The notes under the pieces: model-generated
Databases searched by the model: none
What the model was told of the DNA's origin: nothing
What the model saw: only the letters and a program-made list of their open reading frames with translations
Translations under genes and position numbers: made by a program
Assembly (NCBI GenBank): GCA_934169415.1
Contig: CAKPNP010000001.1
Span: 25,854-89,853, forward strand
Direction: 5' to 3'
Origin: an uncultured Bacilli bacterium
GTDB lineage: Bacteria; Bacillota_I; Bacilli_A; RF39; UBA660
DNA: 64,000 nt
Shown: one piece after another, positions 1-64,000 of the stretch
Position numbering within the stretch: position 1 is the stretch's first letter
Layout of the letters: every line of letters starts with the position of its first letter

Positions 1-315
1 GCTCATCAAATTGAAAACCGTGTTTCATTTAGAATTGCTCAAAAAAGAGCTATTAGAAACACTATGAAAGCTGGAGCAAAAGGAATTAAAACAGCTGTTT
101 CAGGACGTTTAGGCGGAGCTGATATGGCTAGAACTGAAGGATATACAGAAGGTATGATTCCACTTCATACTTTAAGAGCTGATGTTGATTATGCTCATAA
201 AGAAGCAAATACAACATACGGTAAAATTGGTGTTAAAGTATGGATTTACAAAGGAGAAATCCTTAAAAAAGATAAGGGAGGTATGAAAGATGGCCGTAAT
301 ACCAAAAAGAACTAA
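1..315 (+). CDS. rpsC: 30S ribosomal protein S3, 3' partial (gene begins upstream of window)
   Basis: The C-terminal sequence [28 protein letters not shown]...[10 protein letters not shown] is a clear S3 C-terminus. It sits upstream of rplP in the conserved S10/spc order. Confidence 0.9.
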
Positions 316-718
316 ATACCGTCGTCCTCATAGACTACCTTATGACGGTTTAGCTAAAGGTAATACAGAATTACACTTTGGTGACTATGGATTACAAGCA
401 TTAGAAGGTGCTTGGATTACACAACAACAAATAGAAGCAGCTCGTGTTGCAATGACTCGTTATATGAAACGTGGAGGAAAGGTTTATATTAATATTTTCC
501 CACACTTATCATTAACTAGAATACCTCTAGAAACTCGTATGGGTAAAGGTAAAGGTCAACCAGAAGAATGGGTTGCAGTTGTTAAGAAAAATAAAATTAT
601 GTTTGAAATTAAAGATGTTGATGAAGCAACAGCACGTGAAGCTTTACGTCTTGCTATGCATAAACTTCCTATCAAATGTAAATTTGTAAAGAAGGATGGT
701 GAAAACGTTGAAAAATAA
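290..718 (+). CDS. rplP: 50S ribosomal protein L16
   Basis: 142 aa beginning [15 protein letters not shown], the L16 signature. It overlaps the rpsC end as usual. Confidence 0.95.
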
Positions 719-902
719 TGAATTAAGAGAATTATCTACTGAAGAATTAACTAAAAAAGTTGCTGAATACAAAGAAGAATTATTTAACTTACGTTTTAGC
801 CAAGCTACTGGAAATCTTGAAAAACCTTCAAGAATTAAAGAACTAAGAAAGTTAGTCGCTAGAATAAAAACTATTATTCGTGAACGCGAACTAAATAATT
901 AG
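696..902 (+). CDS. rpmC: 50S ribosomal protein L29. The real start is probably the TTG at 708, giving MKNNELREL.
   Basis: [36 protein letters not shown] matches L29. It lies between rplP and rpsQ. Confidence 0.9.
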
Positions 903-912
903 GAGGTACTTT

Positions 913-1167
913 ATGGAAAACAAACGTGAATTAATTGGTAAAGTTGTAAGTAATAAATGTGATAAAACTATAACTGTTTTAGTTGAAACTTACAAAACAA
1001 ATAAAAAATATAAAAAACGTGTTAAGTATTCTAAAAAATACGCTGCACACGATGAAAAAAATGAAGCTATGGTTGGCGATACTGTTCGTATTGCAGAAAC
1101 TAGACCATTATCTAAAACTAAACGTTATCGCTTAGTTGAAGTGGTAGAAAAAGCAATTATACTATAA
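913..1167 (+). CDS. rpsQ: 30S ribosomal protein S17
   Basis: 84 aa with [22 protein letters not shown], an S17 family sequence. There is an RBS AGGAGG 7 nt upstream. Confidence 0.95.
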
Positions 1168-1193
1168 TTGTTAAAGCATAAGGAGGATTAATT

Positions 1194-1562
1194 ATGATTC
1201 AACAAGAAAGTCGTCTTAAAGTTGCTGATAACTCAGGAGCTAGAGAAATTTCTGTAATTAGAGTTCTTGGTGGAAGTAAAGTTAAGACTGGAAATATCGG
1301 TGATATAGTTGTTGGAACTGTAAAGAATGCTACTCCTAACGGAACAGTTGCTAAAGGAAAAGTTGTTAAAGCTGTTATAGTTAGAAGTAAATTCGGTCTA
1401 AAGAGAACTGATGGATCTTATATTAAATTTGATGATAACGCTTGTGTAATTATTAAAGATGATAAAAGCCCAGTTGGAACTCGTGTATTTGGACCAGTAG
1501 CACGTGAATTACGTGATAAAGATTTCATGAAAATTGTATCACTAGCTAAAGAAGTGTTATAG
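1194..1562 (+). CDS. rplN: 50S ribosomal protein L14
   Basis: 122 aa with [19 protein letters not shown], the L14 N-terminus. RBS AAGGAGG. Confidence 0.96.
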
Positions 1563-1571
1563 GAGGAAACT

Positions 1572-1877
1572 ATGTTAAAAAAAGGAGATAAGGTAGTAGT
1601 TATCGCTGGATCTTCTAAAGGTAAAGAAGGAACTGTATTAAGAGTCTTAAGAGATGAAAATAGAGTTTTAGTAGAAGGCGTTAATATGGTTAAGAAACAT
1701 GTTAAACCTAATGGTGAACAAAGTGGCTCTATTATTGAAATAGAAGCTCCAATCCATATTTCAAACGTTATGATTTTAGATCCAAAAACTAAAAAACCTA
1801 CACGTATAGGTCATACTACAAATAAAGCAGGAAAAAAGGTTAGATTTGCTAAAAAATCTAATGAAAATCTTGATTAA
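1572..1877 (+). CDS. rplX: 50S ribosomal protein L24
   Basis: 101 aa with a KOW-type [23 protein letters not shown] motif. Confidence 0.95.
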
Positions 1878-1891
1878 GGAAGGAGGGTATT

Positions 1892-2431
1892 ATGAACCGC
1901 CTAAAAGAAAAATATAATAATGAAATCAAAAAAGATTTACAATCAAAATATAATTATAAAAGTGTCATGGAAGTTCCAAAATTAAATAAAATCGTTATCA
2001 ACATTGGTGTTGGTGATGCCTCACATAACAGCAAAATGTTAGAAGTAGCTATGAAAGAATTAGGAATTATATCAGGTCAAAAACCAGTTGCTACTAAAGC
2101 TAAAAAAGCTATAGCTGGTTTTAAAATAAGAGAAGGACAACCAATCGGATGTAAAGTAACATTACGTGGCGAAAGAATGTATAATTTCTTAGATAAATTA
2201 ATTAGTATTACACTTCCACGTGTAAGAGATTTTAGAGGTTTATCTAATAAAGCTTATGATGGACGTGGTAATTATACATTAGGATTAACTGAACAGTTAA
2301 TATTCTCTGAAATTAATTACGATGACGTAGTTAAAGTAAGAGGTATGGATATAGTATTCGTAACTACTGCAAAAACAAACGAAGAAGCTCATGACCTATT
2401 AAAAGGTTTTGGAATGCCATTCAAAAATTAG
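1892..2431 (+). CDS. rplE: 50S ribosomal protein L5
   Basis: 179 aa with [16 protein letters not shown] and the [15 protein letters not shown]5 signature. Confidence 0.96.
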
Positions 2432-2440
2432 GAGGATATT

Positions 2441-2626
2441 ATGGCTAAGAAAAGCATGATTATAAAAGCTAGTCGTAAACCAAAATACAAAGTACGTGAA
2501 TATACTAGATGTAATCTTTGTGGAAGACCTCATGCAGTATTAAAAAAATACGGAATTTGTAGAATTTGTTTTAGAGAATTAGCTTACAAAGGACAAATAC
2601 CAGGTGTTAAAAAATCAAGTTGGTAA
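2441..2626 (+). CDS. rpsN: 30S ribosomal protein S14 type Z (zinc-binding, 61 aa)
   Basis: A short S14 with a CxxC...CxxC zinc ribbon ([25 protein letters not shown]). It sits between rplE and rpsH. Confidence 0.95.
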
Positions 2627-2641
2627 GAAAAGGAGGATTAT

Positions 2642-3034
2642 ATGGTAACAGATCCAATCGCAGATATGCTTACACGTATTCGTAACGCAAATGCTATGCG
2701 ATATAAAGAAGTTGAAATTCCATCTAGTAAAGTTAAAGTTGAAATTGCTAAGATTTTAAAAGATGAAGGTTTTATCAACGATTATAAAATTAAGAAAAAT
2801 AATGTACAAGATGTTATTGTTATGAACTTAAAATATGAAAATAAAACAAGAGTTATAACAGGATTAAAAAGAATTTCTAAACCAGGTTTAAGAGTATATG
2901 TTAAATCTGAAGAAATACCTAAAGTATTAAACGGATTAGGTATTGCAATATTATCAACATCAAAAGGAATTATGACAGGTAAGGCTGCTAAAACTTCTAA
3001 CTTAGGTGGAGAAGTATTAGCTTATATCTGGTAG
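2642..3034 (+). CDS. rpsH: 30S ribosomal protein S8
   Basis: 130 aa with [30 protein letters not shown], an S8 signature. Confidence 0.96.
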
Positions 3035-3047
3035 AAAGGGTGAATTT

Positions 3048-3581
3048 ATGAGTCGTATAGGAAATAGAGTATTAACACTTCCTAGTAATGTAACTTTAAC
3101 AGTTAATGATAATACAGTTACAGTTAATGGACCAAAAGGAACACTTTCTACAACTGTTGATAAACATATAACTGTTATGGTAAAAGATAATGAAGTTGTT
3201 ATTACAAGAGAAAATGATAACTACAAAAATTTCCATGGAACTGCAAATGCTAATATTAAAAATATGATCAATGGTGTTAGCACTGGTTTTGAAAAAAAAT
3301 TAGAAGCAGTTGGTGTAGGATATCGTTTTACACTTAAAGATGGTAAGTTAGTTGTAAACGCTGGATATTCACATCCTGTAGAAGTTGAAATACCAGCAGG
3401 AATTACTTTAGAAGTTCCATCAAATACAGAATTATTTGTACGTGGAGCTGATAAACAATTAGTTGGTGAATTTTCAGCTAACGTTCGTAAAATAAGAAAG
3501 CCAGAACCATATAAAGGAAAAGGTATTCGTTATACTGATGAACACATTATCCGTAAAGTTGGTAAAAAAGCTGGTAAATAA
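3048..3581 (+). CDS. rplF: 50S ribosomal protein L6
   Basis: 177 aa with [35 protein letters not shown]6. Confidence 0.96.
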
Positions 3582-3604
3582 TAAATAAAAAAGGAGACGT
3601 TAAA

Positions 3605-3967
3605 ATGATTAAGAAAGAATCAAGAAATGTTGCCCGTGTTGCTAGACATGAACGTATTAGATCTAAGGTATCAGGAACTAGTGAATGTCCTAGATTAAAC
3701 GTTTTTAGAAGCAATAGTAATATCTTTGCTCAAATCATTGACGATACTAAAGGAATCACTTTAGCATCAGCTTCTTCAATTGATAAAGAATTAAAATTAG
3801 AAAATGGTTCTAATGTTGAAGCAGCTATTAAAGTTGGTGAATTATTAGCTAAAAGAGCTAAAGATAAAAAAATTACAAAAGTAACATTCGATAGAGGTGG
3901 ATACCTTTATCATGGACGTGTTAAAGCATTAGCTGATGCAGCACGTGAAAATGGATTAGAATTTTAG
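3605..3967 (+). CDS. rplR: 50S ribosomal protein L18
   Basis: 120 aa; L18 family, with the characteristic [26 protein letters not shown]-terminus. Confidence 0.95.
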
Positions 3968-3976
3968 GAGGGAATT

Positions 3977-4483
3977 ATGGAAAAAGCAAAAAGAGAACCA
4001 CGCCCAAAACAATTTGATGAAGAAGTAATCAATATTGGCCGCGTTACTAAAGTAACAAAAGGTGGTCGTCATTTCCGTTTTTCAGCTACTGTTGCAGTAG
4101 GAGATCGTAAAGGTCGCGTTGGAATAGGAACTGGTAAAGCTAACGAAGTACCAGATGCTATTAAAAAAGCTGTAGCAGCTGCTACAAAAAATGTAACTAA
4201 TGTTTCTATCGTAGATGGAACAATCCCACACGAAGCAATCGGAACAACAGGTGCTAGCAAAATTATGTTAAAACCTGCATGCGAAGGTACTGGAGTTAAA
4301 GCTGGTGGAGCAGTTCGTGCTGTACTAGAATTAGCTGGTGTTAAAAATATATTATCTAAATCACTTGGATCAAATACTAAAGTAAATATGGCTTATGCTA
4401 CTTTATCAGCATTAAAAAGTCAAAGAACTAAAGAAGAAGTTGCTCGCTTACGTGGTAAATCAGTAGAGGAGATAATGCAATAA
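3977..4483 (+). CDS. rpsE: 30S ribosomal protein S5
   Basis: 168 aa with [38 protein letters not shown], the S5 dsRBD signature. Its stop overlaps the rplO start as TAATG. Confidence 0.96.
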
Positions 4484-4926
4484 TGAAATTAAATACAATG
4501 CATCCTGCAGAAGGCGCTACAGAAACTAGAAAACGTATAGGACGTGGAATTGGTTCTGGTAACGGTAAAACTGCTGGAAAAGGTCATAAAGGTCAAAATG
4601 CTCGTTCTGGTGGAGGAGTTCGTCCAGGATTTGAAGGTGGACAATTACCACTTTATAGAAGACTTCCAAAACGTGGATTTAGTAATGCTAAATTCAAAGT
4701 AAGATATGCAACTATTAATTTAAGTGATTTAAATAGATTTGAAGACGGAGCTGTTGTAACTCCTGAATTATTGAAAGAAATGGGATTAGTTAAAAATCAA
4801 TTAGACGGAATTAAAGTATTAGGTAATGGTACTTTAGAGAAAAAATTAACTGTAAAAGCACATAATTTTTCAACTCGTGCACAAGCAGAAATTGAAAGAC
4901 TTGGTGGAAAAATCGAGGTGATGTAA
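4483..4926 (+). CDS. rplO: 50S ribosomal protein L15
   Basis: 147 aa with [39 protein letters not shown]15. It directly follows rpsE with no L30 gene between them. Confidence 0.95.
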
Positions 4927-4927
4927 G

Positions 4928-6184
4928 ATGTTTGCAACTTTTAAGCAAATATTTAAACCTAAGAATAGGGATATTCTAAAAAGAATATTATTCACATTGA
5001 TTTGTCTATTTGTATTTGTTCTTGGTAAATCTATAGTAGTACCTGGGGTTAATCAATATTCTTTAGGTGTTTCTCAATTAGGATTTTTGGAACTTATAAA
5101 TATTATGGGTGGTGGAGCACTAGGACAATTTTCTATATTTGCACTAGGTGTTACTCCATACATAACAGCAAGTATTATTATTCAGATTTTAGCTATGGAT
5201 ATTATTCCATATTTATCTGAATTAAGAAAACAAGGTGGCACTGGTAGAAATGAGTTAAATAAAATTACTCGTATTACTGGTATTGCTTTGGCATTTATAC
5301 AAGGATATATATATTCATTTGCTTATCTAGGTAATAGTGGCATATTGAATATAGATTATTTACAATTTGCTTTAGTACTAACGGCTGGTACTTGTCTACT
5401 TTTATGGATAGGTGATCAGATTAGTGAAAAAGGAATTGGAAATGGAATTTCATTAATAATTATGGCAGGTATAATATCTAGTATGCCTACTATGTTTAAA
5501 ACAGCATTCACAAGTTTAACTAGTGATTATAGTGTTAAAGGAATAATATTATTTATACTTTATGTAGTTGTTTATATAGCAATTACTTTAGGTGTTGTAT
5601 ATACAGAAAATGCAGATAGAAGAATTAATGTTCAATATGCTAATAAAACTACTTCAGCATTTGGTGGTAAACAAAATTATATACCATTTAAACTTAATTC
5701 AGCTGGTGTTATGCCAGTAATACTAGCTTCTACATTACTTTCTATTCCATCACTAATTGCTAGTGTAGTAAAAAAAGAAGCTTTTACTAATTTTATAACA
5801 AATTATTTATCTACAAATACTCCTGTAGGATTTGTACTTTATATAATTTTAATCTTTGTATTTGCTTACTTTTATACATTTATGCAAATGAAACCAAGTG
5901 AAATGAGTGAAAATTTAAATAAAAATGGTGGATTTATTCCAGGAATTAAACCTGGTGATGATACTACAGATTATTTAAGTAAAGTACTTGGAAGAATTAC
6001 TATTGTTGGTGCATTTTTCTTAAGTATATTAGCTGCATTACCAATTTTATTTGGTATGTTATCTGGATTACCTAGTAGTGTAACATTAGGTGGTACAGGA
6101 TTATTAATCGTTGTTGGAGTTGCTTTAGAAACTTATAAACAATTAGAAAGTCAACTACAAAGTAGATCATATCGTAGAAGATGA
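4928..6184 (+). CDS. secY: Preprotein translocase subunit SecY
   Basis: 418 aa and multi-TM, with the conserved order rplO-secY-adk and SecY motifs (GNGISLIIMAGI). Confidence 0.95.
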   Translation: MFATFKQIFKPKNRDILKRILFTLICLFVFVLGKSIVVPGVNQYSLGVSQLGFLELINIMGGGALGQFSIFALGVTPYITASIIIQILAMDIIPYLSELRKQGGTGRNELNKITRITGIALAFIQGYIYSFAYLGNSGILNIDYLQFALVLTAGTCLLLWIGDQISEKGIGNGISLIIMAGIISSMPTMFKTAFTSLTSDYSVKGIILFILYVVVYIAITLGVVYTENADRRINVQYANKTTSAFGGKQNYIPFKLNSAGVMPVILASTLLSIPSLIASVVKKEAFTNFITNYLSTNTPVGFVLYIILIFVFAYFYTFMQMKPSEMSENLNKNGGFIPGIKPGDDTTDYLSKVLGRITIVGAFFLSILAALPILFGMLSGLPSSVTLGGTGLLIVVGVALETYKQLESQLQSRSYRRR

Positions 6185-6840
6185 AAAATATAATTTTAAT
6201 TGCCCCACCAGCTGCTGGTAAGGGAACTCAATCTAAGTTATTATGTGATAAGTATAATCTAGAGCATATTTCAACAGGTGATTTATTAAGAGCTACTTTA
6301 ACTAAAGATGATGAATTTAGCTTAAAAGTTAAAAGTATTATGGAAAGTGGTAAATTAGTTAGTGATGATATAGTACTTGAGTTACTTTCAAATAAAATAA
6401 AATCATTAACAGATTCTAATGGATTTATTCTAGATGGTTTTCCACGTAATGTTAATCAAGCTAAATCTTATGTAGAATTAGCTAATAAATTAAACATTTC
6501 AATTGGTAACATAATTTATATAGATGTGGATAAAGAAACAGTAAAAAATAGAATTACAGGAAGATTATCTTGTAAGAATTGTGGTGCCGTATATAATGAT
6601 AAAATTTTAGAACTTAATCCTAAGTTTAAAAATACATGTGATTTATGTAATGGTGAACTTACAAAAAGAGCTGATGATAATGAGACTACTTTTGAAGTTA
6701 GATATAATGAATATGTTAATGAGACATATCCTGTTATAAAATTCTTTGAAAGTAATGGATTATTATCTAGGGTTGATGGATTAAAAAGTACTAAAGAAGT
6801 TTTTTTAGAAATTGTAAAAATTATTGATAGAGGTAATTAA
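6181..6840 (+). CDS. adk: Adenylate kinase (zinc-lid type)
   Basis: P-loop IILIAPPAAGKGTQ and a CKNCG...CDLCNG zinc lid. Its start overlaps the secY end. Confidence 0.95.
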   Translation: MKNIILIAPPAAGKGTQSKLLCDKYNLEHISTGDLLRATLTKDDEFSLKVKSIMESGKLVSDDIVLELLSNKIKSLTDSNGFILDGFPRNVNQAKSYVELANKLNISIGNIIYIDVDKETVKNRITGRLSCKNCGAVYNDKILELNPKFKNTCDLCNGELTKRADDNETTFEVRYNEYVNETYPVIKFFESNGLLSRVDGLKSTKEVFLEIVKIIDRGN

Positions 6841-7581
6841 ATGATAAAAACAGAAGAAGAAATTGAACTTTTGAGGATTGCTGGTAAAATTACTGGTGAT
6901 ACTCACAATTATTTAAAAAGTTTTATTAAACCTGGTATAACAACAAAAGAATTAGATAAGCTTGCATATGATTATATTATTAGTCGTGATGCTACACCAT
7001 CTTTCTTAAATTATGAAGGTTATCCTGCTTCTATTTGTACTTCTATTAATGAAGAGGTAGTTCATGGAATCCCTGGGGATAGGAAACTAAAAAAAGGTGA
7101 TATAATATCTATTGATATTGGTGCTTGTTATAAAGGATATCACGGGGATTCTGCATGGACATATAAAGTTGGATCAGTAAGTCGTGAAAAAGAATATTTA
7201 ATGATTCACACTGAAAAATCTTTATTTGAAGGACTTAAGGCTGTAAAACCTGGTAATCACATTGGTGATATAGGTTATATGGTTGAAAGTTATGCAAAAA
7301 AACATAAATTAGGTGTAGTTAAAGAGCTAGTTGGTCATGGTGTAGGTTCCAATTTACATGAGAAACCTGATGTTCCTAATTATGGTAAGCCTCATACAGG
7401 GTTAGAACTAAAAGAGGGAATGGTAATTGCTGTTGAACCAATGCTTAATTTAGGTACAGCTACAGTTTATATCCTAGATGATGATTGGACTATCATAACA
7501 GGTGATGATAAACCATCAGCACATTTTGAACATACAGTTCTTGTTACAAAAGAAGGATATGAAATTTTAACAAAGAGGTGA
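6841..7581 (+). CDS. map: Methionine aminopeptidase type I
   Basis: 246 aa in the pita-bread fold family, with the conserved metal ligands HGIP, DIGA, HGVG and EPM context. Confidence 0.93.
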
Positions 7582-7585
7582 TATA

Positions 7586-7801
7586 ATGGCTAATAACGAC
7601 GTTATTGAAGTAGAAGGTAAAGTAATTGATATTTTGCCTCGTAATGAATACAGAGTAGAATTAGAAAACAAACATACTGTAATTGCTCGCGTTTCTGGTA
7701 AAATCCGAATGAATAAGATTCGCATTTTAACAGGTGATACAGTAGTTGTAGAGCTTTCACCATATGATTTAACACGCGGGCGTATAACTTACCGAAAATA
7801 G
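7586..7801 (+). CDS. infA: Translation initiation factor IF-1
   Basis: 71 aa with an S1-like domain, [36 protein letters not shown]. Confidence 0.95.
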
Positions 7802-7814
7802 TAGGAGGAAAATT

Positions 7815-7928
7815 ATGAAAGTAAAAGCATCAGTAAAACCAATATGTGAAAAATGTAAAGTAATTAGACGTAAGGGAAAAGTATATGTAATATGCTCAAA
7901 TCCTAAACATAAACAAAGACAAGGTTAA
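7815..7928 (+). CDS. rpmJ: 50S ribosomal protein L36 (37 aa; absent from the ORF track because of its size)
   Basis: Manual translation gives [37 protein letters not shown] with a CxxC...C...H zinc ribbon. RBS AGGAGGA lies upstream, and the gene sits between infA and rpsM. Confidence 0.9.
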
Positions 7929-7940
7929 TAGGAGGTTAAA

Positions 7941-8306
7941 ATGGCACGTATTAAAGGTGTAGATATACCAAATAATAAAAGAATAGAAATAGCATTAACT
8001 TATATTTATGGAATTGGTAGAAGTTTATCAAACCAAATTTTAAAGGATGCTAATATTGATATTAATAAAAGAGCTGGTGAACTAGATAATGACGAATTAG
8101 CTAGAATTCGTGATGAAGTTAACAAATATATGACTGAAGGAGATCTTCGTCGTGAAGTTAACATGAACATTAAAACAAAGATGGAAATAAATAGCTACCA
8201 AGGTACTCGTCATAAAAAAGGATTACCAGTAAGAGGTCAAAGAACAAATCGTAATGCGCGTACTCGTAAGGGTAAAGGTAAAGTAGTAGCTAATAAGAAA
8301 AAATAG
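7941..8306 (+). CDS. rpsM: 30S ribosomal protein S13
   Basis: 121 aa with [27 protein letters not shown]13. Confidence 0.96.
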
Positions 8307-8328
8307 ACTTTAAAAGGAGGTTAATTTT

Positions 8329-8712
8329 ATGGCTTATAAAGCAAGAAAGAGAAAAATTAAAAAGAACATTCCTGAAGGTAAAGCATATATTCAATCAACA
8401 TTCAATAACACTATTGTAACTATTAGTGATATGGATGGTAATGCTATAAGTTGGGCATCAGCTGGAACTTTAGGTTTTAAAGGAAGTAAGAAATCAACTC
8501 CATTCGCTGCTGGAATGAGTGCTGAAGCTGCTGGTAAAGCTGCTGTAGATATGGGAATGAAAAAAGTAGCAGTATTTGTAAAAGGATTAGGATCAGGTAG
8601 AGAAACTGCAATCCGTTCATTACAAACTGCAGGTTTAGAAATAACAACCATCACTGATGTAACACCAATCCCACATAACGGATGTCGTCCACCAAAACGT
8701 CCAAGAGGATAA
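8329..8712 (+). CDS. rpsK: 30S ribosomal protein S11
   Basis: 127 aa with [29 protein letters not shown]11. Confidence 0.96.
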
Positions 8713-8731
8713 TAAAAGGAGGGTTTATTAA

Positions 8732-9682
8732 ATGCTAAACTTTGAAAAACCAACATATAAAATAACTGAATATGTTGAAAATAATAATTTTGGAAAATTT
8801 GAATTAGAACCACTTGAGAGAGGTTTTGGTAATACTATAGGTAATGCTTTACGTAGAGTAATGTTATCTAGTATGCCAGGTAGTGCAATAGTAGCCGTTA
8901 AAATAGACGGTGTTATGCATGAATTTCAAACTATCGAAGGTGTAGTAGAAGATGTTACAGCAATTATTTTAAATTTAAAAAATGTTGTACTTAAAAATAA
9001 TTCAGAAGAAGAACAAACTATATATTTACACGCTGATACTGAAGGTGTAGTAACAGCTGGTGATATCAAAACTAATGAATCAGTAGAAGTTATTAATAAA
9101 GATCAAGTAATAGCAACGCTTGCTAAAGGTGGAAAACTTGACATGGAATTATTAGTAAGAAATGGACGTGGATACGTTCCTGGAGATAAAAATAAACAAT
9201 ATATTGAAAATTCTAAATTAGGATTTATTCCAATTGATGCGTTATATTCTCCAATTGAAAAAATTAGCTATGAAGTAGAAAATGCCCGTGTAGGACAAGA
9301 TGCTAGTTATGATAAATTAGTTTTATATGTAAATACAAATGGTTCTTTAAGACCTGAAGAAGCTATTGCTTTAGGTTCTAAAATATTAATTGAACACTTC
9401 AATATTTTAACAGAATTATCAGAAATAGCTGATATGACTGGTATTATGAGTGCTAAACAAGAAGATAGCAAAATTAAGAAATTAGAAACACCAATTGAAG
9501 ATTTAGATTTCTCTGTAAGAGCATTTAATTGCTTAAAGAGAGCTAATATTAATACATTAGGTGATTTAACAGAAAAATCAGAACTTGAAATGATGAAAAT
9601 CCGTAATTTAGGTAAGAAATCATTAAAAGAAGTTATTGATAAGATTAAAGGCATGGGACTTAGATTCCGTGACGAAGACTAG
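8732..9682 (+). CDS. rpoA: DNA-directed RNA polymerase alpha subunit
   Basis: 316 aa with RpoA N-terminal and C-terminal domains ([15 protein letters not shown]; the C-terminal domain reads [22 protein letters not shown]). Confidence 0.96.
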
Positions 9683-9693
9683 GAGGTAATTTT

Positions 9694-10047
9694 ATGTATA
9701 GAAAATTAGGTCGTACTAATAAACATAGAAGAAGCATGCTAGCTAACTTAACTAAAGATGTTATCATGAATGAAAAAATTACTACAACTGAAACAAGAGC
9801 CAAAGAAGCACGTAAATTCGTTGATAAAATGATTTCTTATGGTAAGGATGGATCTTTAGTAGCTAGAAGAAAAGCATTAGCTTTCTTACAAAACGATACA
9901 GAAGCAGTTAAAAAAGTATTTGACGTTTTAGCACCTCGTTATGCTAAACGTAATGGTGGATATACTAGAATAATTAAGCTTGATGAACGTCGTGGAGATG
10001 ATGCTTTAATGGTTATTTTAGAATTAGTTGAAGAGGATGCTAAATAG
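9694..10047 (+). CDS. rplQ: 50S ribosomal protein L17
   Basis: 117 aa with [20 protein letters not shown]17. Confidence 0.95.
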
Positions 10048-10058
10048 CATTCTTTTTT
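10031..10058 (+). repeat. Direct repeat copy 1 (28 bp, AAGAGGATGCTAAATAGCATTCTTTTTT), i.e. the rplQ 3' end plus terminator
   Basis: An identical 28-mer recurs at 11477-11504. The two copies bracket the two zinc-ribbon/bPH genes. Confidence 0.85.
10035..10058 (+). terminator. Rho-independent terminator of the ribosomal/rpoA operon
   Basis: Stem GGATGC/GCATTC (one G-U pair), loop TAAATA, then TTTTTT. It overlaps the rplQ stop codon. Confidence 0.6.
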
Positions 10059-10137
10059 CATAATTATATAATAATAAAGTACTAAAATAGGTTTTAAATA
10101 AAATTATGAATATGTTTATTCAATTATCTTAAAAATT

Positions 10138-10167
10138 GTTGCAAAAATGTTTGAAATATTATATACT
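10138..10167 (+). promoter_or_regulatory. Putative sigma-A promoter for the zinc-ribbon/bPH gene pair
   Basis: TTGCAA (10138-10143), an 18-nt spacer, then TATACT (10162-10167), followed by RBS AAAGGAGA. Confidence 0.35.
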
Positions 10168-10205
10168 AAGCTTAATTAATTTTGTAAAAGGAGAATGTGA
10201 AATAT

Positions 10206-10784
10206 ATGTTTTGTGAGAACTGTGGTAACAAGTTACCAGAAGAATCAAAATTTTGTCCTAGTTGTGGTGCTAGCATAACACATGTTAATGTAGATTCATC
10301 AAGTGAAAAATTATTAGATACAGAAATACAATTAAGTGTACGTCCAAGTTATAAATTTGGATATATGTTATTACCAGAATTAATTGTATGTGGGATTTTT
10401 AGTTTAATGATGGGTCTAATATTTGGAATAGCAAACTTTCGTATGGGAATTGTAGCATTTTTAATAAACTTTGTGATTTTATTTGCTACAGTAATTTTAA
10501 AGGCAATAATAACTAAAAAACAATATAATAATTTTTGTTATGATTTTTATAAAACGAAAGTTGTCTACAAAGATAAATTTTTAAATTTATCTGAAAAGGA
10601 AGTAAAATATAAATATATAAGAGAAATAACAATGCGTCAAACATTCGTACAAAGATATTTTAATTTAGGAGATATTATATTATTTACTAATGCAGAAAAT
10701 AGTTATGGCAATGGTATCCGTATTGTTAATGTTGAAAATGTGGAAGACATTTATAAAAATATAAAATCTATTATTAACATTTAA
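10206..10784 (+). CDS. Membrane protein: N-terminal zinc-ribbon, 2 TM helices, C-terminal bPH_2 (DUF304/YdbT-like) domain; paralog A
   Basis: MFCENCGNKLPEESKFCPSCG is a zinc ribbon. Two hydrophobic helices follow, then a PH-like tail with KYKYIREITM. The track ORF starts at GTG 10197, but the ATG at 10206 has proper RBS spacing. Confidence 0.7.
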   Translation: MFCENCGNKLPEESKFCPSCGASITHVNVDSSSEKLLDTEIQLSVRPSYKFGYMLLPELIVCGIFSLMMGLIFGIANFRMGIVAFLINFVILFATVILKAIITKKQYNNFCYDFYKTKVVYKDKFLNLSEKEVKYKYIREITMRQTFVQRYFNLGDIILFTNAENSYGNGIRIVNVENVEDIYKNIKSIINI

Positions 10785-10813
10785 TCAATTTTATAATAAA
10801 AGGAGAGATAAGT

Positions 10814-11425
10814 ATGTTTTGTAAAAATTGTGGATTAGAAATGGATAGTAATGCTAAGTTCTGTTCAAAATGTGGTACTCCTAGGTCAATGGAGCAACCA
10901 CAAGTAAGGAAAGTTATAGAAGATAATAATATAAAATTTCAATTAAAACCAAAATTTAATTTAATATATGATTTTATAATAAATAGTTTATATGTTTTAT
11001 GCTATGGAGCAATTCTCATAATATATGCTTATACTTTTAATTTATGGGTTATTATGATATCAATTATAGTAATAATTACTTCTATAAAAACATTGTTAGA
11101 TAAAAAACAACATGATAGTTTAGAATATAACTTTTATGCTACAAAAGTAGAATATAAGGATGGATTTTTTAATAAAGAACAGAAAGAATTGAAATATAAA
11201 TATATAAGAGAGATTACTATGTCACAGAATATTTTAGAAAGAATTTGTGGTATTGGAACAATTAGAATATTTACCAATGCTTCTAATTATCAATATAATA
11301 TTTATAGGAATAGAAATAGAGAAATAATTAAAAATGGTATTTATATTCATTGTGTAGATAATGTAGAAGAAAAATATAAAATTATTAAACAAATTATTGA
11401 TGAGGGTACACCTGAAGAATATTAG
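10814..11425 (+). CDS. Membrane protein: zinc-ribbon, 2 TM, bPH_2 domain; paralog B
   Basis: MFCKNCGLEMDSNAKFCSKCG, then TM helices, then the same KYKYIREITM block as paralog A. RBS AAAGGAGAG. Confidence 0.7.
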   Translation: MFCKNCGLEMDSNAKFCSKCGTPRSMEQPQVRKVIEDNNIKFQLKPKFNLIYDFIINSLYVLCYGAILIIYAYTFNLWVIMISIIVIITSIKTLLDKKQHDSLEYNFYATKVEYKDGFFNKEQKELKYKYIREITMSQNILERICGIGTIRIFTNASNYQYNIYRNRNREIIKNGIYIHCVDNVEEKYKIIKQIIDEGTPEEY

Positions 11426-11476
11426 TTATATAACTTTATAAAAAAGATATTTTAATAGTTATTTTAGAATTAATGT

Positions 11477-11504
11477 AAGAGGATGCTAAATAGCATTCTT
11501 TTTT
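11477..11504 (+). repeat. Direct repeat copy 2 (28 bp), a duplicate of the rplQ 3' end plus terminator hairpin
   Basis: Identical to 10031-10058, with one extra T in the U-tract. It probably also acts as a terminator for the paralog pair. Confidence 0.85.
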
Positions 11505-11560
11505 TACCTCCACTAAAAGTAGGTTTACGAATTAACAATCCACAGCTATAATTTATTTGG

Positions 11561-12499
11561 ATGGTGAATACTGTGGATTATAAAAAAATAGGAGAATTTA
11601 TACAAATAAGAAGAAAATATTTAGGGCTAACTCAAAGACAGTTAGCTGATAAATTAAAGGTAACAGACAAGGCAGTAAGTAAATGGGAAACTGGACTAGG
11701 TTGCCCTGATGTTTCTATATTAAGTAAACTATCAGATATATTATGCGTTAGTATAGGCGAAATATTAAATGGACAGTATAATGAAGATCTAAAAAATAAT
11801 TCTGATTTTATAAAAAATGCTGTGGATTATTCGAAGAAAATAACAGAAGAAAATTTTTATACAAAATTAAGAAAAATACTTTATATTATTTTAATAGTTA
11901 TTGTTTTATATATTTCTTTTATGGGAATAAAACAGTTCATATATATAAATGGCGAAACTGAATTTAAAAGCTCCACTAATGATTTAGCTTATATTGAATA
12001 TGAAAAATTAAAAGAAAATACAAAAATAATAAAAGAAAATAATTATTTTACAAATATAAATCCTGATTATTTGAATGAGTTAAATTATTTAGTTAAAAGA
12101 ATTGAATATATTAATTTATTAAATAGTAGAAAAGTAATAATTAAAAATACAGATTTATTAAATATAAAAAGTTTAATAATAAATATAAATTCATTTGATA
12201 ATAGACTTTTACACATATTGGAAATTATAGATAAAGATAATTATAAGTATTATGATTTAGGTATTTCTTATGTAGATAAAGATTATATATTTGATGTCGA
12301 TGGATATTTTGAGGAAATGAATATAAATAGTAATAATATGAAAAATTATTATTCAAGAAAATTATATGAATATAGTGAAATAGGAAATAGTAATACTACA
12401 TTAAAAGTTTATTATGAACAATTTGGTATAACATTATCTAAGTTAAATAAAATTTTAGAATTTATAATAGAAGTGGGTGATGCAAATGAAAATAATTAA
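11561..12499 (+). CDS. Membrane-anchored XRE-family HTH transcriptional regulator (HTH_3, single TM, extracytoplasmic domain)
   Basis: The N-terminus IRRKYLGLTQRQLADKLKVTDKAVSKWETG is a Cro/C1-type HTH. A TM helix (ILYIILIVIVLYISFMGI) follows, then a ~190-aa C-terminal domain. Confidence 0.75.
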   Translation: MVNTVDYKKIGEFIQIRRKYLGLTQRQLADKLKVTDKAVSKWETGLGCPDVSILSKLSDILCVSIGEILNGQYNEDLKNNSDFIKNAVDYSKKITEENFYTKLRKILYIILIVIVLYISFMGIKQFIYINGETEFKSSTNDLAYIEYEKLKENTKIIKENNYFTNINPDYLNELNYLVKRIEYINLLNSRKVIIKNTDLLNIKSLIININSFDNRLLHILEIIDKDNYKYYDLGISYVDKDYIFDVDGYFEEMNINSNNMKNYYSRKLYEYSEIGNSNTTLKVYYEQFGITLSKLNKILEFIIEVGDANENN

Positions 12500-12884
12500 T
12501 ATTCTATTATACAAATTAAATAATTTATTAGCACTTATGTTATCCACAGTATATACTATTTTTGTATACGTATACTTAAATGAATCTGTTTTATCTACAC
12601 TATTATTTTTCTTGTTATCTGTACTTTTACTAATTAGTTTTACAATAGGATATAAAAAAATAAACACTAAGTATAATGTGTTAAATTTTATATTGTTATT
12701 ATTTATATTGCTTAATATTTTTAGGCCTTATATTGATTCATTAATAAGTCCTAATTTAGTTTATAATTTAAAATTAAATTTTTTGTTTAGTTATGTCATA
12801 TTTGAACAAAATTTTATAATAATTACTATATTTATGATTATATTATTAATAGTGAATAGTATTTATTATTTTATAAAAAAATAA
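12477..12884 (+). CDS. Hypothetical small integral membrane protein (4 predicted TM)
   Basis: An ORF with four hydrophobic segments. AT-rich DNA produces such ORFs easily, so support is weak. Confidence 0.35.
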   Translation: MMQMKIINILLYKLNNLLALMLSTVYTIFVYVYLNESVLSTLLFFLLSVLLLISFTIGYKKINTKYNVLNFILLLFILLNIFRPYIDSLISPNLVYNLKLNFLFSYVIFEQNFIIITIFMIILLIVNSIYYFIKK

Positions 12885-12925
12885 ATTGATAAAAATATAG
12901 ATATGTATTATACTTATAGTAGGAG

Positions 12926-13561
12926 ATGATAAAATTGAATAAATTTAATAAAATATTTTTAGGCTTTTTAGTATTTGTAACATTAACAGGATGTAGCTTA
13001 TCTTTTGATGATAATAAAGATGTATCTGAAGATAACAATATCAAAGTAGTAGATGCTATTAATAGTTTTTCTAACCTATCTTATTCTAATAAAATAAAAG
13101 GTGAATTACCTGAAATAGTTGGTTATTCTAGTTCTACTATTAATAGTATAAATAAAAGTATATTATCTGAAAATTTACTTAATTTTTATGATTCTAATAT
13201 TGAATCTGCTACAATTAAATATGATTATGTTATAAAAAATGGTATACTTATTATTTCTACTGAGACAAAAATAAGTCCATGGAATGCATCTGGAAATGGA
13301 GAATTTTATTATTTTCATTTTTACGATATTAAAAACGATAAAGAACTTAAACCATATGATGGATTAAAAGCTTTAGGATTTAGTGATGAAGATTTATTAA
13401 ATAATTCTAGTAATTGTTCTTTTGAAAATGGGGAACCAGGTAATAAATGTAGTATTGATGCAATCAAATCTGATTTAAATTTAGAATCTAGAAGTAGATG
13501 CTCAAAAATAACTGTGGAAAACGGTAATATTAAACTTGATTTAACAAATTGGTGCATATAA
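12926..13561 (+). CDS. Hypothetical lipoprotein
   Basis: Signal peptide plus lipobox LTGC (FLVFVTLTGCSLSF). RBS AGGAGAT. Confidence 0.6.
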   Translation: MIKLNKFNKIFLGFLVFVTLTGCSLSFDDNKDVSEDNNIKVVDAINSFSNLSYSNKIKGELPEIVGYSSSTINSINKSILSENLLNFYDSNIESATIKYDYVIKNGILIISTETKISPWNASGNGEFYYFHFYDIKNDKELKPYDGLKALGFSDEDLLNNSSNCSFENGEPGNKCSIDAIKSDLNLESRSRCSKITVENGNIKLDLTNWCI

Positions 13562-13584
13562 AAAATAGTGATAAACACTATTTT

Positions 13585-14118
13585 TTAATTACTTCTTTTA
13601 TCTATAATTCCTTTATACCCTAAATCGTTATTTTTTAGTAGTGTTATTAAATCATGAAATGGAATTATATTACTTTTTCTAAAATTATTTTCATTAATTA
13701 AATTATCAATTTCATCTATGCTTAAATAAAATACTTCATCTACTTCTGATTTTTGTAATTTTAAAGAATTTAAATCAATATTTTTTTTAATATAATAGCA
13801 ATCACTATAGCATTTATCATATTTTATTGTTTCATATAATGTGAAATCATCATATATATCAATACCAAGTTCTTCTTTAATTTCTTTTTTTACAGTGTAT
13901 ATGCTAGAATCTTTATATGTTACATGGCCACCAGTAGTTGCAATTTCATTATTTTTTTCTTTTGAACATTTTTGTATTAAAAACTTATCATCTTCGTTTT
14001 GAATAAAAATTAATACAATTCTAAAATATCTTCCTTTTTCTATACTTAATTTATTACATCTTTCAATGTATTCATTTATAACATTATTATTATCATCATA
14101 AAGAGCTAATTTTTCCAT
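13585..14118 (-). CDS. Nudix-hydrolase-like protein (Nudix box with E-to-D and R-to-K substitutions)
   Basis: GGHVTYKDSSIYTVKKEIKEELGI fits G-x5-E-x7-REUxEExGU apart from D and K at the first E and the R. 177 aa. Confidence 0.55.
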   Translation of the reverse strand: MEKLALYDDNNNVINEYIERCNKLSIEKGRYFRIVLIFIQNEDDKFLIQKCSKEKNNEIATTGGHVTYKDSSIYTVKKEIKEELGIDIYDDFTLYETIKYDKCYSDCYYIKKNIDLNSLKLQKSEVDEVFYLSIDEIDNLINENNFRKSNIIPFHDLITLLKNNDLGYKGIIDKRSN

Positions 14119-14241
14119 CTAACCACCTTTTAAATTATATATAAAATAAAAACTGCTGTCAATTTAAATGTCAAAATAATGCATTAAATCATTGTTTAAT
14201 TTTCTATTTTTTTGTATAATGAATATATCCGGGGTGGTATA

Positions 14242-14991
14242 ATGAAAATATTAATAACAGGAGCTTCATCAGGTCTTGGAGCTACATTTGCAAGGTTACT
14301 TGCTCGTGATGGACATGAATTAATACTAGTTGCTAGAAGAGTAAAAAAATTAGAAGCCTTAAAAAAAGAACTAGGTGATAATGTAAAGATTATAGATTTG
14401 GATATTTCTAGTAGCTACAATTGTATGAAACTTTATAATGAGGTAAAAAAAGAAAAAATAGATGTATTGATAAATAATGCTGGTTTTGGAATATATGGAG
14501 AGTTTGATAATATTAAAATCGATAAAGAATTAGATATGATTGATTTGAATATCAAAACTGTTCATATGTTAACTAAACTATTTTTAAAAGACTTTGCTAA
14601 AAGAGACTTTGGTTATATATTAAATGTAGCAAGTCTTGCGGCATTTACACCAGGCCCACTTATGAGTACTTATTATGCTACAAAGTCATATGTTTATAGT
14701 CTTACAATGGGAATAAAAAAGGAGCTTGAAGAAAAATGTTCAAATGTTTATATTGGATGTTTATGTCCAGGTCCTGTAAATACTGAGTTTGAACATGTTG
14801 CAAAGGTTAAATTTGATACTAAATTATTGGATAGTGAATATGTTTGTTCATATGCAATAAAATGTATGTTTAAAGAAAAAAGTTTAATTATACCTGGATT
14901 TGGGAATAAGGTAAAATATTATTTATCAAAAATATTACCATCAGATATTAAAATGAATAGCATATATAAAATGCAAAAAAGAGGAGATTAA
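14242..14991 (+). CDS. Short-chain dehydrogenase/reductase (SDR) family oxidoreductase
   Basis: MKILITGASSGLG, the TGxxxGxG Rossmann motif, plus the catalytic YxxxK (YYATKSY). The ATG at 14242 is preferred over the track start. Confidence 0.85.
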   Translation: MKILITGASSGLGATFARLLARDGHELILVARRVKKLEALKKELGDNVKIIDLDISSSYNCMKLYNEVKKEKIDVLINNAGFGIYGEFDNIKIDKELDMIDLNIKTVHMLTKLFLKDFAKRDFGYILNVASLAAFTPGPLMSTYYATKSYVYSLTMGIKKELEEKCSNVYIGCLCPGPVNTEFEHVAKVKFDTKLLDSEYVCSYAIKCMFKEKSLIIPGFGNKVKYYLSKILPSDIKMNSIYKMQKRGD

Positions 14992-14993
14992 AT

Positions 14994-16013
14994 ATGAAAA
15001 TAAGTTATTATCTAAAAGTTATTAGTGGCACTAGTTTTAAGAAAATGTTTAATGTTATTGATAAAGTGTCTAAAAAAACAGATAAATCGAAACCTTATAT
15101 ATTTTTTGATATGATCAATTGTGGAATTAGATATGGTGCAGGATATAATGATTATAATATATTTGCGTATTATAACATGAATCATAAACAAAGAAAAACA
15201 TATATAACAAGAATGAAGAATAAAAAATTAATTATGTATTGTAATGATCAAAATTATTCACATATATTTAATAATAAAAATGAATTTAATAAGATATTTA
15301 AAAAATATTTAAATAGAGAATATTTAGATTTGGAAAATATTACATATAAAGATTTTTCTAATTTTATGAAAAATAAAGATGTTATATTTGCTAAACCAAA
15401 TGTTGGAGAAAGTGGAAAAGGCATAGAAAAATTAAAGAAAAGCGATTTTAAAACATTAAAAGAAATGTTTGAATATGTTACTAATAAAGATAAGAATTTT
15501 GGTGTAATTGAAGAACAAATTATTCAACATGAAACTTTAAATAAATTGTACCCTTTAGCAATTAATTCTTTAAGAATAGTTTCTATAGTTGTAGATGGAA
15601 TACCACACATTGTTTATGTAGTATCTAAAATGGGAAATGAAGGTAAATTTGTAGATAATATGGAAAACAGTGGTTTATGTTGTCCTGTTGATACAGAAAC
15701 TGGTAAAATTTCTAATGTTGCTCATACTTCAAAATTAATTACTTATGATACCCATCCATACACTAATATTAAATTAATTGGTTATGAATTACCTTATATA
15801 AAAGAGGCTATGGAACTTGTTAAAAAAGCCGCTTTAGAGGTGCCACAAATAAAATATGTGGGTTGGGATGTATTTATAGGTCCAAATGGTCCTGGTATAA
15901 TAGAAGGTAATGATTATCCAGGATATGACTTTTGGCAGTTACCAGAACATACACCTGATAAAATTGGTTTAGTCCCATATTATAATAGCTTAATTAAAGA
16001 TTTAAAATTATAA
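14994..16013 (+). CDS. ATP-grasp family protein, sugar-transfer-associated (TupA-like)
   Basis: 339 aa with FAKPNVGESGKGIEKL and a downstream acidic/Asn ATP-grasp core. It resembles the TupA-like ATP-grasp enzymes found in cell-wall polymer loci. Confidence 0.55.
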   Translation: MKISYYLKVISGTSFKKMFNVIDKVSKKTDKSKPYIFFDMINCGIRYGAGYNDYNIFAYYNMNHKQRKTYITRMKNKKLIMYCNDQNYSHIFNNKNEFNKIFKKYLNREYLDLENITYKDFSNFMKNKDVIFAKPNVGESGKGIEKLKKSDFKTLKEMFEYVTNKDKNFGVIEEQIIQHETLNKLYPLAINSLRIVSIVVDGIPHIVYVVSKMGNEGKFVDNMENSGLCCPVDTETGKISNVAHTSKLITYDTHPYTNIKLIGYELPYIKEAMELVKKAALEVPQIKYVGWDVFIGPNGPGIIEGNDYPGYDFWQLPEHTPDKIGLVPYYNSLIKDLKL

Positions 16014-16029
16014 AAAAATGTAGAGATTT

Positions 16030-17280
16030 CTACATTTTTTCTTTTACAGTATTTATACTATTAACTAATATTTCAAGACCTTTTTTTAAATAATCATCAT
16101 CTATTGTAAGTGCAGGCATTAATTTAACAACACTATTATTTCTTCCTGCTCTTTCAAGCACTAATCCATTTTTAAAACATTCACTAACTATAGCTTTAGA
16201 TAGTTTTTCATCATGAACATCTATTCCCCAAATAAGTCCTATTCCTCTTATATCGTAATCTTTAATGTTATTTGTAAGATATTCTTTTACTATTTTTTCT
16301 TTTTCTTTTACTTTTGCTTCGATATTTTCTTTTTTCATAAATTCTAATCCAGCTTTAGCAGTTATCATAGAAGGCATAAAACCTCTAAATGTACCATTAT
16401 GTTCACCTGGAGACCAAATATCTAATTCTTTTTTAATTAGTGTCATAGCAAGTGGAAGTCCAATTCCACCAATTGATTTAGAAACTGTTACCATATCTGG
16501 AACTATATTAGCTCTTTCAAATGAGAAAAAGTTACCTGTTCTACAATTACCAACTTGTATTTCATCACAAATCATTAATATATCGTATTTATCACATATT
16601 TCTCTAATACCTTTTAAGAATGATTCTTCAAATACATAAACTCCACCTTCTGCTTGTACAGTTTCAAGTACTATAGCAGCAGGTAATTCAATACCAGAAT
16701 GATCATCAGATAATATTGTATCTAGGTAATTTATTACATCTAAATCTTTAAACATATAAGGAGATGGAATGTGCGTTACATTATTTAGTGGAATACCAGC
16801 ACCTTTTCTAGAATCTCTATCACTAGTAAGTGAAATAGAACCTAAAGTCATACCATGGAAGCATCCCATAAGTGCAAATATATTTGTTCTTTTTTTTACT
16901 TTTCGAGCTAATTTTAAAGCTGCTTCAATAGCGTTTGTACCAGTAGGACCAGTAAATTGGATTTTATAATTTAATCCTTTAGGTATTAATACTTCTTCTT
17001 CAAAGTATTTTATAAATTCTCTTTTTGGTTCAGCATACATATCAAGTGAATGTATTATTCCATCACTGCTTAAATATTCGATTAATTTTTCTTTTATATA
17101 CGGATTATTATGTCCATAGTTTAGTGCTCCAGCTCCACAAAAGAAATCTATATATTCTTTATTGTTTGTATCAATTAAAGTTGAGCCTTTAGCGTATTTA
17201 AATTCGGTAGGAAAAGTTCTACAATAACTTCTTACCTCTGATTCGTATAATTCATATGTTTCTTTCATTTTATCACCCAT
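16030..17280 (-). CDS. Class III PLP-dependent aminotransferase, diaminobutyrate--2-oxoglutarate transaminase (EctB)-like
   Basis: YESEVRSYCRTFPTEFKYAKGSTLID...YIDFFCGAGALNYGHNNP matches DABA-aminotransferase N-termini. 416 aa, with the PLP lysine region VSKSIGG. Confidence 0.8.
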   Translation of the reverse strand: MGDKMKETYELYESEVRSYCRTFPTEFKYAKGSTLIDTNNKEYIDFFCGAGALNYGHNNPYIKEKLIEYLSSDGIIHSLDMYAEPKREFIKYFEEEVLIPKGLNYKIQFTGPTGTNAIEAALKLARKVKKRTNIFALMGCFHGMTLGSISLTSDRDSRKGAGIPLNNVTHIPSPYMFKDLDVINYLDTILSDDHSGIELPAAIVLETVQAEGGVYVFEESFLKGIREICDKYDILMICDEIQVGNCRTGNFFSFERANIVPDMVTVSKSIGGIGLPLAMTLIKKELDIWSPGEHNGTFRGFMPSMITAKAGLEFMKKENIEAKVKEKEKIVKEYLTNNIKDYDIRGIGLIWGIDVHDEKLSKAIVSECFKNGLVLERAGRNNSVVKLMPALTIDDDYLKKGLEILVNSINTVKEKM

Positions 17281-17356
17281 TAAAATTATATCATATTTTG
17301 GTAAAAAAGATTAATTTAATTGAAAAATAATACTTTTTATAATATAATACTCTTTA

Positions 17357-18067
17357 GTGGTGAAGAGTATGAAAATATCTATAAATAGCTTAACTTTTAA
17401 ATATGATGATAATGTAATTTTTGATAAATTAAGATTAACTATTAAAGAAAATAAGTTTACTAGTATAATTATGTCAAATTCAAAAGGTAAAACAACTCTT
17501 TCTAAAATATTATCAGGTAATATTCATACAAATAAAGTAAGTATAGATAAAATAGCATCTACCAATCTAAAAGATAAAGTATATTTAGTTTCTAAGGAAA
17601 ATGATTTTGATAGTATTATAAAAAATATTAAATTAAACGAAAATCTAAATCAAGTATTATCTAAATTTAAATTGGATAATGTCTTAGAAATAGATGATTT
17701 AAATATGCATGAAAAAGTAACAATATCGCTAGTTAATGCATTAGTAAATAAATATGAAATAATAGTTTTAGATGATGTTTATAACTTAATTGATATAGAT
17801 ATATTAAAAAAATTAAAAGATATTACTGTTATAAATATAACAAGTGATATAGAATCTACTTTAATATCAAATGAAGTTATATTTATAGATAAAAAAGTTG
17901 TTTTAAAAGGCAGTAGTAAAAAAGTATTAACTTGCGAGAGTGAAATAAATGATTTAGGATTTAAATTACCTTTTATAATAGAATTATCTAATAGATTAAA
18001 ATTTTATGATTTAATAGATAAAGATTATTATGATATGAAATTGTTGGTGGATGAATTATGGAAATAG
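17357..18067 (+). CDS. ABC-type ATPase, EcfA-like, with degenerate catalytic motifs (probable start ATG 17366)
   Basis: The P-loop reads MSNSKGKTT (first Gly lost). The signature region reads NMHEK instead of LSGGQ, and the Walker B reads IIVLDD (D in place of the catalytic E). The gene occupies the ecfA1 position upstream of truA. Confidence 0.6.
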   Translation: MVKSMKISINSLTFKYDDNVIFDKLRLTIKENKFTSIIMSNSKGKTTLSKILSGNIHTNKVSIDKIASTNLKDKVYLVSKENDFDSIIKNIKLNENLNQVLSKFKLDNVLEIDDLNMHEKVTISLVNALVNKYEIIVLDDVYNLIDIDILKKLKDITVINITSDIESTLISNEVIFIDKKVVLKGSSKKVLTCESEINDLGFKLPFIIELSNRLKFYDLIDKDYYDMKLLVDELWK

Positions 18068-18861
18068 AATTAGAAAATTTAAATTTAATTTATACTGATA
18101 ATGCAACTTATATTAAGCCTATTTTATCTGATATAAATATTAGTATTAAACCAGGTAAAATTAATGTATTAGTAGGTACTTATAAAAGTGGTAAGACTAC
18201 TATATTAAAATTAATAAGTGGTCTTATACTGCCAACTAGTGGCAAAATAAACATTAAAAACACAGAATTTCCATATGAAAAAATGGGTCTTATTTATAGT
18301 GAGAATGAATTCATTTTTAAAACTGTTTATGAGGAATTAAGTTATGCTATAAAACATTTAAATAAAAAAGTAACAGATATTCATAAGCATGTAATCTCTT
18401 CTTTAAATATGGTAGGATTAAATGAGAATTATTTAAATAGAAAAATTACTACATTAAGTGATTCTGAAAGAATTAAAATATCATTAGCTTTAGTTCTTGG
18501 AATAAATTCTAAAATTATTTTAATTGATGAAATAGATACTATATTAGATCCTAAATCATTAAATGAAATAATTAAATTATTAAATTTATTAAAAAAAAGA
18601 TATAATAAAACTATTGTTATAAGTACTAGAAATACTTCTTTAGCGCATATGATAGCTGATAATGTTATATTGTTAAATGATGGTAAAATAGTAGAATCAG
18701 GTAATAAATATGATATTTTTACTAAAGATTTATCTAAATATGGATTAAAAAATCCTAATATAATAGAATTTGAAAATATGGCTAGAAAAAAAGGTGTAAG
18801 ATTACTTTATAGAGATGAAATAAATGATTTAATGAAAGATATATATAGATATTGTAGGTGA
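18058..18861 (+). CDS. ABC-type ATPase, EcfA2-like (intact Walker A/B, degenerate signature)
   Basis: Walker A GTYKSGKTT and Walker B IILIDE are intact, but the signature reads LSDSE. It overlaps the preceding gene and precedes truA, as ecfA2 does in Firmicutes. Confidence 0.65.
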   Translation: MEIELENLNLIYTDNATYIKPILSDINISIKPGKINVLVGTYKSGKTTILKLISGLILPTSGKINIKNTEFPYEKMGLIYSENEFIFKTVYEELSYAIKHLNKKVTDIHKHVISSLNMVGLNENYLNRKITTLSDSERIKISLALVLGINSKIILIDEIDTILDPKSLNEIIKLLNLLKKRYNKTIVISTRNTSLAHMIADNVILLNDGKIVESGNKYDIFTKDLSKYGLKNPNIIEFENMARKKGVRLLYRDEINDLMKDIYRYCR

Positions 18862-18865
18862 TTAT

Positions 18866-19597
18866 ATGAGGTATCTTATAACATTTAGTTATGATGGTTC
18901 TAAGTTTAATGGATATCAAAAGCAGCCAAATACTAAAACAGTACAACAAGAAATAGAAAATGCTTTAAAAAAAATAAACTCAAATAATGAAGTTAAAATA
19001 TATGCATCAGGTAGAACTGATGCACTCGTTCATGCTTATAATCAAAAAGCCCATTTTGATTTAAATATAAATATTAGTCCGGAAAAGTTAAAAAAATCAC
19101 TAAATAGTTTGATTAGTGATTATATATATATTAAAAGTGTAGAAGAAGTAAGTAGTGATTTTCATGCAAGATTTAGTGTGAAATCAAAGGAATATATGTA
19201 TATAATTAATATGGGTGAATATAATCCTATAGAAAAAGATTATGTATATCAATATAATAAAAATTTGGATACTAAGGCTATTAATGAAGCTATAAAATAC
19301 TTTATAGGCACACATGATTTTAGAGCATTTACTAAAGTAGAATTAGAAAAAGATTTTGTAAGGACTATAATAGATGCTAAAGTAAAACTTGAAGACAGTA
19401 AAATTATAATATCATTTATTGGTACTGGTTTTTTAAGATATCAAGTAAGAAATATGGTTGGCTTACTTATAGAGGTAGGTTCACATAAGAAAAATGTAGA
19501 AGATGTTGTTAAAATATTAGAACTAAGAAATAGAACTAATTATACTCTAACTGCTAAGGGCTGTGGTTTATATTTGGTTGATGTATTATATAAATAA
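18866..19597 (+). CDS. truA: tRNA pseudouridine(38-40) synthase
   Basis: 243 aa with YLITFSYDGSKFNGYQKQPN and the catalytic Asp motif ASGRTDALVHAYNQ. Confidence 0.93.
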   Translation: MRYLITFSYDGSKFNGYQKQPNTKTVQQEIENALKKINSNNEVKIYASGRTDALVHAYNQKAHFDLNINISPEKLKKSLNSLISDYIYIKSVEEVSSDFHARFSVKSKEYMYIINMGEYNPIEKDYVYQYNKNLDTKAINEAIKYFIGTHDFRAFTKVELEKDFVRTIIDAKVKLEDSKIIISFIGTGFLRYQVRNMVGLLIEVGSHKKNVEDVVKILELRNRTNYTLTAKGCGLYLVDVLYK

Positions 19598-19624
19598 AAA
19601 GTTGAATTAATCTTCAACTTTTTA
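19597..19624. terminator. Bidirectional rho-independent terminator between convergent truA and the HTH gene
   Basis: AAAAGTTGAA-TTAATC-TTCAACTTTTT, a perfect 6-bp core stem flanked by an A-run and a T-run. Confidence 0.6.
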
Positions 19625-19858
19625 AAAATCTTTTCTTTGGACTTTTTCAACTGAATATTCTTTTTTAGTTTCTTTATTTCTAAAAACTACTTCAAATCCA
19701 CATAGTTCAGCAATTTCTTCGATCATTTTAAAATCAGGGTTACTGTACTGTGTCTCATATCCAGAAAGTGTTGTTTGAGCTATATTTAACTCTTTAGCAA
19801 GTTCAGTTTGTCTAAATCCTTTTTCAGTTCTCATAAATCTTAACATTTTTCCTATCAT
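19622..19858 (-). CDS. Small XRE-family HTH transcriptional regulator
   Basis: 78 aa with MRTEKGFRQTELAKELNIAQTTLSGYE, an HTH_3 motif. Confidence 0.75.
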   Translation of the reverse strand: MIGKMLRFMRTEKGFRQTELAKELNIAQTTLSGYETQYSNPDFKMIEEIAELCGFEVVFRNKETKKEYSVEKVQRKDF

Positions 19859-20121
19859 ACTACCACCTTTTGTAAATTATATCGTTTTCTATTAGAAAAT
19901 TATTTAAATAGCGGGAATATCGTTACAATATATTTTTTCCCTTATTTTACAAAGATATTTAAGAAAATATCTAGAATTTGCAAATAGTATTTTATTAAAT
20001 ATGATACGTAATATTTTATGTCTACATTTTGTGTTTAAATAATATATTTGCACACTATTATTTATGGACTAAATTTAAAAAAATATAATTGAAATTTTTA
20101 TTAAATATTATTTAAATTTGG

Positions 20122-20150
20122 TTGACAAACCAGCGTTTTTCTAGTACAAT
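20122..20150 (+). promoter_or_regulatory. Consensus sigma-A promoter of rplM-rpsI
   Basis: TTGACA (20122-20127), a 17-nt spacer, then TACAAT (20145-20150). Confidence 0.6.
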
Positions 20151-20181
20151 CATTATTGGTACATTTAATTAATTCCCGCAC

Positions 20182-20208
20182 TGAATGAATCTTGGGACAA
20201 TTCATTCA
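20182..20208 (+). ncRNA. 5' leader hairpin of rplM (candidate L13 ribosomal-protein autoregulatory leader)
   Basis: TGAATGAAT-CTTGGGACA-ATTCATTCA forms a perfect 9-bp stem between the promoter and the rplM RBS. L13 leaders are known autoregulatory elements in Firmicutes. Confidence 0.45.
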
Positions 20209-20228
20209 TTGATAGAAAGGAAAACAAT

Positions 20229-20657
20229 ATGAAAAATTCATACATGCAAACTAAAGAGAATGTTGAAAGAAACTGGTATGTAATTGATGCAGAAGGAATG
20301 AGTTTAGGTCGCCTAGCTGCTAAAGTTGCAACAGTATTACGTGGTAAGAATAAACCTACATTTACACCACACATTGATTGTGGAGACTATGTTATAGTTG
20401 TTAATGCTTCAAAAGTTAATTTAACTGGTAAAAAATTAGACGATAAAATATACTATAATCACAGCGGATACACTGGTGGTTTAAGAGAAAGAACTGCTCG
20501 TGTTATGAGAGATGAATATCCTGTTGAAATGATTGAAAGAGCTGTTAAAGGAATGCTTCCAAATGGAAGATTAGGAAGACAAATGTATAAAAAATTATTT
20601 GTTTATGCAAATGAAACTCATCCACACGCTGCTCAACAACCAAAGGAAATGAAATAG
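20229..20657 (+). CDS. rplM: 50S ribosomal protein L13
   Basis: 142 aa with [37 protein letters not shown]13. Confidence 0.95.
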
Positions 20658-20666
20658 GGAGGTACT

Positions 20667-21077
20667 ATGGCAAAAGTATTTATTGGAACTGGTAGAAGAA
20701 AATCTTCTGTAGCTCAAGTTAAAATGACTTCAGGAACTGGTAAAATTACAGTTAATGGACGTGATGTAAGAGATTTCTTCCCTTATGAAACTAACGTTAT
20801 GGATTTAATGCAACCATTAGTTGCAACAGGTAATGAAACTACATTCGATATTGACGTTAAAGTTAATGGTGGTGGATTTACAGGACAAACAGGAGCTATC
20901 AGATTAGGTATAACAAGAGCTTTATTAGAATATGATGCTCCAAATGTAGATAGTGAAAATAGTTATCGTAAAATTTTAAAAAGAGCAGGTTTTGTAACTC
21001 GTGATTCAAGAAGCAAAGAACGTAAAAAACCAGGTTTAAAAGCTGCACGTCGTGCACCACAATTCTCAAAAAGATAG
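20667..21077 (+). CDS. rpsI: 30S ribosomal protein S9
   Basis: 136 aa with the C-terminal [15 protein letters not shown]9. Confidence 0.95.
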
Positions 21078-21100
21078 GCCAATATTTTGGCTTATTTTTT
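21077..21100 (+). terminator. Rho-independent terminator after rpsI
   Basis: GGCCAA-TATT-TTGGCT followed by TATTTTTT. Confidence 0.55.
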
Positions 21101-21157
21101 ATTGTATTTAAACTTTATTTATAGTATAATTGTATAAGAATAAAGGTAGGGGAAAAT

Positions 21158-23500
21158 ATGACATTAACAAAAGAAGAATTATATAATATAGATGCTTATT
21201 TTAGAGCTGCAAACTATTTATCAGTGGGTCAATTGTATTTACTTGATAATCCACTTTTAACACGTCCTTTAGAATTAAGTGATATAAAACCTAATGTAGT
21301 AGGTCACTGGGGAACTGTACCTGGACAAAATTTTATTTATGTACATTTAAATAGAGTTATAAAAAAATATGATTTAAATATGATATATATATCAGGCCCT
21401 GGTCATGGTGGTAATGCTATAGTTGCTAATACATACTTAGAGGGAAGTTATACTGAAATTTATCCTAATATTACGAAAGATAAAGAAGGAATGAAAAAAT
21501 TATTTAAACAATTTTCTTTTCCAGGTGGTATATCAAGTCATGTAGCACCTGAAACACCAGGCTCAATAAATGAAGGTGGAGAATTAGGATATAGCTTGTC
21601 TCATGCTTTTGGTGCTGTACTTGATAATCCTGATTTAATAGCTGCGTGTGTTGTTGGTGATGGTGAAGCTGAAACAGGTCCTTTAGCAACTTCTTGGAAT
21701 ATTAATAAGTTTATAAATCCAAAGACTGATGGAATAGTTTTACCAATATTACATTTAAATGGATTTAAAATTGCTAATCCTACTATATTATCACGTATAT
21801 CACGTCCAGAACTTGATTGTTTGTTAAAAGGATATGGATGGATGCCTTATTATGTAGAAGGAACAGATCCACTTACTATGCATGAGGTAATGGCCTCAAC
21901 TTTAGATAAAGTTATAGAATCAATTAATGAAATAAAAGAAGAAGCTAAAAATGGTAAATATACAAGAAAATTATTTCCTATGATAGTTTTAAGAACTCCA
22001 AAAGGTTGGACAGGCCCAAAAGAAATAGACAGAAAACAAATAGAAGGAAGTTTTAGATCCCATCAAGTTCCAGTTGTAGTAAATAAAGATAATTTAGATA
22101 ATCTAGCTATATTAGAAAATTGGATGAAAAGTTATAAACCAGAAGAATTATTTGATAGCAAAGGGCATTTAAAAGAAGAAATTCAATCACTTGCTCCAGA
22201 ATTATCTAAGACTATGGGATTAAATAAACATGCTAATGGTGGAATTTTACTTAAAGAATTAAGATTACCAGATTTTAGAGAATATGCAGTTGATGTTAAA
22301 AGAGGAGAAACTGTATGTCAAGATATGATGGAACTTGGAAGATATATTAAAGCAGTTATAGAATTAAATGAAGACTCTAAAAATTTTAGAATATTTGGTC
22401 CTGATGAAGCTTTATCAAACAGATTAAATCATGTATTTGAAGCCACTAATAGAAAATGGGATTTACCAATAACAGAAAATGATGAATATTTATCTAATGA
22501 TGGTAGAGTATTAGATTCAATTTTATCTGAACATTTATGTGAAGGAGCTTTGGAAGGTTATTTATTAACAGGACGTCATGGATTTATGCACAGCTATGAA
22601 GCTTTTGTAAGGATTGTTGATTCTATGGCAAGTCAACATGCTAAATGGCTAAAGGTTACTAAAAATTTACCATGGCGTAGACCTATATCAAGTTTAAATT
22701 ATTTGTTATCAAGTCATATATGGCAACAAGATCATAATGGATATACACATCAAGATCCTGGATTTTTAAATCATTTAGTTACTAAAAAAGCAGATATAAC
22801 ACGTATATATTTACCTCCTGATGCTAACTGCTTAATATCATGTTTTAATCACTGTATAAAGACAAAAAACTATATAAATGTTATAGTGGCTTCTAAACAT
22901 CCTAGACAACAATGGTTAACTATGGATGAGGCTATAATTCACTGTACTAAAGGAATTGGAATTTGGTCATGGGCAGGAACAGAAGATGAAAATGAACCAG
23001 ATGTTGTACTTGCTTGTTGTGGTGACACTCCAACATTAGAAACACTTGCAGCATCTAAAATACTTAAAGAAAATTATCCTGATTTAAAAATAAGAGTTGT
23101 AAATGTAGTGGATTTAATGAAGCTACAGTCTAATTATGAACATCCACATGGCTTAACAGATGAAGAGTACAATAAAATATTTACTAAAGATAAACCTATT
23201 ATTTTTGCATTCCATGGGTATGCTAATTTAATACATCAGTTAACATATAAAAGATGTAATAAAAATTTACACGTTCATGGTTATATAGAAGAGGGTACTA
23301 TTACAACTCCATTTGATATGAGAGTTCAAAATGAATTAGATAGATTTCATTTAGTTATGGATGTTTTAAAATATACAGATAAATTAAAAGATTGTTCTTC
23401 TAAATTATATCAAGAATGTATGGATAAATTAGTTATGCATAAAGAATATATTAAAGAGTATGGTACGGATTTAGAAGAAATAAGAAATTGGAAATGGTAA
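21158..23500 (+). CDS. xfp: Xylulose-5-phosphate/fructose-6-phosphate phosphoketolase
   Basis: 780 aa with an N-terminus typical of XFP family phosphoketolases ([39 protein letters not shown]). Confidence 0.9.
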
Positions 23501-23508
23501 TAATATAT

Positions 23509-23536
23509 AGACTATTGATGTAATAGTCTTTTTATT
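23509..23536 (+). terminator. Rho-independent terminator after xfp
   Basis: AGACTATT-GATGT-AATAGTCT followed by TTTTATTATTTT. Confidence 0.55.
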
Positions 23537-23578
23537 ATTTTAATTTAGTTTATAAATCTTACTTTTTTTATTTATTTT

Positions 23579-23587
23579 TGATATAAT
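23579..23587 (+). promoter_or_regulatory. Extended -10 element (TGaTATAAT) upstream of ldh
   Basis: The TGnTATAAT consensus sits 16 nt upstream of the ldh RBS AAGGGTG. Confidence 0.35.
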
Positions 23588-23603
23588 TAAAAGGGTGATA
23601 TAT

Positions 23604-24506
23604 ATGAATAAAGTTGTAATAATAGGCTGTGGAAATGTAGGTATGAGTTATGCTTATGCATTATTAAATCAATCTACATCAGTAAATGAATTAGTATTAA
23701 TTGATTTAAATCAAGAAAGAATAATAGGAGAGGCTATGGATTTAAATCATTGTCTTGCTTTTGCTCCTTCTAAAATAGATATAAAAGCAGGAAATTATAG
23801 TGATTGTAAGGATGCTAAGATAGTAGTAATAGCAGCAGGTGCTAATCAAAATCCGGGTGAAACAAGAATGGATTTAATAAATAAAAATTCTAAAATATTT
23901 AAATCTATTGTAGAAAGTGTTATGGAAAGTGGTTTTAATGGAATATTTTTAGTAGCAACTAATCCACTTGATGTTATGACATATTTAACTTATAAATATT
24001 CTAAATTAGATTCAAGTAGAGTAATAGGTTCTGGAACTAGTTTAGATACTTCTAGATTAAGATATATATTAGGTGAGAAATTGAGTATGAATCCTAAAAA
24101 TATGCATGCATATGTAATTGGTGAACACGGAGATTCTGAATTTGTTTTATGGAGTAAAGCTTTAGTAGGAACAGAAAATATAAATAAGTTTATTAGTACA
24201 GAAGAAATGTCTAGTATTGAATATGATGTAAGAAATGCGGCCTATGAAATTATTAATAGAAAAGGTGCTACATACTATGGTATTGGTATGTGTTTAGTAA
24301 GAATTACAAATGCAATTTTAAATAACGAAAATAGTATTATAACTGTATCAAGCTATGATAAAGATAATGATATTTATATTGGACTTCCAACAGTTATTAA
24401 TAGTAATGGTGCTACAAAAATGTATATTGAATTAAATAAAGATGAAACTATTAAATTACAAAATTCAGTTGATGTTATTAAGAAAGCTATAAATAATTTA
24501 AAGTAG
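23604..24506 (+). CDS. ldh: L-lactate dehydrogenase
   Basis: VIIGCGNVGMSYAYAL (NAD binding), GETRMDL and IGEHGDSE are the L-LDH signatures. The ATG at 23604 is preferred over the GTG at 23595. Confidence 0.85.
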   Translation: MNKVVIIGCGNVGMSYAYALLNQSTSVNELVLIDLNQERIIGEAMDLNHCLAFAPSKIDIKAGNYSDCKDAKIVVIAAGANQNPGETRMDLINKNSKIFKSIVESVMESGFNGIFLVATNPLDVMTYLTYKYSKLDSSRVIGSGTSLDTSRLRYILGEKLSMNPKNMHAYVIGEHGDSEFVLWSKALVGTENINKFISTEEMSSIEYDVRNAAYEIINRKGATYYGIGMCLVRITNAILNNENSIITVSSYDKDNDIYIGLPTVINSNGATKMYIELNKDETIKLQNSVDVIKKAINNLK

Positions 24507-24513
24507 GTGAATT

Positions 24514-25374
24514 ATGAATTTAAGTGATGAATGGAAAGATTATGAATGTATTTCAGCGGGAAATGGTGAAAAATTAGAACGTTGGGGTAGTGTAATATTA
24601 CGTAGACCAGATCCACAAGCTATGTGGATTATAAAAAATAGTGATTTATGGAATAATCCTGATGCTTATTATCACCGTTCTAATAAAGGTGGTGGATATT
24701 GGGATTTTTATAAAAAGGTTCCTGAGTATTGGACTATAAATTATAAAAATTTAAAATTTAAAGTAAGTCCTACTAATTTTAAACATACAGGTATATTTCC
24801 AGAACAAGCAACTAATTGGGATTTTTCTATGAATAAAATTAAGACTGCTAATAGAAATATTAAAGTACTTAATTTGTTTGCCTATACTGGTGCTGCTACA
24901 ATGGCTGCAGCATCTGCAGGTGCTAGTGTCGTACAAGTTGATGCATCTAAAGGCATGACTGAATGGGCTAAAGAAAATATGCATTTATGTGGCCTAGATA
25001 ATGCCAATATAAGATTTATTGTAGATGATTGTATGAAATTTGTTCAAAGAGAATATAGACGTGGTAATAAATATGATGTAATTATTATGGATCCACCTTC
25101 TTATGGAAGAGGTCCAAATGGAGAAATGTGGAAATTTGAACATAATCTAGATAATTTAATCAAAGAATGCTTAAAAATATTAAGTGATGAACCATTATTT
25201 TTCTTAATAAATTCATATACAACTGGAATATCAAGTACAGTATTATATAATATTCTTAAAACATCTATGGAAAAATATAAAGGACATGTTACTTCTGGAG
25301 AATTAGGTCTTCCAATAACTGATAATAATTTAGTTTTACCATGTGGAATATATGGAAGGTGGGAATGTGATTAA
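24514..25374 (+). CDS. Class I SAM-dependent RNA methyltransferase (RlmI/YwbD-like catalytic domain)
   Basis: VLNLFAYTGAATMAAASAGA...VVQVDASK is the motif-I region and IIMDPPSY is motif IV. 286 aa. Confidence 0.65.
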   Translation: MNLSDEWKDYECISAGNGEKLERWGSVILRRPDPQAMWIIKNSDLWNNPDAYYHRSNKGGGYWDFYKKVPEYWTINYKNLKFKVSPTNFKHTGIFPEQATNWDFSMNKIKTANRNIKVLNLFAYTGAATMAAASAGASVVQVDASKGMTEWAKENMHLCGLDNANIRFIVDDCMKFVQREYRRGNKYDVIIMDPPSYGRGPNGEMWKFEHNLDNLIKECLKILSDEPLFFLINSYTTGISSTVLYNILKTSMEKYKGHVTSGELGLPITDNNLVLPCGIYGRWECD

Positions 25375-26023
25375 TATTTTATATGAAGATAATCACATTT
25401 TAGTAGTAGAAAAACCTATAAATATGCCTACGTGCCTAGATAGTTCTAATGATTTAGATTTACTTACTAAACTAAAAGAATATATAAAAAATAAATATGA
25501 TAAAAAAGGTAATGTATATCTTGGCTTAGTCCATAGACTAGATAGACCAGTAGGCGGGGTTATGGTGTTTGCTAAAACAAGTAAGGCTGCATCTAGATTA
25601 TCAGAGAGTATAAGAACAAATAGTATAAATAAAAAATATTATGCTGTTGTAATGGGTAAAGTTAATAGTCATGGAATATATAAAGATAAATTGTTAAAAG
25701 ATCCAAAAACTAATACAACTAAAGTAGATTTAAAAGGAAAAGAATCTATTTTAGAGTACGATTTAATAGATTATAAGAATGATTTATCATTAGTTGATAT
25801 TAAATTAAAAACTGGTAGATCCCATCAGATAAGAGTTCAATTTTCATATCATGGAAATCCTTTATATGGTGATCAAAGGTATAATAAAAAAGCAAAAGTA
25901 AAAGAACAAATCGCACTTTTTTGCTATTCATTAGAGTTTATTCATCCAACTACTAAAGAATTAATGAAATTTAATCTAGATTTACCTAATAGATATCCTT
26001 TTAATTTATTTGAAGTACATTAA
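25343..26023 (+). CDS. RluA-family pseudouridine synthase
   Basis: The catalytic HRLDRPVGGVMVFAKT motif (Asp in HRLD). It overlaps the upstream methyltransferase gene end. Confidence 0.8.
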   Translation: MEYMEGGNVINILYEDNHILVVEKPINMPTCLDSSNDLDLLTKLKEYIKNKYDKKGNVYLGLVHRLDRPVGGVMVFAKTSKAASRLSESIRTNSINKKYYAVVMGKVNSHGIYKDKLLKDPKTNTTKVDLKGKESILEYDLIDYKNDLSLVDIKLKTGRSHQIRVQFSYHGNPLYGDQRYNKKAKVKEQIALFCYSLEFIHPTTKELMKFNLDLPNRYPFNLFEVH

Positions 26024-26173
26024 TAATTTAAATTTTTGGCAAATAGTTATAAAAAATTATTTGTCCTTTTTGTTTAAGAGTAAAATTACTATTTTGTAAA
26101 AGATAGTTACATATTTTAATAAATATGCTAGAATAGTTAATATAAGTTAATCAAATGTTAAAGGAGTGATATA

Positions 26174-26842
26174 ATGTCAATCATTAAACAAAAAGAAAAA
26201 GGAACATTAGTAGTAATAAGTGGTCCAAGTGGTGCAGGAAAAGATACTATTATAAATGAGGTAATAAAGAAAGAAAAAATAAATGCCTGGGTATCTATAT
26301 CAATGACATCACGCCCTTTACGTGGAAACGAAGTAGATGGAAAAGATTATTTTTTTGTAACTAAAGAAGAATTTGAAGATAACATAAAAAAAGGTAATTT
26401 TTTAGAGTATGCTAAATATAATGACAATTACTATGGTACACCTAAAAATAAGATTGAAGATTATCTAAATAAAGGTATAGATGTAATACTTAATATTGAA
26501 ATTCAAGGTGCTTTACAAATAAAAGAATTAATAAAAGATGCTTTATTTATTTTTATAATGCCACCTTCAATGGAGGAATTAAAAAGAAGATTAATAAATC
26601 GTGGCACTGATAGTAGTGAAAAAATATTATCAAGATTTAAAACAGCTTATCAAGAAATTAATGATGTTACTAAATATAATTATGTAGTTGTTAATGATGA
26701 TTTAGATAAAGCAGTTGATAAAGTTGAAGCCATTTTAATATCAGAAAAATGTAGAGTAGATCGCATTGAAGAAGTATTTTTAAATAATACTGAGGAATTA
26801 CTTCATGAGGGGCTACTAGATAATAAAATATTTATAAACTAA
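26174..26842 (+). CDS. gmk: Guanylate kinase
   Basis: P-loop ISGPSGAGKDT, then SMTSRPLRGNEVDGKDYFFV and NYYGTP, which align along their whole length with bacterial Gmk. RBS AAAGGAGTG. Confidence 0.85.
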   Translation: MSIIKQKEKGTLVVISGPSGAGKDTIINEVIKKEKINAWVSISMTSRPLRGNEVDGKDYFFVTKEEFEDNIKKGNFLEYAKYNDNYYGTPKNKIEDYLNKGIDVILNIEIQGALQIKELIKDALFIFIMPPSMEELKRRLINRGTDSSEKILSRFKTAYQEINDVTKYNYVVVNDDLDKAVDKVEAILISEKCRVDRIEEVFLNNTEELLHEGLLDNKIFIN

Positions 26843-26848
26843 AAACCG

Positions 26849-26885
26849 ATTATATAGTATATTAATGTTTCTTTTAATATTATTT
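26849..26885 (+). repeat. 37-bp direct repeat, a duplicate of the cwlD 5' coding end
   Basis: ATTATATAGTATATTAATGTTTCTTTTAATATTATTT recurs at 27081-27117 (1 mismatch) inside the cwlD start. Confidence 0.8.
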
Positions 26886-27072
26886 TAGATTTCAATATAA
26901 ATAGTCATAAATGATATTTATTTGCAAAAAATATTAAATAAAGTTTTTTTTGCAAATGAACTTGCAAAACTTTATAAGAGTTAGTTTTATCTTATTTATA
27001 TAATCATTATTTGTAAATATTAAATATTTTAAAATAAATAACATTAATAGCATATAATTTAATGGTGAAATT

Positions 27073-27726
27073 ATGAGTAAATTATATAGTCTATTAATGT
27101 TTCTTTTAATATTATTTACAAGCGCTAGTGTAAGAGCTTTAAATCTTCCTTTACTTGGAAAAGTTATCTATTTAGATCCTGGTCATGGTGGAACTGACCC
27201 GGGAGCTTTATATAATAACTTAAAGGAAGAAAATCTTAATTTAGAACTCGCATTATCAATGCAAACTGAATTTGAAAAAAATGGTGCTATTGTTTATTTA
27301 ACGAGATATGGTGATTATGATTTATCAGTTAAAAATGCGGTTTCAAGAAAAAGAAGTGATTTATCTAGAAGAGCAAATATGATTAATAAATCAAATGCTG
27401 ATTTATATTTTTCAATCCATTTAAATGCAGATTCAGATTCTAGTTGGTATGGTACTCAAGTGTTTTATGATACTGTAAATCCTGAAAATGAAAATATTGC
27501 TAAAATATTACAACAAGAATATAATAAAAATTTAAATACTAAAAGAGAGTATAAAAATATAAAAGGACATTATTTATATAGAAGAATAAATGTTAAAGGT
27601 GTACTTATAGAAGCTGGTTTTATAACTAATCCTAATGATAGATATTTACTTAAAAGTAAAAAGTATCAAAATAAATTTTCTAAAATTACTGTTCAAGCAA
27701 TTGTAAAATATTATCAAAATAGTTAA
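27073..27726 (+). CDS. cwlD: N-acetylmuramoyl-L-alanine amidase (Amidase_3), germination-specific CwlD-like
   Basis: Signal peptide plus YLDPGHGGTDPGA, the Amidase_3 zinc-site motif. 217 aa. It lies downstream of rplM-rpsI, as in the Bacillus rpsI-ybaK-cwlD arrangement. Confidence 0.75.
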   Translation: MSKLYSLLMFLLILFTSASVRALNLPLLGKVIYLDPGHGGTDPGALYNNLKEENLNLELALSMQTEFEKNGAIVYLTRYGDYDLSVKNAVSRKRSDLSRRANMINKSNADLYFSIHLNADSDSSWYGTQVFYDTVNPENENIAKILQQEYNKNLNTKREYKNIKGHYLYRRINVKGVLIEAGFITNPNDRYLLKSKKYQNKFSKITVQAIVKYYQNS

Positions 27727-27836
27727 TTTTATTAAAAAAAGTGTTGAAAAATAAACATAAAAATGCTAAACTTCTATTATAGAGTATGGTAGATAAGGAA
27801 ACTTATTAAAATACCCTCTAAAATAAGGAGGAAAGT

Positions 27837-30239
27837 ATGGCAAGGGAAGAAATATTAAATGTCTTAAAAGAATTACAAGATATGAATACAAATGAATTAG
27901 AAGATTTAAATATTTCAAAGAAAATAGTAGAAAATGAAATTGCTAAATTAGAAGAAAAAATAAGTGATAATTCAAATTATCCAGTTTTTGATTACATTAA
28001 TACTAAATCTAAAATAAATAATATTGATAGAGCTTTAACTTCTTTAAGTGAGAGAATGGATAGTAATGATTCTATAGTAGATAATGAAAATACAAGTGTA
28101 GAATTACTTGATTCAGAAATCGAAAAATTAAATGCACAAATTTCTGAAACTCAACAACAATTAGATGATATAGGTAGGAAACTACGTTCATTAGGTGAAA
28201 ATCCTGATAAAGGTTTAGAAGAGGAATACTCTAAATTATTACAAGAAAGAAGGGAAAATTTAACCAATTTAAATGATGAACTAGAAGCATGTGAAGAAAA
28301 TAAAAAATCTAGTTTAGATTCAGTAGAAAAATTAAAGGATAGTAATAGACAATTAGCTGAGTTGATTAATCGTTATGATAAATTAAAAGAAAATTTAAAT
28401 GAACGTGAAAAAAACAAAGAAAGTTATGATAAGTCTAAAAAAAGATTAGATGAAAGTAGATTAGTTGAGTTAAAATCTAGTTTAGATGTTATTAATAGTC
28501 GTAATAATTATATAAATAGTACTGTAATTTCTGAAGTAATTAATGATATAGAAAATAATAATATTAGTGATGAAGAAATAAATAATAGATTATTAGAGTT
28601 AAAGGATAATATGCCTAGTGATTATATTGAAAATTCATCTGATATTATAGAAAAAATTAAAGAAAAAGAAGATAATCTTACTATGCTTATATCTGATTTA
28701 CAAACTAAATTATTGGATGAGGTTAATTATACGCCATCTATATTTGCAACTGAAGTATATAGTGATGAAATAAGTGATTACGAATCAAGAATTAAATCAT
28801 ATGATAATGAAATGAGTAATAAAGATTTATATATTTCAAGATTAGAAAAGGTTATTGATGGTATAAATAATAATATTACTATTAAAGAGAGTAAAATTAT
28901 TGAATTACAAAGTAGAATAGATTATTTAAGATTTGAAATGACTGACTCTAGTTATTCAAAACAAGATTTAGATTCATTCACTAAAGAAATCAGTAAAAAT
29001 AAAAAAGAAATAGAAAATATAAGAAAACAAATTGAAAGATTAAATAAAAATATTTCTACTAAAGAAACTTTGATATCTTCATTAAAAAAAGATAGAAAAG
29101 AAGTAGAAAATATCAAAAATGCTGATTTAAAAACTTTAGAAGGATTAAGAGCTACTCTTGATGATAGAAAAACATTAGATAGAGTAAGTATTGCTAATGA
29201 TAAGAAACAATTAGAAGTATATCTAAGTGAAAGAAAATTATTAGAATCATTAGAAAGATTCTATGGTGTTGAATTTGATAAATTGAATATTGATATAAAA
29301 TCTAACAATTTAGAAAATAATGAAGCAGAACCAGTTGTTGAAACTAAAGAAATAGAAAAATCTGTAAGTATAAAGGATAACATAGAAGAATCAGTTGAAG
29401 TTAAAGAAAATGATGCTTCTATAGATCCAGAAGAAAATATAGAAGTTGTAGAAAACACTAGTGTAGAAGATGCAATTAGTGAAGAAAATAACTTAGAAAA
29501 TTCAGAAAATATAGAAACCTCAGAAAATGTAGAAACTTCAAAAGATTTAGAATCATCTTTAGCAAATAACTTATATCATGTAGATAAACTTGAAGATATA
29601 GAAGAACCAACATTTCAAATGCCTGAGGCTTCAAGTCTAGCTTCTGATATTGATTCTAGTGTTATTAATTCAGTAGAACCAGAAGCTCCAATTTTAGAAA
29701 AAGATGAAAAAGAAAAAGTTGTTGGATATAATCCTGCTAGTAACAGTTTAGTTGAAAAATCAAGAAATACTAAATTTATTTCTAAAATTAAAGAAAAATT
29801 ATCTGCAATTAGATTTTCATTAGCTGTAGGAGCTGTTAATGTTAAAAAGTTTGTTAGTGAACTTAAAAATGATATTCATACTTCTATTAAAAATGCTAAA
29901 AATAATGAGCCAAATTCATTTGTTGACACTGTTTTAAATTCTAATGAAAATTTGAAACTAAAAGAAGATTTAAAGGTAGATGAAAAAAAATCTGAAAAAA
30001 TAGATGAACCTTCAAATACTGTTGATAAAGAAGATGTAGTTTCAGAGCCTAACTTGATGGAAGAATTAGATTCATATACTCCAGATGAAAATGAAACTGG
30101 TTTAAATAATAATATTGAATATGAACCAGCAGATAGTGTGACTATAGGTGAAGAGGGAACTGTAGAAGATTTATTTATTCGTAATTTACAACATGAATTA
30201 TTTGGAAATGAAGAACCTAGTATGGGAAGATCTAGATAG
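27837..30239 (+). CDS. Large (800 aa) coiled-coil protein with an acidic low-complexity C-terminal third; hypothetical
   Basis: Strong RBS AAGGAGGAAAG. It has a heptad-rich, E/K/L-rich N-terminal 500 aa and a D/E/S/N-rich tail. Confidence 0.6.
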   Translation: MAREEILNVLKELQDMNTNELEDLNISKKIVENEIAKLEEKISDNSNYPVFDYINTKSKINNIDRALTSLSERMDSNDSIVDNENTSVELLDSEIEKLNAQISETQQQLDDIGRKLRSLGENPDKGLEEEYSKLLQERRENLTNLNDELEACEENKKSSLDSVEKLKDSNRQLAELINRYDKLKENLNEREKNKESYDKSKKRLDESRLVELKSSLDVINSRNNYINSTVISEVINDIENNNISDEEINNRLLELKDNMPSDYIENSSDIIEKIKEKEDNLTMLISDLQTKLLDEVNYTPSIFATEVYSDEISDYESRIKSYDNEMSNKDLYISRLEKVIDGINNNITIKESKIIELQSRIDYLRFEMTDSSYSKQDLDSFTKEISKNKKEIENIRKQIERLNKNISTKETLISSLKKDRKEVENIKNADLKTLEGLRATLDDRKTLDRVSIANDKKQLEVYLSERKLLESLERFYGVEFDKLNIDIKSNNLENNEAEPVVETKEIEKSVSIKDNIEESVEVKENDASIDPEENIEVVENTSVEDAISEENNLENSENIETSENVETSKDLESSLANNLYHVDKLEDIEEPTFQMPEASSLASDIDSSVINSVEPEAPILEKDEKEKVVGYNPASNSLVEKSRNTKFISKIKEKLSAIRFSLAVGAVNVKKFVSELKNDIHTSIKNAKNNEPNSFVDTVLNSNENLKLKEDLKVDEKKSEKIDEPSNTVDKEDVVSEPNLMEELDSYTPDENETGLNNNIEYEPADSVTIGEEGTVEDLFIRNLQHELFGNEEPSMGRSR

Positions 30240-30247
30240 GAGGAATT

Positions 30248-30496
30248 ATGGAAAATAGAATTAATACTATTATGACTTTAGCTGATGGAAGTAAATATTT
30301 AATTATAAAGCAAGCTATATATAAAAATGAAAATTATTTTGTAGCAACAAAACTTGATAGTAATGAAGAACTTACCGATGAAGTTAGAGTTTTACATGAA
30401 ATTAAAAGCGATGATACCTATGTAGAAGATGTAAAAGACTTAGATTTATTTGATTTAATTATTAAATATGTTGGGTTAGAAATCAAACAAGATTAA
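30248..30496 (+). CDS. Small DUF1292/UPF0473-like protein
   Basis: 82 aa with the pattern TLADGSKYLIIKQAIYKNENYFVATKL, then an acidic tail. RBS AGGAGGAA. Confidence 0.45.
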   Translation: MENRINTIMTLADGSKYLIIKQAIYKNENYFVATKLDSNEELTDEVRVLHEIKSDDTYVEDVKDLDLFDLIIKYVGLEIKQD

Positions 30497-30624
30497 TTTC
30501 TTGTTTTTTTTATTAATATAAAAATGTACAAAATAGTATACAAATTCTAAATATTAATTTGAATTTCGATAAAAATCTTTATTTATTTATAAATATTTGA
30601 TAAAATTAAAATAGGTGGTAGAAT

Positions 30625-31551
30625 TTGAAAAAGACGTTTAAAACACTAGAAGAACAAATAAAAATACTTGAATCTCGTGGTTTAATTATAAATGATTATG
30701 ATAAGACGTATGACATTCTTTTTAAAGAAAATTATTTTTTTATAAATGGGTATAGACATTTTTTAGTAAAAACGGATTGTCCTAATCAATTTAAAGAGGG
30801 TGCCACTTTTGAAGAATTATATTCGTTATTTTTATTTGATAGATATTTAAGAAATATAATGTTTAAGAACATATTAATAGTTGAAAATAATATTAAATCT
30901 ATAATAAGTTATCAATTATCTAAGAAATATGGGTATAGGGAGCATGATTATTTAAATCCAAAACACTTTAGGCAAGAAAGTTTTAAATTAACTCAGGTAA
31001 ATGATATTTTAAATAAGATGAAAAGACAAATAAGATTAAATGCTAAACAACATAGAGCAACTAAACACTATATTTCAAATTATGGTTATATTCCAATGTG
31101 GGTATCTGTTAAGGTTTTATCTTTTGGTATAATGGCTGAATTATATTCAATATTAAAAGAAGAAGATCAAGATGAAGTAGCCTCTTATTATAATATAAGT
31201 AGTTATGAATTAAATATTTATTTAGCTTTATTATCTAATTATAGAAATTTATGTGCACATGAGGATATGTTATATGATTATCAAACACAAAGAAGTATCC
31301 CAGATTGTAAATATCATGAACTTTTAAATATTGATAAAGAATATGAAGAATATGTATGTGGAAAAAACGACTTTTATGCAATCATTATAATAATGAAATC
31401 TATGTTAAGTTATGATGAATTTAGAAATATGATGAATGAAATAAGTTATGAATTAGAAAGATTATCGGGATTATTACATACTACAAATATTAATGAAGTA
31501 AAAGAAAAAATAGGTTTTCCAACTAATTATAGGGATATAATTGATTTATAA
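30625..31551 (+). CDS. Abi_2 (AbiD/AbiF-like) abortive infection protein
   Basis: KTLEEQIKILESRGLIINDYDKTYDILFKENYFFINGYRHFL is the hallmark Abi_2 N-terminus. 308 aa. Confidence 0.75.
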   Translation: MKKTFKTLEEQIKILESRGLIINDYDKTYDILFKENYFFINGYRHFLVKTDCPNQFKEGATFEELYSLFLFDRYLRNIMFKNILIVENNIKSIISYQLSKKYGYREHDYLNPKHFRQESFKLTQVNDILNKMKRQIRLNAKQHRATKHYISNYGYIPMWVSVKVLSFGIMAELYSILKEEDQDEVASYYNISSYELNIYLALLSNYRNLCAHEDMLYDYQTQRSIPDCKYHELLNIDKEYEEYVCGKNDFYAIIIIMKSMLSYDEFRNMMNEISYELERLSGLLHTTNINEVKEKIGFPTNYRDIIDL

Positions 31552-31619
31552 CCAAAATTTGCTATTTGACATTACAATAAAAAATGATATAATATAGCTA
31601 CTTTAAACGTTTAATTGGG

Positions 31620-32282
31620 GTGAATAATATGAATGAAGAAGTACTTAATGACGTAAAATCTGATTCTATATTTTATAGAGTAATTAAAAGATTATCTGAT
31701 ATAATTTTTGGAATATTTGGTGTTATTATATTTATACCATTATTAATAATAGTTAAAATTTGTTATATGTTAACAGGCGATTTTAAAAAAGTTATTTTTA
31801 CACAAGATAGAATTGGTAAAAATGGTAAAAATTTTAAGTTATATAAATTTAGATCTATGGTACCAAATGCAGATGAAATATTGTTTAAATATTTAAAAGA
31901 AAATGAAGAAGCTGCTACTGAATATAAAAGGTATAAAAAGTTAAAAAATGATCCAAGGGTTACTAAAGTAGGAAGTTTTATAAGAAAATTTTCAATAGAT
32001 GAATTTCCACAGTTTATAAATGTTTTAAAAGGAGATATGTCATTAGTTGGACCACGTCCTTACTTACCACGTGAAATACCTGATATGGGAGAATATTATA
32101 ATACAATTATAAAAACTAAACCAGGTATTACAGGATACTGGCAAGTAAATGGAAGAAGTGCCACTACGTTTGGTAAAAGATTAGTATTAGATGAATATTA
32201 CTATAATCATTTATCACTTAAAATGGATATTAAAATAGCTATTAAAACTATTTTACAAGTTTTTATTAGTGATGCTAAATAA
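31620..32282 (+). CDS. Undecaprenyl-phosphate sugar phosphotransferase (bacterial sugar transferase, CpsE/WbaP C-terminal type)
   Basis: YKFRSM...DEFPQFINVLKGDMSLVGPRP are the PF02397 motifs. An N-terminal TM is present. Confidence 0.85.
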   Translation: MNNMNEEVLNDVKSDSIFYRVIKRLSDIIFGIFGVIIFIPLLIIVKICYMLTGDFKKVIFTQDRIGKNGKNFKLYKFRSMVPNADEILFKYLKENEEAATEYKRYKKLKNDPRVTKVGSFIRKFSIDEFPQFINVLKGDMSLVGPRPYLPREIPDMGEYYNTIIKTKPGITGYWQVNGRSATTFGKRLVLDEYYYNHLSLKMDIKIAIKTILQVFISDAK

Positions 32283-32340
32283 ACTAGAGATAAACTCTAG
32301 TTTTATATTAAAATTATTTATAAAAAAATAATCAAATCGA

Positions 32341-33156
32341 TTATTTTTTTCTATTTAATATTATTCCAATAAACATAATAGATAAAAGTAATATAATTGC
32401 TAATATAATTTTATATTTATATTTAAATTCTTTTCTTTCTTCGTTTACATAATCTTTATAAATGTCTTCATATTTACTTTTACTTTTTACTTTAACATTT
32501 ATTTTATATTCTTTTTCTATCTTATTATTAGATACTTTAATAACTATTTGACTATTATCCTTAACTTCTTGACTAGATATTTCTACATTATATTCACTAC
32601 TTATAGGAACAGGAACTAAATCTAATGTGGTTATATCATTGTTTATTATAATATCATAATCAAATACATCTTTTTTAAGATTAATATTAACTATATCTGA
32701 TTTTATTTCTTTTAATAGATTATAGTCTATTATATTATCTGTTGGAACAGTATTTACTTCATTTATATCATTAATTGTAACATTGATTTCTATTCCGCCG
32801 ATTCTTACAATACCACTATTACCTTTAGGGTTTGATGATGCATTAATTTCTATAGTACCTATTTTAATATTACCAGTATCAGTACCATTTAATATTACAT
32901 TATGATTAATTGGACTTGATGCTTCATCAGTATATTTACTATCAACAGTAAATCCAGCTGTTACATCATAAGTAGTAAATACTAAACTAAAACTAACATT
33001 CTTAACACTTTCATCTACATTCTCATAAACATCTATTGTCTTACTTTCACCTTTATTTAAAGTTATATTAGTTGTATCAACACTTAAAGCATTAACTTTA
33101 TTAATAAAAATAAAGGATAAAAGTAAAATCAATAAATATTTTACTTTTGTTTTCAT
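32341..33156 (-). CDS. Secreted membrane-anchored protein with a Big_2-like Ig domain; hypothetical
   Basis: Signal peptide, then LSVDTTNITLNKGESKTIDV (Big_2-like), then a C-terminal TM helix plus RKK. Confidence 0.45.
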   Translation of the reverse strand: MKTKVKYLLILLLSFIFINKVNALSVDTTNITLNKGESKTIDVYENVDESVKNVSFSLVFTTYDVTAGFTVDSKYTDEASSPINHNVILNGTDTGNIKIGTIEINASSNPKGNSGIVRIGGIEINVTINDINEVNTVPTDNIIDYNLLKEIKSDIVNINLKKDVFDYDIIINNDITTLDLVPVPISSEYNVEISSQEVKDNSQIVIKVSNNKIEKEYKINVKVKSKSKYEDIYKDYVNEERKEFKYKYKIILAIILLLSIMFIGIILNRKK

Positions 33157-33302
33157 TTATTCACGCCCTTTATTATCTTAATTATAATATTTTATTAAAT
33201 AAAAATCAACAATAACTATTTTTAATGTGTAAAGTATATGAATACTTTTTAATATTTATGCTATTCAATTAAAATTTAATATGTTATAATCATGTTATAG
33301 AG

Positions 33303-33986
33303 GTGTTTATAATGGAAGAAATTGATTTAATTGAATTATTAAATTATTTTAAAAAGAAAATAGGTTTAATAATAATTATCATGTCTGCAGTAGGTATTTT
33401 AGGTTGTATTTATACATTATTTATACAAGAACCAATGTATAATTCATATACAACTGTTATTTTAAGTGGAAGTAGTAGTTCATCTATTACTCAAACTGAT
33501 GTTACATTAAATAAAAATTTAATATCAACGTATGCTGAAATAGTAAAATCAGGTAGAGTTTTAAATCAAGTTATTAAAGAACTTAATTTAGATATATCTT
33601 ACGAGTTATTAAGTAGTGAAATATCAGTAACATCGCTTAATAATACAGAAATAATTAAAATAACAGTTAATAATGAATCAGCCGATATGGCAATGAAAAT
33701 AGCTAATTCGACAGCAAGTGTATTTACTAAAGAAATATCTTCATTATATAAAATGGATAATGTAAGTATATTAGATTATGCAACTATTAACGAATCTCCA
33801 TATAATATAAATATTTTAAAACAATTAATTATATATATATTAGCTGGATTAGTAATATCTTTAGGTACTGTATTTATGATATTCTATTTTGATAGAACAA
33901 TTAAATCAGCTGAACAAATAGAGCAAAAAATTAAATTACCAGTACTTGGAAGTGTACAAGACATCAGTAAAGGTGGGAAAAAGTAA
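33303..33986 (+). CDS. Polysaccharide chain-length determinant (Wzz/CpsC/YveK family)
   Basis: An N-terminal TM, a periplasmic/extracytoplasmic domain and a C-terminal TM. It lies immediately upstream of a BY-kinase. The probable start is 33312. Confidence 0.8.
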   Translation: MFIMEEIDLIELLNYFKKKIGLIIIIMSAVGILGCIYTLFIQEPMYNSYTTVILSGSSSSSITQTDVTLNKNLISTYAEIVKSGRVLNQVIKELNLDISYELLSSEISVTSLNNTEIIKITVNNESADMAMKIANSTASVFTKEISSLYKMDNVSILDYATINESPYNINILKQLIIYILAGLVISLGTVFMIFYFDRTIKSAEQIEQKIKLPVLGSVQDISKGGKK

Positions 33987-34654
33987 TGAAAAGTGAATTA
34001 ATAGTACATGAAAGACCTAAATCTAATGTTAGTGAAGATATAAGAACTATAAGAACAAATTTACAATTTACTGCTTCTAAAGACAAATCTAAAGTAATAT
34101 TAATAACTAGTTCTGTACAAGGAGAAGGTAAATCATTTATAAGTAGTAACCTAGCAGTAGCTTTTGCTCAAAATGGAGAAAAAACATTATTAATAGATAG
34201 TGACCTACGTCTTGGAAGGACTCATAAAATATTCAATATATCAAATAAATTTGGATTATCTAATTTATTAGTTAACTATGAAGAATCTGATATTCGTGAC
34301 TATATAGCAAGTACTGCTATCAAAAATTTATATGTAATACCACGTGGTATAGTATGCCCTAATCCAAGTGAACTTTTAAACTCTGATACAACAAAAAAAA
34401 TGATAGAATTTTTAAGAAATAAATTTGATCATATAATATTTGATGGTGTACCTATAAATGGTCTACCTGATTCATTAATACTAGCAAATTTAGTTGATAG
34501 AGTAGTAATAGTATCATCTTGTAATTACACTAAAATAGATGAATTAGATACTACAAAAAAAGCATTACAAAAAATAAATGCACCTATAGCTGGTGTTATT
34601 ATGAATAAAGCACCACAAACTAAGAGAGGCAAATATTCTTCTTATTATGAGTAG
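33986..34654 (+). CDS. Tyrosine-protein kinase (BY-kinase CpsD/CapB)
   Basis: Walker A ILITSSVQGEGKS, then LLIDSDLR and a C-terminal Tyr-rich tail SSYYE. Confidence 0.85.
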   Translation: MKSELIVHERPKSNVSEDIRTIRTNLQFTASKDKSKVILITSSVQGEGKSFISSNLAVAFAQNGEKTLLIDSDLRLGRTHKIFNISNKFGLSNLLVNYEESDIRDYIASTAIKNLYVIPRGIVCPNPSELLNSDTTKKMIEFLRNKFDHIIFDGVPINGLPDSLILANLVDRVVIVSSCNYTKIDELDTTKKALQKINAPIAGVIMNKAPQTKRGKYSSYYE

Positions 34655-34661
34655 ATGAAAT

Positions 34662-35372
34662 ATGACAGATATACATTCACATATTTTATATGATTTAGAT
34701 GATGGATCTAGAAGTATAGAAGAAAGCATTGAACTACTTAAAAAAATGTCTAGTGTAGGTTTTACTGATGTAATACTAACACCACATTATATTGAAAATA
34801 GTTCTTATAAAGCAGAGAATAAAGAAAAACTATCTAAACTAGAAATTCTTAAAGAAGAAATACTTAAAAATAATATCAATATAAACATTTATTTAGGTAA
34901 TGAAATATTTATTAATGATCATATAGTTGAACTAGTTAAAAGTGGTAAAATATATAGTCAAAATAATACTAATTATTTATTAATTGAATTTCCATTTCAC
35001 AATCAAATATTAAATTTAGAAGATATATTATATGAGATAAAAATAAGTGGATATACACCTATTATTGCACATCCTGAAAGATATACATATTTTCAAAAAG
35101 ATTATAATTTAGTTAGAAAATTAAAAGAAGATGGAGTGTTATTCCAATCTAATTATTCAAGTATATTAGGTGATTATGGTTCTTCTAGTAAGAAATTAGT
35201 TAAAAAATTATTAAAAGATAAATATGTTAATTTTTTAGGAACTGATATTCATAGGATAGGTAAAACAAATGTTGTAGATAATTTTCCTAAAATAGTTAAG
35301 AAAATAAAAAAGATAACAGGTGAAGAATATTATAATCAAATAATTAGTAATTGTAATAAATTAGTAAGCTAG
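34662..35372 (+). CDS. Protein-tyrosine phosphatase of the PHP family (CpsB/YwqE)
   Basis: MTDIHSHILYDLDDGS and TPHY match the CpsB metal-binding motifs. Confidence 0.85.
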   Translation: MTDIHSHILYDLDDGSRSIEESIELLKKMSSVGFTDVILTPHYIENSSYKAENKEKLSKLEILKEEILKNNININIYLGNEIFINDHIVELVKSGKIYSQNNTNYLLIEFPFHNQILNLEDILYEIKISGYTPIIAHPERYTYFQKDYNLVRKLKEDGVLFQSNYSSILGDYGSSSKKLVKKLLKDKYVNFLGTDIHRIGKTNVVDNFPKIVKKIKKITGEEYYNQIISNCNKLVS

Positions 35373-35560
35373 AGAAATCTAGCTTTTTTAATGTATTGGA
35401 ATTTCATTAATTAAATTATAGATATATAATGAATTTAGTAATGCCATATAGATATTTTAAGTCCTGCACTTTCAGTGCAGGGTGGTTGACAAAAAAACAT
35501 TTTTGATACCATTAAAATGAAATTTTAAATTTTAGTTAATGTAGTACAGGTGGTGTAAAA

Positions 35561-36085
35561 ATGTTTATATATTTATATAAAAAAATAAAGTTAAAAAAAC
35601 TAAAGAACAAAGTAAAAAATGGTAATCATAAAATTGAAATAGTTGGAAATTTTGAATGTACAACACCAGATAATATTAATTTAAAAGAATATATATATAT
35701 TGGTCCAAACAACAAATTTTATGGTACAGGAAAAATATATATTGAAGAAAATGTTATCATTGGAAATGATGTAACAATTTTAACAACAAATCATAATTAT
35801 GAAGGAGAATTAATACCTTATGATAGTGTTGCAATAAATAAAGATGTAACAATCCATGAAAATGTATGGATTGCATCAAATTGCTTAATACTTCCTGGAG
35901 TTGAAATAGGAGAAGGAGCTATCTTAGCAGGTGGTAGTGTACTTACTAAAAACATTCCACCATGTGAAATTTGGGGTGGAAATCCAGCTAAATTTATAAA
36001 AAAAAGAAATATTGAAAAATACTCAAAACTAAAAAATGAAAAAAAGCAATATTTAAATTATAAGTGGAGTGATAAAATTAGATAA
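35561..36085 (+). CDS. Hexapeptide-repeat (LbH) acetyltransferase
   Basis: WIASNCLILPGVEIGEGAILAGGSVLTKNIPPCEIWGGNPAKFI has the left-handed beta-helix repeats. Confidence 0.75.
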   Translation: MFIYLYKKIKLKKLKNKVKNGNHKIEIVGNFECTTPDNINLKEYIYIGPNNKFYGTGKIYIEENVIIGNDVTILTTNHNYEGELIPYDSVAINKDVTIHENVWIASNCLILPGVEIGEGAILAGGSVLTKNIPPCEIWGGNPAKFIKKRNIEKYSKLKNEKKQYLNYKWSDKIR

Positions 36086-36150
36086 AAAAATAAAAAAAGT
36101 CTATGTAATTACGTATTAGACTTTTTTGCACTATCCATTTTTTACAAAAC

Positions 36151-37424
36151 TTGTATGGCAATCGCTTAAAAATAATTAAAAAAAAGTGTAAAAAAAAGTA
36201 AATAAGTAACCAAATAATAGAAGAATAAGCTACAATTATACTAGGAGATGGTATAGATGAGTTTATTTGAACAATTTGAAGTATTAGAAGATCCAAGAGA
36301 TATAAGAGGAAAAAAATATAAATTAATAGATATTCTAATAATGACAATTTATGCAATACTATGTGGATAAACAGATTATGTTAATATTACATATTTTATG
36401 AAATTAAAAGAAGAATATTTCAATGAATTATTAGGATTAAAAAATGGGACACCATCACATGATTGTCTATCAGATTTATATGCTCAAATAGATAGTAAAA
36501 AGTTTATGGAAATCTTTATTGAATGGATAAGCGAGATAGTAAAAAATAAAACAGGTAAAAAATAAGTATCGACGGAAAAGCAGTAAAAAGTGCAACAAAT
36601 AAAATAGAAGGTGGAAATATACCATATATAGTTTCTGCCTTTTTAGGAGATATAGGTATTTCAATAGGCAAGTAAAAGTAGATGAAAAATCAAATGAAAT
36701 AACAGCAATACCAGAATTGATAGATTTAATAGATATTACAGGCGCAACTATAACAATAGATTCAATAGGAGTACAAGAAAAAAAAGTTAATAAAATAGTT
36801 GATAAAGGTGGGCATTATGCATTAAAAGTAAAAGAAAACCAAAGCAATTATTAAAAGATATAAAAAAGTATTTTAATAAACAATATAATTTATATGGTAA
36901 TAAAAATATAAAATATTATAAAACAATAGGAAAAGATCATGGAAGAAGTGAAATTAGAGAATATTTTTTATCATATGATGTGAGTTTAATAAGTGATAAG
37001 GAGAAGTGGAAAACGGTAAAAGCGATAGCATACACAAAAATCCAAACAATGATAAATGAAGAAATAACAATAACAGAAAATTATTACATTATTGATTATG
37101 AAATAGATATTAAAAGATTAGAAGAAGTAATAAGAGATCATTGGAATATTGAGTGTGGATTACATTGAAGATTAGATGTAATTCTAGATGAAGACCATTC
37201 AAGAAATAGAATTGGAAATAGTATCAATAATCTATCAATACTAAGAAAGATTGTATTTAATTTAGCAAGTTTAGATGATAGTTTTGGGAAAGTACCTTTA
37301 AAAAGAAAATTAACTAATTATGTATTAGATTTTTCAAAAATAGAAAGACTTATTTTTGAAGTAATACCAAATCTTAATGATTGTCAATAGATTTGTTTAA
37401 TAATTTTAAGCAATTGCCATACAA
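36151..37424 (+). mobile_element. ISAs1-family insertion sequence (~1.27 kb) with a 21-bp imperfect terminal inverted repeat
   Basis: The left inverted repeat TTGTATGGCAATCGCTTAAAA (36151-36171) matches the right inverted repeat TTTTAAGCAATTGCCATACAA (37404-37424) as a reverse complement, with 1 mismatch. The interior encodes an ISAs1/H-repeat transposase. Confidence 0.75.
36257..37390 (+). pseudogene. ISAs1-family (H-repeat-associated) transposase gene, inactivated by multiple stops and frameshifts
   Basis: The N-terminus MSLFEQFEVLEDPRDIRGKKYKLIDILIMTIYAILCG runs into a stop. Later fragments (VDEKSNEITAIPELIDLIDITGATITIDSIGVQ, RDHWNIECGLH) appear in different frames. Confidence 0.8.
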
Positions 37425-37508
37425 AACTTGATTAAAATTATCATATTTGCTATAATACATTTAGAAATTTTATGTTTATTTTTTATATAAAAAGGGGGGG
37501 AAGAAATT

Positions 37509-38633
37509 ATGTCAAAAAAAATAATGATTTATGGTTGGTTTGGAGAAAATAATATAGGAGACGAGCTCCTTTTAAAAGCAATAATAAAATTGATAAAAAA
37601 AACAGATGAAAATTCTAAAATAATTGTTGCTGGAAGCAATCCTAAAAATATTAAAAAAAATCATAGTGAAGTAGATGTATCTATTTATGATTTTTACTTA
37701 AGTATTAAGCAATTAATTAAGTTATTATTTAGAAATCCAATTAAATTTATTTATAATATGATTTCATCTGATATTCTTATTGTTCCAGGAGGTGGAGCAA
37801 TTTCAGATTGGAATCTTGAATCAACAAAAAGAATGTTTTTTATGATAAATTTTTTTAGTTTAATGAAAAAGAAAATATATTTATTTGGTATGGGTGCAGG
37901 TCCCATAACAAATGAGAAAAATTATTCTTATTTTAAAAAAGTATTAGCAAAGGCATCATACATAACAGTAAGAGATGATTATTCAAAAAAAGAATTAGAA
38001 AAAATAGGATTAAGCAATGTTTATAAATCCAAAGATTTAGTTTTAAACATGAATTTTAATTTAGAAAATAACTCAAAAGACAAAAAAGAAAAAATAGGTT
38101 TAATATTAGCACCAGTATGTGTTAACAATGAAAAAATATTTAATAAATTTGTCAAAGAAATTACTAAATTAATTGATAAACTACAAAATCAATATGAAGT
38201 TTCATTAATTCCATTTCAATATTCTTATGATAAAATTTTATTGGATAAAATTGTTGAAAAAAAGAATGTTAATATATTATATGATTCAAATAATATATGG
38301 AGTTCATTAGATTATATAAAAGAACAAGACATAATTATTGCAATGAGGTATCATTCAATAATACTAGGATTATTAAACGGAAAAAAAGTTGTTCCTATCA
38401 TTTATCATCCAAAATGTAATGAGATATCAAATTTGTTTGAAATTCAACAATATTCCTCATATATTGGAGATGGAACAAATTGGAAAAAATCAAATATAGA
38501 CTCGACAGACTTATATAAAAAAATTGCAAAAATAGATAATGATAATTTCTATAACAATAAAGTTAAAAAAATTACAAAAAAAATACAAAAAGAATGTTTA
38601 GAATTACAAATTTTAAAAGAAATATTAAAGTAG
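37509..38633 (+). CDS. Polysaccharide pyruvyl transferase (CsaB/WcaK family)
   Basis: MIYGWFGENNIGDELLLKAII matches the PS_pyruv_trans N-terminal motif. 374 aa. Confidence 0.75.
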   Translation: MSKKIMIYGWFGENNIGDELLLKAIIKLIKKTDENSKIIVAGSNPKNIKKNHSEVDVSIYDFYLSIKQLIKLLFRNPIKFIYNMISSDILIVPGGGAISDWNLESTKRMFFMINFFSLMKKKIYLFGMGAGPITNEKNYSYFKKVLAKASYITVRDDYSKKELEKIGLSNVYKSKDLVLNMNFNLENNSKDKKEKIGLILAPVCVNNEKIFNKFVKEITKLIDKLQNQYEVSLIPFQYSYDKILLDKIVEKKNVNILYDSNNIWSSLDYIKEQDIIIAMRYHSIILGLLNGKKVVPIIYHPKCNEISNLFEIQQYSSYIGDGTNWKKSNIDSTDLYKKIAKIDNDNFYNNKVKKITKKIQKECLELQILKEILK

Positions 38634-38640
38634 GTGAAAC

Positions 38641-40119
38641 ATGAAAAAAAAGATTTTAAAAACGATAGGTATTTTATCTATTTTAGTATTATTTGGAAAA
38701 GCATTGGGGTTGTTAAGAGAAGTTTTAATTTCATATAGGTTTGGAGCCGGATATATTTCAGATGTTTATGTTTTTGAAGATGGCTTTGTAAATGCACTAA
38801 ACTCAATTTTTTCAAGTATTATATCAACAACATTTATTCCAATTTATATAAAAATGAAGAGTGATGAAAAAAACAAGTATATCAGTAATATATTTAGCAT
38901 ATTTGGATTTATAATATGTTTATTAATAATATTATGTGAAATTTTTACTATTCCAATTTTAAAGGGATTTGTACCTGGATTTTTTAATTTATATAATATG
39001 ACAGAGGTAATTTTAGTTACTAGAATAATGTTAATTACTGTATTATTCGTTTTTATTGAAAACGTGTTAATTGCAATATTTCAAGCTAATGAATACTATT
39101 ATTTTTCAGCATTACAGAGTATAATATTAAACGTCTCATTATTAATATTTTTAGTTTTTGGTTATAAATTTGGAATTATAGGAATTATAGTAACAAAAGT
39201 AATATCACATATAATAATTTTAATTTCATTATATACAATTATAAACAAAAAAAGATTATATAATCCTAAATTAATATTTGAGCCAAAAGATGAAAATATA
39301 AAAAAAATGTTTAAATTATCTTTACCAGTTCTTATAGTTAGCATGATTTCACAATTAAATTATATTGTTGACAGAATAATGTCATCAATGCTTAATTCTG
39401 GAAGTATGACATTAGTAAGTTATTCTACAACAATTACTATGCTTCCTTATTATGTAATTGGATATGCAGTTAACTCAACTTTTTTTACGGAAGTAAGTAG
39501 AGTACAAGATGATTCAAAAAAAATGAATGAAGTTTTAATGAAACATTTAGAATATTTGAATAAAACAATAATTCCTACATGTATAGTTTTAGTTTTATTT
39601 TCGACTCAAATTGGATATATAATGTATGGTAGGGGAAACATGACTGAAAATAATATTATTACAATAGGAAAATTAATAGTATTTTATATACCAGGAATTT
39701 ATATGTTCTGTATAAGGGATTTACTAAATAGAATTTGTTATACAATACAAAAAACATATTTGATGTCCATATCTACTATTATAGGATTTATTATTAATAT
39801 CGTATTGAATATAATACTAGTAAAAACATTTGGTATTTATGGATTAGCAGTAGCGACAACATTTGGTTCATTTATATCTACATTTTTAATATATTTCTTA
39901 CTTGTAAGGGGAAAATATATAAAATTAAGTTTTAATTTTTCTTTAAAAAGAACTATTAGATATATTATATCAATTTTAATAGCGTTTATTTTAAAAAAAA
40001 TTTTTAAATATATTATTATTAATGAATTAATAACATATTTAATAGAAGTTATAATATCATTTATAATCATATTTTCTTATAATAATTTTAAGGAAATTAA
40101 GCAAATATTTGAAAAATAA
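38641..40119 (+). CDS. MurJ/MviN-family (MOP superfamily) polysaccharide flippase
   Basis: 492 aa with ~14 TM helices. The N-terminus GKALGLLREVLISYRFGAGYISDVY matches the MurJ family. Confidence 0.75.
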   Translation: MKKKILKTIGILSILVLFGKALGLLREVLISYRFGAGYISDVYVFEDGFVNALNSIFSSIISTTFIPIYIKMKSDEKNKYISNIFSIFGFIICLLIILCEIFTIPILKGFVPGFFNLYNMTEVILVTRIMLITVLFVFIENVLIAIFQANEYYYFSALQSIILNVSLLIFLVFGYKFGIIGIIVTKVISHIIILISLYTIINKKRLYNPKLIFEPKDENIKKMFKLSLPVLIVSMISQLNYIVDRIMSSMLNSGSMTLVSYSTTITMLPYYVIGYAVNSTFFTEVSRVQDDSKKMNEVLMKHLEYLNKTIIPTCIVLVLFSTQIGYIMYGRGNMTENNIITIGKLIVFYIPGIYMFCIRDLLNRICYTIQKTYLMSISTIIGFIINIVLNIILVKTFGIYGLAVATTFGSFISTFLIYFLLVRGKYIKLSFNFSLKRTIRYIISILIAFILKKIFKYIIINELITYLIEVIISFIIIFSYNNFKEIKQIFEK

Positions 40120-40137
40120 AAAGGAAGAGGTATTTAT

Positions 40138-41151
40138 ATGATTATTACAAAAACTCCATTTAGAATGTCATTTTTTGGTGGCGGAACTGATATGGAAGAA
40201 TATTTTAAAGAAAATGGTGGAGCAGTTATTTCGACTACTATAGATAAATTTTGCTATGTAAATGTAAGACATTTACCAAGATTTTTCGATTATTCAACTG
40301 AATTGGCATATTCAAAAACAGAAAGAGTTAAAAGCGTAGAAGACATAGAACATCCATTAATAAGAAATGCAATGAAAATGTTAGACATGCATGAAATAAG
40401 ATTAACATATGAAGCAGACTTACCAGCTAGATCAGGATTAGGAACAAGTAGTTCTTTCGCAGTAGGTACACTACTTGCATTCTATGCTCTAAAAGGAAAA
40501 TATGCAGATAAAAAGAAATTAGCTGATGAAGCAATATATTTAGAAAGAACTCTATGTAATGAAGCAGGTGGCTGGCAAGATCAAATCGCCGCCGCATTTG
40601 GAGGATTTAATCGAATTGATTTTAGTAAAGATGGGTATGAAGTTAGGCCAATAGTAATATCTCCAGAAAGAAAAGAACAGTTAAATAAAAATTTATTAAT
40701 GTTTTTTACTGGATTTACAAGATTTTCATCAGAAGTTCAAAGAGCAAATAATCAAACAAGTATGGAAGAAAAAAAAGCAAAACTAGATAAAATGTATAAA
40801 ATGGTAGACGAAGCAGAAGAAATTTTAACTAACAAGAAGAGAAATTTAGATGATTTTGGGCGACTTTTAGATATGTCATGGAAATTAAAAAAACAAACTG
40901 GTAAAGCTGTATCAACATCAGCAATTGATGAATTATATGAAAAAGGAATAGAGGCTGGAGCATTGGGTGGAAAATTATTAGGTGCTGGAGGTGGCGGATT
41001 TTTAGTTTTTTATGTTCAACCAGAAAAACAAAAACAATTAATGAAAGCTATGAAAAATCTACTATATATTCCATTTGAATTTGACAATAATGGAACAACT
41101 ATAATTCACTATTCACCTGAAGCATATACTCCAGTAGAAAAGGAAAATTAA
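40138..41151 (+). CDS. hddA: D-glycero-alpha-D-manno-heptose 7-phosphate kinase (GHMP kinase, HddA-like)
   Basis: MIITKTPFRMSFFGGGTD, then the GHMP motif PARSGLGTSSSFAVG. It is linked to gmhA and an hddC-gmhB fusion. Confidence 0.7.
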   Translation: MIITKTPFRMSFFGGGTDMEEYFKENGGAVISTTIDKFCYVNVRHLPRFFDYSTELAYSKTERVKSVEDIEHPLIRNAMKMLDMHEIRLTYEADLPARSGLGTSSSFAVGTLLAFYALKGKYADKKKLADEAIYLERTLCNEAGGWQDQIAAAFGGFNRIDFSKDGYEVRPIVISPERKEQLNKNLLMFFTGFTRFSSEVQRANNQTSMEEKKAKLDKMYKMVDEAEEILTNKKRNLDDFGRLLDMSWKLKKQTGKAVSTSAIDELYEKGIEAGALGGKLLGAGGGGFLVFYVQPEKQKQLMKAMKNLLYIPFEFDNNGTTIIHYSPEAYTPVEKEN

Positions 41152-41152
41152 C

Positions 41153-42448
41153 ATGAAAACAGTTATTATGGCTGGTGGAAAAGGAACAAGAATTTCATCT
41201 ATTGCAAGTGATATTCCGAAGCCTATGATTCCAATAGATGGAATACCAGTACTAGAAAGAGAAATTCATAATTTAAAAGAACAAGGTTTTACTGATATTA
41301 TAATTACAGTTAGTCATTTAGGGAATATAATAATGGATTATTTTGGAGATGGAAGTAATATATCTCCAGTAACTGGTGAAAAGTTTGGAGTTCATATCGA
41401 ATATTTTTATGAAGAAATACCACTTGGAAATGCTGGGGCTTTATTTAAATTGAAAGATAAATTAACAGAGGATTTTCTTCTTTTAAATGCAGATGCCATT
41501 TTTGATATAGATTTTAATAGATTTGTAAATTATCATAAAAAAATGAATGGATTAGTTACATTATTTACTCATCCAAATAATCATCCGTATGATAGTGGCT
41601 TAATTATTGCAAATAAAGAAGGAGTAGTAATACAATGGCTAGCAAAAGAAGATGAAAGACCAGTTTATTATAAAAACAGAGTTAATGCAGGATTGCATGT
41701 CATGTCTCCAAAAGTTTTAGAAATGGAGATAAATACGCCGAAAATAGATTTAGACAGACAAGTACTAAAACCACTATGTTCAACTGGTAAAGTATATGTT
41801 TATGATAGCCCAGAATATGTTAAAGATATGGGAACACCAGAAAGATATCATTTAGTAGAAGAAAATTTTAAAAATGGTGTTGTAGAAGGAAAAAATTTAA
41901 AAAATAAACAAAAAGCTATTTTTTTAGATAGAGATGGGACCATTAATAAATTAGTTGCATTCTTAAAAAATATAGATGATTTCGAATTGATAGACGGTGT
42001 TGATGAAGCCATAAAATGTATGAATGAATTAGGATATTTAGTAATAGTAACAACAAACCAACCAGTAATTGCAAGAGGTGACGTTACATTTGATGAGTTA
42101 GAATTAATACATAATAAAATGGAAACATTACTTGGAAACAATGGTGCATACATTGATGCAATATACTATTGTCCTCATCATCCGGATAAAGGATTTGAAG
42201 GAGAAGTAAAAGAATTAAAATTTGATTGTGACTGTAGAAAACCAAAACCAGGTATGATATTAAAAGCAGCATCAGATTTTAATATTGATTTGCGCAATTC
42301 TTATATGGTTGGAGATACAATAAATGACATTATGGCAGGTAAAAATTCAAATTGTAAAACTGTATTAATTTCAAAAGAATATCAAAGCTTAGGTGAAGAT
42401 TTATATTTTGAATCATTAACTGATTTTGCCAAATCACTAAATAAATAA
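41153..42448 (+). CDS. Bifunctional D-glycero-alpha-D-manno-heptose 1-phosphate guanylyltransferase (HddC-like) / D,D-heptose 1,7-bisphosphate phosphatase (GmhB-like HAD)
   Basis: The N-terminus MAGGKGTRISSIASDIPKPMIPIDG is a nucleotidyltransferase. The C-terminus FLDRDGTINK...VIVTTNQP is a GmhB-type HAD phosphatase with DxDG. Confidence 0.75.
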   Translation: MKTVIMAGGKGTRISSIASDIPKPMIPIDGIPVLEREIHNLKEQGFTDIIITVSHLGNIIMDYFGDGSNISPVTGEKFGVHIEYFYEEIPLGNAGALFKLKDKLTEDFLLLNADAIFDIDFNRFVNYHKKMNGLVTLFTHPNNHPYDSGLIIANKEGVVIQWLAKEDERPVYYKNRVNAGLHVMSPKVLEMEINTPKIDLDRQVLKPLCSTGKVYVYDSPEYVKDMGTPERYHLVEENFKNGVVEGKNLKNKQKAIFLDRDGTINKLVAFLKNIDDFELIDGVDEAIKCMNELGYLVIVTTNQPVIARGDVTFDELELIHNKMETLLGNNGAYIDAIYYCPHHPDKGFEGEVKELKFDCDCRKPKPGMILKAASDFNIDLRNSYMVGDTINDIMAGKNSNCKTVLISKEYQSLGEDLYFESLTDFAKSLNK

Positions 42449-42462
42449 TTATAGGAGGAAAA

Positions 42463-43119
42463 ATGAAAAATTTAAATGAAAAATTAAAAAAGTACATAGA
42501 TTTATTAATAGAAAGATATCCTAATTTAGAACAATGTAAAAGTTCTATTATAGAAGCATATTTTTTAATTGAAGAAACATATGAAAAAGGTGGCAAATTA
42601 TTAATTGCTGGAAATGGAGGCTCAGCCGCTGATTCAGAACATATAGTTGGTGAACTAATGAAAGCATTTAAATTACCAAGGAAATTAAATGATGATTATA
42701 AAAAATCATTAACAAGTGTACATGAAGAAATGGGTACAATATTAGCAAATAATTTACAAGAATCATTGCCAGCTATTGCATTAGATGGTCATTTAGCATT
42801 ATCAACAGCCTACATGAACGACTGTGAACCATTACTATGTTTTGCACAACAAGTTAATGGCTTTGGAAATCAAAATGATATTTTTCTTGGAATATCAACT
42901 AGTGGAAATAGTAAAAATATTTTATATGCTGCAGTTACTGCAAAAGCAAAAGGATTAAAAGTAATAGGATTAACGGGAAAAAAAGATAGTAAATTGCTAG
43001 AATTATCCGATGTATGTATTAAGGCACCTGAATCAGAAACTTATATGATACAAGAATATCATCTACCAATTTACCACTGCATATGTTTAATGCTTGAAGA
43101 TCATTTCTTTGGTGAATAA
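42463..43119 (+). CDS. gmhA: Sedoheptulose-7-phosphate isomerase (SIS domain)
   Basis: LLIAGNGGSAADSEHIVGELMK and GISTSGNSKNIL match GmhA. Confidence 0.8.
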   Translation: MKNLNEKLKKYIDLLIERYPNLEQCKSSIIEAYFLIEETYEKGGKLLIAGNGGSAADSEHIVGELMKAFKLPRKLNDDYKKSLTSVHEEMGTILANNLQESLPAIALDGHLALSTAYMNDCEPLLCFAQQVNGFGNQNDIFLGISTSGNSKNILYAAVTAKAKGLKVIGLTGKKDSKLLELSDVCIKAPESETYMIQEYHLPIYHCICLMLEDHFFGE

Positions 43120-43120
43120 A

Positions 43121-43858
43121 ATGGAAAAGCAAGAATTATTAAATACAAAAATTAATAATGTAGATATAAATGAAACGATAGATTATATTGAGAACTGTAT
43201 AATAAATAAGAAGAAAAGTTATGTTGTACCAATCAATGTAGATGTTGTAATGAAAATTGAAAAAGATCCATTATTAAAAGAAATTGTAGACAAAGCAGAT
43301 TTGACATTAGTTGATGGAATGCCATTAAAGTGGATTTCAAAAATAAAAAAGAAACCGATAAAGGAAAAAATTTCAGGATCAGATTTAGTTCCTAAATTAT
43401 GTGAAATTTCAGAAAAAAAAGGATATAAAATATTCATTATTGGTGGTAAGGATGGTATTGCTAATAAAGCAAAAATAAATTTGGAAAAAAAATATCAAAA
43501 CATTAAAATAGTAGGAACATATGCTCCACCATTTGGATTTGAAAAAGATAATGAAGAATTAAAAAAAATTAATAAAATGATTAGTGATGTTAAACCAGAT
43601 TTACTATTTGTTTGTCTTGGTTGCCCAAAACAGGAAAAATGGATATATGAGAATTATAAGAAAAACGATGTAATAGTATATATTTGTGCAGGGGCAACAG
43701 TGGACTTTTTGGCAGGAAATATAAAAAGAGCACCTAAATGGATGAGTAATATAGGACTTGAATGGTTTTACAGATTTTTAAAGGAACCTAAAAGATTATT
43801 TAAAAGATATTTTATTGATGATATAAAAATTATAAAGTTAATAAAAAAATATAAATAA
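43121..43858 (+). CDS. WecB/TagA/CpsF-family glycosyltransferase
   Basis: LTLVDGMPLKW and DLLFVCLGCPKQEKW are the PF03808 motifs. The ATG at 43121 follows the gmhA stop. Confidence 0.8.
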   Translation: MEKQELLNTKINNVDINETIDYIENCIINKKKSYVVPINVDVVMKIEKDPLLKEIVDKADLTLVDGMPLKWISKIKKKPIKEKISGSDLVPKLCEISEKKGYKIFIIGGKDGIANKAKINLEKKYQNIKIVGTYAPPFGFEKDNEELKKINKMISDVKPDLLFVCLGCPKQEKWIYENYKKNDVIVYICAGATVDFLAGNIKRAPKWMSNIGLEWFYRFLKEPKRLFKRYFIDDIKIIKLIKKYK

Positions 43859-43897
43859 TAAGTTGGAGATGTAATAAATGCATGAATTAATAAAAAA

Positions 43898-44290
43898 ATG
43901 AAATTATTAAGATTAGAAAAAAAGGTTTTATTCATGGAAAAAAAATTTGATATGGAAAAAGGGAGTAATATAGACAGAGCATTTGTAAAAAAAATAGTGT
44001 GTGGCGATAATGTCACTTTGGCCAGAAATGTGTATATATTGGCTCATGATGCATCAATGAAAAAAAAGTTTAGGAAAAACAAGAGTAGGCTGCGTCAATA
44101 TAGGTAATAAAGTATTTATAGGGCTAGTTTAATAATACTACCAGGAATAAAAATTGGAGACAATGTAGTGATAGGTGCTGAATCTATTGTAACAAAAAAT
44201 ATTCCATCTGGAGAAATATTGGTTGGAAATTCAGCAAAATTTAAAAAAAAAACAAATGAATTTTTATCTGAAAAGAAAAATGAAATAAAA
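43898..44290 (+). pseudogene. Hexapeptide acetyltransferase (Mac/NodL-like), disrupted by in-frame TAA TAA and a frameshift
   Basis: The N-terminal part reads ...YILAHDASMKKK, then stops at 44105-44110. A +1 frame reads VNIGNKVFIGLV, and the original frame resumes as IILPGIKIGDNVVIGAESIVTKNIPSGEILVGNSAKF. Confidence 0.7.
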
Positions 44291-44317
44291 AATAGTTATA
44301 ATTAGGATGTGAATTAA

Positions 44318-45379
44318 ATGAAAATTTTAATGATAGGTGTTGATAAAAAACGTACTGGTGGTATGTGGACAGTTTCAAACAATTATATAACAAATAAAAC
44401 TTATAATAAAAAGGTATTAATGCACTACGTTTCAACTTCAACTTCTGGGAATTTTTTTAGAAGAATAATGAAAATGATAAAAGGATATATATGTTCATTT
44501 TTTCAAATTATTTTTTTTAAACCAGAAATAGTTCATATTCATATGGCAGAAAAAGGTAGTGTTGTAAGAAAAAGTTTCATCATAAAAATGGCAAAAAAGA
44601 GAAAATGTAAAATACTAGTTCATATGCATGCTGGTCCATTCATGGATTGGTACAATACATTAAACAATAGAAAGAAAATAAAAATCAAAAAAATGTTTGA
44701 TAATATTGATTGTTTATTGGTATTGGGGAAATATTTTAAAAAACAAATGAAAGAAATAATAGATGATAATAAAATAAAAGTTTTATATAATGGCATCGAT
44801 ATTCCTAAGATTAATTATTATTTAGCTAATAAAAATAAAAAAGAATTTTTTTTATACTCTGGAAGAATAAACGAACTTAAAGGAGTTTTTGATATTTTAG
44901 AATCAATTAAAAATTGCGATGATAAATTACCATCAAATATAAAATTCGTATTTTGTGGGTCAGATGAAACAGGTCGATTTAAAAGTACAGTTGAGAACTT
45001 AAAAATAGAAAATAGAATAATTTTTGAGGGATGGGTAAGTACCAAAAAAATGCAAGAATATTATAAAAAATCAAAGTGTTTAATTTTACCTTCATATTCT
45101 GAAGGATTATCAATGACTATTATTGAAGCAATGAGCTATGGACTACCTATAATTACAACTAATATTACAACAAATCCCGAAATATTGGATGGAATTTGTT
45201 ATTTAGTGGAAGCAGGAAACAAAAAAGAATTAAGTAAAATGATTTTAGAATATTCAAGTAATGAGAATATGTTAAAAAATATTAGTGAGAAAGAATATAA
45301 AAGAGTCAACGAACTTTTTTCAATTGAAATAATGATTGAAAATACTCTTAAATATTATGAGGAATTATATGAAAAATAA
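44318..45379 (+). CDS. Glycosyltransferase family 4
   Basis: The C-terminal motif is PSYSEGLSMTIIEAMSYGLPIITTNI (EX7E type). 353 aa. Confidence 0.8.
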   Translation: MKILMIGVDKKRTGGMWTVSNNYITNKTYNKKVLMHYVSTSTSGNFFRRIMKMIKGYICSFFQIIFFKPEIVHIHMAEKGSVVRKSFIIKMAKKRKCKILVHMHAGPFMDWYNTLNNRKKIKIKKMFDNIDCLLVLGKYFKKQMKEIIDDNKIKVLYNGIDIPKINYYLANKNKKEFFLYSGRINELKGVFDILESIKNCDDKLPSNIKFVFCGSDETGRFKSTVENLKIENRIIFEGWVSTKKMQEYYKKSKCLILPSYSEGLSMTIIEAMSYGLPIITTNITTNPEILDGICYLVEAGNKKELSKMILEYSSNENMLKNISEKEYKRVNELFSIEIMIENTLKYYEELYEK

Positions 45380-46553
45380 AAAAATACTTATAATTTCACC
45401 ATTTTGTCCTTGTTCGCCAAGTATAGCTGGATCTAATGGAGGTTCACCATATTGGATTATAAAAAATTCAAAAAATTGTACAATAGATTTATTGTATATA
45501 AACGAAAAAAACATAAATTATGAAAATGATATTTTGAAATATTGTAATACTGTTAATAGTGTAAATTTTAATAAAGAAGAGAAAACATTTAAACAATTTA
45601 CATTTGGAATATTAAAAGGTATACCAAAAATATGCTACAAATATAATTCAAAAAAATATTTTAATTATATAAAAGAAAATTATTTTATTGATTCATATGA
45701 TAATATATTAGTTGTTTCAAATGAACTTTCCGGACTAATTAAATTTTTTGATAAAACGAAAGTTGTATTTTTTCCAATTGATAGTTTTTCACTGTGGTAT
45801 TATAGAAAAAGTAAAATAGAAAAAAATATTTTAAAAAAAACATATTATTATTTGCAATATAAACTTTTTATAAAATACGAAAAAAAACAAATTATTGATA
45901 ATACAAACAGAATTGTATATGTTTCTGAAATTGATAGAAAATTTGAAAAAGAAAAATTAAAGACAAAAAATATATATGCAATAACACATGGTGTAGAAAT
46001 ACCACAAAATTATGAAGATAATCTTTATGATACAAAATCGTTTAACTTAGTTTTTAGTGGACAAATGTCATATGAGCCAAATAATGATGCAGTATTATAC
46101 TTTATAGATAATATATTTGATAGGGTAAAAAAATATATTCCAGAATTAAAATTGTATATTGTAGGAAAAAATCCTAGTGAAGAGTTACAACAAAAGAAGA
46201 ATGAAGATATAGTAATTACTGGTTTTGTGGAAAATATATATTCATATATTGCATCAGGAGATGTGTACATTTCTCCATTAAGGTTTGGCACTGGAGTAAA
46301 AAATAAAATTTTAGAAGCAATGTCGTGCAAGATGGCAATAATAGCATCACATGTTAGTATCGAGGGAATTGATAATATTAAAGAAAATGTAAACTATTTA
46401 GAAGCAAATAGTGAAGAAGAGTGGATTTCAAATATAAAAAAGTTGTATAATAATAGAAGAATAATTGAAAATATGAAAAAAACAAATTATGAAACTGTTT
46501 TAAAATATTTTTCATGGGAAAATACATTAATTGAATTAATGGGGTGGAAATAA
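45369..46553 (+). CDS. Glycosyltransferase family 4
   Basis: GTGVKNKILEAMSCKMAIIAS is a GT4 C-terminal domain. The ATG at 45369 (MKNKKILIISPF) has an RBS and overlaps the upstream stop. Confidence 0.75.
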   Translation: MKNKKILIISPFCPCSPSIAGSNGGSPYWIIKNSKNCTIDLLYINEKNINYENDILKYCNTVNSVNFNKEEKTFKQFTFGILKGIPKICYKYNSKKYFNYIKENYFIDSYDNILVVSNELSGLIKFFDKTKVVFFPIDSFSLWYYRKSKIEKNILKKTYYYLQYKLFIKYEKKQIIDNTNRIVYVSEIDRKFEKEKLKTKNIYAITHGVEIPQNYEDNLYDTKSFNLVFSGQMSYEPNNDAVLYFIDNIFDRVKKYIPELKLYIVGKNPSEELQQKKNEDIVITGFVENIYSYIASGDVYISPLRFGTGVKNKILEAMSCKMAIIASHVSIEGIDNIKENVNYLEANSEEEWISNIKKLYNNRRIIENMKKTNYETVLKYFSWENTLIELMGWK

Positions 46554-47630
46554 ATGAAAGTATTATTTTTTTCGGAATTATCAGGCCTTGGTGGTGGAGA
46601 AACAAGTCTGTTAAATTCGCTTATTGAGTTAAAAAGAAGAAATGTAGAAGTTTATTTAATGTGTCAAGATGACGGAAAATTATCAAAAATAGCAAAACAA
46701 AATAATATTAAAGTTTTTATATTACCTTTTAGAAAAAAAAGTAAAATAATATTAAACTTTTTTAAAATAAAAAAAATTGTAAAAGATAATAATATAAAAA
46801 TTTTACATGCAAATGATATAACAACAGCAGCATTATTAAAATTAATATTTTTCTATAATAAAAAAATCAAAATATTTTCAACATGTAATATTCAATTTGA
46901 TATAGTTAAAGGAATAAAAAAATTTTTACTTAAAAAAATAAATTGTAATTTTTGTGTATCAACATCCGTGTTAAAAAATTTAAAAAATCAAAAAATAAAT
47001 AATAGTGTATTAAACTATCTAGGAACGTTACCTAACAATGATAAGAAAATAGATATTAGAAAAGAAATAGGTGTTCCAGAAAATTCTATATTAATAGGTA
47101 CAGTGGCAAGATTTCAAAAGATAAAAGGACAACTTAAGGCAATAAAAGCATTAAATAAAATATTGAAAAATAATGATAAATGTTATTATTTATTGATAGG
47201 TGATTGTATTTTTAAAAATGATTCAGATATCAAATACAAAAATGAAGTAATAAAATACATTAGAGAAAATAACTTAGAAAAAAAAGTATTTTTACTTGGA
47301 GAAAGAAAAAATATTAAGCAAATAATGAACTCTATTGATTTATTGATAATACCATCAGATAATGAGTCATTTGGTATGGTTGCAATTGAAGCTATTGAAT
47401 CAAATCTAAATGTAATAAGTACGCCATGTGATGGAACATTAGAAATATTTGAAAATAAAGAAGAATTTTTTAGTAAGAATATAACAAATGAATCATTAGA
47501 AGAAAAAATTATAGAATATTTCGAAAATAAGACAACAAAGGAAAAAATATCAAATGAAATAAAAAAATTAAAAGGTAAATATTTGATTTCAAATACAGTT
47601 GATTGTTATTTGAAGTATTATAATATTTGA
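46554..47630 (+). CDS. Glycosyltransferase family 4
   Basis: LSGLGGGETSLLN at the N-terminus, then PSDNESFGMVAIEAIESNLNVIST, a GT4 signature. Confidence 0.8.
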   Translation: MKVLFFSELSGLGGGETSLLNSLIELKRRNVEVYLMCQDDGKLSKIAKQNNIKVFILPFRKKSKIILNFFKIKKIVKDNNIKILHANDITTAALLKLIFFYNKKIKIFSTCNIQFDIVKGIKKFLLKKINCNFCVSTSVLKNLKNQKINNSVLNYLGTLPNNDKKIDIRKEIGVPENSILIGTVARFQKIKGQLKAIKALNKILKNNDKCYYLLIGDCIFKNDSDIKYKNEVIKYIRENNLEKKVFLLGERKNIKQIMNSIDLLIIPSDNESFGMVAIEAIESNLNVISTPCDGTLEIFENKEEFFSKNITNESLEEKIIEYFENKTTKEKISNEIKKLKGKYLISNTVDCYLKYYNI

Positions 47631-48856
47631 TGGTGATCAATATGAAAAAAAATAATTTGTATTCGTATATAATTATTCTATTTGTGATGTTTACTTTTTC
47701 AACATTAACATACACATTATGGCCTAATTTTTTTCCACTAAATAAAATTTTAGGCTTTCTTTTAATAACTTTATTATTAATGACTATAGGAATATCTGTA
47801 AAAAGGAATATGTTATTTATATTATTTTTTTCAATTATTTCATGTTTTATGTCCATTTTATTTTCACTTGTGAATTCTTATGATTTACAACAAGGAATTA
47901 TGGATGCTATTTATTGGTTTGTGACAATAATGTTGTTACAACTAATAAAAGATGATGATTTTAATAAGTCATTATATTGTGAATTAAACAAAAAAACTAG
48001 TTTTATCAGATTTATTTGCATTATTCTAAACGTTTTAACATTAATTTGTATATTTATACCGTCATGTTATAGAGTTAACTGGGAAGGGAGATATTTTGTT
48101 GGCTTAGGATTCTCGGAACATGCTATGGCATCAGGATTATGTCTTTTAGAAATCTTAAATTTTCATATTTTAAGTAAAAAGGAAAAAGTTAAAATAATAG
48201 ATTTTATTATATATGTACCAGCATTTGTAGGAATTCTACAAACAGGTGCACGAACATTTTTAATTCCCATATTTATTATATTAATATTATCATATAAATA
48301 TTTTATAAAAGAAAAGACAATTAGAATATTAATTTTACCGATTACAATTTTTGGAGTAATTATTCTTTTAAGCAAAACAAATATATTTTTAAAATTTGAA
48401 ACAACATTAACAATAAATAATAATAGAACATTATTATCTACATTTTCAAATGGTAGATCTGATTTTTGGCAACTAGATTTTAATGCATTTAAAAAATATA
48501 ATATAATTCATAAACTTTTTGGAAATGGCTTTGATTTTGTCTATAATTACAATTATATTAATTATTATGGAAGTAAAATATGGGCACATAACGATTTCAT
48601 AAATACATTACTTAGTTCAGGAATACTAGGAATTTTACTATACTTGAAGTCAATCATTGATTGCAATAAAAAATATTATAAAAATACTAAAAATAAAATG
48701 TTAACAATTTTGATTTTTATGTATTTTATATGGGTATGGGTTATAAATGGCTTATTTGCATTACAACATTTTTTGTATAGTTATATAATTTTATATATTA
48801 TTTTGAGTAATGATGATATCTTTAAAAAAGATAATAAAGAAAAACTTGAAAAATAA
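47630..48856 (+). CDS. O-antigen polymerase/ligase family membrane protein (Wzy-like)
   Basis: About 11 TM helices with a large loop (QTGARTFLIPIF region) typical of Wzy_C. The start could be the ATG at 47630 or at 47642. Confidence 0.6.
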   Translation: MVINMKKNNLYSYIIILFVMFTFSTLTYTLWPNFFPLNKILGFLLITLLLMTIGISVKRNMLFILFFSIISCFMSILFSLVNSYDLQQGIMDAIYWFVTIMLLQLIKDDDFNKSLYCELNKKTSFIRFICIILNVLTLICIFIPSCYRVNWEGRYFVGLGFSEHAMASGLCLLEILNFHILSKKEKVKIIDFIIYVPAFVGILQTGARTFLIPIFIILILSYKYFIKEKTIRILILPITIFGVIILLSKTNIFLKFETTLTINNNRTLLSTFSNGRSDFWQLDFNAFKKYNIIHKLFGNGFDFVYNYNYINYYGSKIWAHNDFINTLLSSGILGILLYLKSIIDCNKKYYKNTKNKMLTILIFMYFIWVWVINGLFALQHFLYSYIILYIILSNDDIFKKDNKEKLEK

Positions 48857-48987
48857 GAAAAAATAATTGTAATATCACACCAAGTAGTTGAGGAATACCT
48901 TAATTGCTAGTGTGATTTTTATATGTTTTAAAAAGAATAAAAAATTAAACAGCATGGCATTACCTGAGTAGGTGATGTTATTGAACT

Positions 48988-49605
48988 ATGGGTGAGGAAA
49001 TAAGAATATATCGTTATAATGATGATATTTCTTTTCGCCAGTGTGATTTGGCAAAAAATAGTAACAGTTTTAATTATGGTAATTGCACAAGCTTTTATAC
49101 ACAAGAGGAAAATTGGAAAACTCATTATTATTGTAACCAATATGGAATACACCTGCATTGTAGTAGACATCCTGGAATTGAACTAAATAAAATAAACAAA
49201 TCTTATGGTTCGTGTATTTTAAAATGTCCTAGGTGTGATAATACAATTGAAATTGAAAATTACGATGAACTTTTGAAATCTTGCTTAAAACTATTAAATA
49301 TAGAAAAATTTAAAGATGCTAAGTTAATTCGCTTAGATGACTGGTATACTCCAGAAATAAAGGAAAAAATAAAATTAAGCTCTGATTATTGGATGAAGGT
49401 TGAAATAAAAAAAGATAAAGATAAGGATGCTATGATTGTATTATATATAGGAAAAAAGAATGATAATGAAAAGGTTCAATTTTTTATAAAACCAGAAAAA
49501 TTACAACTTTCTAATGATTATAAAGATTTAGATCCTGCAAGCATAATTTCAAAAATAGAAGTAACATTAAAGGATAGAATTATAAAACAAGAATATGATG
49601 AATAA
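48988..49605 (+). CDS. Hypothetical Cys-rich protein
   Basis: 205 aa with several Cys pairs (CNQYGIHLHC, CILKCPRC). No recognisable family. Confidence 0.4.
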   Translation: MGEEIRIYRYNDDISFRQCDLAKNSNSFNYGNCTSFYTQEENWKTHYYCNQYGIHLHCSRHPGIELNKINKSYGSCILKCPRCDNTIEIENYDELLKSCLKLLNIEKFKDAKLIRLDDWYTPEIKEKIKLSSDYWMKVEIKKDKDKDAMIVLYIGKKNDNEKVQFFIKPEKLQLSNDYKDLDPASIISKIEVTLKDRIIKQEYDE

Positions 49606-49761
49606 ATAAAAAAATAGATATACAAAAATTGGTAATGTAAAAAGAATGAATGAGTTAATATATGATAATAAAGAAATCATAAATTTTAAAAATATTATAA
49701 TTACGTGTACTAAAGTTTTTATATTTATTCATAATTAACTAGATATCTATAATCATTGTAG

Positions 49762-50448
49762 GCAAAAAAACGTGAAAGAGGTAAGATTTTTGCTAATTTA
49801 TTAGTAGAAGCTTCATTAAAAGATAATGTAAATGTCTTATTTATGAATTCTACAGATGCAGAAACTGTTAAATTATTTGCTAACACATATTTAGCTTTAA
49901 GAGTATCTTATTTTAATGAATTAGATACATATGCTGAATTAAAAGGTTTAAATACAAAAGATATAATAGATGGCATATCTTTAGATCCTAGAATTGGTAA
50001 TCATTATAATAACCCATCTTTTGGGTATGGTGGATATTGTTTACCTAAAGATACTAAACAATTATTAGCTAATTATAAAGATGTACCTGAAAATATGATA
50101 GAAGCAATAGTAAAAAGTAACGATACTAGAAAACATCATATTGCAGACATGATTATGAAAAGAAATCCTAAAGTTGTTGGAATATACAGATTAACTATGA
50201 AATCTAATTCTGATAATTTTAGAGCATCAGCTATACAAAGTATTATTGAAATTTTAAAAAGCAATAACGTTGATATAATGATATATGAACCAACACTTAC
50301 AGTTGATATATTTAATGGTGTAAAGGTTAACAATAATTTAGATGAATTCAAAAATATTAGTGATGTAATAGTTGCTAATAGATATGATAGTATTTTAGAT
50401 AATGTATCTGATAAAGTTTATACAAGAGATTTATTCAAAAGAGATTAA
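49762..50448 (+). pseudogene. ugd: UDP-glucose 6-dehydrogenase, 5'-truncated remnant lacking the NAD-binding N-terminal domain
   Basis: [23 protein letters not shown]...[27 protein letters not shown] is near-identical to the Ugd central and C-terminal domains. The reading frame opens only after a TAG at 49759, and the ~150 N-terminal residues are absent. Confidence 0.75.
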
Positions 50449-50535
50449 ATCTCTTTTAATTTTGTATAGTCTTACATTTTAAATTTACACATTCCTAATT
50501 TAATGATATAATTATTTAGCAAGTAGGTGATTTAA

Positions 50536-51939
50536 ATGAAAAAAATTATAAATATAATAATATCTGTTATAGGTATAATACTTTCAATAATATGTTTTAA
50601 ATTTGTATTAGATATGGGGATAGTTCCTAATAAATATTTAATTATGCTAGGTGTTTTGTTATTAGTATTAAATATATTAGGTACATTGTTTTTATTTTTA
50701 AAGGGTATTGTATTTAAAATATTTGGTGTAATTATATATATAATTATATTAGTACTTAGTATATTAGGTATAAAATATTCTAAAAATACAAGGGATTTTA
50801 TTGATAGAAGTTTTGGTAATAGTAAAGATATTGCAGTTTATGATGTAGTTGTACTTAAAAATAGTGATTATAAGGATATATATGATTTAGAGGGTAAAAC
50901 TATTTCATATTATAATAATGAAAAGACAGATTATTTAGATTTATTAAAAGAAAAAGTAAGTATTGAACTAAAAGAAAATAGTTTATTTAATTTATATGAT
51001 AGCTTAGCTAATAATGAAACTGATGCAATTGTTTTAAATGATTCTATACTTTATATGTTAGAGGGTTTAAATAAGGAAATAAAGGATAATATAGAGATTA
51101 TATATAGTTATGATGTTGTAGTGGAAACTGAACAAAAAGAGTATATTAAAAAGAATTTAAAACCTATAAATATATACATTTCTGGAAGTGATTCTAGAAG
51201 TGATAAAATAGTTACAAATTCTTTATCTGATGTTAATATGATAATGTCTATAGATCCTATCGAACATCAAATGTTATTAACTAGTATCCCAAGAGATTAT
51301 TATGTAAAATTACATGGTACAACTGGTATAAATGATAAATTAACTCATGCTGGTATGTACGGGTTAGATATGAGTAGAAAAACATTAGAAGATTTATTTG
51401 GTATAGATATTGATTATTCTATTAAAGTTAATATGGCAAGTGTTGTTAAGATGGTTGACTTAGTAGGTGGTATTGATATATATAGTGATACTGAATTTGA
51501 TTCATATCATATGAAAGGTTGGCATGTAATAAAAGGTGTTAATCATATGGATGGAGCTAAAGCTTTAGCATATTCTAGAGAAAGATATGCATATGTTGAT
51601 GGAGATAATCATAGGGTTAGAAATCAACAACAAGTTTTAGAAGCTGTATTTGAAAAGTTATCAACGGATAAAAATTTATTATTAAAATATGATGAATTAT
51701 TAAGTTCGTTTGGTGAGTTATATGTAACTGATATACCTAGTGAGTTAATTTCATTAATAATAAATAATCAATTAGATGGACTTAAAAAATGGACTATTAA
51801 AAGACAATCTGTGATTGGTACTTCTGCTATGAAAGAAACGTATTCAATGCCTGGTTGGACATTATATGTAATGGAACCAAATACTAAATCAGTTAATGCT
51901 GCTAAAGAAAAAATAGAAGAATTATTAAAATTAAATTAG
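50536..51939 (+). CDS. LytR-CpsA-Psr (LCP) family cell-wall polymer transferase
   Basis: An N-terminal TM, then an LCP domain (ISGSDSR...LTSIPRDYYV...GMYG...ALAYSRERY). Confidence 0.85.
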   Translation: MKKIINIIISVIGIILSIICFKFVLDMGIVPNKYLIMLGVLLLVLNILGTLFLFLKGIVFKIFGVIIYIIILVLSILGIKYSKNTRDFIDRSFGNSKDIAVYDVVVLKNSDYKDIYDLEGKTISYYNNEKTDYLDLLKEKVSIELKENSLFNLYDSLANNETDAIVLNDSILYMLEGLNKEIKDNIEIIYSYDVVVETEQKEYIKKNLKPINIYISGSDSRSDKIVTNSLSDVNMIMSIDPIEHQMLLTSIPRDYYVKLHGTTGINDKLTHAGMYGLDMSRKTLEDLFGIDIDYSIKVNMASVVKMVDLVGGIDIYSDTEFDSYHMKGWHVIKGVNHMDGAKALAYSRERYAYVDGDNHRVRNQQQVLEAVFEKLSTDKNLLLKYDELLSSFGELYVTDIPSELISLIINNQLDGLKKWTIKRQSVIGTSAMKETYSMPGWTLYVMEPNTKSVNAAKEKIEELLKLN

Positions 51940-51942
51940 TTT

Positions 51943-52386
51943 ATGAAAAAGATAATTAATTATATTTTATTAATACTATGGTTATTTTTGATATTTTATT
52001 TATCTAGTGAAACTGGTAGTGTATCAGGAGCTAATAGTAATACAATAATATATAACACTTTAAATGTTATATATGATATATTTAATATTAGTAAAGATAA
52101 TTTACTTAATACTGTGGATAAAATAGTGCCTATACTTAGAGAATGTATGCATTCTTTAGAATATTTTGTTTTAGCCATATTAATAATGAATTTGCTTAGA
52201 ATATATAATGTTAAAAGTAATTTATTATTTATAAGTGTAGGTTTATGTTTTGTATATTCTGCAACTGATGAGATACATCAATTATTTGTTGTAGGCAGAA
52301 CATTTGAGTATTTTGATATTTTTATGGATTTTGTAGGGGCATTAATTGGTAGTTTATTATATAAGGTCTGGTTCTTTGTCAAATAG
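51943..52386 (+). CDS. VanZ-like family membrane protein
   Basis: 147 aa with ILWLFLIFYLSSETGSVSG and four TM helices, the VanZ pattern. Its stop codon lies inside the ISL3 terminal repeat. Confidence 0.6.
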   Translation: MKKIINYILLILWLFLIFYLSSETGSVSGANSNTIIYNTLNVIYDIFNISKDNLLNTVDKIVPILRECMHSLEYFVLAILIMNLLRIYNVKSNLLFISVGLCFVYSATDEIHQLFVVGRTFEYFDIFMDFVGALIGSLLYKVWFFVK

Positions 52387-53812
52387 TGTTGGTAGACAAT
52401 AAATTTGATAAATGAAATAATTAGTGAGGGATGATGAAAATCATCCTTTTAAAATGCCTTTAATTAAGAAAATACGGGAAATAAAATGATCATATTTTCT
52501 ATATCCAAAAGCAATATGTTTAATACCTTTAATTAAATTATTGGTACCTTCTATAACGCCATTATTAATATCATATTTAAATAAGTTTTGTATATAATTA
52601 ATATTCTCTTTGTACAACTTTAAAGCTTGGATCATTTTAGGAGATAAATCCTTATGATGATTGAATACAATAGATTTAAATTTATCAAAATTTCTTTCTT
52701 TTAAAGAATTAATTAAACCTTGATAATATTCATATGTAGCTTTTAAAGTTGAATTGGTATTAATTAAATATTGAACAATTTCTTTTTGTGAAATATTTTT
52801 ATGAAAATGTTTAGAATAATGTTTTTCATCAGATAAATCATTTTCATTTTTAACAATTAACTTCCAATAATCCTTTAACTTATTATAGTTAGGGTTATCC
52901 TTTTTACATAAACTAACTCTAGTACAATTTAAAGCATTATAAACTTGTGTTACAATATGAAATCTATCAATAGAAATATCCGCATTTTTAAATAATTTTT
53001 TAGCTAAATAAATATAACCAGAATAGAAATCAGTAGAAATATGCTTAACTTTATTTCTTTGTTGTCTAGAGTATCTTCTAAAATATTTTTCTAAATCTTT
53101 AGATTTTCTAGAATCATTAATATCAAAAAGATTACCATTATCATTATCAGTAATGATAAATGCCATTTTACCTTTAGTATCACAAGTAGCTTTAAATTCA
53201 TCCCAATTCATAGAAGTAGGTAATGTAGGATGTCTTAACACGTTATGAGAAGAAATATCATTTAATATACGATCGATTACAGAAACAGAAACATCCATTC
53301 TTTTAGCAATATCCTTTTCAGATTGTTTTTGCATAAGTTCTAATTTTATTTGAAGATTAGTATTATTAGAAATATTTTTATACTTATCAACAAGATTAGT
53401 TTCAGCAATAAAAGTATTATGACAATGTTTACAAAAGAAACGTTGTTTATGTAAAATTAATCTAGTTAAGCAATTATTTTGTTTAGGAATTCTAATACTG
53501 CAGTTCTTTCTAAAATCCCACTTAATAATATCATTGGTAGAGTTATTAATAATATTACAATGGGGACATGATTGTGGAATATAGGTTAAAATACCTTCAA
53601 CAATTTTATATTTCTTGTCATTTATAACCTTTTCTTTAATTTCTGTAATAATATGTATATTTTCGTCTTTAATATTTAATAAATTTAGTATATAATTATT
53701 TGTAGACATAAGTTTGTTCCTTTTAATTTTTTTTGGTTAATTACATTGTATCAAACTTATGTCTTTTATTAAATAAAAAAGTATTAGTGAAATATATTCA
53801 CCAACACTATTT
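52381..53812 (-). mobile_element. ISL3-family insertion sequence (~1.43 kb)
   Basis: The terminal inverted repeats are AAATAGTGTTGGT (52381-52393) and ACCAACACTATTT (53800-53812). It encodes an intact ISL3 transposase. Confidence 0.7.
52441..53709 (-). CDS. ISL3-family transposase (intact)
   Basis: 422 aa with an N-terminal CPHC...C..C zinc finger and a DDE_Tnp_ISL3 core (ISTDFYSGY, NNGVIEGTNNLIKGIKHIAFGYRKYDHF). Confidence 0.85.
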   Translation of the reverse strand: MSTNNYILNLLNIKDENIHIITEIKEKVINDKKYKIVEGILTYIPQSCPHCNIINNSTNDIIKWDFRKNCSIRIPKQNNCLTRLILHKQRFFCKHCHNTFIAETNLVDKYKNISNNTNLQIKLELMQKQSEKDIAKRMDVSVSVIDRILNDISSHNVLRHPTLPTSMNWDEFKATCDTKGKMAFIITDNDNGNLFDINDSRKSKDLEKYFRRYSRQQRNKVKHISTDFYSGYIYLAKKLFKNADISIDRFHIVTQVYNALNCTRVSLCKKDNPNYNKLKDYWKLIVKNENDLSDEKHYSKHFHKNISQKEIVQYLINTNSTLKATYEYYQGLINSLKERNFDKFKSIVFNHHKDLSPKMIQALKLYKENINYIQNLFKYDINNGVIEGTNNLIKGIKHIAFGYRKYDHFISRIFLIKGILKG

Positions 53813-53926
53813 ATAATACAACCCTAAAAAACAAGAAAATTAATTCTTGTTTTTATTTGCCAAAATTATAAACAACATTAAGCAAATTAATTTAAGAAAA
53901 CTAAAAATAAATTAGAAAATAATTTT

Positions 53927-53999
53927 GTTGTGCCAAGTTGGCGACAGCTAGAGCTTAAATATAAGTGTCATAGTGTAATAATTTTTACATACATAAAAG
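53927..53999 (+). repeat. Island-flanking direct repeat, copy 1 (~73 bp; 36-bp perfect core 53957-53992)
   Basis: GTGCCAAGTTGGCG...AAATATAAGTGTCATAGTGTAATAATTTTTACATAC recurs at 60649-60710, with an 11-nt indel and 2 substitutions. Confidence 0.85.
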
Positions 54000-54258
54000 A
54001 CTACAATGTATATGAAAAGTTTCAAAAGCAAAATCCAAAATTTAAAAAGAAGTATACTTTATGGGTTATTTATACTGATTTGAGATTAAAATATGAATAT
54101 GAGAGAAATATGGTTCTTTGATAATTATATTTCAACAATAAAATGAAATTATTTATATAGAAATAAAAATGTAATATTAAGCATATTTCTCATACATTAT
54201 GTATGTAAATATGTTTTTTTATGTTATAATCTTTATAGAGAGTGTAGGTGGTATTGAT

Positions 54259-55134
54259 ATGAAAAAGAAGCAAAATTTAATTCTTCAACCAATATTAAAA
54301 TGGGCTGGAGGAAAAAGACAATTGTTAACACAATTAGAAAAATATTTTCCTAAACATTTTAAATGTTATTATGAACCTTTTGTTGGTGGGGGAGCTGTAT
54401 TATTTCATTTACAACCTAAAAAAGCTGTAATAAATGATTATAATGAAGATTTAATTAATTTATATAAATGTATTAAGGATAATTTAGAAGAGTTAATAGA
54501 AAAATTAAAATATTATGAAACAAAAAATGATTCCGATAGTTTTTATGAAATAAGAGGCATAGATAGGACTGATGAATATAAAAAATGGACCCCTGTAGAA
54601 AAAGCTGCGAGATTGATTTATTTAAATAGGACTTGCTACAATGGATTATTTAGAATGAATAGTGCTGGTCAATTTAATTCTCCTTATGGCTCATATAAAA
54701 ATCCATGTATATGTAATGAACCAGTTCTTAGAGCTATGAATAAGTATTTTAATGAAAATGATATCGAGTTTAGAGCGGGTGATTTTGAAGAAGCGTGTAA
54801 AGATGCAACAAAAGGCTCATTTGTTTATTTGGATCCGCCATATGATCAGTATGATGAACAATTAAACTTTGTTGGATATACTAAAGATGGATTTACACGT
54901 GTGGATCAAACAAGATTAAAAAAAATATGTGATAAACTTATTGAAAAAGGATGTTATGTCATGATTAGTAATTCCAAAACACCATTTATTATTGATTTGT
55001 ATAGTGACTCAACTAAATATATTACTTACACTATAAACACTGTTAATGCAAGAAGAAATATAAATAGTAATGCTAAAAAAAGAGGAGAAGTAGAGGAGGT
55101 TTTGATTATTGGAAAATTGGATATCAAAGAATAA
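54259..55134 (+). CDS. Dam-family (D12 class, alpha-group) N6-adenine DNA methyltransferase
   Basis: LKWAGGKRQLL, YYEPFVGGGAV (motif I) and VYLDPPY (motif IV). The ATG at 54259 has RBS GGTGG. Confidence 0.85.
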   Translation: MKKKQNLILQPILKWAGGKRQLLTQLEKYFPKHFKCYYEPFVGGGAVLFHLQPKKAVINDYNEDLINLYKCIKDNLEELIEKLKYYETKNDSDSFYEIRGIDRTDEYKKWTPVEKAARLIYLNRTCYNGLFRMNSAGQFNSPYGSYKNPCICNEPVLRAMNKYFNENDIEFRAGDFEEACKDATKGSFVYLDPPYDQYDEQLNFVGYTKDGFTRVDQTRLKKICDKLIEKGCYVMISNSKTPFIIDLYSDSTKYITYTINTVNARRNINSNAKKRGEVEEVLIIGKLDIKE

Positions 55135-56410
55135 TAAAGTGTGGAACTTTTTGTTTGAAAAATATAATATTGTTGATGAAGTAAATAAAAATGGGTTCTT
55201 TGAGATAGCTGCTGATCAGATAAAAGAAGCTGGAAGAGAACCACGATTAATGACTAAGTTTGATAGTAGTGAAAACTTACCTAAAATCTTTACAGATAAT
55301 AAATTAGCAATACTTCCTATTAGAAGAGGCTCTTACATAATAGGTAGATTTGAAAATTATCAAGATGTTGAATTAAATAATAATATAGATGTTGTTACAA
55401 AGTATTTACCAGATTATATTACAACTATCGATTATAGTAATATAACTAGTGAGGCTGTTTCGTTAAACTCGGCTTATGTTTCCGGAATGATCGAAGATAT
55501 TGTCGGTGAACCTGTTATTCCGACAATTCAAGGAAGAATGGGAACAGGAGAATTTGATTATCAAATTTCTTTAAATGATAAAACAAATTTTAATGTAAAT
55601 GTTCAAAATTCTCAAATGGAAATAGATGGAAGTTATGAAGGAATCACAAAGTTTGTTATATTGGAAGCAAAAAATCATTATATGAAAGATTTCATTATAA
55701 GACAATTATACTATCCATATAAAGTATGGAAAAAGGTTACTAATAAAGAAATTATTCCAGTGATGCTTATAAAACATGATAATATTTTCAACTTTTATAT
55801 ATATTCTTTTACAGATGATAATAATTATAATAGTATCAATTTAAAAAAAATAAAAAGATTTATATTAGATGAGGCATATAATCCAATAGAATTTGAAGAT
55901 ATTATAGATGTTATGAATAATGTTAAATATGTAGAAGAAACGGATCAAAATCCTTTTCCACAGGCTAATTCATTTTATAGAGTATTGGATTTAATTAATG
56001 AACTAAATAGTCAAGAATTATCACCAAGTGAAATTGCAGAATTATATGAATTTGATATTAGACAAGCGAACTATTATCTAGCAGCAGGTCAATACTTAGG
56101 ATTTATAGAAAAAGATAAGAATTATAAATTAACTGATTATGGTAAAAGAATAATGAAAATGAACCATAAGAATAAAAATCTAGAGATAATTAATGCTATT
56201 TTATCTCATAAGCCATTTTATTTTGCATTAGAACAATACATAAAATACTTTGATTTTAAACCAAATAAAATAGCTGATATTATTTATGATTATAGAGCTG
56301 AAATCAATTCTAGAGAGACTGCTATTAGAAGGACTAGTACAGTAATAGCATGGATAAAATGGATCATAGAGTTAACTACTACAACAGAGCAAAACCCTTT
56401 TGAAAAATGA
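55109..56410 (+). CDS. Putative restriction endonuclease partner of the Dam-family methyltransferase; hypothetical
   Basis: 433 aa. Its start overlaps the methyltransferase gene end by 26 nt. There is a candidate PD-(D/E)xK arrangement (GEFDYQI ... VILEAKNH) and a probable C-terminal wHTH. No confident family assignment. Confidence 0.45.
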   Translation: MENWISKNNKVWNFLFEKYNIVDEVNKNGFFEIAADQIKEAGREPRLMTKFDSSENLPKIFTDNKLAILPIRRGSYIIGRFENYQDVELNNNIDVVTKYLPDYITTIDYSNITSEAVSLNSAYVSGMIEDIVGEPVIPTIQGRMGTGEFDYQISLNDKTNFNVNVQNSQMEIDGSYEGITKFVILEAKNHYMKDFIIRQLYYPYKVWKKVTNKEIIPVMLIKHDNIFNFYIYSFTDDNNYNSINLKKIKRFILDEAYNPIEFEDIIDVMNNVKYVEETDQNPFPQANSFYRVLDLINELNSQELSPSEIAELYEFDIRQANYYLAAGQYLGFIEKDKNYKLTDYGKRIMKMNHKNKNLEIINAILSHKPFYFALEQYIKYFDFKPNKIADIIYDYRAEINSRETAIRRTSTVIAWIKWIIELTTTTEQNPFEK

Positions 56411-56524
56411 GACCGTTGAGGTCTTTTTTTATAATAATTATAAAATATTTTTAAAATATTTTATAATTATTATTGACTTTTAAATAAAAATGTAGTATTT
56501 TATGGTTGAAAACGGAGGTATATT

Positions 56525-56746
56525 ATGAATGTAAAGCAAGATAATTTCAAGAGAATTGCTGAAAATAGAACTAATAAAATAATAGATTTAATTTCAAAAC
56601 TTAGTAATTTAAGAAATAATACATCATTTTATGAATATACAGATGAACAAATGGAAGCAATATTTGATGCTATACAAAAAGAACTTGATAAACAAAAAAA
56701 AGAATTTAGAAAGGATAAAAAGAAAACGAAAAGATTTCAATTGTAG
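56525..56746 (+). CDS. Small basic hypothetical protein (73 aa)
   Basis: RBS GGAGGT. K/R-rich helical. It immediately precedes the GHKL ATPase gene. Confidence 0.4.
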   Translation: MNVKQDNFKRIAENRTNKIIDLISKLSNLRNNTSFYEYTDEQMEAIFDAIQKELDKQKKEFRKDKKKTKRFQL

Positions 56747-56760
56747 TAGGAGGTAGTAGT

Positions 56761-58689
56761 ATGAGCATGTTTGATAGTTTTAGAGCAAAACCTAAATGGA
56801 AATTTATTGAAAATGGATATGGAAATGAATCTAGTTTAGATTCAACAGATGTTGAAACTTTTAAAAAGGATCCAATAGCATCATTAGCAAGGGAATCATG
56901 CCAAAATTCTATTGATGCAAGAAGAAATGATGAACCTGTAAAAATTGTTTTTAAGTCTTTTTTAATTAAGACAAATAGTATACCTGGAATTAAAGAATTA
57001 AAAGAAGAATTGATTGCATGTAGAGATTCACATGAACAAAATACAAAATATTATAAAAAGTTTGATTCAATGATATCATGTGTTGAAAGAGAAGAAATAT
57101 TATGCTTAAGAATTAGTGATTTTAATACAAAAGGATTAGAAGGAGTAGCAACAAATGATAGAAATAAAGCGTTTTATTATTTAACTAAAGGGAATGGTCT
57201 TACAACTAAGATTAGCTCGAATAGTGGTGGCTCTAAAGGAATAGGTAAATTTGCTTCATTTGTTGCAAGTGATCTTCAAACTGTTTTCTATGCAACTTTA
57301 AATGAAAACAATGAAAAGGGATATATTGGTATTTCTAAACTTGCATCTAGATTGTTAAATCAAGAAACTGGTATGTGTACGACGGGGTATGGATATTTCT
57401 GTAGGTCTGAAAAGGTACTTCCAATTCTTGAAACACTAGTATTAGATAAGTATTTTGTTCGAGATAAGTATGGAACAGACATTTATGTTATTGGATTTAG
57501 AGCAGAAGAAAATTGGAGAGCAGCTATAATTTCAAAAATACTAGATAGTTTTATGTGTGCAATACAATATGGAGATTTAGAAGTAGAAGTTGATGGTATA
57601 GAAATTAATAAAGAAAAATTACAAAGTATAGTATATAATGATTCTTATATAATTCCTAGTGAAAAGAAAAATATATTGGCACAATATGTTCTTTTAAATA
57701 ATGAATTTGTTCACACAAAGACTGTAGATATTAAAGGATACGGTAACGTCAAAATATATTTAAAAGATTTTGATAGGCAGAATGAAAATTTTGCAACAAA
57801 TAAATGTGTTATGGTTAGATATCCATATATGAAAATTACAGATTTCAAAATACCATTTGCAAAACCTTGTTCAGCATTATGTATTATAGAAAAAAATGAG
57901 TTAAATAGTATGTTAAGAGAAGTTGAAAATCCACAACATACAGATTGGGAACCAAATAGAATAACTGATGATACTGAATTAAGAAGAGAAATAAAGAGAG
58001 TAATTAAAGAAATAAAAGATCAAGTTCAAATATTTGCTGATGAAGTTTTATTAAGTGGAGATAAAGAAGAAATTGATATAGATGGTGCAGGAGATTATTT
58101 AGCAGATTATAATTTTGGCAATGATGATATTCCTTTATCTGGAGAAGAAGTTACTGAAAAGCCTAAAGTTGTAAATTCTAGAAGGGCAATTCTTAAAAAT
58201 AATATAGGTGATAATTCGGAAGAAGGAGATAATTCCTCAGTTTATGATATTGGCAGTCACCAAGACAATGGTGATGACTCATCTGCACCAAGCGGAAATA
58301 ATCTAGGAACTGGTTCTGAAATTCATGAGGGTGATGAAACCAGCGGTTATAATCAAGAAGGTGATGAAGAAGTTCTTCATTCAGTACAATTAAGTGGAAT
58401 GAAAGTAAAAATTTTACTTTTAGATAAAGAAAATGGTAAATACTTGATAGTTTTTAATTCTATCTATGATGAAAGTAATTGTGATTTAGAATTATATTAT
58501 TTAGATGATAAAGGAGGAAGATATATTCCTAATGTTACATCAGCTTATATTAATGGTAATGAAGTAAAAATAGATAAAAATAGAATCAAGAATTTTAGTA
58601 TAGAAAATGGCATTAGATATAAAATTGAAATGAATACAGATTTAGATGATTTATATGCTTGTGAGGTGAGAATATATGCAAATAGGTAA
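56761..58689 (+). CDS. GHKL-superfamily (MutL/MORC/Hsp90-like Bergerat fold) ATPase domain protein, 642 aa, with an acidic linker and a C-terminal beta-rich domain
   Basis: It has an N-box-like SLARESCQNSIDA (aa 41-53), a G1-like RISDFNTKGLEG (aa 117-128) and a Gly-rich G2-like SNSGGSKGIGKFASF (aa 153-167). RBS GGAGG. Confidence 0.6.
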   Translation: MSMFDSFRAKPKWKFIENGYGNESSLDSTDVETFKKDPIASLARESCQNSIDARRNDEPVKIVFKSFLIKTNSIPGIKELKEELIACRDSHEQNTKYYKKFDSMISCVEREEILCLRISDFNTKGLEGVATNDRNKAFYYLTKGNGLTTKISSNSGGSKGIGKFASFVASDLQTVFYATLNENNEKGYIGISKLASRLLNQETGMCTTGYGYFCRSEKVLPILETLVLDKYFVRDKYGTDIYVIGFRAEENWRAAIISKILDSFMCAIQYGDLEVEVDGIEINKEKLQSIVYNDSYIIPSEKKNILAQYVLLNNEFVHTKTVDIKGYGNVKIYLKDFDRQNENFATNKCVMVRYPYMKITDFKIPFAKPCSALCIIEKNELNSMLREVENPQHTDWEPNRITDDTELRREIKRVIKEIKDQVQIFADEVLLSGDKEEIDIDGAGDYLADYNFGNDDIPLSGEEVTEKPKVVNSRRAILKNNIGDNSEEGDNSSVYDIGSHQDNGDDSSAPSGNNLGTGSEIHEGDETSGYNQEGDEEVLHSVQLSGMKVKILLLDKENGKYLIVFNSIYDESNCDLELYYLDDKGGRYIPNVTSAYINGNEVKIDKNRIKNFSIENGIRYKIEMNTDLDDLYACEVRIYANR

Positions 58690-59599
58690 AAGAGGATATC
58701 CTTACCCAATATTAAATAATGCTACAAATTACAATTGTTATAAAAAATCTACATATTCATTAGAATATGAGAATGAAGAAGACCACAATAATTTCACATT
58801 GAAAAATGTTAGAATTGAAACGAATAGCGAAGAATTAAAGTGTTTAATAGATAAAAAATTAGTTAAAGCAATGATAGTAATTGAATCATCATCAACTATA
58901 TTCAAATATACTGAAGAAATATCTACAACACCCAAAAACATAATAATACCAATAGGTAATTTAAGTGGAAAAGTAGAAATTTCAAGTATTGTGTATGCAA
59001 CAGAAAACATAGTTGGCTTTTCTAGTAATGATTTTACTGAGGATTTTGATAGTTATAAATTTAACATTGAAAAGTATTGCCCAATTGCAATTGATGACGG
59101 ATATATTGTTAAAGTAGAATATAATGATTTTGATGATAAAAAAGTTTCATCGATATTTTCAGTTGTTGAAAGTTATGATTCTGAATTAAAATATATGAAA
59201 GTAATAAATGGCGATAGGAAAATTAAAATTGAATTACCAGAAGATGAATTTAAGAAATTTGATGCATTAAATGGTCAAAGTACATTTTATAATCTCTTCT
59301 TTTCAATAATAATTATTCCAGCATTATCATCATGTTTAAAAGATTTTCAATCAGAAATAAAGTATCAAGAAAAAACAATAGAAGATATTTCAGATTCACA
59401 TAGTTGGTTTTTATCTATTCAAAATGCATACAAGAAAATCTATAACAAGGATATTAAAAATGAAGAATTTATCAATCTTAATGCACTTGAATTTAGTCAA
59501 ACTATATTCGATTATTGTTCAGTTAAATCAATTAAAGATTTTTATGACATAATAAAAAGAAAGACTGATGCTAGTGAGGAGGATGAAGAAAATGTTTAA
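58676..59599 (+). CDS. Hypothetical protein (307 aa), co-operonic with the GHKL ATPase
   Basis: Its start overlaps the upstream stop, suggesting translational coupling. No recognisable family. Confidence 0.5.
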   Translation: MQIGKRGYPYPILNNATNYNCYKKSTYSLEYENEEDHNNFTLKNVRIETNSEELKCLIDKKLVKAMIVIESSSTIFKYTEEISTTPKNIIIPIGNLSGKVEISSIVYATENIVGFSSNDFTEDFDSYKFNIEKYCPIAIDDGYIVKVEYNDFDDKKVSSIFSVVESYDSELKYMKVINGDRKIKIELPEDEFKKFDALNGQSTFYNLFFSIIIIPALSSCLKDFQSEIKYQEKTIEDISDSHSWFLSIQNAYKKIYNKDIKNEEFINLNALEFSQTIFDYCSVKSIKDFYDIIKRKTDASEEDEENV

Positions 59600-60410
59600 C
59601 AAAATAATTAATATTTCTTTTATAACTGATGATGCTTTAAATACATTATATAGTAATCCTCAAAAGGTAACAGAACTAATAAGAAATAATCCATTTGAAT
59701 CATCGTGGTTAAATGAATTGATAAATAAAGAACCATTCGAGTTAAGAAAAATAAAAATTGAAGATTTTGAACTTAAAATATCACCAAATGGTAATTATAA
59801 AGAAGTTGAATTTGATAATGCTGTATGTTTGTATGAACATTTGAAAGATATTCCTAGATATATATTAATCGATGAAAGATTCTGGGTATGGCTTGAGTTA
59901 GGTAAATTTTATAGAGTTGCAGTTCAGTCGATGCCAGTAAAAAAAGATACTGCATTTGAAGGACAATGGATATTCACTAGAGGGAATAAACGTGGACTTT
60001 GGTTTAATGTTTTTTCAAGAAGTTATTTTTGGGTAGAATTTACTGTTGATGAAAATACTGAGAATAGATACGAATTAACAAAATTTGCTTTTGAAAAAAT
60101 AGAAAGAATTCGTCACTTAACATTTGATAGTAAATATAGAAATATTGTATTTAACAGTTTAAAAGCAGAAAAAATGCTATATGATAAATATGCTAATGAT
60201 CCAGAATATATGGAAACATTTAAAAAGTGTGAATCTGGAATTGGAAGTTATAATATATATACTTATTTAAGAAAAGCATTATCATTGTATGGAAGCGTAA
60301 GAATATTAGATTTTATGAGTGATGAAGATATATTTAATATTGCTTATCAAAAATTAGAAAATGCATTTTTTGAAGTTCATAAAGGCAACATTGAATATTT
60401 AATGAAATAA
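59592..60410 (+). CDS. Hypothetical protein (~273 aa), last gene of the GHKL operon
   Basis: RBS GAGGAGG lies 8 nt upstream of ATG 59592, overlapping the upstream gene end. It is Trp/Phe-rich (FWVWLEL, RGLWFNVF). No recognisable family. Confidence 0.5.
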   Translation: MFNKIINISFITDDALNTLYSNPQKVTELIRNNPFESSWLNELINKEPFELRKIKIEDFELKISPNGNYKEVEFDNAVCLYEHLKDIPRYILIDERFWVWLELGKFYRVAVQSMPVKKDTAFEGQWIFTRGNKRGLWFNVFSRSYFWVEFTVDENTENRYELTKFAFEKIERIRHLTFDSKYRNIVFNSLKAEKMLYDKYANDPEYMETFKKCESGIGSYNIYTYLRKALSLYGSVRILDFMSDEDIFNIAYQKLENAFFEVHKGNIEYLMK

Positions 60411-60648
60411 GATATTTAAAAGTATAAAAACTATGACTAAATATTTTAAAAGACAATGTAACAGATATTATGATGGTGCACCAAAGAATCCAGCTGAGAA
60501 TTATGTAAGACATAAATTAGGAACTTATAATCTCTCGGAATTCAAATAAATAATCGAGAAAATTAAATCTCGATTTTTATTTTTAAAAATATCTACAATA
60601 TTTACTACATTATTTAATACAATTAAGAATAATACGGAAGATAATTTT

Positions 60649-60710
60649 GTGTGCCAAGTTGGCGCCTAAATATAAGTGTCATAGTGTAATAATTTTTACA
60701 TACCTAAAAG
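60649..60710 (+). repeat. Island-flanking direct repeat, copy 2 (~62 bp; 36-bp perfect core 60668-60703)
   Basis: It matches 53927-53999. Confidence 0.85.
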
Positions 60711-60873
60711 AACATAATTAAAATTTTACATACCAAACTACATACCATAATATTTAAAATGTATTAATAATTTTTAAAATATTACAAAAATAAAACCTAG
60801 TATTTACTAGGATTTATCAATATTTATCAATGATTTAACAGTTCTTAAAAATATATTTTAGCGGCCCCCTGAA

Positions 60874-60905
60874 GAGAGCATTTAACCGTGCTCTTATCTT
60901 TTGTT
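60874..60905 (+). terminator. Hairpin plus U-tract (terminator-like) inside a GC-rich non-coding patch
   Basis: AGAGAGCA-TTTAACCG-TGCTCTT followed by ATCTTTTGTT. Confidence 0.4.
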
Positions 60906-60994
60906 CCCATTTTATAAGGGCTTGCGAGGCGTCGGTTTTGCTAAAATAATTTTAGGTACAATTTAGGTACAAAAAAATTGATTTAATAATAGTT

Positions 60995-61034
60995 CATTGA
61001 GAAAAAGTGCCGAAAGTGGCAAAAATTCTCAATG
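60995..61034. promoter_or_regulatory. Nested inverted repeat (candidate operator/structured element) upstream of the XRE-ImmA module
   Basis: CATTGAGAA...TTCTCAATG forms a 9-bp stem enclosing a smaller TGCC-GAAAGT-GGCA hairpin. A tandem ATTTAGGTACA x2 lies just upstream (60953-60974). Confidence 0.35.
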
Positions 61035-61162
61035 GATTTTTAATTTTAACAATGATGCGGATAAAATATAAGTGGTCAATATGAATGAAAAATATTATTC
61101 CACAAGCGGTAGGATATAGTTAGTATAAGATCATGGTATAATATATTATGAGGAGATGTCTT

Positions 61163-61363
61163 ATGGAAAAGAAAGAAGAAATAATTAGTAATAAAATTAA
61201 ATGTAAAAAATGCGGAGATATCATAGAATCAAAAAGTACTAATGATCTAAAAAGATGTTCTTGTGGAGCTGTTGCAGTTGACGGAGGCACTGAATATTTG
61301 AAGAGAATTGGTAATGAAAATGATTATATAGAATTGTCTATTAATAAAGATAATAATAAATAG
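61163..61363 (+). CDS. Small zinc-ribbon protein; hypothetical
   Basis: RBS AGGAGA lies 6 nt before ATG 61163. CKKCG...CSCG forms two Cys pairs. Confidence 0.5.
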   Translation: MEKKEEIISNKIKCKKCGDIIESKSTNDLKRCSCGAVAVDGGTEYLKRIGNENDYIELSINKDNNK

Positions 61364-61458
61364 TTATTTACATAAATAATAGAAAATAATAAATATAATT
61401 CAAAAATGTTGAAAAATTCAACATTTTTGAATATAATAATAATGATTTATACGTTAGG

Positions 61459-61809
61459 GTGGCGTATATGAAGGAGTTAAATTACAAAAAAATAGGTGAA
61501 AGATTAAGAAAACTTAGAAAATATATGGGATTAACGCAAGAACAAGTGGCCGAAATCGTAAGTTTAGGTCGAGATGCAATATTGAGAATCGAAAAAGGTG
61601 ATCGAAAGATTGATTTACAAGAATTAATGAATTTTTCAAAATTATATAATATAAGTATGGATGAATTGACAGCGGAAGAACATATTGTAAGTAGTAACGA
61701 TATAGCATTTGCAAGGGTTTTTAATGAATTAAGTGAAAAAGATAAAAAAGAAATTATTAGTTTAATCGAATATAAAAATATTTTGAAGTCTAAATATAAT
61801 GATAATTAA
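61459..61809 (+). CDS. XRE-family HTH repressor (ImmR-like); probable start ATG 61468
   Basis: LRKYMGLTQEQVAEIVSLGRDAILRIEKGDRKIDLQEL is an HTH_3 domain. It precedes an ImmA/IrrE peptidase gene. Confidence 0.8.
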   Translation: MAYMKELNYKKIGERLRKLRKYMGLTQEQVAEIVSLGRDAILRIEKGDRKIDLQELMNFSKLYNISMDELTAEEHIVSSNDIAFARVFNELSEKDKKEIISLIEYKNILKSKYNDN

Positions 61810-62212
61810 TATAACACCAGAAGAATTGGCAAACAACGAATTAGAAAAATTAAGAAATAAATATAAACTAACTTTTCCAATAGATCCATTTAGAATTCTT
61901 CGTGATGCTGGCGTTTTTGTTGTATTAAAAGATTTTGAAAATTTATATGGCATTATCGTTAATGATATAGATAATTGCACAATTGTAGGAATTAATTCAA
62001 ATAGTGGATGCCAAAGACAAAAATTTATAGCAGCACATGAATATTGTCATTTTATAAAAGATTTAAATAAAGAACAGGGAACAACAGATTATATTAAGTG
62101 TTTGAAAGCTTCAAATAAAACAATAGAAAAATATGCAAATGCTTTTGCAGGTTACTTGCTTATGCCAACAAATGAATTAAATGTTATTTGTGAACAATAC
62201 AAAAATAAATAA
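61799..62212 (+). CDS. ImmA/IrrE-family zinc metallopeptidase, terminated prematurely by an in-frame TAA
   Basis: The HExxH motif AAHEYCHFI is present. The ORF stops at 62210-62212, but the same frame continues with ImmA-like C-terminal sequence (IAEYFGVSFSSCLNRIAYDLNLI). Confidence 0.7.
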   Translation: MIINITPEELANNELEKLRNKYKLTFPIDPFRILRDAGVFVVLKDFENLYGIIVNDIDNCTIVGINSNSGCQRQKFIAAHEYCHFIKDLNKEQGTTDYIKCLKASNKTIEKYANAFAGYLLMPTNELNVICEQYKNK

Positions 62213-62299
62213 GGATTTATTGATTTCGAAAGTATAACGATTATAGCTGAATACTTTGGTGTTAGTTTTAGCTCTTGTTTAAATAGAATAGCTTATGAT

Positions 62300-62884
62300 T
62301 TGAATTTAATAGAAGGAGATATTTCTTCAGAATCTTTAAGAAAAAGAATGAAAAAATATGATATACCATCAAAAAGACAAGAACTTATAGAAAATAAGAT
62401 TGATAGCACGTTGTTATCAAATGTTGTTAACTCAATGAATTTTTTAATGGCTGATATTAATAAATATACTGGTCAAAAATTTTTACAAAACTATATTTAT
62501 AATGATAATAAATTTGACTGTGAATTACAATTATTTATGGAAAACATAGATGATTATGATGTAGGAAAATACATAGAGCAAGTTGTACGTTTTACGTATA
62601 GGTTTATAGTTATTAACCATTTTAGAGACGGAAATGGTCGTATATCAATGGCTATATTAAATTGGCTTTTGAGTAAGAAAAAAATACCACCGATATATAT
62701 AGATTCAAAGCGCAAAAAAGAATATTTAGAAGCACTTTCAATGATAGATTTGAAAGGAGACTTTGTACCATTTATAATGCTTATTGAAAAAAGGATAATT
62801 CATACTATGATTGAATTACATAAATATCTATTTGTTGATGAAATAGATGAGAAAATAATTAGTGATGTAGTGCCAGTTAATTAA
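62300..62884 (+). CDS. Fic/Doc-family protein (same reading frame as the upstream ImmA gene)
   Basis: HFRDGNGRISMAILNWLL matches the Fic motif HPFx(D/E)GNGR. The first Met after the stop is at 62300, and the upstream in-frame sequence is ImmA-like. Confidence 0.7.
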   Translation: MNLIEGDISSESLRKRMKKYDIPSKRQELIENKIDSTLLSNVVNSMNFLMADINKYTGQKFLQNYIYNDNKFDCELQLFMENIDDYDVGKYIEQVVRFTYRFIVINHFRDGNGRISMAILNWLLSKKKIPPIYIDSKRKKEYLEALSMIDLKGDFVPFIMLIEKRIIHTMIELHKYLFVDEIDEKIISDVVPVN

Positions 62885-63117
62885 TATGTATAAACTATTT
62901 TTATAATAATACTAGTAACTTAAATAGATATGGTTGAGTTTTTTTGTTAAATATTATAACTATTTTATATAACTATTTTTACAAATTAGATAAAAAATAC
63001 AAAAATAAAATCTTTAGTTGAAAATATGTAAATAACTTTTTAAAAGATTAAAGTAATATTGAAATAGTTTATATTATTTGATAATATATTTAATAGAGAA
63101 AACTTAAGGTGAAATTA

Positions 63118-64000
63118 TGGAGTTTGATATTAAATTTTTAAAAGAAAATAAGAAATTTATTTTAATATTATTAGTAATTATTTTATTTACTTTTTTGATA
63201 TCTATATTTGAAAATAAAAGTGCAGGAATAAGTAATATAGAAGAAAACGGTGATGAATTAGTAAAAAAATTAGTTATTAATGAAATAATGAGTTCTAATA
63301 AGGGTGTAGTATCAGATTCATTTGGTGATACTTATGATTATATTGAATTATATAATGGAACTAATAGTGATATTAATTTAAAGAATTTTGGTTTATCTGA
63401 TAAAGATAATGGGATTAAATGGGTGTTTCCTGATGTTACAATCAAAAAAAGAGATTATTTAGTTATATATTTATGTGGTTGTAATAAAGATGGAATGTAC
63501 GCTAATTTTAAATTAAAAAGTTCTGGTGGAGAATCAATAATATTAAAAGATAATAATGGTAAAACAATTGACTATGTAAAAACTGAAAGTCTAGCAAAAA
63601 ACGAGGTAATGGCAAGAGATTTGAATGGTAATTTTAAAATATATGATAAACCAACACCAGGTTATATTAATACTTTAGAAGGCTATAATGAGTATATAGA
63701 AAGTTTAAAAATAGATAATACTACTGGTATAGAAATTAATGAAATATTACCTCGTAATAAGGGAAATTTTAGTTTAAATAAATCTTTTTATGGCTATGTT
63801 GAATTAATCAATACAAGTGATAAAAAGATAAATTTAGATGGCTTTAGTTTGTCTGATGATGTACATACACCTTTTAAATATAATATTCCAAGTACTACTT
63901 TAAATAAAGGCGAAGTTTTATTAATATTTATGGATGATGTAAAAAATAGTGAATATTTATTTTCAGGTTTTAAATTAAATTCAAATAGTGGAAGTGTAAT
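63118..64000 (+). CDS. Lamin-tail-domain (LTD) repeat surface protein, 5' partial (continues beyond window)
   Basis: An N-terminal TM anchor is present. There are two LTD units (INEIMSSNKG...DYIELYNGTNSDINLKNFGLSD and EINEILPRNKG...YVELINTSDKKINLDGFSLSD). No stop codon appears before the window end. Confidence 0.65.

Follow-up and report, generated by a model that had tools for sequence, protein, structure and literature searches.

How did two paralogous accessory genes come to stand directly behind rplQ, the gene that closes the ribosomal superoperon, with a copy of the rplQ 3′ end on either side of them? The question concerns a locus in the window (the whole stretch of DNA analysed, 64 kb), where the gene order is rpsM-rpsK-rpoA-rplQ, followed by the two genes and by an XRE-type regulator. 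The original prediction had read this arrangement as the footprint of an insertion or duplication event. The coordinates of all features are collected in Table 1.

Table 1. Features of the rplQ locus in the window (positions in nucleotides of the window).
Feature	Position	Strand	Remarks
rplQ (ribosomal protein L17, 117 aa)	9694–10047	+	Last gene of the ribosomal superoperon; ORF, Pfam Ribosomal_L17 on the identical protein
Direct repeat, copy 1 (59 nt)	10000–10058	+	Last 16 rplQ codons, stop codon, terminator hairpin, T6
Terminator hairpin 1 (predicted)	10030–10058	+	12-bp stem 10030–10041/10046–10057, loop 10042–10045, T-run 10053–10058
Cassette promoter-like site	10139–10167	+	TTGCAA-17-TATACT; consensus match only, 9/12, function inferred
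Cargo gene 1 (192 aa)	10206–10784	+	N-terminal zinc ribbon, hydrophobic stretch, C-terminal bPH_2
Cargo gene 2 (203 aa)	10814–11425	+	Paralog of same architecture (Pfam), 37% identical to gene 1
Direct repeat, copy 2	11446–11504	+	31-nt decayed pseudo-rplQ 3′ end (6 substitutions, in-frame TAA), then the exact 28-mer
Terminator hairpin 2 (predicted)	11477–11505	+	11-bp stem 11477–11487/11492–11502, T7 run 11499–11505
HTH-gene promoter-like site	11524–11552	+	TTTACG-17-TATAAT; directly follows the rplQ terminator in strains L006–L009
XRE-type HTH protein with membrane segment	11561–12499	+	Pfam HTH_3, 1.3e-11
13-nt direct repeat, left copy	11578–11590	+	TTATAAAAAAATA; left boundary of the second deletion
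Membrane protein (135 aa)	12477–12884	+	Overlaps the HTH gene; absent together with the cassette in L006–L009
13-nt direct repeat, right copy	12871–12883	+	TTATAAAAAAATA

Extent and sequence of the repeat

The exact 28-mer AAGAGGATGCTAAATAGCATTCTTTTTT occurs twice in the 64-kb window (10031–10058 and 11477–11504), with no further match there at up to three mismatches; none of 100 dinucleotide shuffles contained a match to it, so that chance occurrence is not expected. It had been described as the final rplQ codons plus a hairpin, which agrees with the reading (E)-E-D-A-K-stop and with the TAG at 10045–10047. As to its length, the exact 28-mer stands, while the repeat as a whole is longer than the 28 bp first reported and extends over 59 nt (10000–10058 against 11446–11504). 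The two 59-nt copies are 90% identical, and all six mismatches fall within the first 31 nt, which are rplQ codons; the 28-mer part shows none in its 28 nt, against six in the adjoining 31 nt (p = 0.025). Homology ends on the right with the T-run, which is the end of the core transcription unit, and on the left at about position 10000, in an arbitrary codon, with nothing shared past the 59 nt. A GAT microhomology can be read at the left junction.

Read in the rplQ frame, the remnant codons of copy 2 give D-I-L-I-V-I-L-E-L-M-stop, and five of the six changes in the 31-mer replace G or C with A or T. Among the 40 rplQ ends listed for other species, 37 show 0–2 mismatches to the window's rplQ in the corresponding segment; six changes in a segment otherwise so uniform denote a decayed copy rather than the gene of another species. 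Derivation of the decayed 31-mer from another species' rplQ was rejected, since 39 of the 40 listed ends are at least as distant from it as the window's own rplQ, the lone exception being L047 (five mismatches, against six for the own rplQ). Moreover, a decayed in-frame coding remnant marks copy 2 as derived from rplQ and not as a convergent hairpin, and the species-specific bases of the 28-mer, present in both copies, indicate that the duplication arose within the lineage. Exact identity of the two 28-mers is limited to the window strain and L003; elsewhere copy 2 carries an A>G change in the loop (L001, L004) and a C in the T-tract (L004).

In a genome as AT-rich as this one (17–33% GC) short repeats are frequent, and two AT-rich hairpins might resemble each other by chance, or the pair might be an assembly artefact. 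This explanation is effectively refuted by the shuffles, by the coding remnant within the copy, and by the recurrence of the same structure in over 20 metagenome contigs that were assembled independently, with different assemblers and from different samples, which rules out an artefact of assembly.

Predicted terminator hairpins

Both copies have the features of an intrinsic terminator, i.e., a stem-loop followed by a U-tract, placed at the end of a transcription unit. Hairpin 1 (−14.7 kcal/mol, z = −4.2) contains the stop codon, divided between the loop and the 3′ arm, together with the whole 28-mer (10031–10058), whereas hairpin 2 folds at −11.1 kcal/mol (z = −2.8); the T-runs count six T in copy 1 and seven in copy 2. 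The stem holds just three G-C pairs. A simple terminator scan flagged neither copy because the T-run lies partly inside the stem, and Rfam returned nothing for 9600–11700 at E ≤ 1.

RNAalifold reported no structure on 68 rplQ ends, in which MAFFT had left the variable loops ungapped, and folding of each sequence on its own was used in its place. By this procedure 77 of 78 distinct related rplQ ends gave a hairpin of 5 bp or more across the stop codon, with compensatory variants in its arms (GATGC/GCATC, GATAC/GTATC, and AAGGC/GCCTT).

A distance of 52 nt separates the second cargo gene's stop codon from the start of hairpin 2, and another 22 nt lie between the end of this hairpin and the next promoter-like site; among strains copy 2 varies in loop and T-tract only, never in the stem. 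Judged from its sequence and position, hairpin 2 is probably the terminator of the two-gene cassette. The proposal that the second copy recreates a terminator for the cassette is thus supported as a prediction, by the same hairpin and U-tract, the invariant stem, and the adjoining promoter-like site.

The gene pair between the copies

Apart from a promoter-like site, only the two paralogous genes lie between the copies, as had been anticipated, and both encode Zn_Ribbon_1 and bPH_2 (PF03703) domains. In the product of gene 1 these domains score 2.1e-8 and 1.3e-8, respectively, and over the two proteins bPH_2 reaches 35.4 and 36.2 bits (cut-off 22) and Zn_Ribbon_1 34.1 and 33.6 bits (cut-off 25). 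The hydrophobic stretch of gene 1 is read from the sequence as two membrane helices. For the start of this gene the ORF list has GTG at 10197, while ATG at 10206 agrees with the ribosome-binding site and with the gene calls of 192 aa in other strains. The two products match each other with a BLASTP E value of 6e-34.

YdbS/YdbT-type bPH_2 proteins share with this pair the placement of bPH_2 after two predicted transmembrane helices and the arrangement as adjacent genes, as in ydbST of Bacillus subtilis. The cargo proteins differ from them by an additional N-terminal zinc ribbon, and in NCBIfam and PADLOC the likeness exists at the domain level only. Neither cargo protein could be assigned to a family by PADLOC or NCBIfam, which showed no toxin, immunity, or defence-system match either and returned generic HTH matches only for the neighbouring regulator.

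Homologs of the second gene number 154, the nearest at 60% identity, and the zinc-ribbon/bPH_2 pair is kept together in at least six unrelated genomic contexts; it is an old, conserved module. The original prediction had suggested searching for other loci where the pair is flanked by duplicated host sequence. None was found: flanking repeats were absent from all six loci in the three contexts examined, which makes the repeat a property of the rplQ site and not of the cargo. Together with the lack of a recombinase (see below), these repeat-free contexts argue that the pair is not a self-contained mobile cassette.

The GC content of the cargo (20–24%) matches that of neighbouring non-ribosomal genes, and foreign origin shows no sign in composition. 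A phage origin is unsupported as well, since a profile of the second cargo protein found no full-length homolog on viral contigs, where matches were N-terminal only (residues 1 to about 110 at most, many with the zinc ribbon only; 26–65% identity).

The rplQ site in related species

Comparison of the rplQ-downstream junction among relatives, one of the checks proposed at the outset, identified a lineage-specific insert. The zinc-ribbon/bPH pair follows rplQ in none of 80 related RF39-type species. In the closest of them, L010 and L022, rplQ and its terminator are followed by an SDR gene within 72–92 nt, and both share the downstream order SDR, ATP-grasp, aminotransferase.

Pseudo-rplQ 3′ ends were nevertheless encountered in two other lineages, L012/L013 and L078, with different cargo and different remnant lengths. 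The search for them gave three hits downstream, none upstream, and none in shuffles. The cargo of L012/L013 appears to be a nuclease-like gene, and that of L078 comprises paralogs of 327 and 333 aa. Across the independent cases the remnants measure 59 nt (in the window), about 45 nt, and more than 500 nt.

One explanation to be weighed here is that a unit beginning inside rplQ, with the gene or genes behind it, underwent ordinary tandem segmental duplication and that the second cargo copy was later lost or replaced, so that a 59-nt remnant was left. Such a duplication does exist in L078, where a unit of pseudo rpoA end, rplQ, and downstream gene recurs in tandem at a period of about 1519 nt, about 800 nt of it 100% identical. 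However, homology in the window covers 59 nt only, with unrelated flanks, and the HTH and membrane protein genes that follow copy 2 are unrelated to the pair. The two paralogs, being only 37% identical and paired in many other genomes, are not local products, a second cargo copy or pseudogene after copy 2 was seen in none of 22 contigs, and an extra precise deletion would be required. We therefore regard this explanation as improbable. The original prediction had named a longer tandem duplication as the pattern that would speak against a cassette insertion; this pattern is absent at the locus and in all strains of the species, being confined to the unrelated L078.

A candidate for a third, older rplQ-terminator remnant upstream of the SDR gene (ATGTCAAAATAATGCAT, about 14168–14184) was not significant (an equal or better score was reached in 28 of 300 shuffles), and it was rejected as a sign of serial displacement. 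The interval between the paralogs and the region ahead of the lipoprotein-like gene contained no remnant.

Recombinases and mobile elements

Pfam searches of all ORFs from 10197 to 18067 detected no integrase, recombinase, or transposase. In precomputed Pfam annotations of about 20 kb around rplQ in nine strains, the only recombinase was an unrelated IS66 transposase located in L005, about 7.4 kb downstream of rplQ. Furthermore, the 120 ORFs examined behind rplQ in 36 species included integrases in one place only, a trio in L063, 3.7–7 kb away from rplQ, in a genome without the rplQ repeat. A literature search for rplQ as an integration site and for a "duplicated terminator" found nothing relevant.

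These results bear on the possibility that a decayed integrative element left the copies as its attL and attR, its tyrosine or serine integrase having targeted the rplQ 3′ end and brought a replacement for it. The integrase and the rest of the element would later have been lost, or the cassette would be mobilised in trans, and strains free of the cassette would be site-specific excisions. Integrative elements inserting at the 3′ ends of tRNA, tmRNA, and ribosomal protein genes typically leave direct repeats of a few tens of nucleotides that cover the 3′ end of the conserved gene; the rplQ locus has such repeats, an intact gene with its 3′ end restored, and precise empty sites. The exact 28-nt block beside a diverged arm resembles a core site, and an XRE-type regulator lies directly downstream. 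In contrast to such elements, the rplQ insert is only 1.4 kb long, has a composition like that of the host's own genes, and encodes no integrase; no recombinase occurs in it or within about 7 kb on either side, and no integrase-bearing element abuts rplQ in the 36 representative relatives. The remnant lengths also vary, with no constant core among relatives, and the cargo pair lacks repeats elsewhere and full-length homologs on viral contigs. Considering this evidence, we find a decayed integrative element unlikely.

There is neither a transposase nor an inverted repeat joining the ends of the insert, as a transposon or insertion sequence would have, and a 59-nt duplication far exceeds the usual target-site duplications. 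Integron cassettes, bounded by attC, share with the rplQ cassette the promoter-proximal stacking of short cassettes, each with a hairpin-forming repeat. They differ in that no IntI-type integrase was found, the place of attC with its R and L boxes is taken by a copy of the rplQ end, which on reading its sequence lacks GTTRRRY/RYYYAAC core sites, and only two copies exist.

Probable origin of the repeat

The observations at the locus and among relatives establish the repeat, the pseudo-coding remnant, the lineage-specific presence of the pair, the precise empty site, the return of pseudo-rplQ ends in other lineages, and the lack of any recombinase. We judge it rather probable that an old recombinational insertion, accompanied by duplication ("3′-end displacement"), left the 59-nt repeat as its scar at a gene-accretion hotspot. 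The initial reading as an insertion or duplication footprint is borne out to this extent by the decayed rplQ remnant, the absence of the pair from all 80 relatives, and the restriction of homology to 59 nt.

A ready-made module, consisting of the gene pair and its own promoter, would have been placed directly behind rplQ, the 3′ end of the rplQ unit being duplicated in the process. The most economical route would do without a dedicated recombinase. Incoming DNA with the order rplQ 3′ end, terminator, promoter, and gene pair would recombine homologously within the highly conserved ribosomal operon, and an illegitimate junction would attach its other end to the recipient rplQ, about 48 nt ahead of the stop codon; homology-facilitated illegitimate recombination would have this outcome, as would a circular intermediate integrating by a single crossover. 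The recipient's rplQ 3′ end, its terminator, and the older genes from the HTH gene onward would thereby be shifted downstream, and we infer that copy 2 is the original one. The displaced coding remnant would then have decayed through AT-biased substitutions and an in-frame stop, while hairpin and U-tract would owe their retention to a present role in terminating the cassette and insulating the next promoter. Displacement predicts limits of homology like those observed, with the right one at the T-run and the left one in an arbitrary codon. No donor sequence for the event was found in the JGI scan or in the strain contigs.

A point against displacement is the distribution of mismatches (0/28 against 6/31), for which one has to assume gene conversion or else selection that acts on the entire hairpin, loop included; it would also fit a recombinase core site. 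An alternative is that the cassette arrived first and that a 59-nt patch was copied behind the second gene separately, e.g., by template switching, and was kept as a terminator. Hairpins are known sites of stalling and template switching, and the right limit of the repeat does coincide with a complete functional unit of hairpin and T-run. Nevertheless, two independent events would be needed where one suffices, no common mechanism is known for ectopic insertion of 59 nt at a distance of 1.4 kb, and the recurring order of intact rplQ, new cargo, pseudo-rplQ end, and older genes would be left unexplained. We regard this alternative as improbable.

Less probable still is that the rplQ hairpin of RF39-type bacteria, with the stop codon embedded in it, serves as a dedicated cassette-capture site, at which an unrecognised trans-acting recombinase or a hairpin-directed mechanism would repeatedly insert short cassettes with their own promoters behind the ribosomal superoperon, duplicate the hairpin each time, and be able to excise them precisely. 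If true, this would be a functional analogue of integron attI/attC without an integrase encoded at the locus.

Displacement as favored here has parallels. In rhs, CDI, and T6SS arrays, C-terminal displacement has been attributed to homology-facilitated illegitimate recombination (PMC5361080). The rplQ locus shares with rhs, with the cdiA-CT/cdiI orphan arrays, and with the T6SS arrays of Vibrio cholerae the succession of intact gene, new cargo, decaying 3′ fragment on the same strand, and older genes, as well as the lack of a recombinase and the recurrence at one locus with different cargo (here L012/L013 and L078). It differs from them in its anchor, which is a ribosomal protein gene at the end of a superoperon instead of a polymorphic toxin gene; in its cargo, which is not a toxin-immunity pair; in the single displaced remnant detectable; and in the part kept, which is a predicted terminator and not a coding tip. 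By analogy, the locus appears to work like these displacement arrays without being a member of them. The rplQ scar is an ordinary kind of recombination scar and reveals no new mechanism.

On this reading of displacement, the scar would be a dated, directional record of accessory gene gain and loss in an uncultured gut lineage with a reduced genome (RF39-type Bacilli). New genes would accumulate behind the most conserved operon of the genome, the conserved sequence of which is an ideal homologous anchor, and transcription of the ribosomal operon would be kept apart from that of the newcomers by the duplicated predicted terminator. In practice, pseudo 3′ ends of core genes that close an operon may offer a simple marker for recombinase-free acquisitions in metagenome-assembled genomes.

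Probable loss of the cassette among strains

Four strains of the same species (L006–L009) have a precise empty site, with a single repeat copy followed directly by the flank of copy 2; exactly 1446 bp are gone, which corresponds to the cassette plus one repeat copy. These strains also lack the 1293 bp between the two 13-nt TTATAAAAAAATA repeats, with the HTH and membrane protein genes. They form two flank clades, one of them nested among cassette-bearing strains. L007 and the cassette-bearing L001 match at 85 of 86 flank positions, whereas the remnant has decayed at 6 of its 31 positions (Fisher p = 0.0013). Flanks so nearly perfect, together with a second deletion bounded by repeats, lead us to read the empty sites as deletion derivatives; most likely, the strains without the cassette lost it secondarily, by deletion through the direct repeat, and do not represent a pre-insertion state.

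Neither donor nor intermediate haplotypes (the pair behind rplQ with no remnant, or an intact HTH gene directly behind rplQ) were present, only full and doubly deleted ones being seen, and a scan of JGI metagenomes for the junction pattern of remnant or empty site gave 0 matches. The two deletions always co-occur, which the recombination model does not predict.

After the insertion, the two copies would have become a deletion substrate, and recombination between them would remove 1446 bp, giving the cassette-free strains of the human-gut population. The same duplicate that separates the transcription units would in this manner destabilise the insert and produce a presence/absence polymorphism among human-gut strains. 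Repeat-mediated deletion, whether RecA-dependent or by replication slippage, likewise removes one repeat unit with the intervening DNA (here 1446 bp); it accounts for the loss of the cassette, not for its origin, and there is nothing unusual in it. In the second deletion, L006–L009 have kept the promoter-like site of the HTH gene and its first codons, the body of the gene having been lost between the 13-nt repeats.

Direct repeat at the rplQ terminator

The original prediction that an exact 28-mer, AAGAGGATGCTAAATAGCATTCTTTTTT, lies at the end of rplQ and again behind two inserted genes was confirmed, with 0 matches in 100 dinucleotide-preserving shuffles and no third copy in the 64-kb window at ≤3 mismatches. 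The predicted length of 28 bp, however, holds only for the exact part, since the direct repeat reached 59 nt at 90% identity when the comparison was extended beyond the 28-mer, with all six mismatches within the first 31 nt. On the right, the repeat extends precisely to the T-run; on the left, it extends to about position 10000. No homology was found past the two copies, and the unrelated sequences behind them argue against a tandem duplication with subsequent loss, which we regard as very unlikely.

Copy 1 contains the end codons and stop of rplQ, with the stop codon located in the loop and 3' arm of a hairpin (-14.7 kcal/mol, z = -4.2) that is followed by a T6 run. Copy 2 translates as D-I-L-I-V-I-L-E-L-M-stop-E-D-A-K-stop and continues into the same hairpin (-11.1 kcal/mol, z = -2.8) and a T7 run. 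No Rfam match was obtained at the locus.

Features of the rplQ downstream region in the window
Feature	Position	Description
rplQ	9694-10047	True 3' end is copy 1
Direct repeat, copy 1	10000-10058	59 nt
Exact 28-mer, copy 1	10031-10058	
Hairpin of last rplQ codons	10030-10058	
Cassette promoter-like site	10139-10167	TTGCAA-17-TATACT, between the copies
Cargo gene 1	10206-10784	N-terminal zinc ribbon, two predicted membrane helices, bPH_2
Cargo gene 2	10814-11425	Same architecture: zinc ribbon, two predicted membrane helices, bPH_2
Direct repeat, copy 2	11446-11504	59 nt
Exact 28-mer, copy 2	11477-11504	
Second promoter-like site	11524-11552	Behind copy 2
13-nt repeat, first occurrence	11578-11590	
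13-nt repeat, second occurrence	12871-12883	
Two ABC ATPase genes	17357-19597	

The cargo paralogs, whose membrane helices were predicted by sequence reading, share 37% identity, and the insert has a GC content of 20-24%, like the adjacent non-ribosomal genes. Behind copy 2, the promoter-like site is followed by genes for an XRE-type HTH/membrane protein, an overlapping 135-aa membrane protein and a lipoprotein-like product, and then by a NUDIX gene on the opposite strand; SDR, ATP-grasp, aminotransferase, two ABC ATPase, truA, rplM and rpsI genes come further downstream. The ABC ATPases, encoded behind the aminotransferase gene, share no more than 27-44% identity with the ECF-type ATPases of related species. 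Their genes adjoin truA with a 4-nt gap, where many relatives have about 700-750 nt, room for an ecfT-like gene; the ECF transmembrane component therefore seems to be absent from this position in the species of the window.

Origin and decay of the second copy

Of 40 rplQ ends listed from other species, 37 had 0-2 mismatches to the rplQ of the window over the 31-nt coding segment, and the corresponding segment of copy 2 had 5-8 mismatches to every one of them. Five of its six differences from its own rplQ are changes of G or C to A or T; an in-frame stop arises through one of the six. The species-specific bases of the 28-mer (GAAGAGGATGC...GCATTC) are found in both copies. Judged by sequence comparison, this remnant is a decayed copy of the window lineage's own rplQ end.

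The contrast in mismatches between the coding part and the 28-mer (6/31 vs 0/28, Fisher p = 0.025) suggests that the hairpin is under constraint, though not absolute, since copy 2 varies in other strains of the species: loop A>G in L001 and L004, a C in the T-tract of L004, and an extra remnant mismatch in L003. The stem was unaltered in all strains compared. Full identity of the 28-mer in the window strain, loop included, may be due to selection, to gene conversion or to retention by chance.

The rplQ downstream region in related species

The identical L17 protein was found on human-gut metagenome contigs, and its closest relatives (82-94% identity) belong to uncultured "Bacilli" or "Tenericutes" MAGs, including Candidatus Faecisoma, Coprosoma and Scybalousia, which we read as an RF39-type group. 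Across 80 species, a variable stretch of about 50 nt to >6 kb separates rplQ from a conserved block (SDR, ECF-type ATPases, truA, rplM, rpsI). In two of these species (L010 and L022) only 72-92 nt lie between the rplQ terminator and SDR, so that the whole region from 10059 to about 14200 in the window is a lineage-specific accretion. Among the loci of the 80 species, L010 and L022 alone carry ATP-grasp after SDR, and L022 the aminotransferase too. No zinc-ribbon/bPH homolog follows rplQ in any of the 80 species. The predicted footprint of an insertion or duplication was supported with corrections.

In 77 of 78 distinct rplQ ends (L010-L089; mean -13.4 kcal/mol), the last codons contribute to a hairpin (≥5 bp) that spans the stop codon, with many compensatory arm variants. 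Arm changes swap the penultimate L17 amino acids (e.g., D-A vs D-T) and are compensated 3' of the stop codon; hence, the L17 C-terminus appears to co-evolve with the RNA structure. Six contigs with an RF39-type ribosomal operon (L040, L046, L049, L065, L078, L079) are filed under Muribaculaceae, Bacteroidaceae, Vescimonas and Sphaerochaetaceae, and are probably mis-binned or mislabelled.

Recurrence at rplQ in other lineages

Searching with each species' own terminator 28-mer (≤5 substitutions) returned three further copies in 484 kb of downstream sequence, and none in 543 kb upstream of rplQ or in shuffles. L012/L013 carry a pseudo end 1.3 kb downstream, with about 45 nt derived from rplQ, behind a gene that we read as a putative DUF1016/YhcG-like nuclease. 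Three copies of a promoter-like TTGCAA-N17-TATATT surround this gene (L012, 1466-2930; L013, 360-1810), which is uninterrupted in L013 (334 aa) but split in L012 (128 + 202 aa); a 15-codon ORF remnant separates the second promoter copy from the pseudo-rplQ terminator.

The L078 remnant, located between paralogous genes of 327 and 333 aa, comprises the rpoA end and rplQ sequence whose 5' part is decayed and internally deleted and whose 3' part is 100% identical. Identity over about 800 nt reaches into the downstream gene, the first halves of the two paralogs being 100% identical, and the case is a plain tandem segmental duplication. Behind rplQ, this contig has an array of five or six unannotated genes (7950-15230), a 41-nt leader ending in a T17 run before four successive genes, and three occurrences of a post-terminator 30-mer. 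Labelled Vescimonas coprocola, it is probably mis-binned, given its RF39-type ribosomal operon.

Remnant length differed in each case, which argues against a site-specific core. Given this variation, and the absence of any recombinase or transposase in or around the insert, an origin of the copies as decayed att sites of an integrative element is unlikely. Among the ORFs that follow rplQ in 36 representative species (120 in total), no integrases were found other than three consecutive tyrosine-recombinase genes (347, 326 and 409 aa) on the minus strand of L063 (4249-7442), 3.7-7 kb away from rplQ; no rplQ-derived repeat was found in L063.

The cargo pair in other contexts

For the second cargo protein, 154 homologs were recovered, none closer than 60% identity. 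Members of about 190 and 210 aa are adjacent in five of six contexts examined, the sixth being L096, whose contig stops just 5' of the larger gene. These neighborhoods are mutually unrelated: the genes lie upstream of hrcA-grpE, beside a glucosaminidase, near a Mob_Pre gene and CTP synthase, upstream of dnaX-ybaB-recR in a spore-former, beside IS remnants, or beside DUF3137. No repeats joining the upstream and downstream flanks exceeded chance (three contexts, six loci). Consequently, the paralog duplication is ancient and unconnected with the rplQ locus, and the bracketing repeat is a property of the rplQ site, not of the cargo; the pair is an old module rather than a mobile cassette with its own ends. 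In viral contigs, a profile search gave no full-length homolog, only matches to the N-terminal part. The pair is conserved across varied Firmicute contexts (L090-L100), including a spore-former with YpeB and SASP nearby, and the conserved adjacency suggests a putative obligate two-component membrane complex.

Proposed recombination mechanism

The simplest account, which we consider moderately probable from sequence comparison, invokes one recombination event and no dedicated recombinase. Incoming DNA carrying an rplQ end, terminator, promoter and the gene pair would have paired with the highly conserved ribosomal operon, its other end joining illegitimately about 48 nt 5' of the recipient rplQ stop codon; alternatively, one crossover within the same short stretch of homology could have brought in a circular intermediate. 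Intact rplQ would be kept, and the old 3' end, terminator and downstream genes displaced, after which the coding remnant would decay and the hairpin be retained as the predicted terminator of the cassette. No donor arrangement for the inserted pair was found. Later, separate copying of a 59-nt patch behind the pair is about as improbable as tandem duplication, and each of the three rival accounts has some tested feature against it.

A matching architecture, termed "C-terminal displacement" or "sequential displacement", is described for rhs, CDI and T6SS effector-immunity arrays and has been ascribed to homology-facilitated illegitimate recombination (PMC5361080). The rplQ locus resembles these arrays in how it works but does not belong to them, since neither its anchor nor its cargo is a toxin system; it offers a clear, if ordinary, example of a recombination scar in a hotspot of gene accretion. 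The present-day effect of the repeat is to permit precise cassette loss.

Strain polymorphism

Haplotypes were counted on classified contigs with identical L17. Twelve have rplQ followed by the pair, HTH, membrane and lipoprotein genes, and five, among them L006-L009, one of which is an NCBI MAG, have the lipoprotein-like gene directly behind rplQ. All 22 contigs with an identical second cargo protein share the same full architecture. Cassette-free strains carry a single repeat copy, then the flank found behind copy 2 in the window; this keeps the HTH promoter and first HTH codons, and a 13-nt repeat, TTATAAAAAAATA, marks its junction with the region 5' of the lipoprotein gene (L006-L009, at about 10440-10455). 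Of the two resulting gaps, each bounded by repeats, the first (1446 bp) corresponds to the cassette plus one 59-nt copy, and the second (1293 bp) to the body of the HTH gene together with the gene for the 135-aa membrane protein. Because the HTH gene start is retained, deletion is the sole sensible direction for the second gap.

Flanks of cassette-free L007 and cassette-bearing L001 are identical at 85/86 positions, compared with decay at 6/31 in the remnant (p = 0.0013), placing the duplication, by this comparison, much earlier than the split between these strains. By flank distance to the window, L006 and L009 (0.14-0.2%) fall inside the cassette-bearing clade, and L007 and L008 form a separate clade (0.9%). 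Together with the retained HTH start and the flank match, these clades indicate that cassette absence is secondary, through repeated origin or spread by homologous recombination. No intermediate haplotype with one deletion only was seen among the strains compared; this constant co-occurrence may point to a functional link between the pair and the HTH/membrane genes, or to the spread of a single deletion allele.

In L002/L126 (12130-13913 in L002), the HTH gene is called at only 225 aa without an HTH domain match, and may be 5'-truncated or frameshifted; the lipoprotein-like gene there is a divergent 223-aa allele (73% identical). In L005 (17749-20354), an IS66-family transposase gene lies behind the aminotransferase and the ATPase/truA block is swapped for a hybrid histidine kinase gene, indicating a rearrangement specific to this strain, some 7.4 kb downstream of rplQ.

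Follow-up and report, generated by a model that had tools for sequence, protein, structure and literature searches.

A stretch of 64 kb of DNA from an uncultured Bacilli bacterium (the window) carries exactly six genes between two direct repeats, a count given in an earlier note that holds in our analysis. That note saw in the six genes a horizontally acquired defence cassette and in the repeats the marks of its insertion, either as attachment sites or as a duplication generated by the insertion. Here we ask whether this block is a mobile unit, where its boundaries lie and what the repeats may represent.

Gene content of the block

The calls of a Dam-type methylase, a restriction-enzyme-like partner and a GHKL ATPase all stand on the Pfam, PADLOC, TIGR00571 and Foldseek results. 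The first gene (54259-55134; all genes of the block are on the + strand) encodes a Dam-family (D12 class) N6-adenine DNA methyltransferase (Pfam PF02086, 5.2e-65; PADLOC MTase_II, 3e-97) that scores 290 bits for TIGR00571 dam (cutoff 115), with an alternative start possible at an upstream ATG (54199). Its reading frame is overlapped by that of a putative type II restriction endonuclease (55109-56410; PADLOC REase_II PDLC03513, 2.9e-84, full length) composed of the Pfam domains DUF6996-DUF6997-DUF7226. The overlap of a dam-subfamily D12 methylase with a restriction-enzyme-like gene resembles the DpnII/MboI type of restriction-modification system, as does the low GATC count of the window (72 sites, where 133 are expected), but the endonuclease is a DUF6996/6997/7226 protein outside the DpnII family, and a true DpnII system is located not in this block but in the sister island of locus L098. 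An AT-rich palindrome (56425-56490), detected as an inverted repeat and by reverse-strand self-matches, separates the restriction gene from the 73-aa gene that follows and could serve either as a terminator in both directions or as an operator for the M33 operon downstream.

The remaining genes correspond to the PADLOC candidate system PDC-M33, with the A, B and C models all matched at full length, in the same order and in overlapping frames. PDC-M33A (56761-58689; PADLOC, 8.8e-138) is a GHKL-type ATPase with Hsp90/TopoVI-B-like N-terminal and middle domains, a disordered linker (approximately residues 434-537) and a C-terminal beta domain; its invariant residues include E45/N49/D52/A53, D120/G125/G128 and G156-K163, and its AlphaFold model (pLDDT 73) matches Hsp90, TRAP1 and Topo VI-B in Foldseek with E values down to 5.8e-8. 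PDC-M33B (58676-59599; 3.8e-52) combines a beta-sandwich with a helical domain, and its model (pLDDT 78) presented no recognisable enzymatic fold and no Foldseek match below E 0.01. PDC-M33C (59592-60410; PADLOC, 6.6e-29) is a DUF6339 protein (Pfam PF19866, 1.8e-25). A literature search found no paper naming PDC-M33 or DUF6339. The 73-aa protein p73 (56525-56746), identified by tblastn and gene order, is outside the PADLOC definition, but its gene precedes the system here and in every gut-Bacilli and viral locus examined, where it always sits beside M33A/B/C, and it retains 62-93% identity (tblastn) where M33A identity is only 38-87%. We regard p73 as a probable fourth component of PDC-M33. 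Most of these loci also have a linked Dam-type methylase.

GHKL ATPases of the MORC and paraMORC families are found in restriction-modification operons with a sporadic, mobile distribution, and paraMORC2, present mainly in Gram-positives, carries an ExxxH motif (Iyer, Abhiman and Aravind 2008, PMC2292703). The block shares with those operons a GHKL ATPase with a second domain beside a DNA methylase and an endonuclease, and M33A has a counterpart of the motif in its invariant E389-x3-H393. It differs in that the block contains no superfamily II helicase, Pfam detects no HATPase_c domain in M33A, and in structure M33A comes closest to Hsp90, TRAP1 and Topo VI-B, not to MutL; we take membership of M33A in paraMORC2 as a lead only.

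Anatomy of the repeats

The repeat pair described in the earlier note at 53927-53999 and 60649-60710 is real, but its size of about 65 bp was too short: BLASTN and nhmmer alignments extend the copies to about 175 nt each (53826-54000 and 60549-60712, both on the + strand) at approximately 76-80% identity (E 1e-27 to 1e-31). As that note had it, they share a perfect 36-nt core, AAATATAAGTGTCATAGTGTAATAATTTTTACATAC, which occurs exactly twice in the window (53957-53992 and 60668-60703, both +) and in none of 100 shuffles, and they differ by an indel of 10-11 nt just left of the core, where ACAGCTAGAGC is present in the left copy only. In both copies a terminator-like hairpin is followed by an AT-rich stretch, then by the palindrome GCCAAGTTGGC and last by the core, which contains the tandem AAGTGTCAT/AGTGTAAT. 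In the left copy the hairpin lies at 53829-53852, the AT-rich stretch spans about 70 nt and the palindrome is at 53932-53942; in the right copy the hairpin is the M33C terminator (60552-60575) and the palindrome lies at 60653-60663. The hairpin stems are ACAAGAA...TTCTTGT (left) and ATCGAGA...TCTCGAT (right), with compensatory changes between them. Folding of the repeats was no better than that of shuffled sequence (z = -1.2 and -0.9), and therefore no structural role is indicated.

No third clear copy was found in the 64-kb window or in 0.89 Mb from 51 related MAG loci, and searches of 185,579 species genomes and of IMG/VR returned no exact match to the core. The right core belongs to a 222-bp indel segment (60597-60818) that also holds three copies of TACATACC and a small hairpin and is bounded by AATATTTA microhomology. 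This segment is missing in eight of ten contexts of the second type described below, and the right repeat is dispensable.

Movement of the block and its boundaries

The six genes and their flanks recur among entirely different neighbours, which confirms a discrete, horizontally mobile defence cassette. The segment 53829-60877 (7.05 kb), with both repeats, is 98.8% identical in loci L013 and L071-L080, a second type of context in which its neighbours are GmrSD, an IS1182-like element (with perfect 20-nt inverted repeats in L071), a 151-aa gene, UvrD and Cas9. L081 has the coding block alone (54257-60443), 86% identical and with unrelated non-coding flanks, in an element whose integrase is intact; neither this locus nor L083 and L088 (53% and 45% M33A identity) has a comparable flanking repeat. 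The order of the six genes is maintained at 98%, 87% and 53% M33A identity, and p73, M33A/B/C and a Dam-type methylase are still linked at 45% and 38%. GC content and codon usage of the island lie inside the window's own range.

Homology with the second context stops at 60877, within an element that we call X (60865-60925, +), which consists of CCCCCTGAAGAG (60865-60876), a terminator-like hairpin (60874-60895), TTTTGTT and AAGGG. Three independent comparisons place the break right after the ...TGAAGAG of CCCC(C)TGAAGAG: the window against L071; L012 against the window, with X directly adjoining the left half of the repeat; and L098 against L012, where the stop follows a conserved 471/477-aa gene. 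None of the compared contexts had a breakpoint within the 36-nt core. The 11-mer of X is a rare sequence, with 0.1 occurrences expected per window when one mismatch is tolerated. In 1.5 Mb of fetched DNA, the five instances in the X context (identical or one substitution away) all fall at these junctions, the remaining matches (up to two substitutions) sitting in unrelated contexts. The L098 locus has a 6.6-kb island between X (CCCCCTGAAGAGAGC) and a second copy (CCCCTTGAAGAGAGC); the island holds the DpnII system together with an integrase fragment that shares 58% identity with the L081 integrase, L081 being itself a carrier of the six-gene block. We regard X as a candidate site of attachment or crossover. 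The contigs that have X at the left end of the block are all of one type (L012, L095 and L096) and too short to reach the right end on the same molecule; the distance of X from the tandem AAGTGTCAT/AGTGTAAT is approximately 90-105 nt in L012 and 165 nt in the window. The short repeats near the two ends of the L098 island are unlike (TTAGGTACCA against TACCCATCA), so a shared arm motif at the two ends is no general rule of this island family.

Both neighbours reported earlier are in place. On the left, an ISL3-family element (52370-53823, -; Pfam DDE_Tnp_ISL3, 6.9e-43) with its transposase at 52441-53709 and 24-nt inverted repeats at both ends (52370-52393 and 53800-53823) adjoins the shared block and overlaps the last VanZ codons; no target-site duplication is visible in its flanks. 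In both long contexts a different insertion sequence abuts the block at the same position (53829), which could be a pointer to IS-assisted movement. On the right, two 11-nt direct repeats TTTAGGTACAA (60951-60973, +) lie about 78 nt after X, an arrangement that also follows X in L098, and might serve the next element as arm-type or operator sites. Beyond them, a module on the + strand (61163-62884) comprises, by Pfam, DUF7695 (61163-61363), an XRE repressor (61468-61809), an ImmA/CapP-like metallopeptidase (61799-62212) and Fic (62300-62884), with PADLOC matches to capP (1.2e-17), capH (3.6e-11) and PDC-S04/SoFic; this module is probably what remains of a second integrated element.

Origin of the block and of its ends

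The explanation that we favour, at a probability of about one half, is that the block is a cargo island that lacks an integrase and belongs to a tandem array, with CCCCCTGAAGAG as its likely junction and the repeats as element-internal end sequences, either arm-like or regulatory. The 7.05-kb segment has moved recently between genomes of uncultured gut Bacilli, carrying the repeats near each of its ends, and they were not produced by insertion here. Integration would occur at CCCCCTGAAGAG and its terminator-like hairpin, making X the att core; related islands with a tyrosine integrase sit serially at X. The block of the window has no integrase and keeps X at its right end only, the left X having presumably been replaced by a rearrangement next to ISL3. 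The core with its tandem AAGTGTCAT/AGTGTAAT would be an arm-type recombinase site or an operator at both element ends, and the left copy may derive from a recombination event involving the tail of a related element upstream.

A tentative alternative, to which we grant a minor chance and which is compatible with the cargo-island explanation, is that the repeat is a duplicated promoter-operator module whose tandem is bound by a regulator, the core being conserved by that function and not by recombination. The core is identical in the five sampled copies despite a varying adjacent palindrome, the right copy has a TTTACA-18-TAAAAT sequence (10/12 matches) starting in the core, and similar motifs, each with another palindrome, are found upstream of the 477-aa gene of L012 and downstream of GmrSD in L071. 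However, no + strand promoter is called in the left copy, the one with genes downstream of it, no gene lies between the dispensable right copy and X, and in L012 the variant forms part of a strong terminator hairpin (z = -7.3).

It is unlikely that the 36-nt core is an attL/attR crossover, or a duplication generated by insertion of the 6.7-kb cassette at this chromosomal site, as first proposed. Two direct copies do bracket exactly six genes, and a perfect core amid diverged flanks, with the longer homology on the left, is what islands targeting gene 3' ends display. Yet both copies move jointly with 128 nt on the left and 174 nt on the right to a different context; because they travel inside the block, they are not scars of its insertion. 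The core is moreover free of breakpoints (the L012 divergence point falls 40 nt to its left), most second-type contexts have lost the right copy, the 86%-identical block has unrelated flanks, its 86%, 53% and 45% versions show no comparable flanking repeat, the databases searched lack the core, and neither block nor window has a detectable recombinase.

Equally improbable is a small dispersed intergenic family (REP- or MITE-like) with members on both sides of the island by chance: hairpin-plus-tail variants with compensatory palindromes (GCCAAGTTGGC, GAGTAGGGTACTC, GGGGTACCCC) do occur between genes of related defence islands, at four or five places, but clear copies number two in the 64-kb window and none in 0.89 Mb of related MAG DNA, terminal inverted repeats and target duplications are absent, and every variant sits at a defence-module boundary and not genome-wide. 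Very improbable, finally, is carriage of the block by flanking insertion sequences with no part for the repeats or X, for although the ISL3 element and the IS1182-like element of L071 both end within 5 nt of 53829 and the former lacks a target duplication, insertion sequences lie on one side only and belong to different families, X is the right boundary in both contexts and the L012-type contigs carry no insertion sequence.

For the cargo island itself, we recovered no empty site (a single X without an island), saw no circular junction and detected no recombinase in the block or the 64-kb window; its mobility would therefore need help in trans, or the block is a fixed remnant. Tandem arrays of islands that lack an integrase and share one attachment site are known from the cis-mobilisable elements beside ICESt1/ICESt3 and from SCC composite islands. 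The block differs from these in its one surviving X copy and in that neither excision product nor empty site was seen, but resembles them as cargo-only DNA delimited by copies of a short core that integrase-bearing relatives would also use, with neighbouring elements in series.

The compact anti-phage block is an ordinary kind of defence island made of two separable modules, a type II restriction-modification pair and the candidate system PDC-M33. They are separable because each stands alone elsewhere: an Enterococcus faecium plasmid whose annotation we inspected carries the restriction-enzyme homologue and a Dam methylase without the M33 genes (two more plasmid matches of the restriction-enzyme search also list a DNA adenine methylase), and Lactococcus lactis plasmids carry a stand-alone M33 A-B-C(DUF6339) unit beside AbiG.

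Gene content of the block

Exactly six genes lie between the two repeat copies, and the block they form is of known kinds, namely a type II restriction-modification pair, a catalogued candidate GHKL system and an integrative-island array. The first gene (54259-55134) encodes a Dam-family D12 methyltransferase that scores above the curated threshold for D12 N6-adenine methyltransferases (PF02086 5.2e-65, 220 bits against a threshold of 22; TIGR00571 290 bits against 114.85). Overlapping it is the gene of a putative type II endonuclease (55109-56410), whose product carries DUF6996, DUF6997 and DUF7226 and gives a full-length match, over residues 8-421, to the PADLOC model REase_II (2.9e-84), a type II endonuclease model derived from REBASE; a predicted cognate endonuclease gene is hence adjacent to the methylase gene, as is characteristic of type II restriction-modification. 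Without the M33 genes, this pair is also found on a plasmid of E. faecium; when the island was compared by BLAST with phages and plasmids, the methylase alone matched. The site GATC is under-represented in the window (72 sites against the 133 that base composition predicts), a scarcity that would fit long exposure to GATC-directed restriction.

The other four genes encode a 73-aa protein, p73 (56525-56746), and the products matching the PADLOC models PDC-M33A (56761-58689; 8.8e-138), PDC-M33B (58676-59599; 3.8e-52) and PDC-M33C (DUF6339; 59592-60410; 6.6e-29). The A, B and C matches are near full length, adjacent and on the same strand, as PADLOC defines the system, and the genes overlap at 58676-58689 and at 59568-59599 or 59592-59599, according to the M33C start chosen. 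PDC-M33 is catalogued as a candidate defence system with a predicted anti-phage role; a literature search returned no paper on PDC-M33, DUF6339, DUF6996, DUF6997 or DUF7226. In every gut-Bacilli and viral locus examined p73 precedes M33A/B/C, although it is not among the components of the PADLOC definition. Besides the window, p73 was located at 906-1067 in the viral contig L082, at 9781-9936 in L083 and at 7240-7419 in L088, and over the same loci it is better conserved than M33A/B/C (62-93% identity against 29-92%). Between the restriction gene and p73, beside a TTGACT box, there is also a near-perfect AT-rich palindrome (56425-56490), which could serve as a bidirectional terminator or as the M33 operon's operator.

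The earlier note had called the 642-aa protein, M33A, a GHKL ATPase, and this assignment stands although no sequence library detects the ATPase: searches of Pfam (including the HATPase_c family), NCBIfam and PDB sequences gave no match. The motifs that define the Bergerat fold (ExxxNxxDA, DxGxG and a glycine-rich lid) are present and invariant across 35 homologues (E45, N49, D52 and A53; D120, G125 and G128; G156-K163, the lid reading G156-G157-S158-K159-G160-x-G162-K163). Comparison of the AlphaFold model (pLDDT 73) with the PDB by Foldseek pointed to Hsp90, TRAP1 and Topo VI-B (E 5.8e-8 to 2e-5) with probabilities of 0.99-1.0 and low TM-scores, 0.24-0.31 when normalised by the query and up to 0.40 when normalised by the target. 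The model of M33B is a beta-sandwich with a helical domain, for which Foldseek returned nothing below E 0.01. A further stretch of M33A, E389-N-P-Q-H393, is invariant. The paraMORC2 GHKL ATPases have an ExxxH motif, in the domain after the GHKL module, and are found in restriction-modification operons of Gram-positives (Iyer et al., PMC2292703); the M33A stretch is of this form and the methylase/endonuclease neighbourhood would fit, a likeness that makes a relation to paraMORC2 a lead only.

The repeat copies and their surroundings

Two copies of the 36-nt core AAATATAAGTGTCATAGTGTAATAATTTTTACATAC, and no more, are present in the window (53957-53992 and 60668-60703), both on the + strand, where none is expected by chance. 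The two direct repeat copies described in the earlier note around the six genes are thereby confirmed, and they are longer than it had them: 53826-54000 and 60549-60712 align at ~76-80% identity (E 1e-27 to 1e-31, BLASTN and nhmmer). Each copy consists of a terminator-like hairpin, an AT-rich part of ~70 nt, the palindrome GCCAAGTTGGC and the perfect core, which includes the tandem AAGTGTCAT/AGTGTAAT. The hairpin stems of the two copies differ through compensatory changes, and the left copy has 10-11 extra nt, ACAGCTAGAGC, immediately left of the core, a terminator with no gene preceding it and flanks that are 23% diverged around the perfect core. Folded as RNA, the repeat copies were no better than shuffled sequence. 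Following the right core (60694-60747) there are three direct copies of (TTT)TACATACC, against one in the left copy. Farther right, at 60993-61095, a long hairpin CATTGAGAA...GTGCCGAAAGTGGC...TTCTCAATG followed by AAATATAAGTGGTCAATATGAAT weakly resembles the palindrome-plus-core module and could be a third relative of it, lying ~60 nt upstream of the promoter of a DUF7695 gene.

The exact core had no match in 185,579 species genomes or in IMG/VR and two in metagenome contigs, which are the key comparators of this study. A dispersed intergenic repeat, the finding that the earlier note had set against its own reading, was searched for and gave two copies in 64 kb and none in 0.89 Mb of related DNA; because these copy counts are low a genome-wide dispersed repeat is unlikely, and a MITE- or REP-type element is not supported, given the same two copies per 64 kb and the lack of terminal inverted repeats. 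Nothing in the whole window reached the gathering thresholds of Rfam, permissive thresholds around both repeats gave matches at chance level only, and the window contains no tRNA or tmRNA that could be an integration target. A hammerhead ribozyme was ruled out by eye for CUGAAGAG, whose stem lacks the following GAAA. The 6,741-bp contig L005, with the core at both ends, was considered as a circle and rejected, its 30-nt overlap being an assembly break at the repeat.

The ISL3 element that had been placed immediately left of the island is there, at 52370-53823, with 24-nt inverted repeats and a transposase match. Its left inverted repeat provides the last codons of a VanZ gene, clipping the end of VanZ, and no 8-bp target duplication was seen at 52360-52400 and 53800-53835. 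Since the inverted repeats are accompanied by no target duplication and the VanZ end is replaced, the ends of ISL3 point to a deletion or rearrangement associated with the IS more than to a simple insertion. On the right the XRE-ImmA module was likewise found, as an XRE repressor and an ImmA/CapP-like peptidase accompanied by DUF7695 and Fic proteins. The span 61163-62884 encodes the DUF7695 zinc-ribbon protein, the XRE protein and the ImmA-like peptidase, the last two best matching CapH/CapP in PADLOC, and the peptidase is followed by a short Fic protein matching PDC-S04 and SoFic; together these genes may form a Fic defence module under damage-responsive regulation.

The remainder of the window is chromosomal and includes cell-envelope polysaccharide genes, and the ORFs at its start are, by their layout, arranged like a ribosomal-protein operon. 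The same sequence is present in human-gut metagenomes and in the MAG GCA_964316445.1, and the species genomes closest to it carry the labels uncultured Bacilli, Tenericutes or Mycoplasmatota. The composition test proposed in the earlier note, here run on GC content and codon usage, does not mark the island as foreign: its GC is 26.1% and its GC3 13.7%, against 25.5% and 11.5% in the background, and by codon-usage distance it comes 26th among 52 equal-sized blocks; neither measure distinguishes it from the rest of the window. Three further features were observed elsewhere. Just past the ribosomal-protein-operon-like cluster a 59-nt direct repeat (10000-10058 and 11446-11504, 90% identical), ending in a terminator-like hairpin (GAGGATGCTAAATAGCATTCTTTTTT), follows each of two ORFs 1.4 kb apart. 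Within the polysaccharide locus 47-nt inverted repeats, 77% complementary, enclose ~1.2 kb of short ORF fragments only (36137-37438), and the fragment MSLFEQFEVLEDPRDIRGKKYKL there resembles the N-terminus of an ISAs1-family transposase, so that the region has the look of a decayed insertion sequence. A 201-aa UDP-glucose dehydrogenase ORF (49843-50448), situated where the polysaccharide cluster ends and with the central and C-terminal domains only, is probably a truncated pseudogene.

Contexts of the block and points where homology ends

Comparison with other contigs showed that window positions 53829-60877 (7.05 kb, including both repeats) recur at 98.8% identity in L013 and L071-L080, loci where the left neighbours are XRE, a 619-aa methylase, HNH, GmrSD and an IS1182-like element, and the right neighbours a 151-aa gene and a UvrD helicase, then Cas9 or other genes. 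This presence of the same block between different neighbours supports the earlier reading of a horizontally acquired defence cassette. The neighbourhood in L071-L080 is a variable defence region throughout; past UvrD (~17000-21900) it is polymorphic, with Cas9 and Cas1 in some loci and a 241-aa gene, LysR and NUDIX in others. Two elements of unrelated IS families, ISL3 in the window and the IS1182-like element in L071 (7056-7075, perfect 20-nt inverted repeats), both stop no more than 5 nt from one position, window 53829, immediately ahead of the terminator-like hairpin with which the left repeat opens; this shared boundary may be a hotspot or a coincidence.

More distant relatives were also compared. 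In L081 (M33A 87% identical) the shared part is the coding block 54257-60443 alone, at 86% nucleotide identity, with unrelated non-coding flanks, and the block lies within an element that has an intact tyrosine integrase. The same six genes in the same order are found in L083-L087 (M33A 53%), next to Abi2, AbiU2, Hachiman and a serine recombinase. In L088-L092 (45%) and in the viral contig L082 (38%) p73, M33A/B/C and a Dam-type methylase are still linked and the endonuclease is replaced or absent, and M33A/B/C stand alone on L. lactis plasmids. From these contexts we conclude that the six genes are two separable modules inherited together in this lineage, with p73 belonging to M33A/B/C, and that the repeats are a peculiarity of the non-coding flanks of one sub-lineage, in which the right copy is dispensable. 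The repeats do not always accompany the island: around the block no flanking repeat comparable to those of the window was found in L081, L083 or L088, and eight of the ten L071-type loci lack the right core through an indel of 222 bp (window 60597-60818) with AATATTTA microhomology at its ends. A MITE was rejected for this indel, which has no terminal inverted repeats and just the 8-nt microhomology.

That the repeats are the insertion or att boundaries of the island is not supported either, because homology runs through both copies and never breaks in the 36-nt core, the breakpoint in the contig L012 being 40 nt left of it. Homology ends instead, in three independent comparisons (alignment A4), right after the motif CCCC(C)TGAAGAG, which we call X and which lies at 60865-60876, a terminator-like hairpin following it. 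Between the window and L071 it ends at 60877. In L012, L095 and L096 a complete X (CCCCCTGAAGAG, hairpin, TTTTTGTTT, AAAGGGG) stands directly before ATAATTTTGCTGTGCC..., the right half of the left repeat. L098 and L012 share 79% homology through a 471/477-aa gene up to the last base of CCCCTGAAGAG, after which different islands follow. A second X copy in L098, CCCCTTGAAGAGAGC, comes 6.6 kb farther downstream, immediately ahead of ordinary metabolic genes (copies at 11574 and 18223, one mismatch). The two copies flank an island that has a DpnII system and encodes part of an integrase, 83 aa long and sharing 58% identity with the C-terminus of the integrase in L081. With 0.1 copies expected per window, the X 11-mer is rare in this AT-rich DNA; over 1.5 Mb of fetched sequence, copies in the X context, either exact or one substitution away, numbered five and all lay at these junctions, and the other X-like matches, with up to two substitutions, stood in unrelated contexts. 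Some 78 nt after X the window and L098 have two 11-nt direct repeats, TTAGGTAC(C)A, and L071 has two TTAGGCA there.

The X of the block is seen at its right end in the window and at its left end only in L012-type contigs, and never at both ends on one contig. The pattern of the X architecture had no match in IMG/VR, no circular junction of the block was found, and tblastn (E <= 1) detected no recombinase in the window or in the fetched loci L007, L071 and L076. Searches for an empty site in species genomes, with the neighbouring CotH gene as anchor, returned 51 loci, all at most 58% identical and not syntenic, relatives too distant for a comparison of synteny; exact look-ups of the flanking proteins returned occupied or truncated sites only, and no empty site came to light.

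A proposed junction and its implications

Judged from these alignments, X behaves like the attachment-site core of tyrosine-integrase islands that stack in series, and we infer that crossover would take place there. The six-gene block would then be an integrase-less member, or a remnant, of a serial island array: its right junction would survive at 60865-60876, and the left one, which can be seen in L012-type contigs, would in the window have given way to the sequence beside ISL3. The repeats would be inside the element, the distance to the left X, taken from L012, being ~90-105 nt and that to the right X ~165 nt. Lambda-type integrases bind arm sites at comparable positions, and the 36-nt core may be such an arm site. 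The left copy may have originated when the block's own left arm recombined with the homologous tail of a related element lying upstream, after which an IS inserted.

Alternatively, the 36-nt core possibly has a regulatory role. The right copy holds a promoter-like TTTACA-18-TAAAAT, and related motifs that combine a hairpin with AAGTGTCAT, their palindromes different yet self-complementary, are located upstream of the 477-aa gene of L012 and downstream of the GmrSD gene of L071; in the left copy, however, no promoter was called on the + strand, and the L012 variant belongs to a strong terminator hairpin (z = -7.3). This very stable structure (L012 4290-4385, minus strand; -35 kcal/mol) lies between the 477-aa gene and an ORF of 110 aa. 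In it the repeat's core motif is used again, in two inverted 14-nt arms, TGTCATAGTGTCAT, around a smaller hairpin, and a T-run follows. An integron-like array with attC sites is rejected, since tblastn detected no integrase-like recombinase and each locus other than L098 has a single X.

The attachment-site reading of X and that of the earlier note differ in the circle they predict: if X is the junction the circle would join the right arm ...TTTTAGCGGCCCCCTGAAGAG to CCCATTTTGGGCTCATTTTTG...ATAATTTTGCTGTGCC, whereas if the repeats are the boundaries it would join the two 36-nt cores. Taking the genes and the junction together, the methylase, the endonuclease-like partner, p73 and GHKL A/B/C could form one methylation-aware (paraMORC-type) defence system, and X with the internal end repeats could at the same time define an undescribed family of integrase-less defence cassettes, mobilised in trans by the tyrosine integrases of sister islands and stacked, in uncultured gut Bacilli, at a single site associated with a terminator. 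We consider this joint proposal unlikely as a whole, with a chance of roughly one in five.

The current understanding of defence islands is unchanged by these results. They do illustrate that direct repeats around a gene cluster are not necessarily the marks of its insertion, the comparison of contexts having here shifted the likely junction to a shorter and different motif. The annotation of PDC-M33 becomes firmer, as a GHKL (paraMORC-like) ATPase with a conserved fourth small protein and a recurrent link to Dam-type restriction-modification in gut Bacilli, and X becomes a candidate attachment motif for the defence islands of a lineage without cultured members.

What the first reader, a model, noticed from the sequence alone, without database searches (positions are those of the whole stretch)
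61799..62884. ImmA/IrrE metallopeptidase reading frame interrupted by a single TAA and continuing in-frame into a Fic domain
The ImmA-like ORF (HExxH = HEYCH) stops at 62210-62212. Translation of the same frame immediately downstream gives typical ImmA C-terminal sequence (ESITIIAEYFGVSFSSCLNRIAYDLNLI). It then continues without a further stop into a Fic domain (HFRDGNGR). So this is one of three things: a recent nonsense mutation in an unusual ImmA-Fic fusion gene, a sequencing error, or a programmed readthrough. An XRE repressor sits upstream, so the trio looks like an ImmR/ImmA-type switch controlling, or fused to, a Fic AMPylase-type toxin.
Basis: seen in the sequence. Interest (0 to 1): 0.55.

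Follow-up and report, generated by a model that had tools for sequence, protein, structure and literature searches.

The report
Decayed ImmA-Fic defence gene remnant
This is the dead remnant of a repressor-controlled gene that joins a protease to a Fic toxin, disabled by a stop codon, a large internal deletion and loss of its catalytic residues, so it is an ordinary pseudogene whose intact relatives are the more interesting thing.

Summary
ORF 61799-62212 (HEYCH) ends at TAA 62210-62212, and the same frame stays open to 62884. The Pfam Peptidase_M78 match runs straight across the stop.

The TAA is real: the identical split gene is present in at least four independent metagenome assemblies. Relatives (more than 100 protein clusters, 45-81% identity) carry one uninterrupted ~465-aa ImmA-Fic fusion, so this is a broken fusion gene.

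The stop is only one of several lesions:
- A 318-nt in-frame deletion, flanked in intact relatives by an 11/12 direct repeat. It removes the autoinhibitory Glu and the N-terminal half of the Fic core.
- The invariant Fic motif HPFxDGNGRxSR has become NHFRDGNGRISM.
- The third gene of the cassette, which encodes a GPGGGLYT-repeat protein, is missing.

The XRE repressor and its palindromic operator/promoter survive, but the repressor has a G84V change next to the predicted cleavage site.

By profile and fold, the intact cassette is a CapH/CapP-like (ImmR/ImmA-like) switch whose peptidase is fused to a class II Fic domain. It lies in a defence island (type II R-M, PDC-M33, ISL3). Nothing supports readthrough.

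Verdict: an ordinary pseudogene of an undescribed variant of known systems.

The parts
61148..61363 (+). Small DUF7695 (zinc-ribbon-like, CxxC...CxC) gene that travels with the cassette in a subset of related loci.
   Evidence: Pfam DUF7695, E 5e-28. DNA homology to L007, L010, L011 and L030 starts at ~60865 (L012 at 60911) and includes this gene. The same gene lies upstream of the XRE gene in L088.
61398..61432 (.). Perfect palindrome (16-nt arms) that is the predicted XRE operator. Its core is ATGTTGA-N5-TCAACAT.
   Evidence: the repeat finder reports arms 61398-61413 and 61417-61432, 100% complementary. The core ATGTTGA...TCAACAT (two of the 21 loci carry one mismatch each) sits at the same place upstream of the XRE gene in 20 related loci, down to ~50% protein identity. 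The outer arm bases change on both sides, e.g. TTCAAAAATGTTGA in the window versus TGCAAGAATGTTGA in L005.
61409..61437 (+). Sigma-70-type promoter TTGAAA-17 nt-TATAAT, overlapped by the operator.
   Evidence: Joint best promoter match in the region, 11 of 12 positions. Orthologs have TTGAC(T/A)/TTGAT-17/18-TATAAT in the same register.
61468..61809 (+). Intact XRE-family repressor (113 aa from ATG 61468), CapH/ImmR/DdrO-like. It carries a private G84V change (GTT at 61717-61719) in the otherwise invariant F-A-R-G-F motif.
   Evidence: Pfam HTH_3, E 2e-11. The ortholog's best PADLOC hit is capH, E 6.6e-13, over the full length. The best solved relative is the ImmR HTH domain, 7t8i. FARGF is invariant in 20 orthologs and the window has FARVF. 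CapH is cut at F82|R83 (bioRxiv 10.1101/2022.04.27.489752).
61799..62212 (+). N-terminal fragment of the ImmA/CapP-like peptidase (137 aa). It has HEYCH at 62036-62050, the invariant Cys101 and Glu110. It ends at the premature TAA and overlaps the XRE gene by 11 nt.
   Evidence: The ortholog's best PADLOC hit is capP, E 6e-26, over the peptidase part only. The fold search hits Thauera CapP, 7t5t.
62210..62212 (+). Premature in-frame TAA stop (codon 138). In the model of the intact protein it falls in the loop between the peptidase core and the following helical subdomain.
   Evidence: Orthologs have D, E, N or K here. The stop is identical in independent assemblies L001-L004. The model places the loop at residues 130-137 of P0006.
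62213..62884 (+). Untranslated (or at best separately initiated) remainder of the fusion: the helical/HTH-like subdomain, the linker and the C-terminal half of the Fic domain.
   Evidence: In frame with the upstream ORF. It is 76-81% identical to orthologs. Pfam M78 continues to aa 164, and the Fic match covers aa 247-291, profile positions 50-93 of 93.
62506..62517 (+). Junction of a 318-nt (106-codon) in-frame deletion. It removed the autoinhibitory-helix Glu (…NDNK|LEG…) and the first Fic core helices.
   Evidence: Window 62506-62517 aligns to both L005 8693-8704 (TAATAAACTTGA) and L005 9011-9022 (TAATGAACTTGA), an 11/12 direct repeat flanking the missing segment. The protein alignment shows the gap. 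NDNKLEG aligns with FICD TVAIEG.
62615..62650 (+). Degenerate Fic active-site motif NHFRDGNGRISM, where the family has HPFxDGNGR(I/V)SR.
   Evidence: H273N, P274H and R284M are private to the window at columns that are at least 97% conserved among 109 full-length homologs.
62885..63117 (.). Non-coding gap where intact cassettes carry the third gene (GPGGGLYT-repeat protein). Homology to orthologs ends at ~62893.
   Evidence: tblastn and blastn with the third gene find no remnant anywhere in the window. Homology ends at 62850-62893. The third gene overlaps the fusion's stop in L005, L007, L009, L010 and others.

Best explanation
The region 61398-62884 is what remains of a small, horizontally mobile three-gene cassette. 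The intact cassette consists of an XRE repressor, an ImmA/CapP-like zinc peptidase fused to a class II Fic (AMPylase-type) domain, and a Gly/Tyr/Thr-repeat protein.

Inferred working of intact relatives:
- The XRE dimer binds the palindrome over the promoter and keeps the operon off.
- On a stress signal, the M78 peptidase cuts the repressor at the conserved A82|R83-G84 site. This is by analogy with ImmA/ImmR, IrrE/DdrO and CapP/CapH, where the signal is DNA damage or ssDNA.
- This induces the Fic effector, which is otherwise held in check by its own inhibitory Glu (motif DxxxEG).
- The role of the repeat protein is unknown. It could be an antitoxin or a decoy substrate.

In this window the effector gene is dead. 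A genuine, population-wide TAA stops translation after the peptidase core. A slippage-type 318-nt deletion removed the inhibitory Glu and half of the Fic fold. The catalytic His and the final Arg of the motif are replaced. The third gene is deleted. Only the repressor and its operator/promoter remain intact.

Shown: the lesions, their reality, the fused state in relatives, and the domain identities. Inferred: the signalling mechanism, the toxicity of the Fic domain, and the order of the lesions.
For: - Stop inside the M78 domain: the Pfam match spans it.
- Relatives are fused: 109 of the best 120 homolog clusters are 445-475-aa uninterrupted fusions, with a sense codon at the stop position.
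- The split gene is real: identical versions occur in independent assemblies ERZ28615229, ERZ4561613 (Hadza), ERR7745859 and ERR7738581.
- Deletion: 318 nt, flanked by an 11/12 direct repeat in intact loci.
- Private H273N, P274H and R284M in a motif that is HPFxDGNGRxSR in 111 of the 114 best-hit homologs that retain this region.
- Window-private changes at conserved columns are 11/78 in the Fic remnant, many of them radical. They are 6/88 and 3/70, all conservative, in the two upstream parts.
- The third gene is present in most close loci and absent here.
- Identity of the parts: capP and capH are the best PADLOC hits, with PDC-S04 and SoFic on the Fic part. The fold search gives FICD, BT_2513 and CdFic (class II Fic) and Thauera CapP. 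The inhibitory Glu aligns with FICD E234.
- Defence-island setting: type II MTase/REase, PDC-M33 A/B/C and an ISL3 transposase lie just upstream.
- Independent decayed alleles exist elsewhere. L088 has an in-frame TAA in the peptidase, a Cys-to-Arg change at the invariant Cys and HPF changed to DTF. L032 is truncated at the same loop. L009 has another in-frame Fic deletion.
Against: - Pairwise dN/dS of the window copy against intact orthologs is only slightly raised (median 0.14 versus 0.11). Most of its divergence therefore accrued under constraint, and the decay is recent, so the statistical signal of relaxed selection is weak.
- The stretch just downstream of the stop (codons 139-238) shows no excess of private changes.
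- The 137-aa ORF keeps all predicted metal ligands. L032 is truncated independently within two codons of the same point. A residual role for a peptidase-only protein therefore cannot be excluded.
- No expression data or read-level data were available.
- The biochemical functions of the intact family have not been tested by anyone, as far as the literature searches show.
Confidence: 0.83

Rival explanations
1. Domain fission with retained function. The stop converts the fusion into a working minimal pair of XRE repressor and stand-alone 137-aa ImmA-like peptidase, which is kept by selection. Only the Fic part downstream is junk.
For: - The 137-aa ORF keeps HEYCH, the invariant Cys101 and Glu110, and ends in an inter-domain loop.
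- Its private substitutions are few and conservative (6/88).
- L032, a different species, carries an XRE gene plus a 133-aa peptidase ORF truncated within two codons of the same point by an unrelated deletion.
- The promoter and operator are intact.
Against: - The Pfam M78 model and the family alignment continue for ~27 well-conserved residues beyond the stop.
- Stand-alone homologs found in a 1.8-billion-protein scan that match through to the end of the query are mostly 150-300 aa, so they extend beyond the fragment's end.
- In CapP the activating ssDNA groove needs the downstream HTH and C-terminal domains (bioRxiv 10.64898/2026.05.16.725639).
- The repressor has lost the invariant Gly next to the predicted scissile bond, which fits a cleavage step that is no longer used.
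- L088 is interrupted inside the peptidase instead, so there is no general preference for keeping it.
Confidence: 0.1
2. Programmed stop-codon readthrough or recoding yields a full-length ImmA-Fic protein at low level.
For: The frame is open on both sides of a single TAA. The 100 codons after the stop show no excess of private substitutions.
Against: - The stop is absent from all orthologs.
- TAA is the predominant ordinary stop codon in this window.
- There is no stable RNA structure around the site (z -0.67).
- The product would lack 106 residues of the Fic core, the inhibitory Glu and the catalytic His.
- TAA followed by G is, from general knowledge of bacterial termination, not a leaky context.
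Confidence: 0.02
3. The TAA (and/or the deletion) is a sequencing or assembly artefact, and the organism really has an intact fusion gene.
For: Single-base errors do occur. Two other loci that look interrupted do show artefacts: an N-gap in L089 and a long-read frameshift in L019.
Against: The exact 137-aa product is recorded on at least 9 contigs. Four loci from different studies and assemblers were read, and they are 99.9-100% identical to the window across 61291-63300, including the stop, the deletion junction and the degenerate motif.
Confidence: 0.02
4. The downstream ORF (62300-62884, 194 aa from TTG, or from ATG 62348) is expressed on its own as a non-catalytic Fic-derived protein with a new role.
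For: Gene callers annotate a 194-aa ORF with a weak Fic hit in all four assemblies. Promoter-like hexamers occur inside the region.
Against: - The number of promoter-like matches does not exceed shuffled expectation (26 versus 22±5).
- Inspection of the sequence showed no convincing ribosome-binding site upstream of these start codons.
- The remnant has the highest load of radical private substitutions.
- It lacks half the fold.
Confidence: 0.03

Closest known systems
CapH/CapP regulators of CBASS and other defence operons (Lau et al. 2022, bioRxiv 10.1101/2022.04.27.489752; Calloji et al. 2026, bioRxiv 10.64898/2026.05.16.725639)
   Same: - capH and capP are the best PADLOC hits for the XRE and peptidase parts, and the fold search hits Thauera CapP 7t5t.
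- The repressor has the same length class as CapH. It has an R83-G84 pair at the position where CapH is cut (F82|R83), and hydrophobic residues at CapH core positions 81, 85, 96 and 100.
- The peptidase has HExxH, a downstream Glu, and an invariant Cys between them, like the CapP cysteine switch.
- It sits in a defence island.
   Different: The GAF domain is absent: the capP profile is matched only over positions 6-151 of 242. In its place the peptidase is fused to a Fic domain, so regulator and presumed effector are one polypeptide. Activation by ssDNA is untested. In the window the gene is broken.
ImmR/ImmA of ICEBs1 and IrrE/DdrO of Deinococcus (Peptidase_M78 / COG2856 with Xre partner; Makarova et al. 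2009, PMC2701414)
   Same: - An XRE gene lies directly upstream of, and overlaps, an M78 peptidase gene.
- The ImmR HTH domain is the best solved relative of the repressor.
- The predicted logic is protease cuts repressor.
- It fits the predicted 'three-component' Xre-COG2856-toxin scheme.
   Different: It is not in a phage or ICE (no fusion found in 50,697 phage records). The toxin partner is fused to the protease rather than encoded as a separate RelE or PIN gene.
Class II Fic AMPylases: FICD/HYPE, CdFic, BT_2513 and SoFic (SoFic defence system; AS1 antitoxin, PMC12249575)
   Same: - In intact orthologs the Fic fold and the HPFxDGNGRxSR motif are present.
- An N-terminal inhibitory helix carries a Glu that aligns with FICD E234.
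- The orthologs hit the PADLOC PDC-S04 and SoFic profiles.
- A small gene follows immediately downstream, as AS1 follows SoFic.
   Different: - The inhibitory motif is DxxxEG, not (S/T)xxxE(G/N).
- The N-terminal partner is a peptidase.
- NCBIfam SoFic scores 30 bits against a cutoff of 550, so this is not SoFic.
- The downstream protein is a 5-12x GPGGGLYT repeat, unrelated in length and kind to the 47-aa AS1.
- In the window the motif, the inhibitory helix and half the core are gone.
RosmerTA (RmrA = HTH + M78 peptidase antitoxin, plus RmrT toxin)
   Same: It has the same triad of XRE HTH, M78 peptidase and a toxin. Both parts give weak RmrA profile hits (E 1e-8 to 1e-4).
   Different: In Rosmer the HTH is fused to the peptidase and the toxin is separate. 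Here the HTH protein is separate and the peptidase is fused to the presumed toxin. The scores are far weaker than those for capP and capH.

Membership tests
ImmA/IrrE metallopeptidase (Pfam PF06114 Peptidase_M78, COG2856) | HExxH zinc motif plus a downstream Glu ligand | tested here: met
   HEYCH is at aa 80-84. E110 is invariant in the family alignment. It corresponds by order and spacing to CapP H97/E98/H101/E128.
ImmA/IrrE metallopeptidase (Pfam PF06114 Peptidase_M78, COG2856) | Complete M78 domain within one translated ORF | tested here: not met
   The Pfam match covers aa 60-164 of the conceptual product (profile positions 28-122 of 123) and the stop is at codon 138. The ORF therefore lacks about the last fifth of the domain.
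ImmA/IrrE metallopeptidase (Pfam PF06114 Peptidase_M78, COG2856) | Cognate XRE-family repressor encoded immediately upstream in the same operon | tested here: met
   The XRE gene 61468-61809 overlaps the peptidase start by 11 nt. The same arrangement is seen in all related loci.
CapH/CapP defence regulators | CapP architecture of peptidase + HTH + C-terminal GAF domain that forms the ssDNA groove | tested here: not met
   The capP profile is matched only at positions 6-151 of 242. 7t5t aligns over 178 columns. The C-terminal part is a Fic domain in orthologs.
CapH/CapP defence regulators | CapH-like repressor with an N-terminal HTH, a C-terminal dimerisation helix pair and the F|RG cleavage site | tested here: inconclusive
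   The capH profile is matched over its full length (positions 4-101 of 103, E 6.6e-13). A-R83-G84-F is invariant in 20 orthologs, but the window has V84. Cleavage was not tested.
CapH/CapP defence regulators | Peptidase activated by single-stranded DNA or DNA damage | not testable with these tools
   This needs biochemistry, such as cleavage assays with and without poly-T ssDNA or mitomycin C induction.
Fic/Fido AMPylase (Pfam PF02661), class II | Active-site motif HxFx(D/E)GNGRxxR | tested here: not met
   The window reads NHFRDGNGRISM. The His is shifted by one position and the last Arg is replaced by Met. Nearly all of the best-hit homologs that retain this region (111 of 114) have HPFxDGNGRxSR.
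Fic/Fido AMPylase (Pfam PF02661), class II | Complete Fic helical core | tested here: not met
   Only profile positions 50-93 of 93 are matched in the window, against 7-93 in the ortholog P0006. 106 residues are deleted.
Fic/Fido AMPylase (Pfam PF02661), class II | N-terminal inhibitory helix with (S/T)xxxE(G/N) | tested here: not met
   Orthologs have an invariant D-N-K-L-E-G that aligns with FICD T-V-A-I-E-G. This is a variant motif. In the window the deletion begins after NDNK, so the Glu is gone.
SoFic defence system (PADLOC SoFic; NCBIfam NF046030) | Full-length match above the curated threshold | tested here: not met
   NCBIfam scores 30.1 bits against a cutoff of 550. The match is partial, aa 355-437 of the ortholog. 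The PADLOC SoFic hit is also partial (E 2e-16).
Programmed stop-codon readthrough / recoding site | The stop codon is conserved in orthologs and has a stimulatory context | tested here: not met
   Orthologs have sense codons at this position. There is no significant local RNA structure. TAA is the main ordinary stop codon in the window.

The most novel reading that the evidence does not exclude
There are two linked readings.

1. The truncation is not mere decay. Loss of the Fic half has repeatedly left an XRE repressor plus a peptidase-core-only ORF, cut at the same inter-domain loop in the window and independently in L032. This pair may persist as a functional minimal ImmR/ImmA-type switch.

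2. The intact family may be an undescribed defence or toxin-antitoxin type. In it, a CapP-like sensor protease is fused directly to a class II Fic effector and is translationally coupled to a Tyr/Thr-repeat (GPGGGLYT)n protein. That protein could serve as its AMPylation substrate, decoy or antitoxin.
Probability: 0.12. Interest if true: 0.55.

Novelty: new variant of a known kind. Interest (0 to 1): 0.3.

Why it matters
The locus itself is a dead gene. It matters mainly for annotation: the two ORFs 61799-62212 and 62300-62884 should be marked as one pseudogene, not as separate 'ImmA' and 'Fic' proteins, and should not be counted as a toxin or defence system.

Its value is as a pointer to a well-populated but apparently undescribed cassette in small-genome gut Bacilli and other Firmicutes. 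In that cassette a CapP/ImmA-like signal protease is fused to a Fic AMPylase and is followed by a Tyr/Thr-rich repeat protein.

That architecture puts the sensor-regulator and the effector in one polypeptide. It also offers a candidate built-in Fic substrate, and both points are directly testable.

Independent inactivating hits recur across lineages: the window, L088, L032 and L009. This also illustrates how quickly such costly modules decay while their repressor and operator survive.

Tried and rejected
- RNA structure around the stop as a readthrough stimulator: not significant.
- Rfam at gathering thresholds and tRNA/tmRNA scans of the whole window: nothing found.
- Remnants of the third gene in the window: none by tblastn or blastn.
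- Phage records: only stand-alone ImmA or Fic hits, no fusion. Plasmids: one distant fusion, on a B. pumilus plasmid.
- L089 and L019 looked like further interrupted alleles, but they contain an N-gap and a probable long-read frameshift, so they were discarded.
- An apparent indel between L001 and the window in PDC-M33B is a scaffold gap.
- The E. faecium homolog of the repeat protein sits at a contig edge, so its context is uninformative.
- Whole-gene dN/dS gave only a weak signal of relaxed selection, and the region-wise test is suggestive rather than decisive.
- Literature searches for an ImmA-Fic or COG2856-Fic fusion found no description of this architecture.
- RosmerTA and SoFic membership were considered and rejected on architecture and scores.
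Full report
**Observation.** The sequence is as described. ORF 61799..62212 (137 aa, HEYCH at aa 80-84) ends at TAA 62210-62212. The same frame then runs without a stop to 62882-62884. On the conceptual 361-aa product, the Pfam Peptidase_M78 match covers aa 60-164 and so runs straight through the stop at codon 138 (E 7e-12). The Fic model matches aa 247-291, but only over its C-terminal half, profile positions 50-93 of 93. Upstream lies an XRE/HTH_3 gene that overlaps the peptidase start by 11 nt. Further upstream is a small DUF7695 gene.

**Is the stop real?** The exact 137-aa product is on record on at least nine contigs. Four loci were retrieved, from different studies and assemblers (ERZ28615229, Hadza ERZ4561613, Logan ERR7745859, ERR7738581). 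They are 99.9-100% identical to the window over the whole locus, and each has the same 194-aa downstream ORF called. An assembly or sequencing error is therefore very unlikely. TAA is also the ordinary and dominant stop codon here (35 of 52 ORFs of at least 150 aa). The RNA around the stop has no unusual structure (z -0.67).

**What the gene was.** A search of 5.8 billion proteins returned 179 relatives. Of the best 120, 109 are uninterrupted 445-475-aa proteins carrying both PF06114 and PF02661, at 45-81% identity. Where a source names them, it calls them 'Fic family protein' or 'Zn-dependent peptidase ImmA (M78 family)/fido'. The alignment shows D, E, N or K at the position of the window's TAA. 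A scan of one genome per GTDB species found about 25 full-length or near-full-length copies. Most are in uncultured gut 'Bacilli bacterium' and Clostridia MAGs from human, rabbit and ruminant samples. More distant copies occur in Clostridium sp. B9, Paenibacillus and Ectobacillus, and one lies on a Bacillus pumilus plasmid. None was found in 50,697 phage records. Orthologs are fused.

**More lesions than the stop.** There are four further changes.
1. The window lacks 106 codons (318 nt) present in orthologs. The junction is at 62506-62517. In intact loci the missing segment is bracketed by an 11/12 direct repeat: TAATAAACTTGA at L005 8693-8704 and TAATGAACTTGA at L005 9011-9022. This is the signature of slippage or microhomology deletion.
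2. The Fic active-site motif is HPFxDGNGR(I/V)SR in nearly all homologs that retain this region (111 of the 114 best hits). In the window it reads NHFRDGNGRISM at 62615-62650. H273N, P274H and R284M are private to the window at columns that are at least 97% conserved.
3. Intact cassettes have a third gene overlapping the fusion's stop. Homology between the window and orthologs ends at ~62893, and no trace of that gene exists anywhere in the window.
4. The XRE repressor is full length but carries G84V in a motif (F-A-R-G-F) that is invariant in 20 orthologs.

**Timing.** Pairwise dN/dS of the window copy against intact orthologs is 0.12-0.20 (median 0.14), compared with 0.11 among intact copies, at dS ~0.9-1.0. 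Most of the divergence therefore predates inactivation. Counts of window-private changes at columns conserved among 12 close orthologs differ by region:
- Peptidase part: 6 of 88, all conservative.
- The 100 codons after the stop: 3 of 70, all conservative.
- Fic remnant: 11 of 78, including Y264R, H273N, P274H, R284M, C305R, Y310L and P322F.

This suggests, weakly, that the Fic half lost constraint first and that the stop is the most recent hit.

**Identity of the parts in intact relatives.**
- Profile hits: for ortholog P0006, PADLOC's best hit on the N-terminal part is capP (E 6e-26, peptidase portion of the profile only). On the C-terminal part the best hits are PDC-S04 (1e-21) and SoFic (2e-16). 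The XRE protein's best hit is capH (6.6e-13, full length).
- Fold: an AlphaFold2 model (mean pLDDT 80) matches FICD/HYPE, BT_2513 and C. difficile Fic, all class II Fic proteins. It also matches Thauera CapP 7t5t for the N-terminal part.
- Inhibitory motif: a family profile aligns 'YIYNDNKLEG' with FICD 'HIYHTVAIEG'. This puts the invariant Glu on FICD's autoinhibitory E234, so the family has a DxxxEG variant of the (S/T)xxxE(G/N) motif. The window's deletion starts right after NDNK. It removes this Glu and the first core helices (model residues ~234-339).
- Comparison with CapP: the published CapP has a peptidase (1-141), an HTH (142-182) and a GAF domain (182-288), with a zinc-capping 'cysteine switch' between HExxH and the Glu ligand (bioRxiv 10.64898/2026.05.16.725639). 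This family has an invariant Cys101 in the equivalent interval but has a Fic domain where the GAF domain would be. The window's stop falls in the loop at the end of the peptidase core.
- Cleavage site: CapH is cut by CapP between F82 and R83, and R83A blocks cleavage (bioRxiv 10.1101/2022.04.27.489752). The XRE protein here has A82-R83-G84-F85 at those same positions, and the window's private change is G84V.

**Operator.** A perfect 16-nt-arm palindrome (61398-61413 / 61417-61432) overlaps the best promoter match (TTGAAA-17-TATAAT, 61409-61437). Its core ATGTTGA-N5/6-TCAACAT (two of the 21 loci carry one mismatch each) lies in the same register upstream of the XRE gene in 20 related loci, down to ~50% protein identity. 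The outer arm positions change on both sides. The regulatory front end of the cassette is thus intact in the window.

**Context.** Immediately upstream lie a type II methyltransferase (54199-55134) and restriction enzyme (55109-56410). Next come the three genes of the PADLOC candidate system PDC-M33 (56761-60410; E 9e-138, 4e-52, 7e-29). An ISL3 transposase is at 52441-53709 on the minus strand. This is a defence island. The cassette itself sits in different chromosomal neighbourhoods in different genomes, so it is mobile.

**Recurrent decay.**
- L088 has an in-frame TAA inside the peptidase (HFIKD*NKE), a Cys-to-Arg change at the invariant Cys, and HPF changed to DTF in the Fic motif. Its Fic fragment, P0080, represents a cluster of 144 member sequences.
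- L032 keeps the XRE gene plus a 133-aa peptidase ORF ending '...CEQYKNI*', followed by unrelated DNA. That is within two codons of the window's '...CEQYKNK*'.
- L009/P0031 (and P0066) have a different in-frame 86-aa deletion that overlaps the window's.

Such repeated loss is what one expects of a costly toxin or defence module.

**Mechanism.** In intact relatives, the XRE dimer most likely represses the operon at the palindrome. The M78 peptidase cleaves it at A82|R83 in response to a stress signal, most plausibly DNA damage by analogy with ImmA, IrrE and CapP. This induces the Fic domain, which is otherwise autoinhibited by its Glu. Only the domain identities and conserved motifs are shown here. 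The signal, the cleavage and the Fic activity are inferred. In the window the effector arm is non-functional, and the locus is best annotated as XRE plus a single pseudogene.

**Main rival.** The chief alternative (about 10%) is that the XRE protein and the 137-aa peptidase core persist as a working pair. In its favour, the fragment keeps all predicted metal ligands, and L032 is truncated at the same point. Against it:
- About 27 conserved residues of the M78 domain lie beyond the stop.
- Stand-alone relatives in a 1.8-billion-protein scan that match through to the end of the query are mostly 150-300 aa, so they extend beyond the fragment's end.
- The repressor's predicted cleavage site has itself changed.

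**Novelty and score.** The pseudogene is ordinary. Its parent family combines known kinds (CapH/CapP- or ImmR/ImmA-type switch, class II Fic) in an arrangement I could not find described. The protease is fused to the Fic domain in place of the GAF domain, and an uncharacterised repeat protein is attached. I rate this as a new variant of a known kind and give the finding as posed an interest of about 0.3.

Noticed in passing
L005 9385-9804 (also L007 9388-9807, L009 3542-3961, L010, L012, L014, L018-L023, L026); absent from the window: The third cassette gene overlaps the ImmA-Fic stop by 11 nt. It encodes 5-12 tandem 8-aa repeats GPGGGLYT, followed by a conserved tail ...[32 protein letters not shown]. 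The hydroxyl residue of the repeat is Tyr, or Ser in several L018 repeats. It has no Pfam, NCBIfam or PADLOC match. Only 31 homologs were found, all named hypothetical, including 70-aa E. faecium proteins. A Tyr/Thr-repeat protein coupled to a Fic AMPylase could be its substrate, decoy or antitoxin.
   Followed up: partly
window 54199-60410 and 52441-53709(-): This is a defence island next to the pseudogene. It holds a D12-class type II methyltransferase (54199-55134), a type II restriction enzyme (55109-56410) and an apparently intact three-gene PADLOC candidate system PDC-M33 A/B/C (56761-58689, 58676-59599, 59568-60410; the last gene is DUF6339). An ISL3 transposase lies upstream.
   Followed up: partly
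window 61717-61719 (XRE codon 84): The repressor has Val where 20 orthologs have an invariant Gly (FARGF changed to FARVF). The change is one residue after the position equivalent to the CapH F82|R83 cleavage site. It may reflect a cleavage site that is no longer needed once the protease is broken, or a selected non-cleavable repressor.
   Followed up: partly
L032 3995-4396: A different species (rabbit-gut MAG Lapin-026 bin120) keeps the XRE gene plus a 133-aa peptidase-only ORF ending ...CEQYKNI*, followed by unrelated DNA (a RarA-like ATPase). The truncation lies within two codons of the window's stop but arose by a different event.
   Followed up: partly
L088 916-2313: This is an independent pseudogene allele. 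It has an in-frame TAA inside the peptidase (HFIKD*NKE), a Cys-to-Arg change at the invariant Cys that may be a cysteine switch, and the Fic motif HPF changed to DTF. The third gene is still present. Its Fic fragment (P0080) stands for a cluster of 144 member sequences.
   Followed up: partly
L009 2413-3552 (P0031; same deletion in P0066): A second, independent in-frame deletion (~86 aa) lies in the N-terminal half of the Fic domain and overlaps the window's 106-aa deletion. Here the catalytic motif is intact (HPFGDGNGRISR).
   Followed up: no
window 61148-61363 and 60865-61147: A DUF7695 small CxxC protein gene and ~280 nt upstream of it are co-inherited with the cassette in some loci (L007, L010, L011, L030, L088; in L012 homology begins at 60911) but not in others (L005, L013). 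In most of these loci the homology starts at ~60865, next to a terminator-like hairpin at 60874-60895.
   Followed up: partly
window 1-10000: The first ~10 kb has a higher G+C content (~31% versus ~23%) and densely packed short + strand ORFs, which looks like a ribosomal-protein operon. It was not examined.
   Followed up: no
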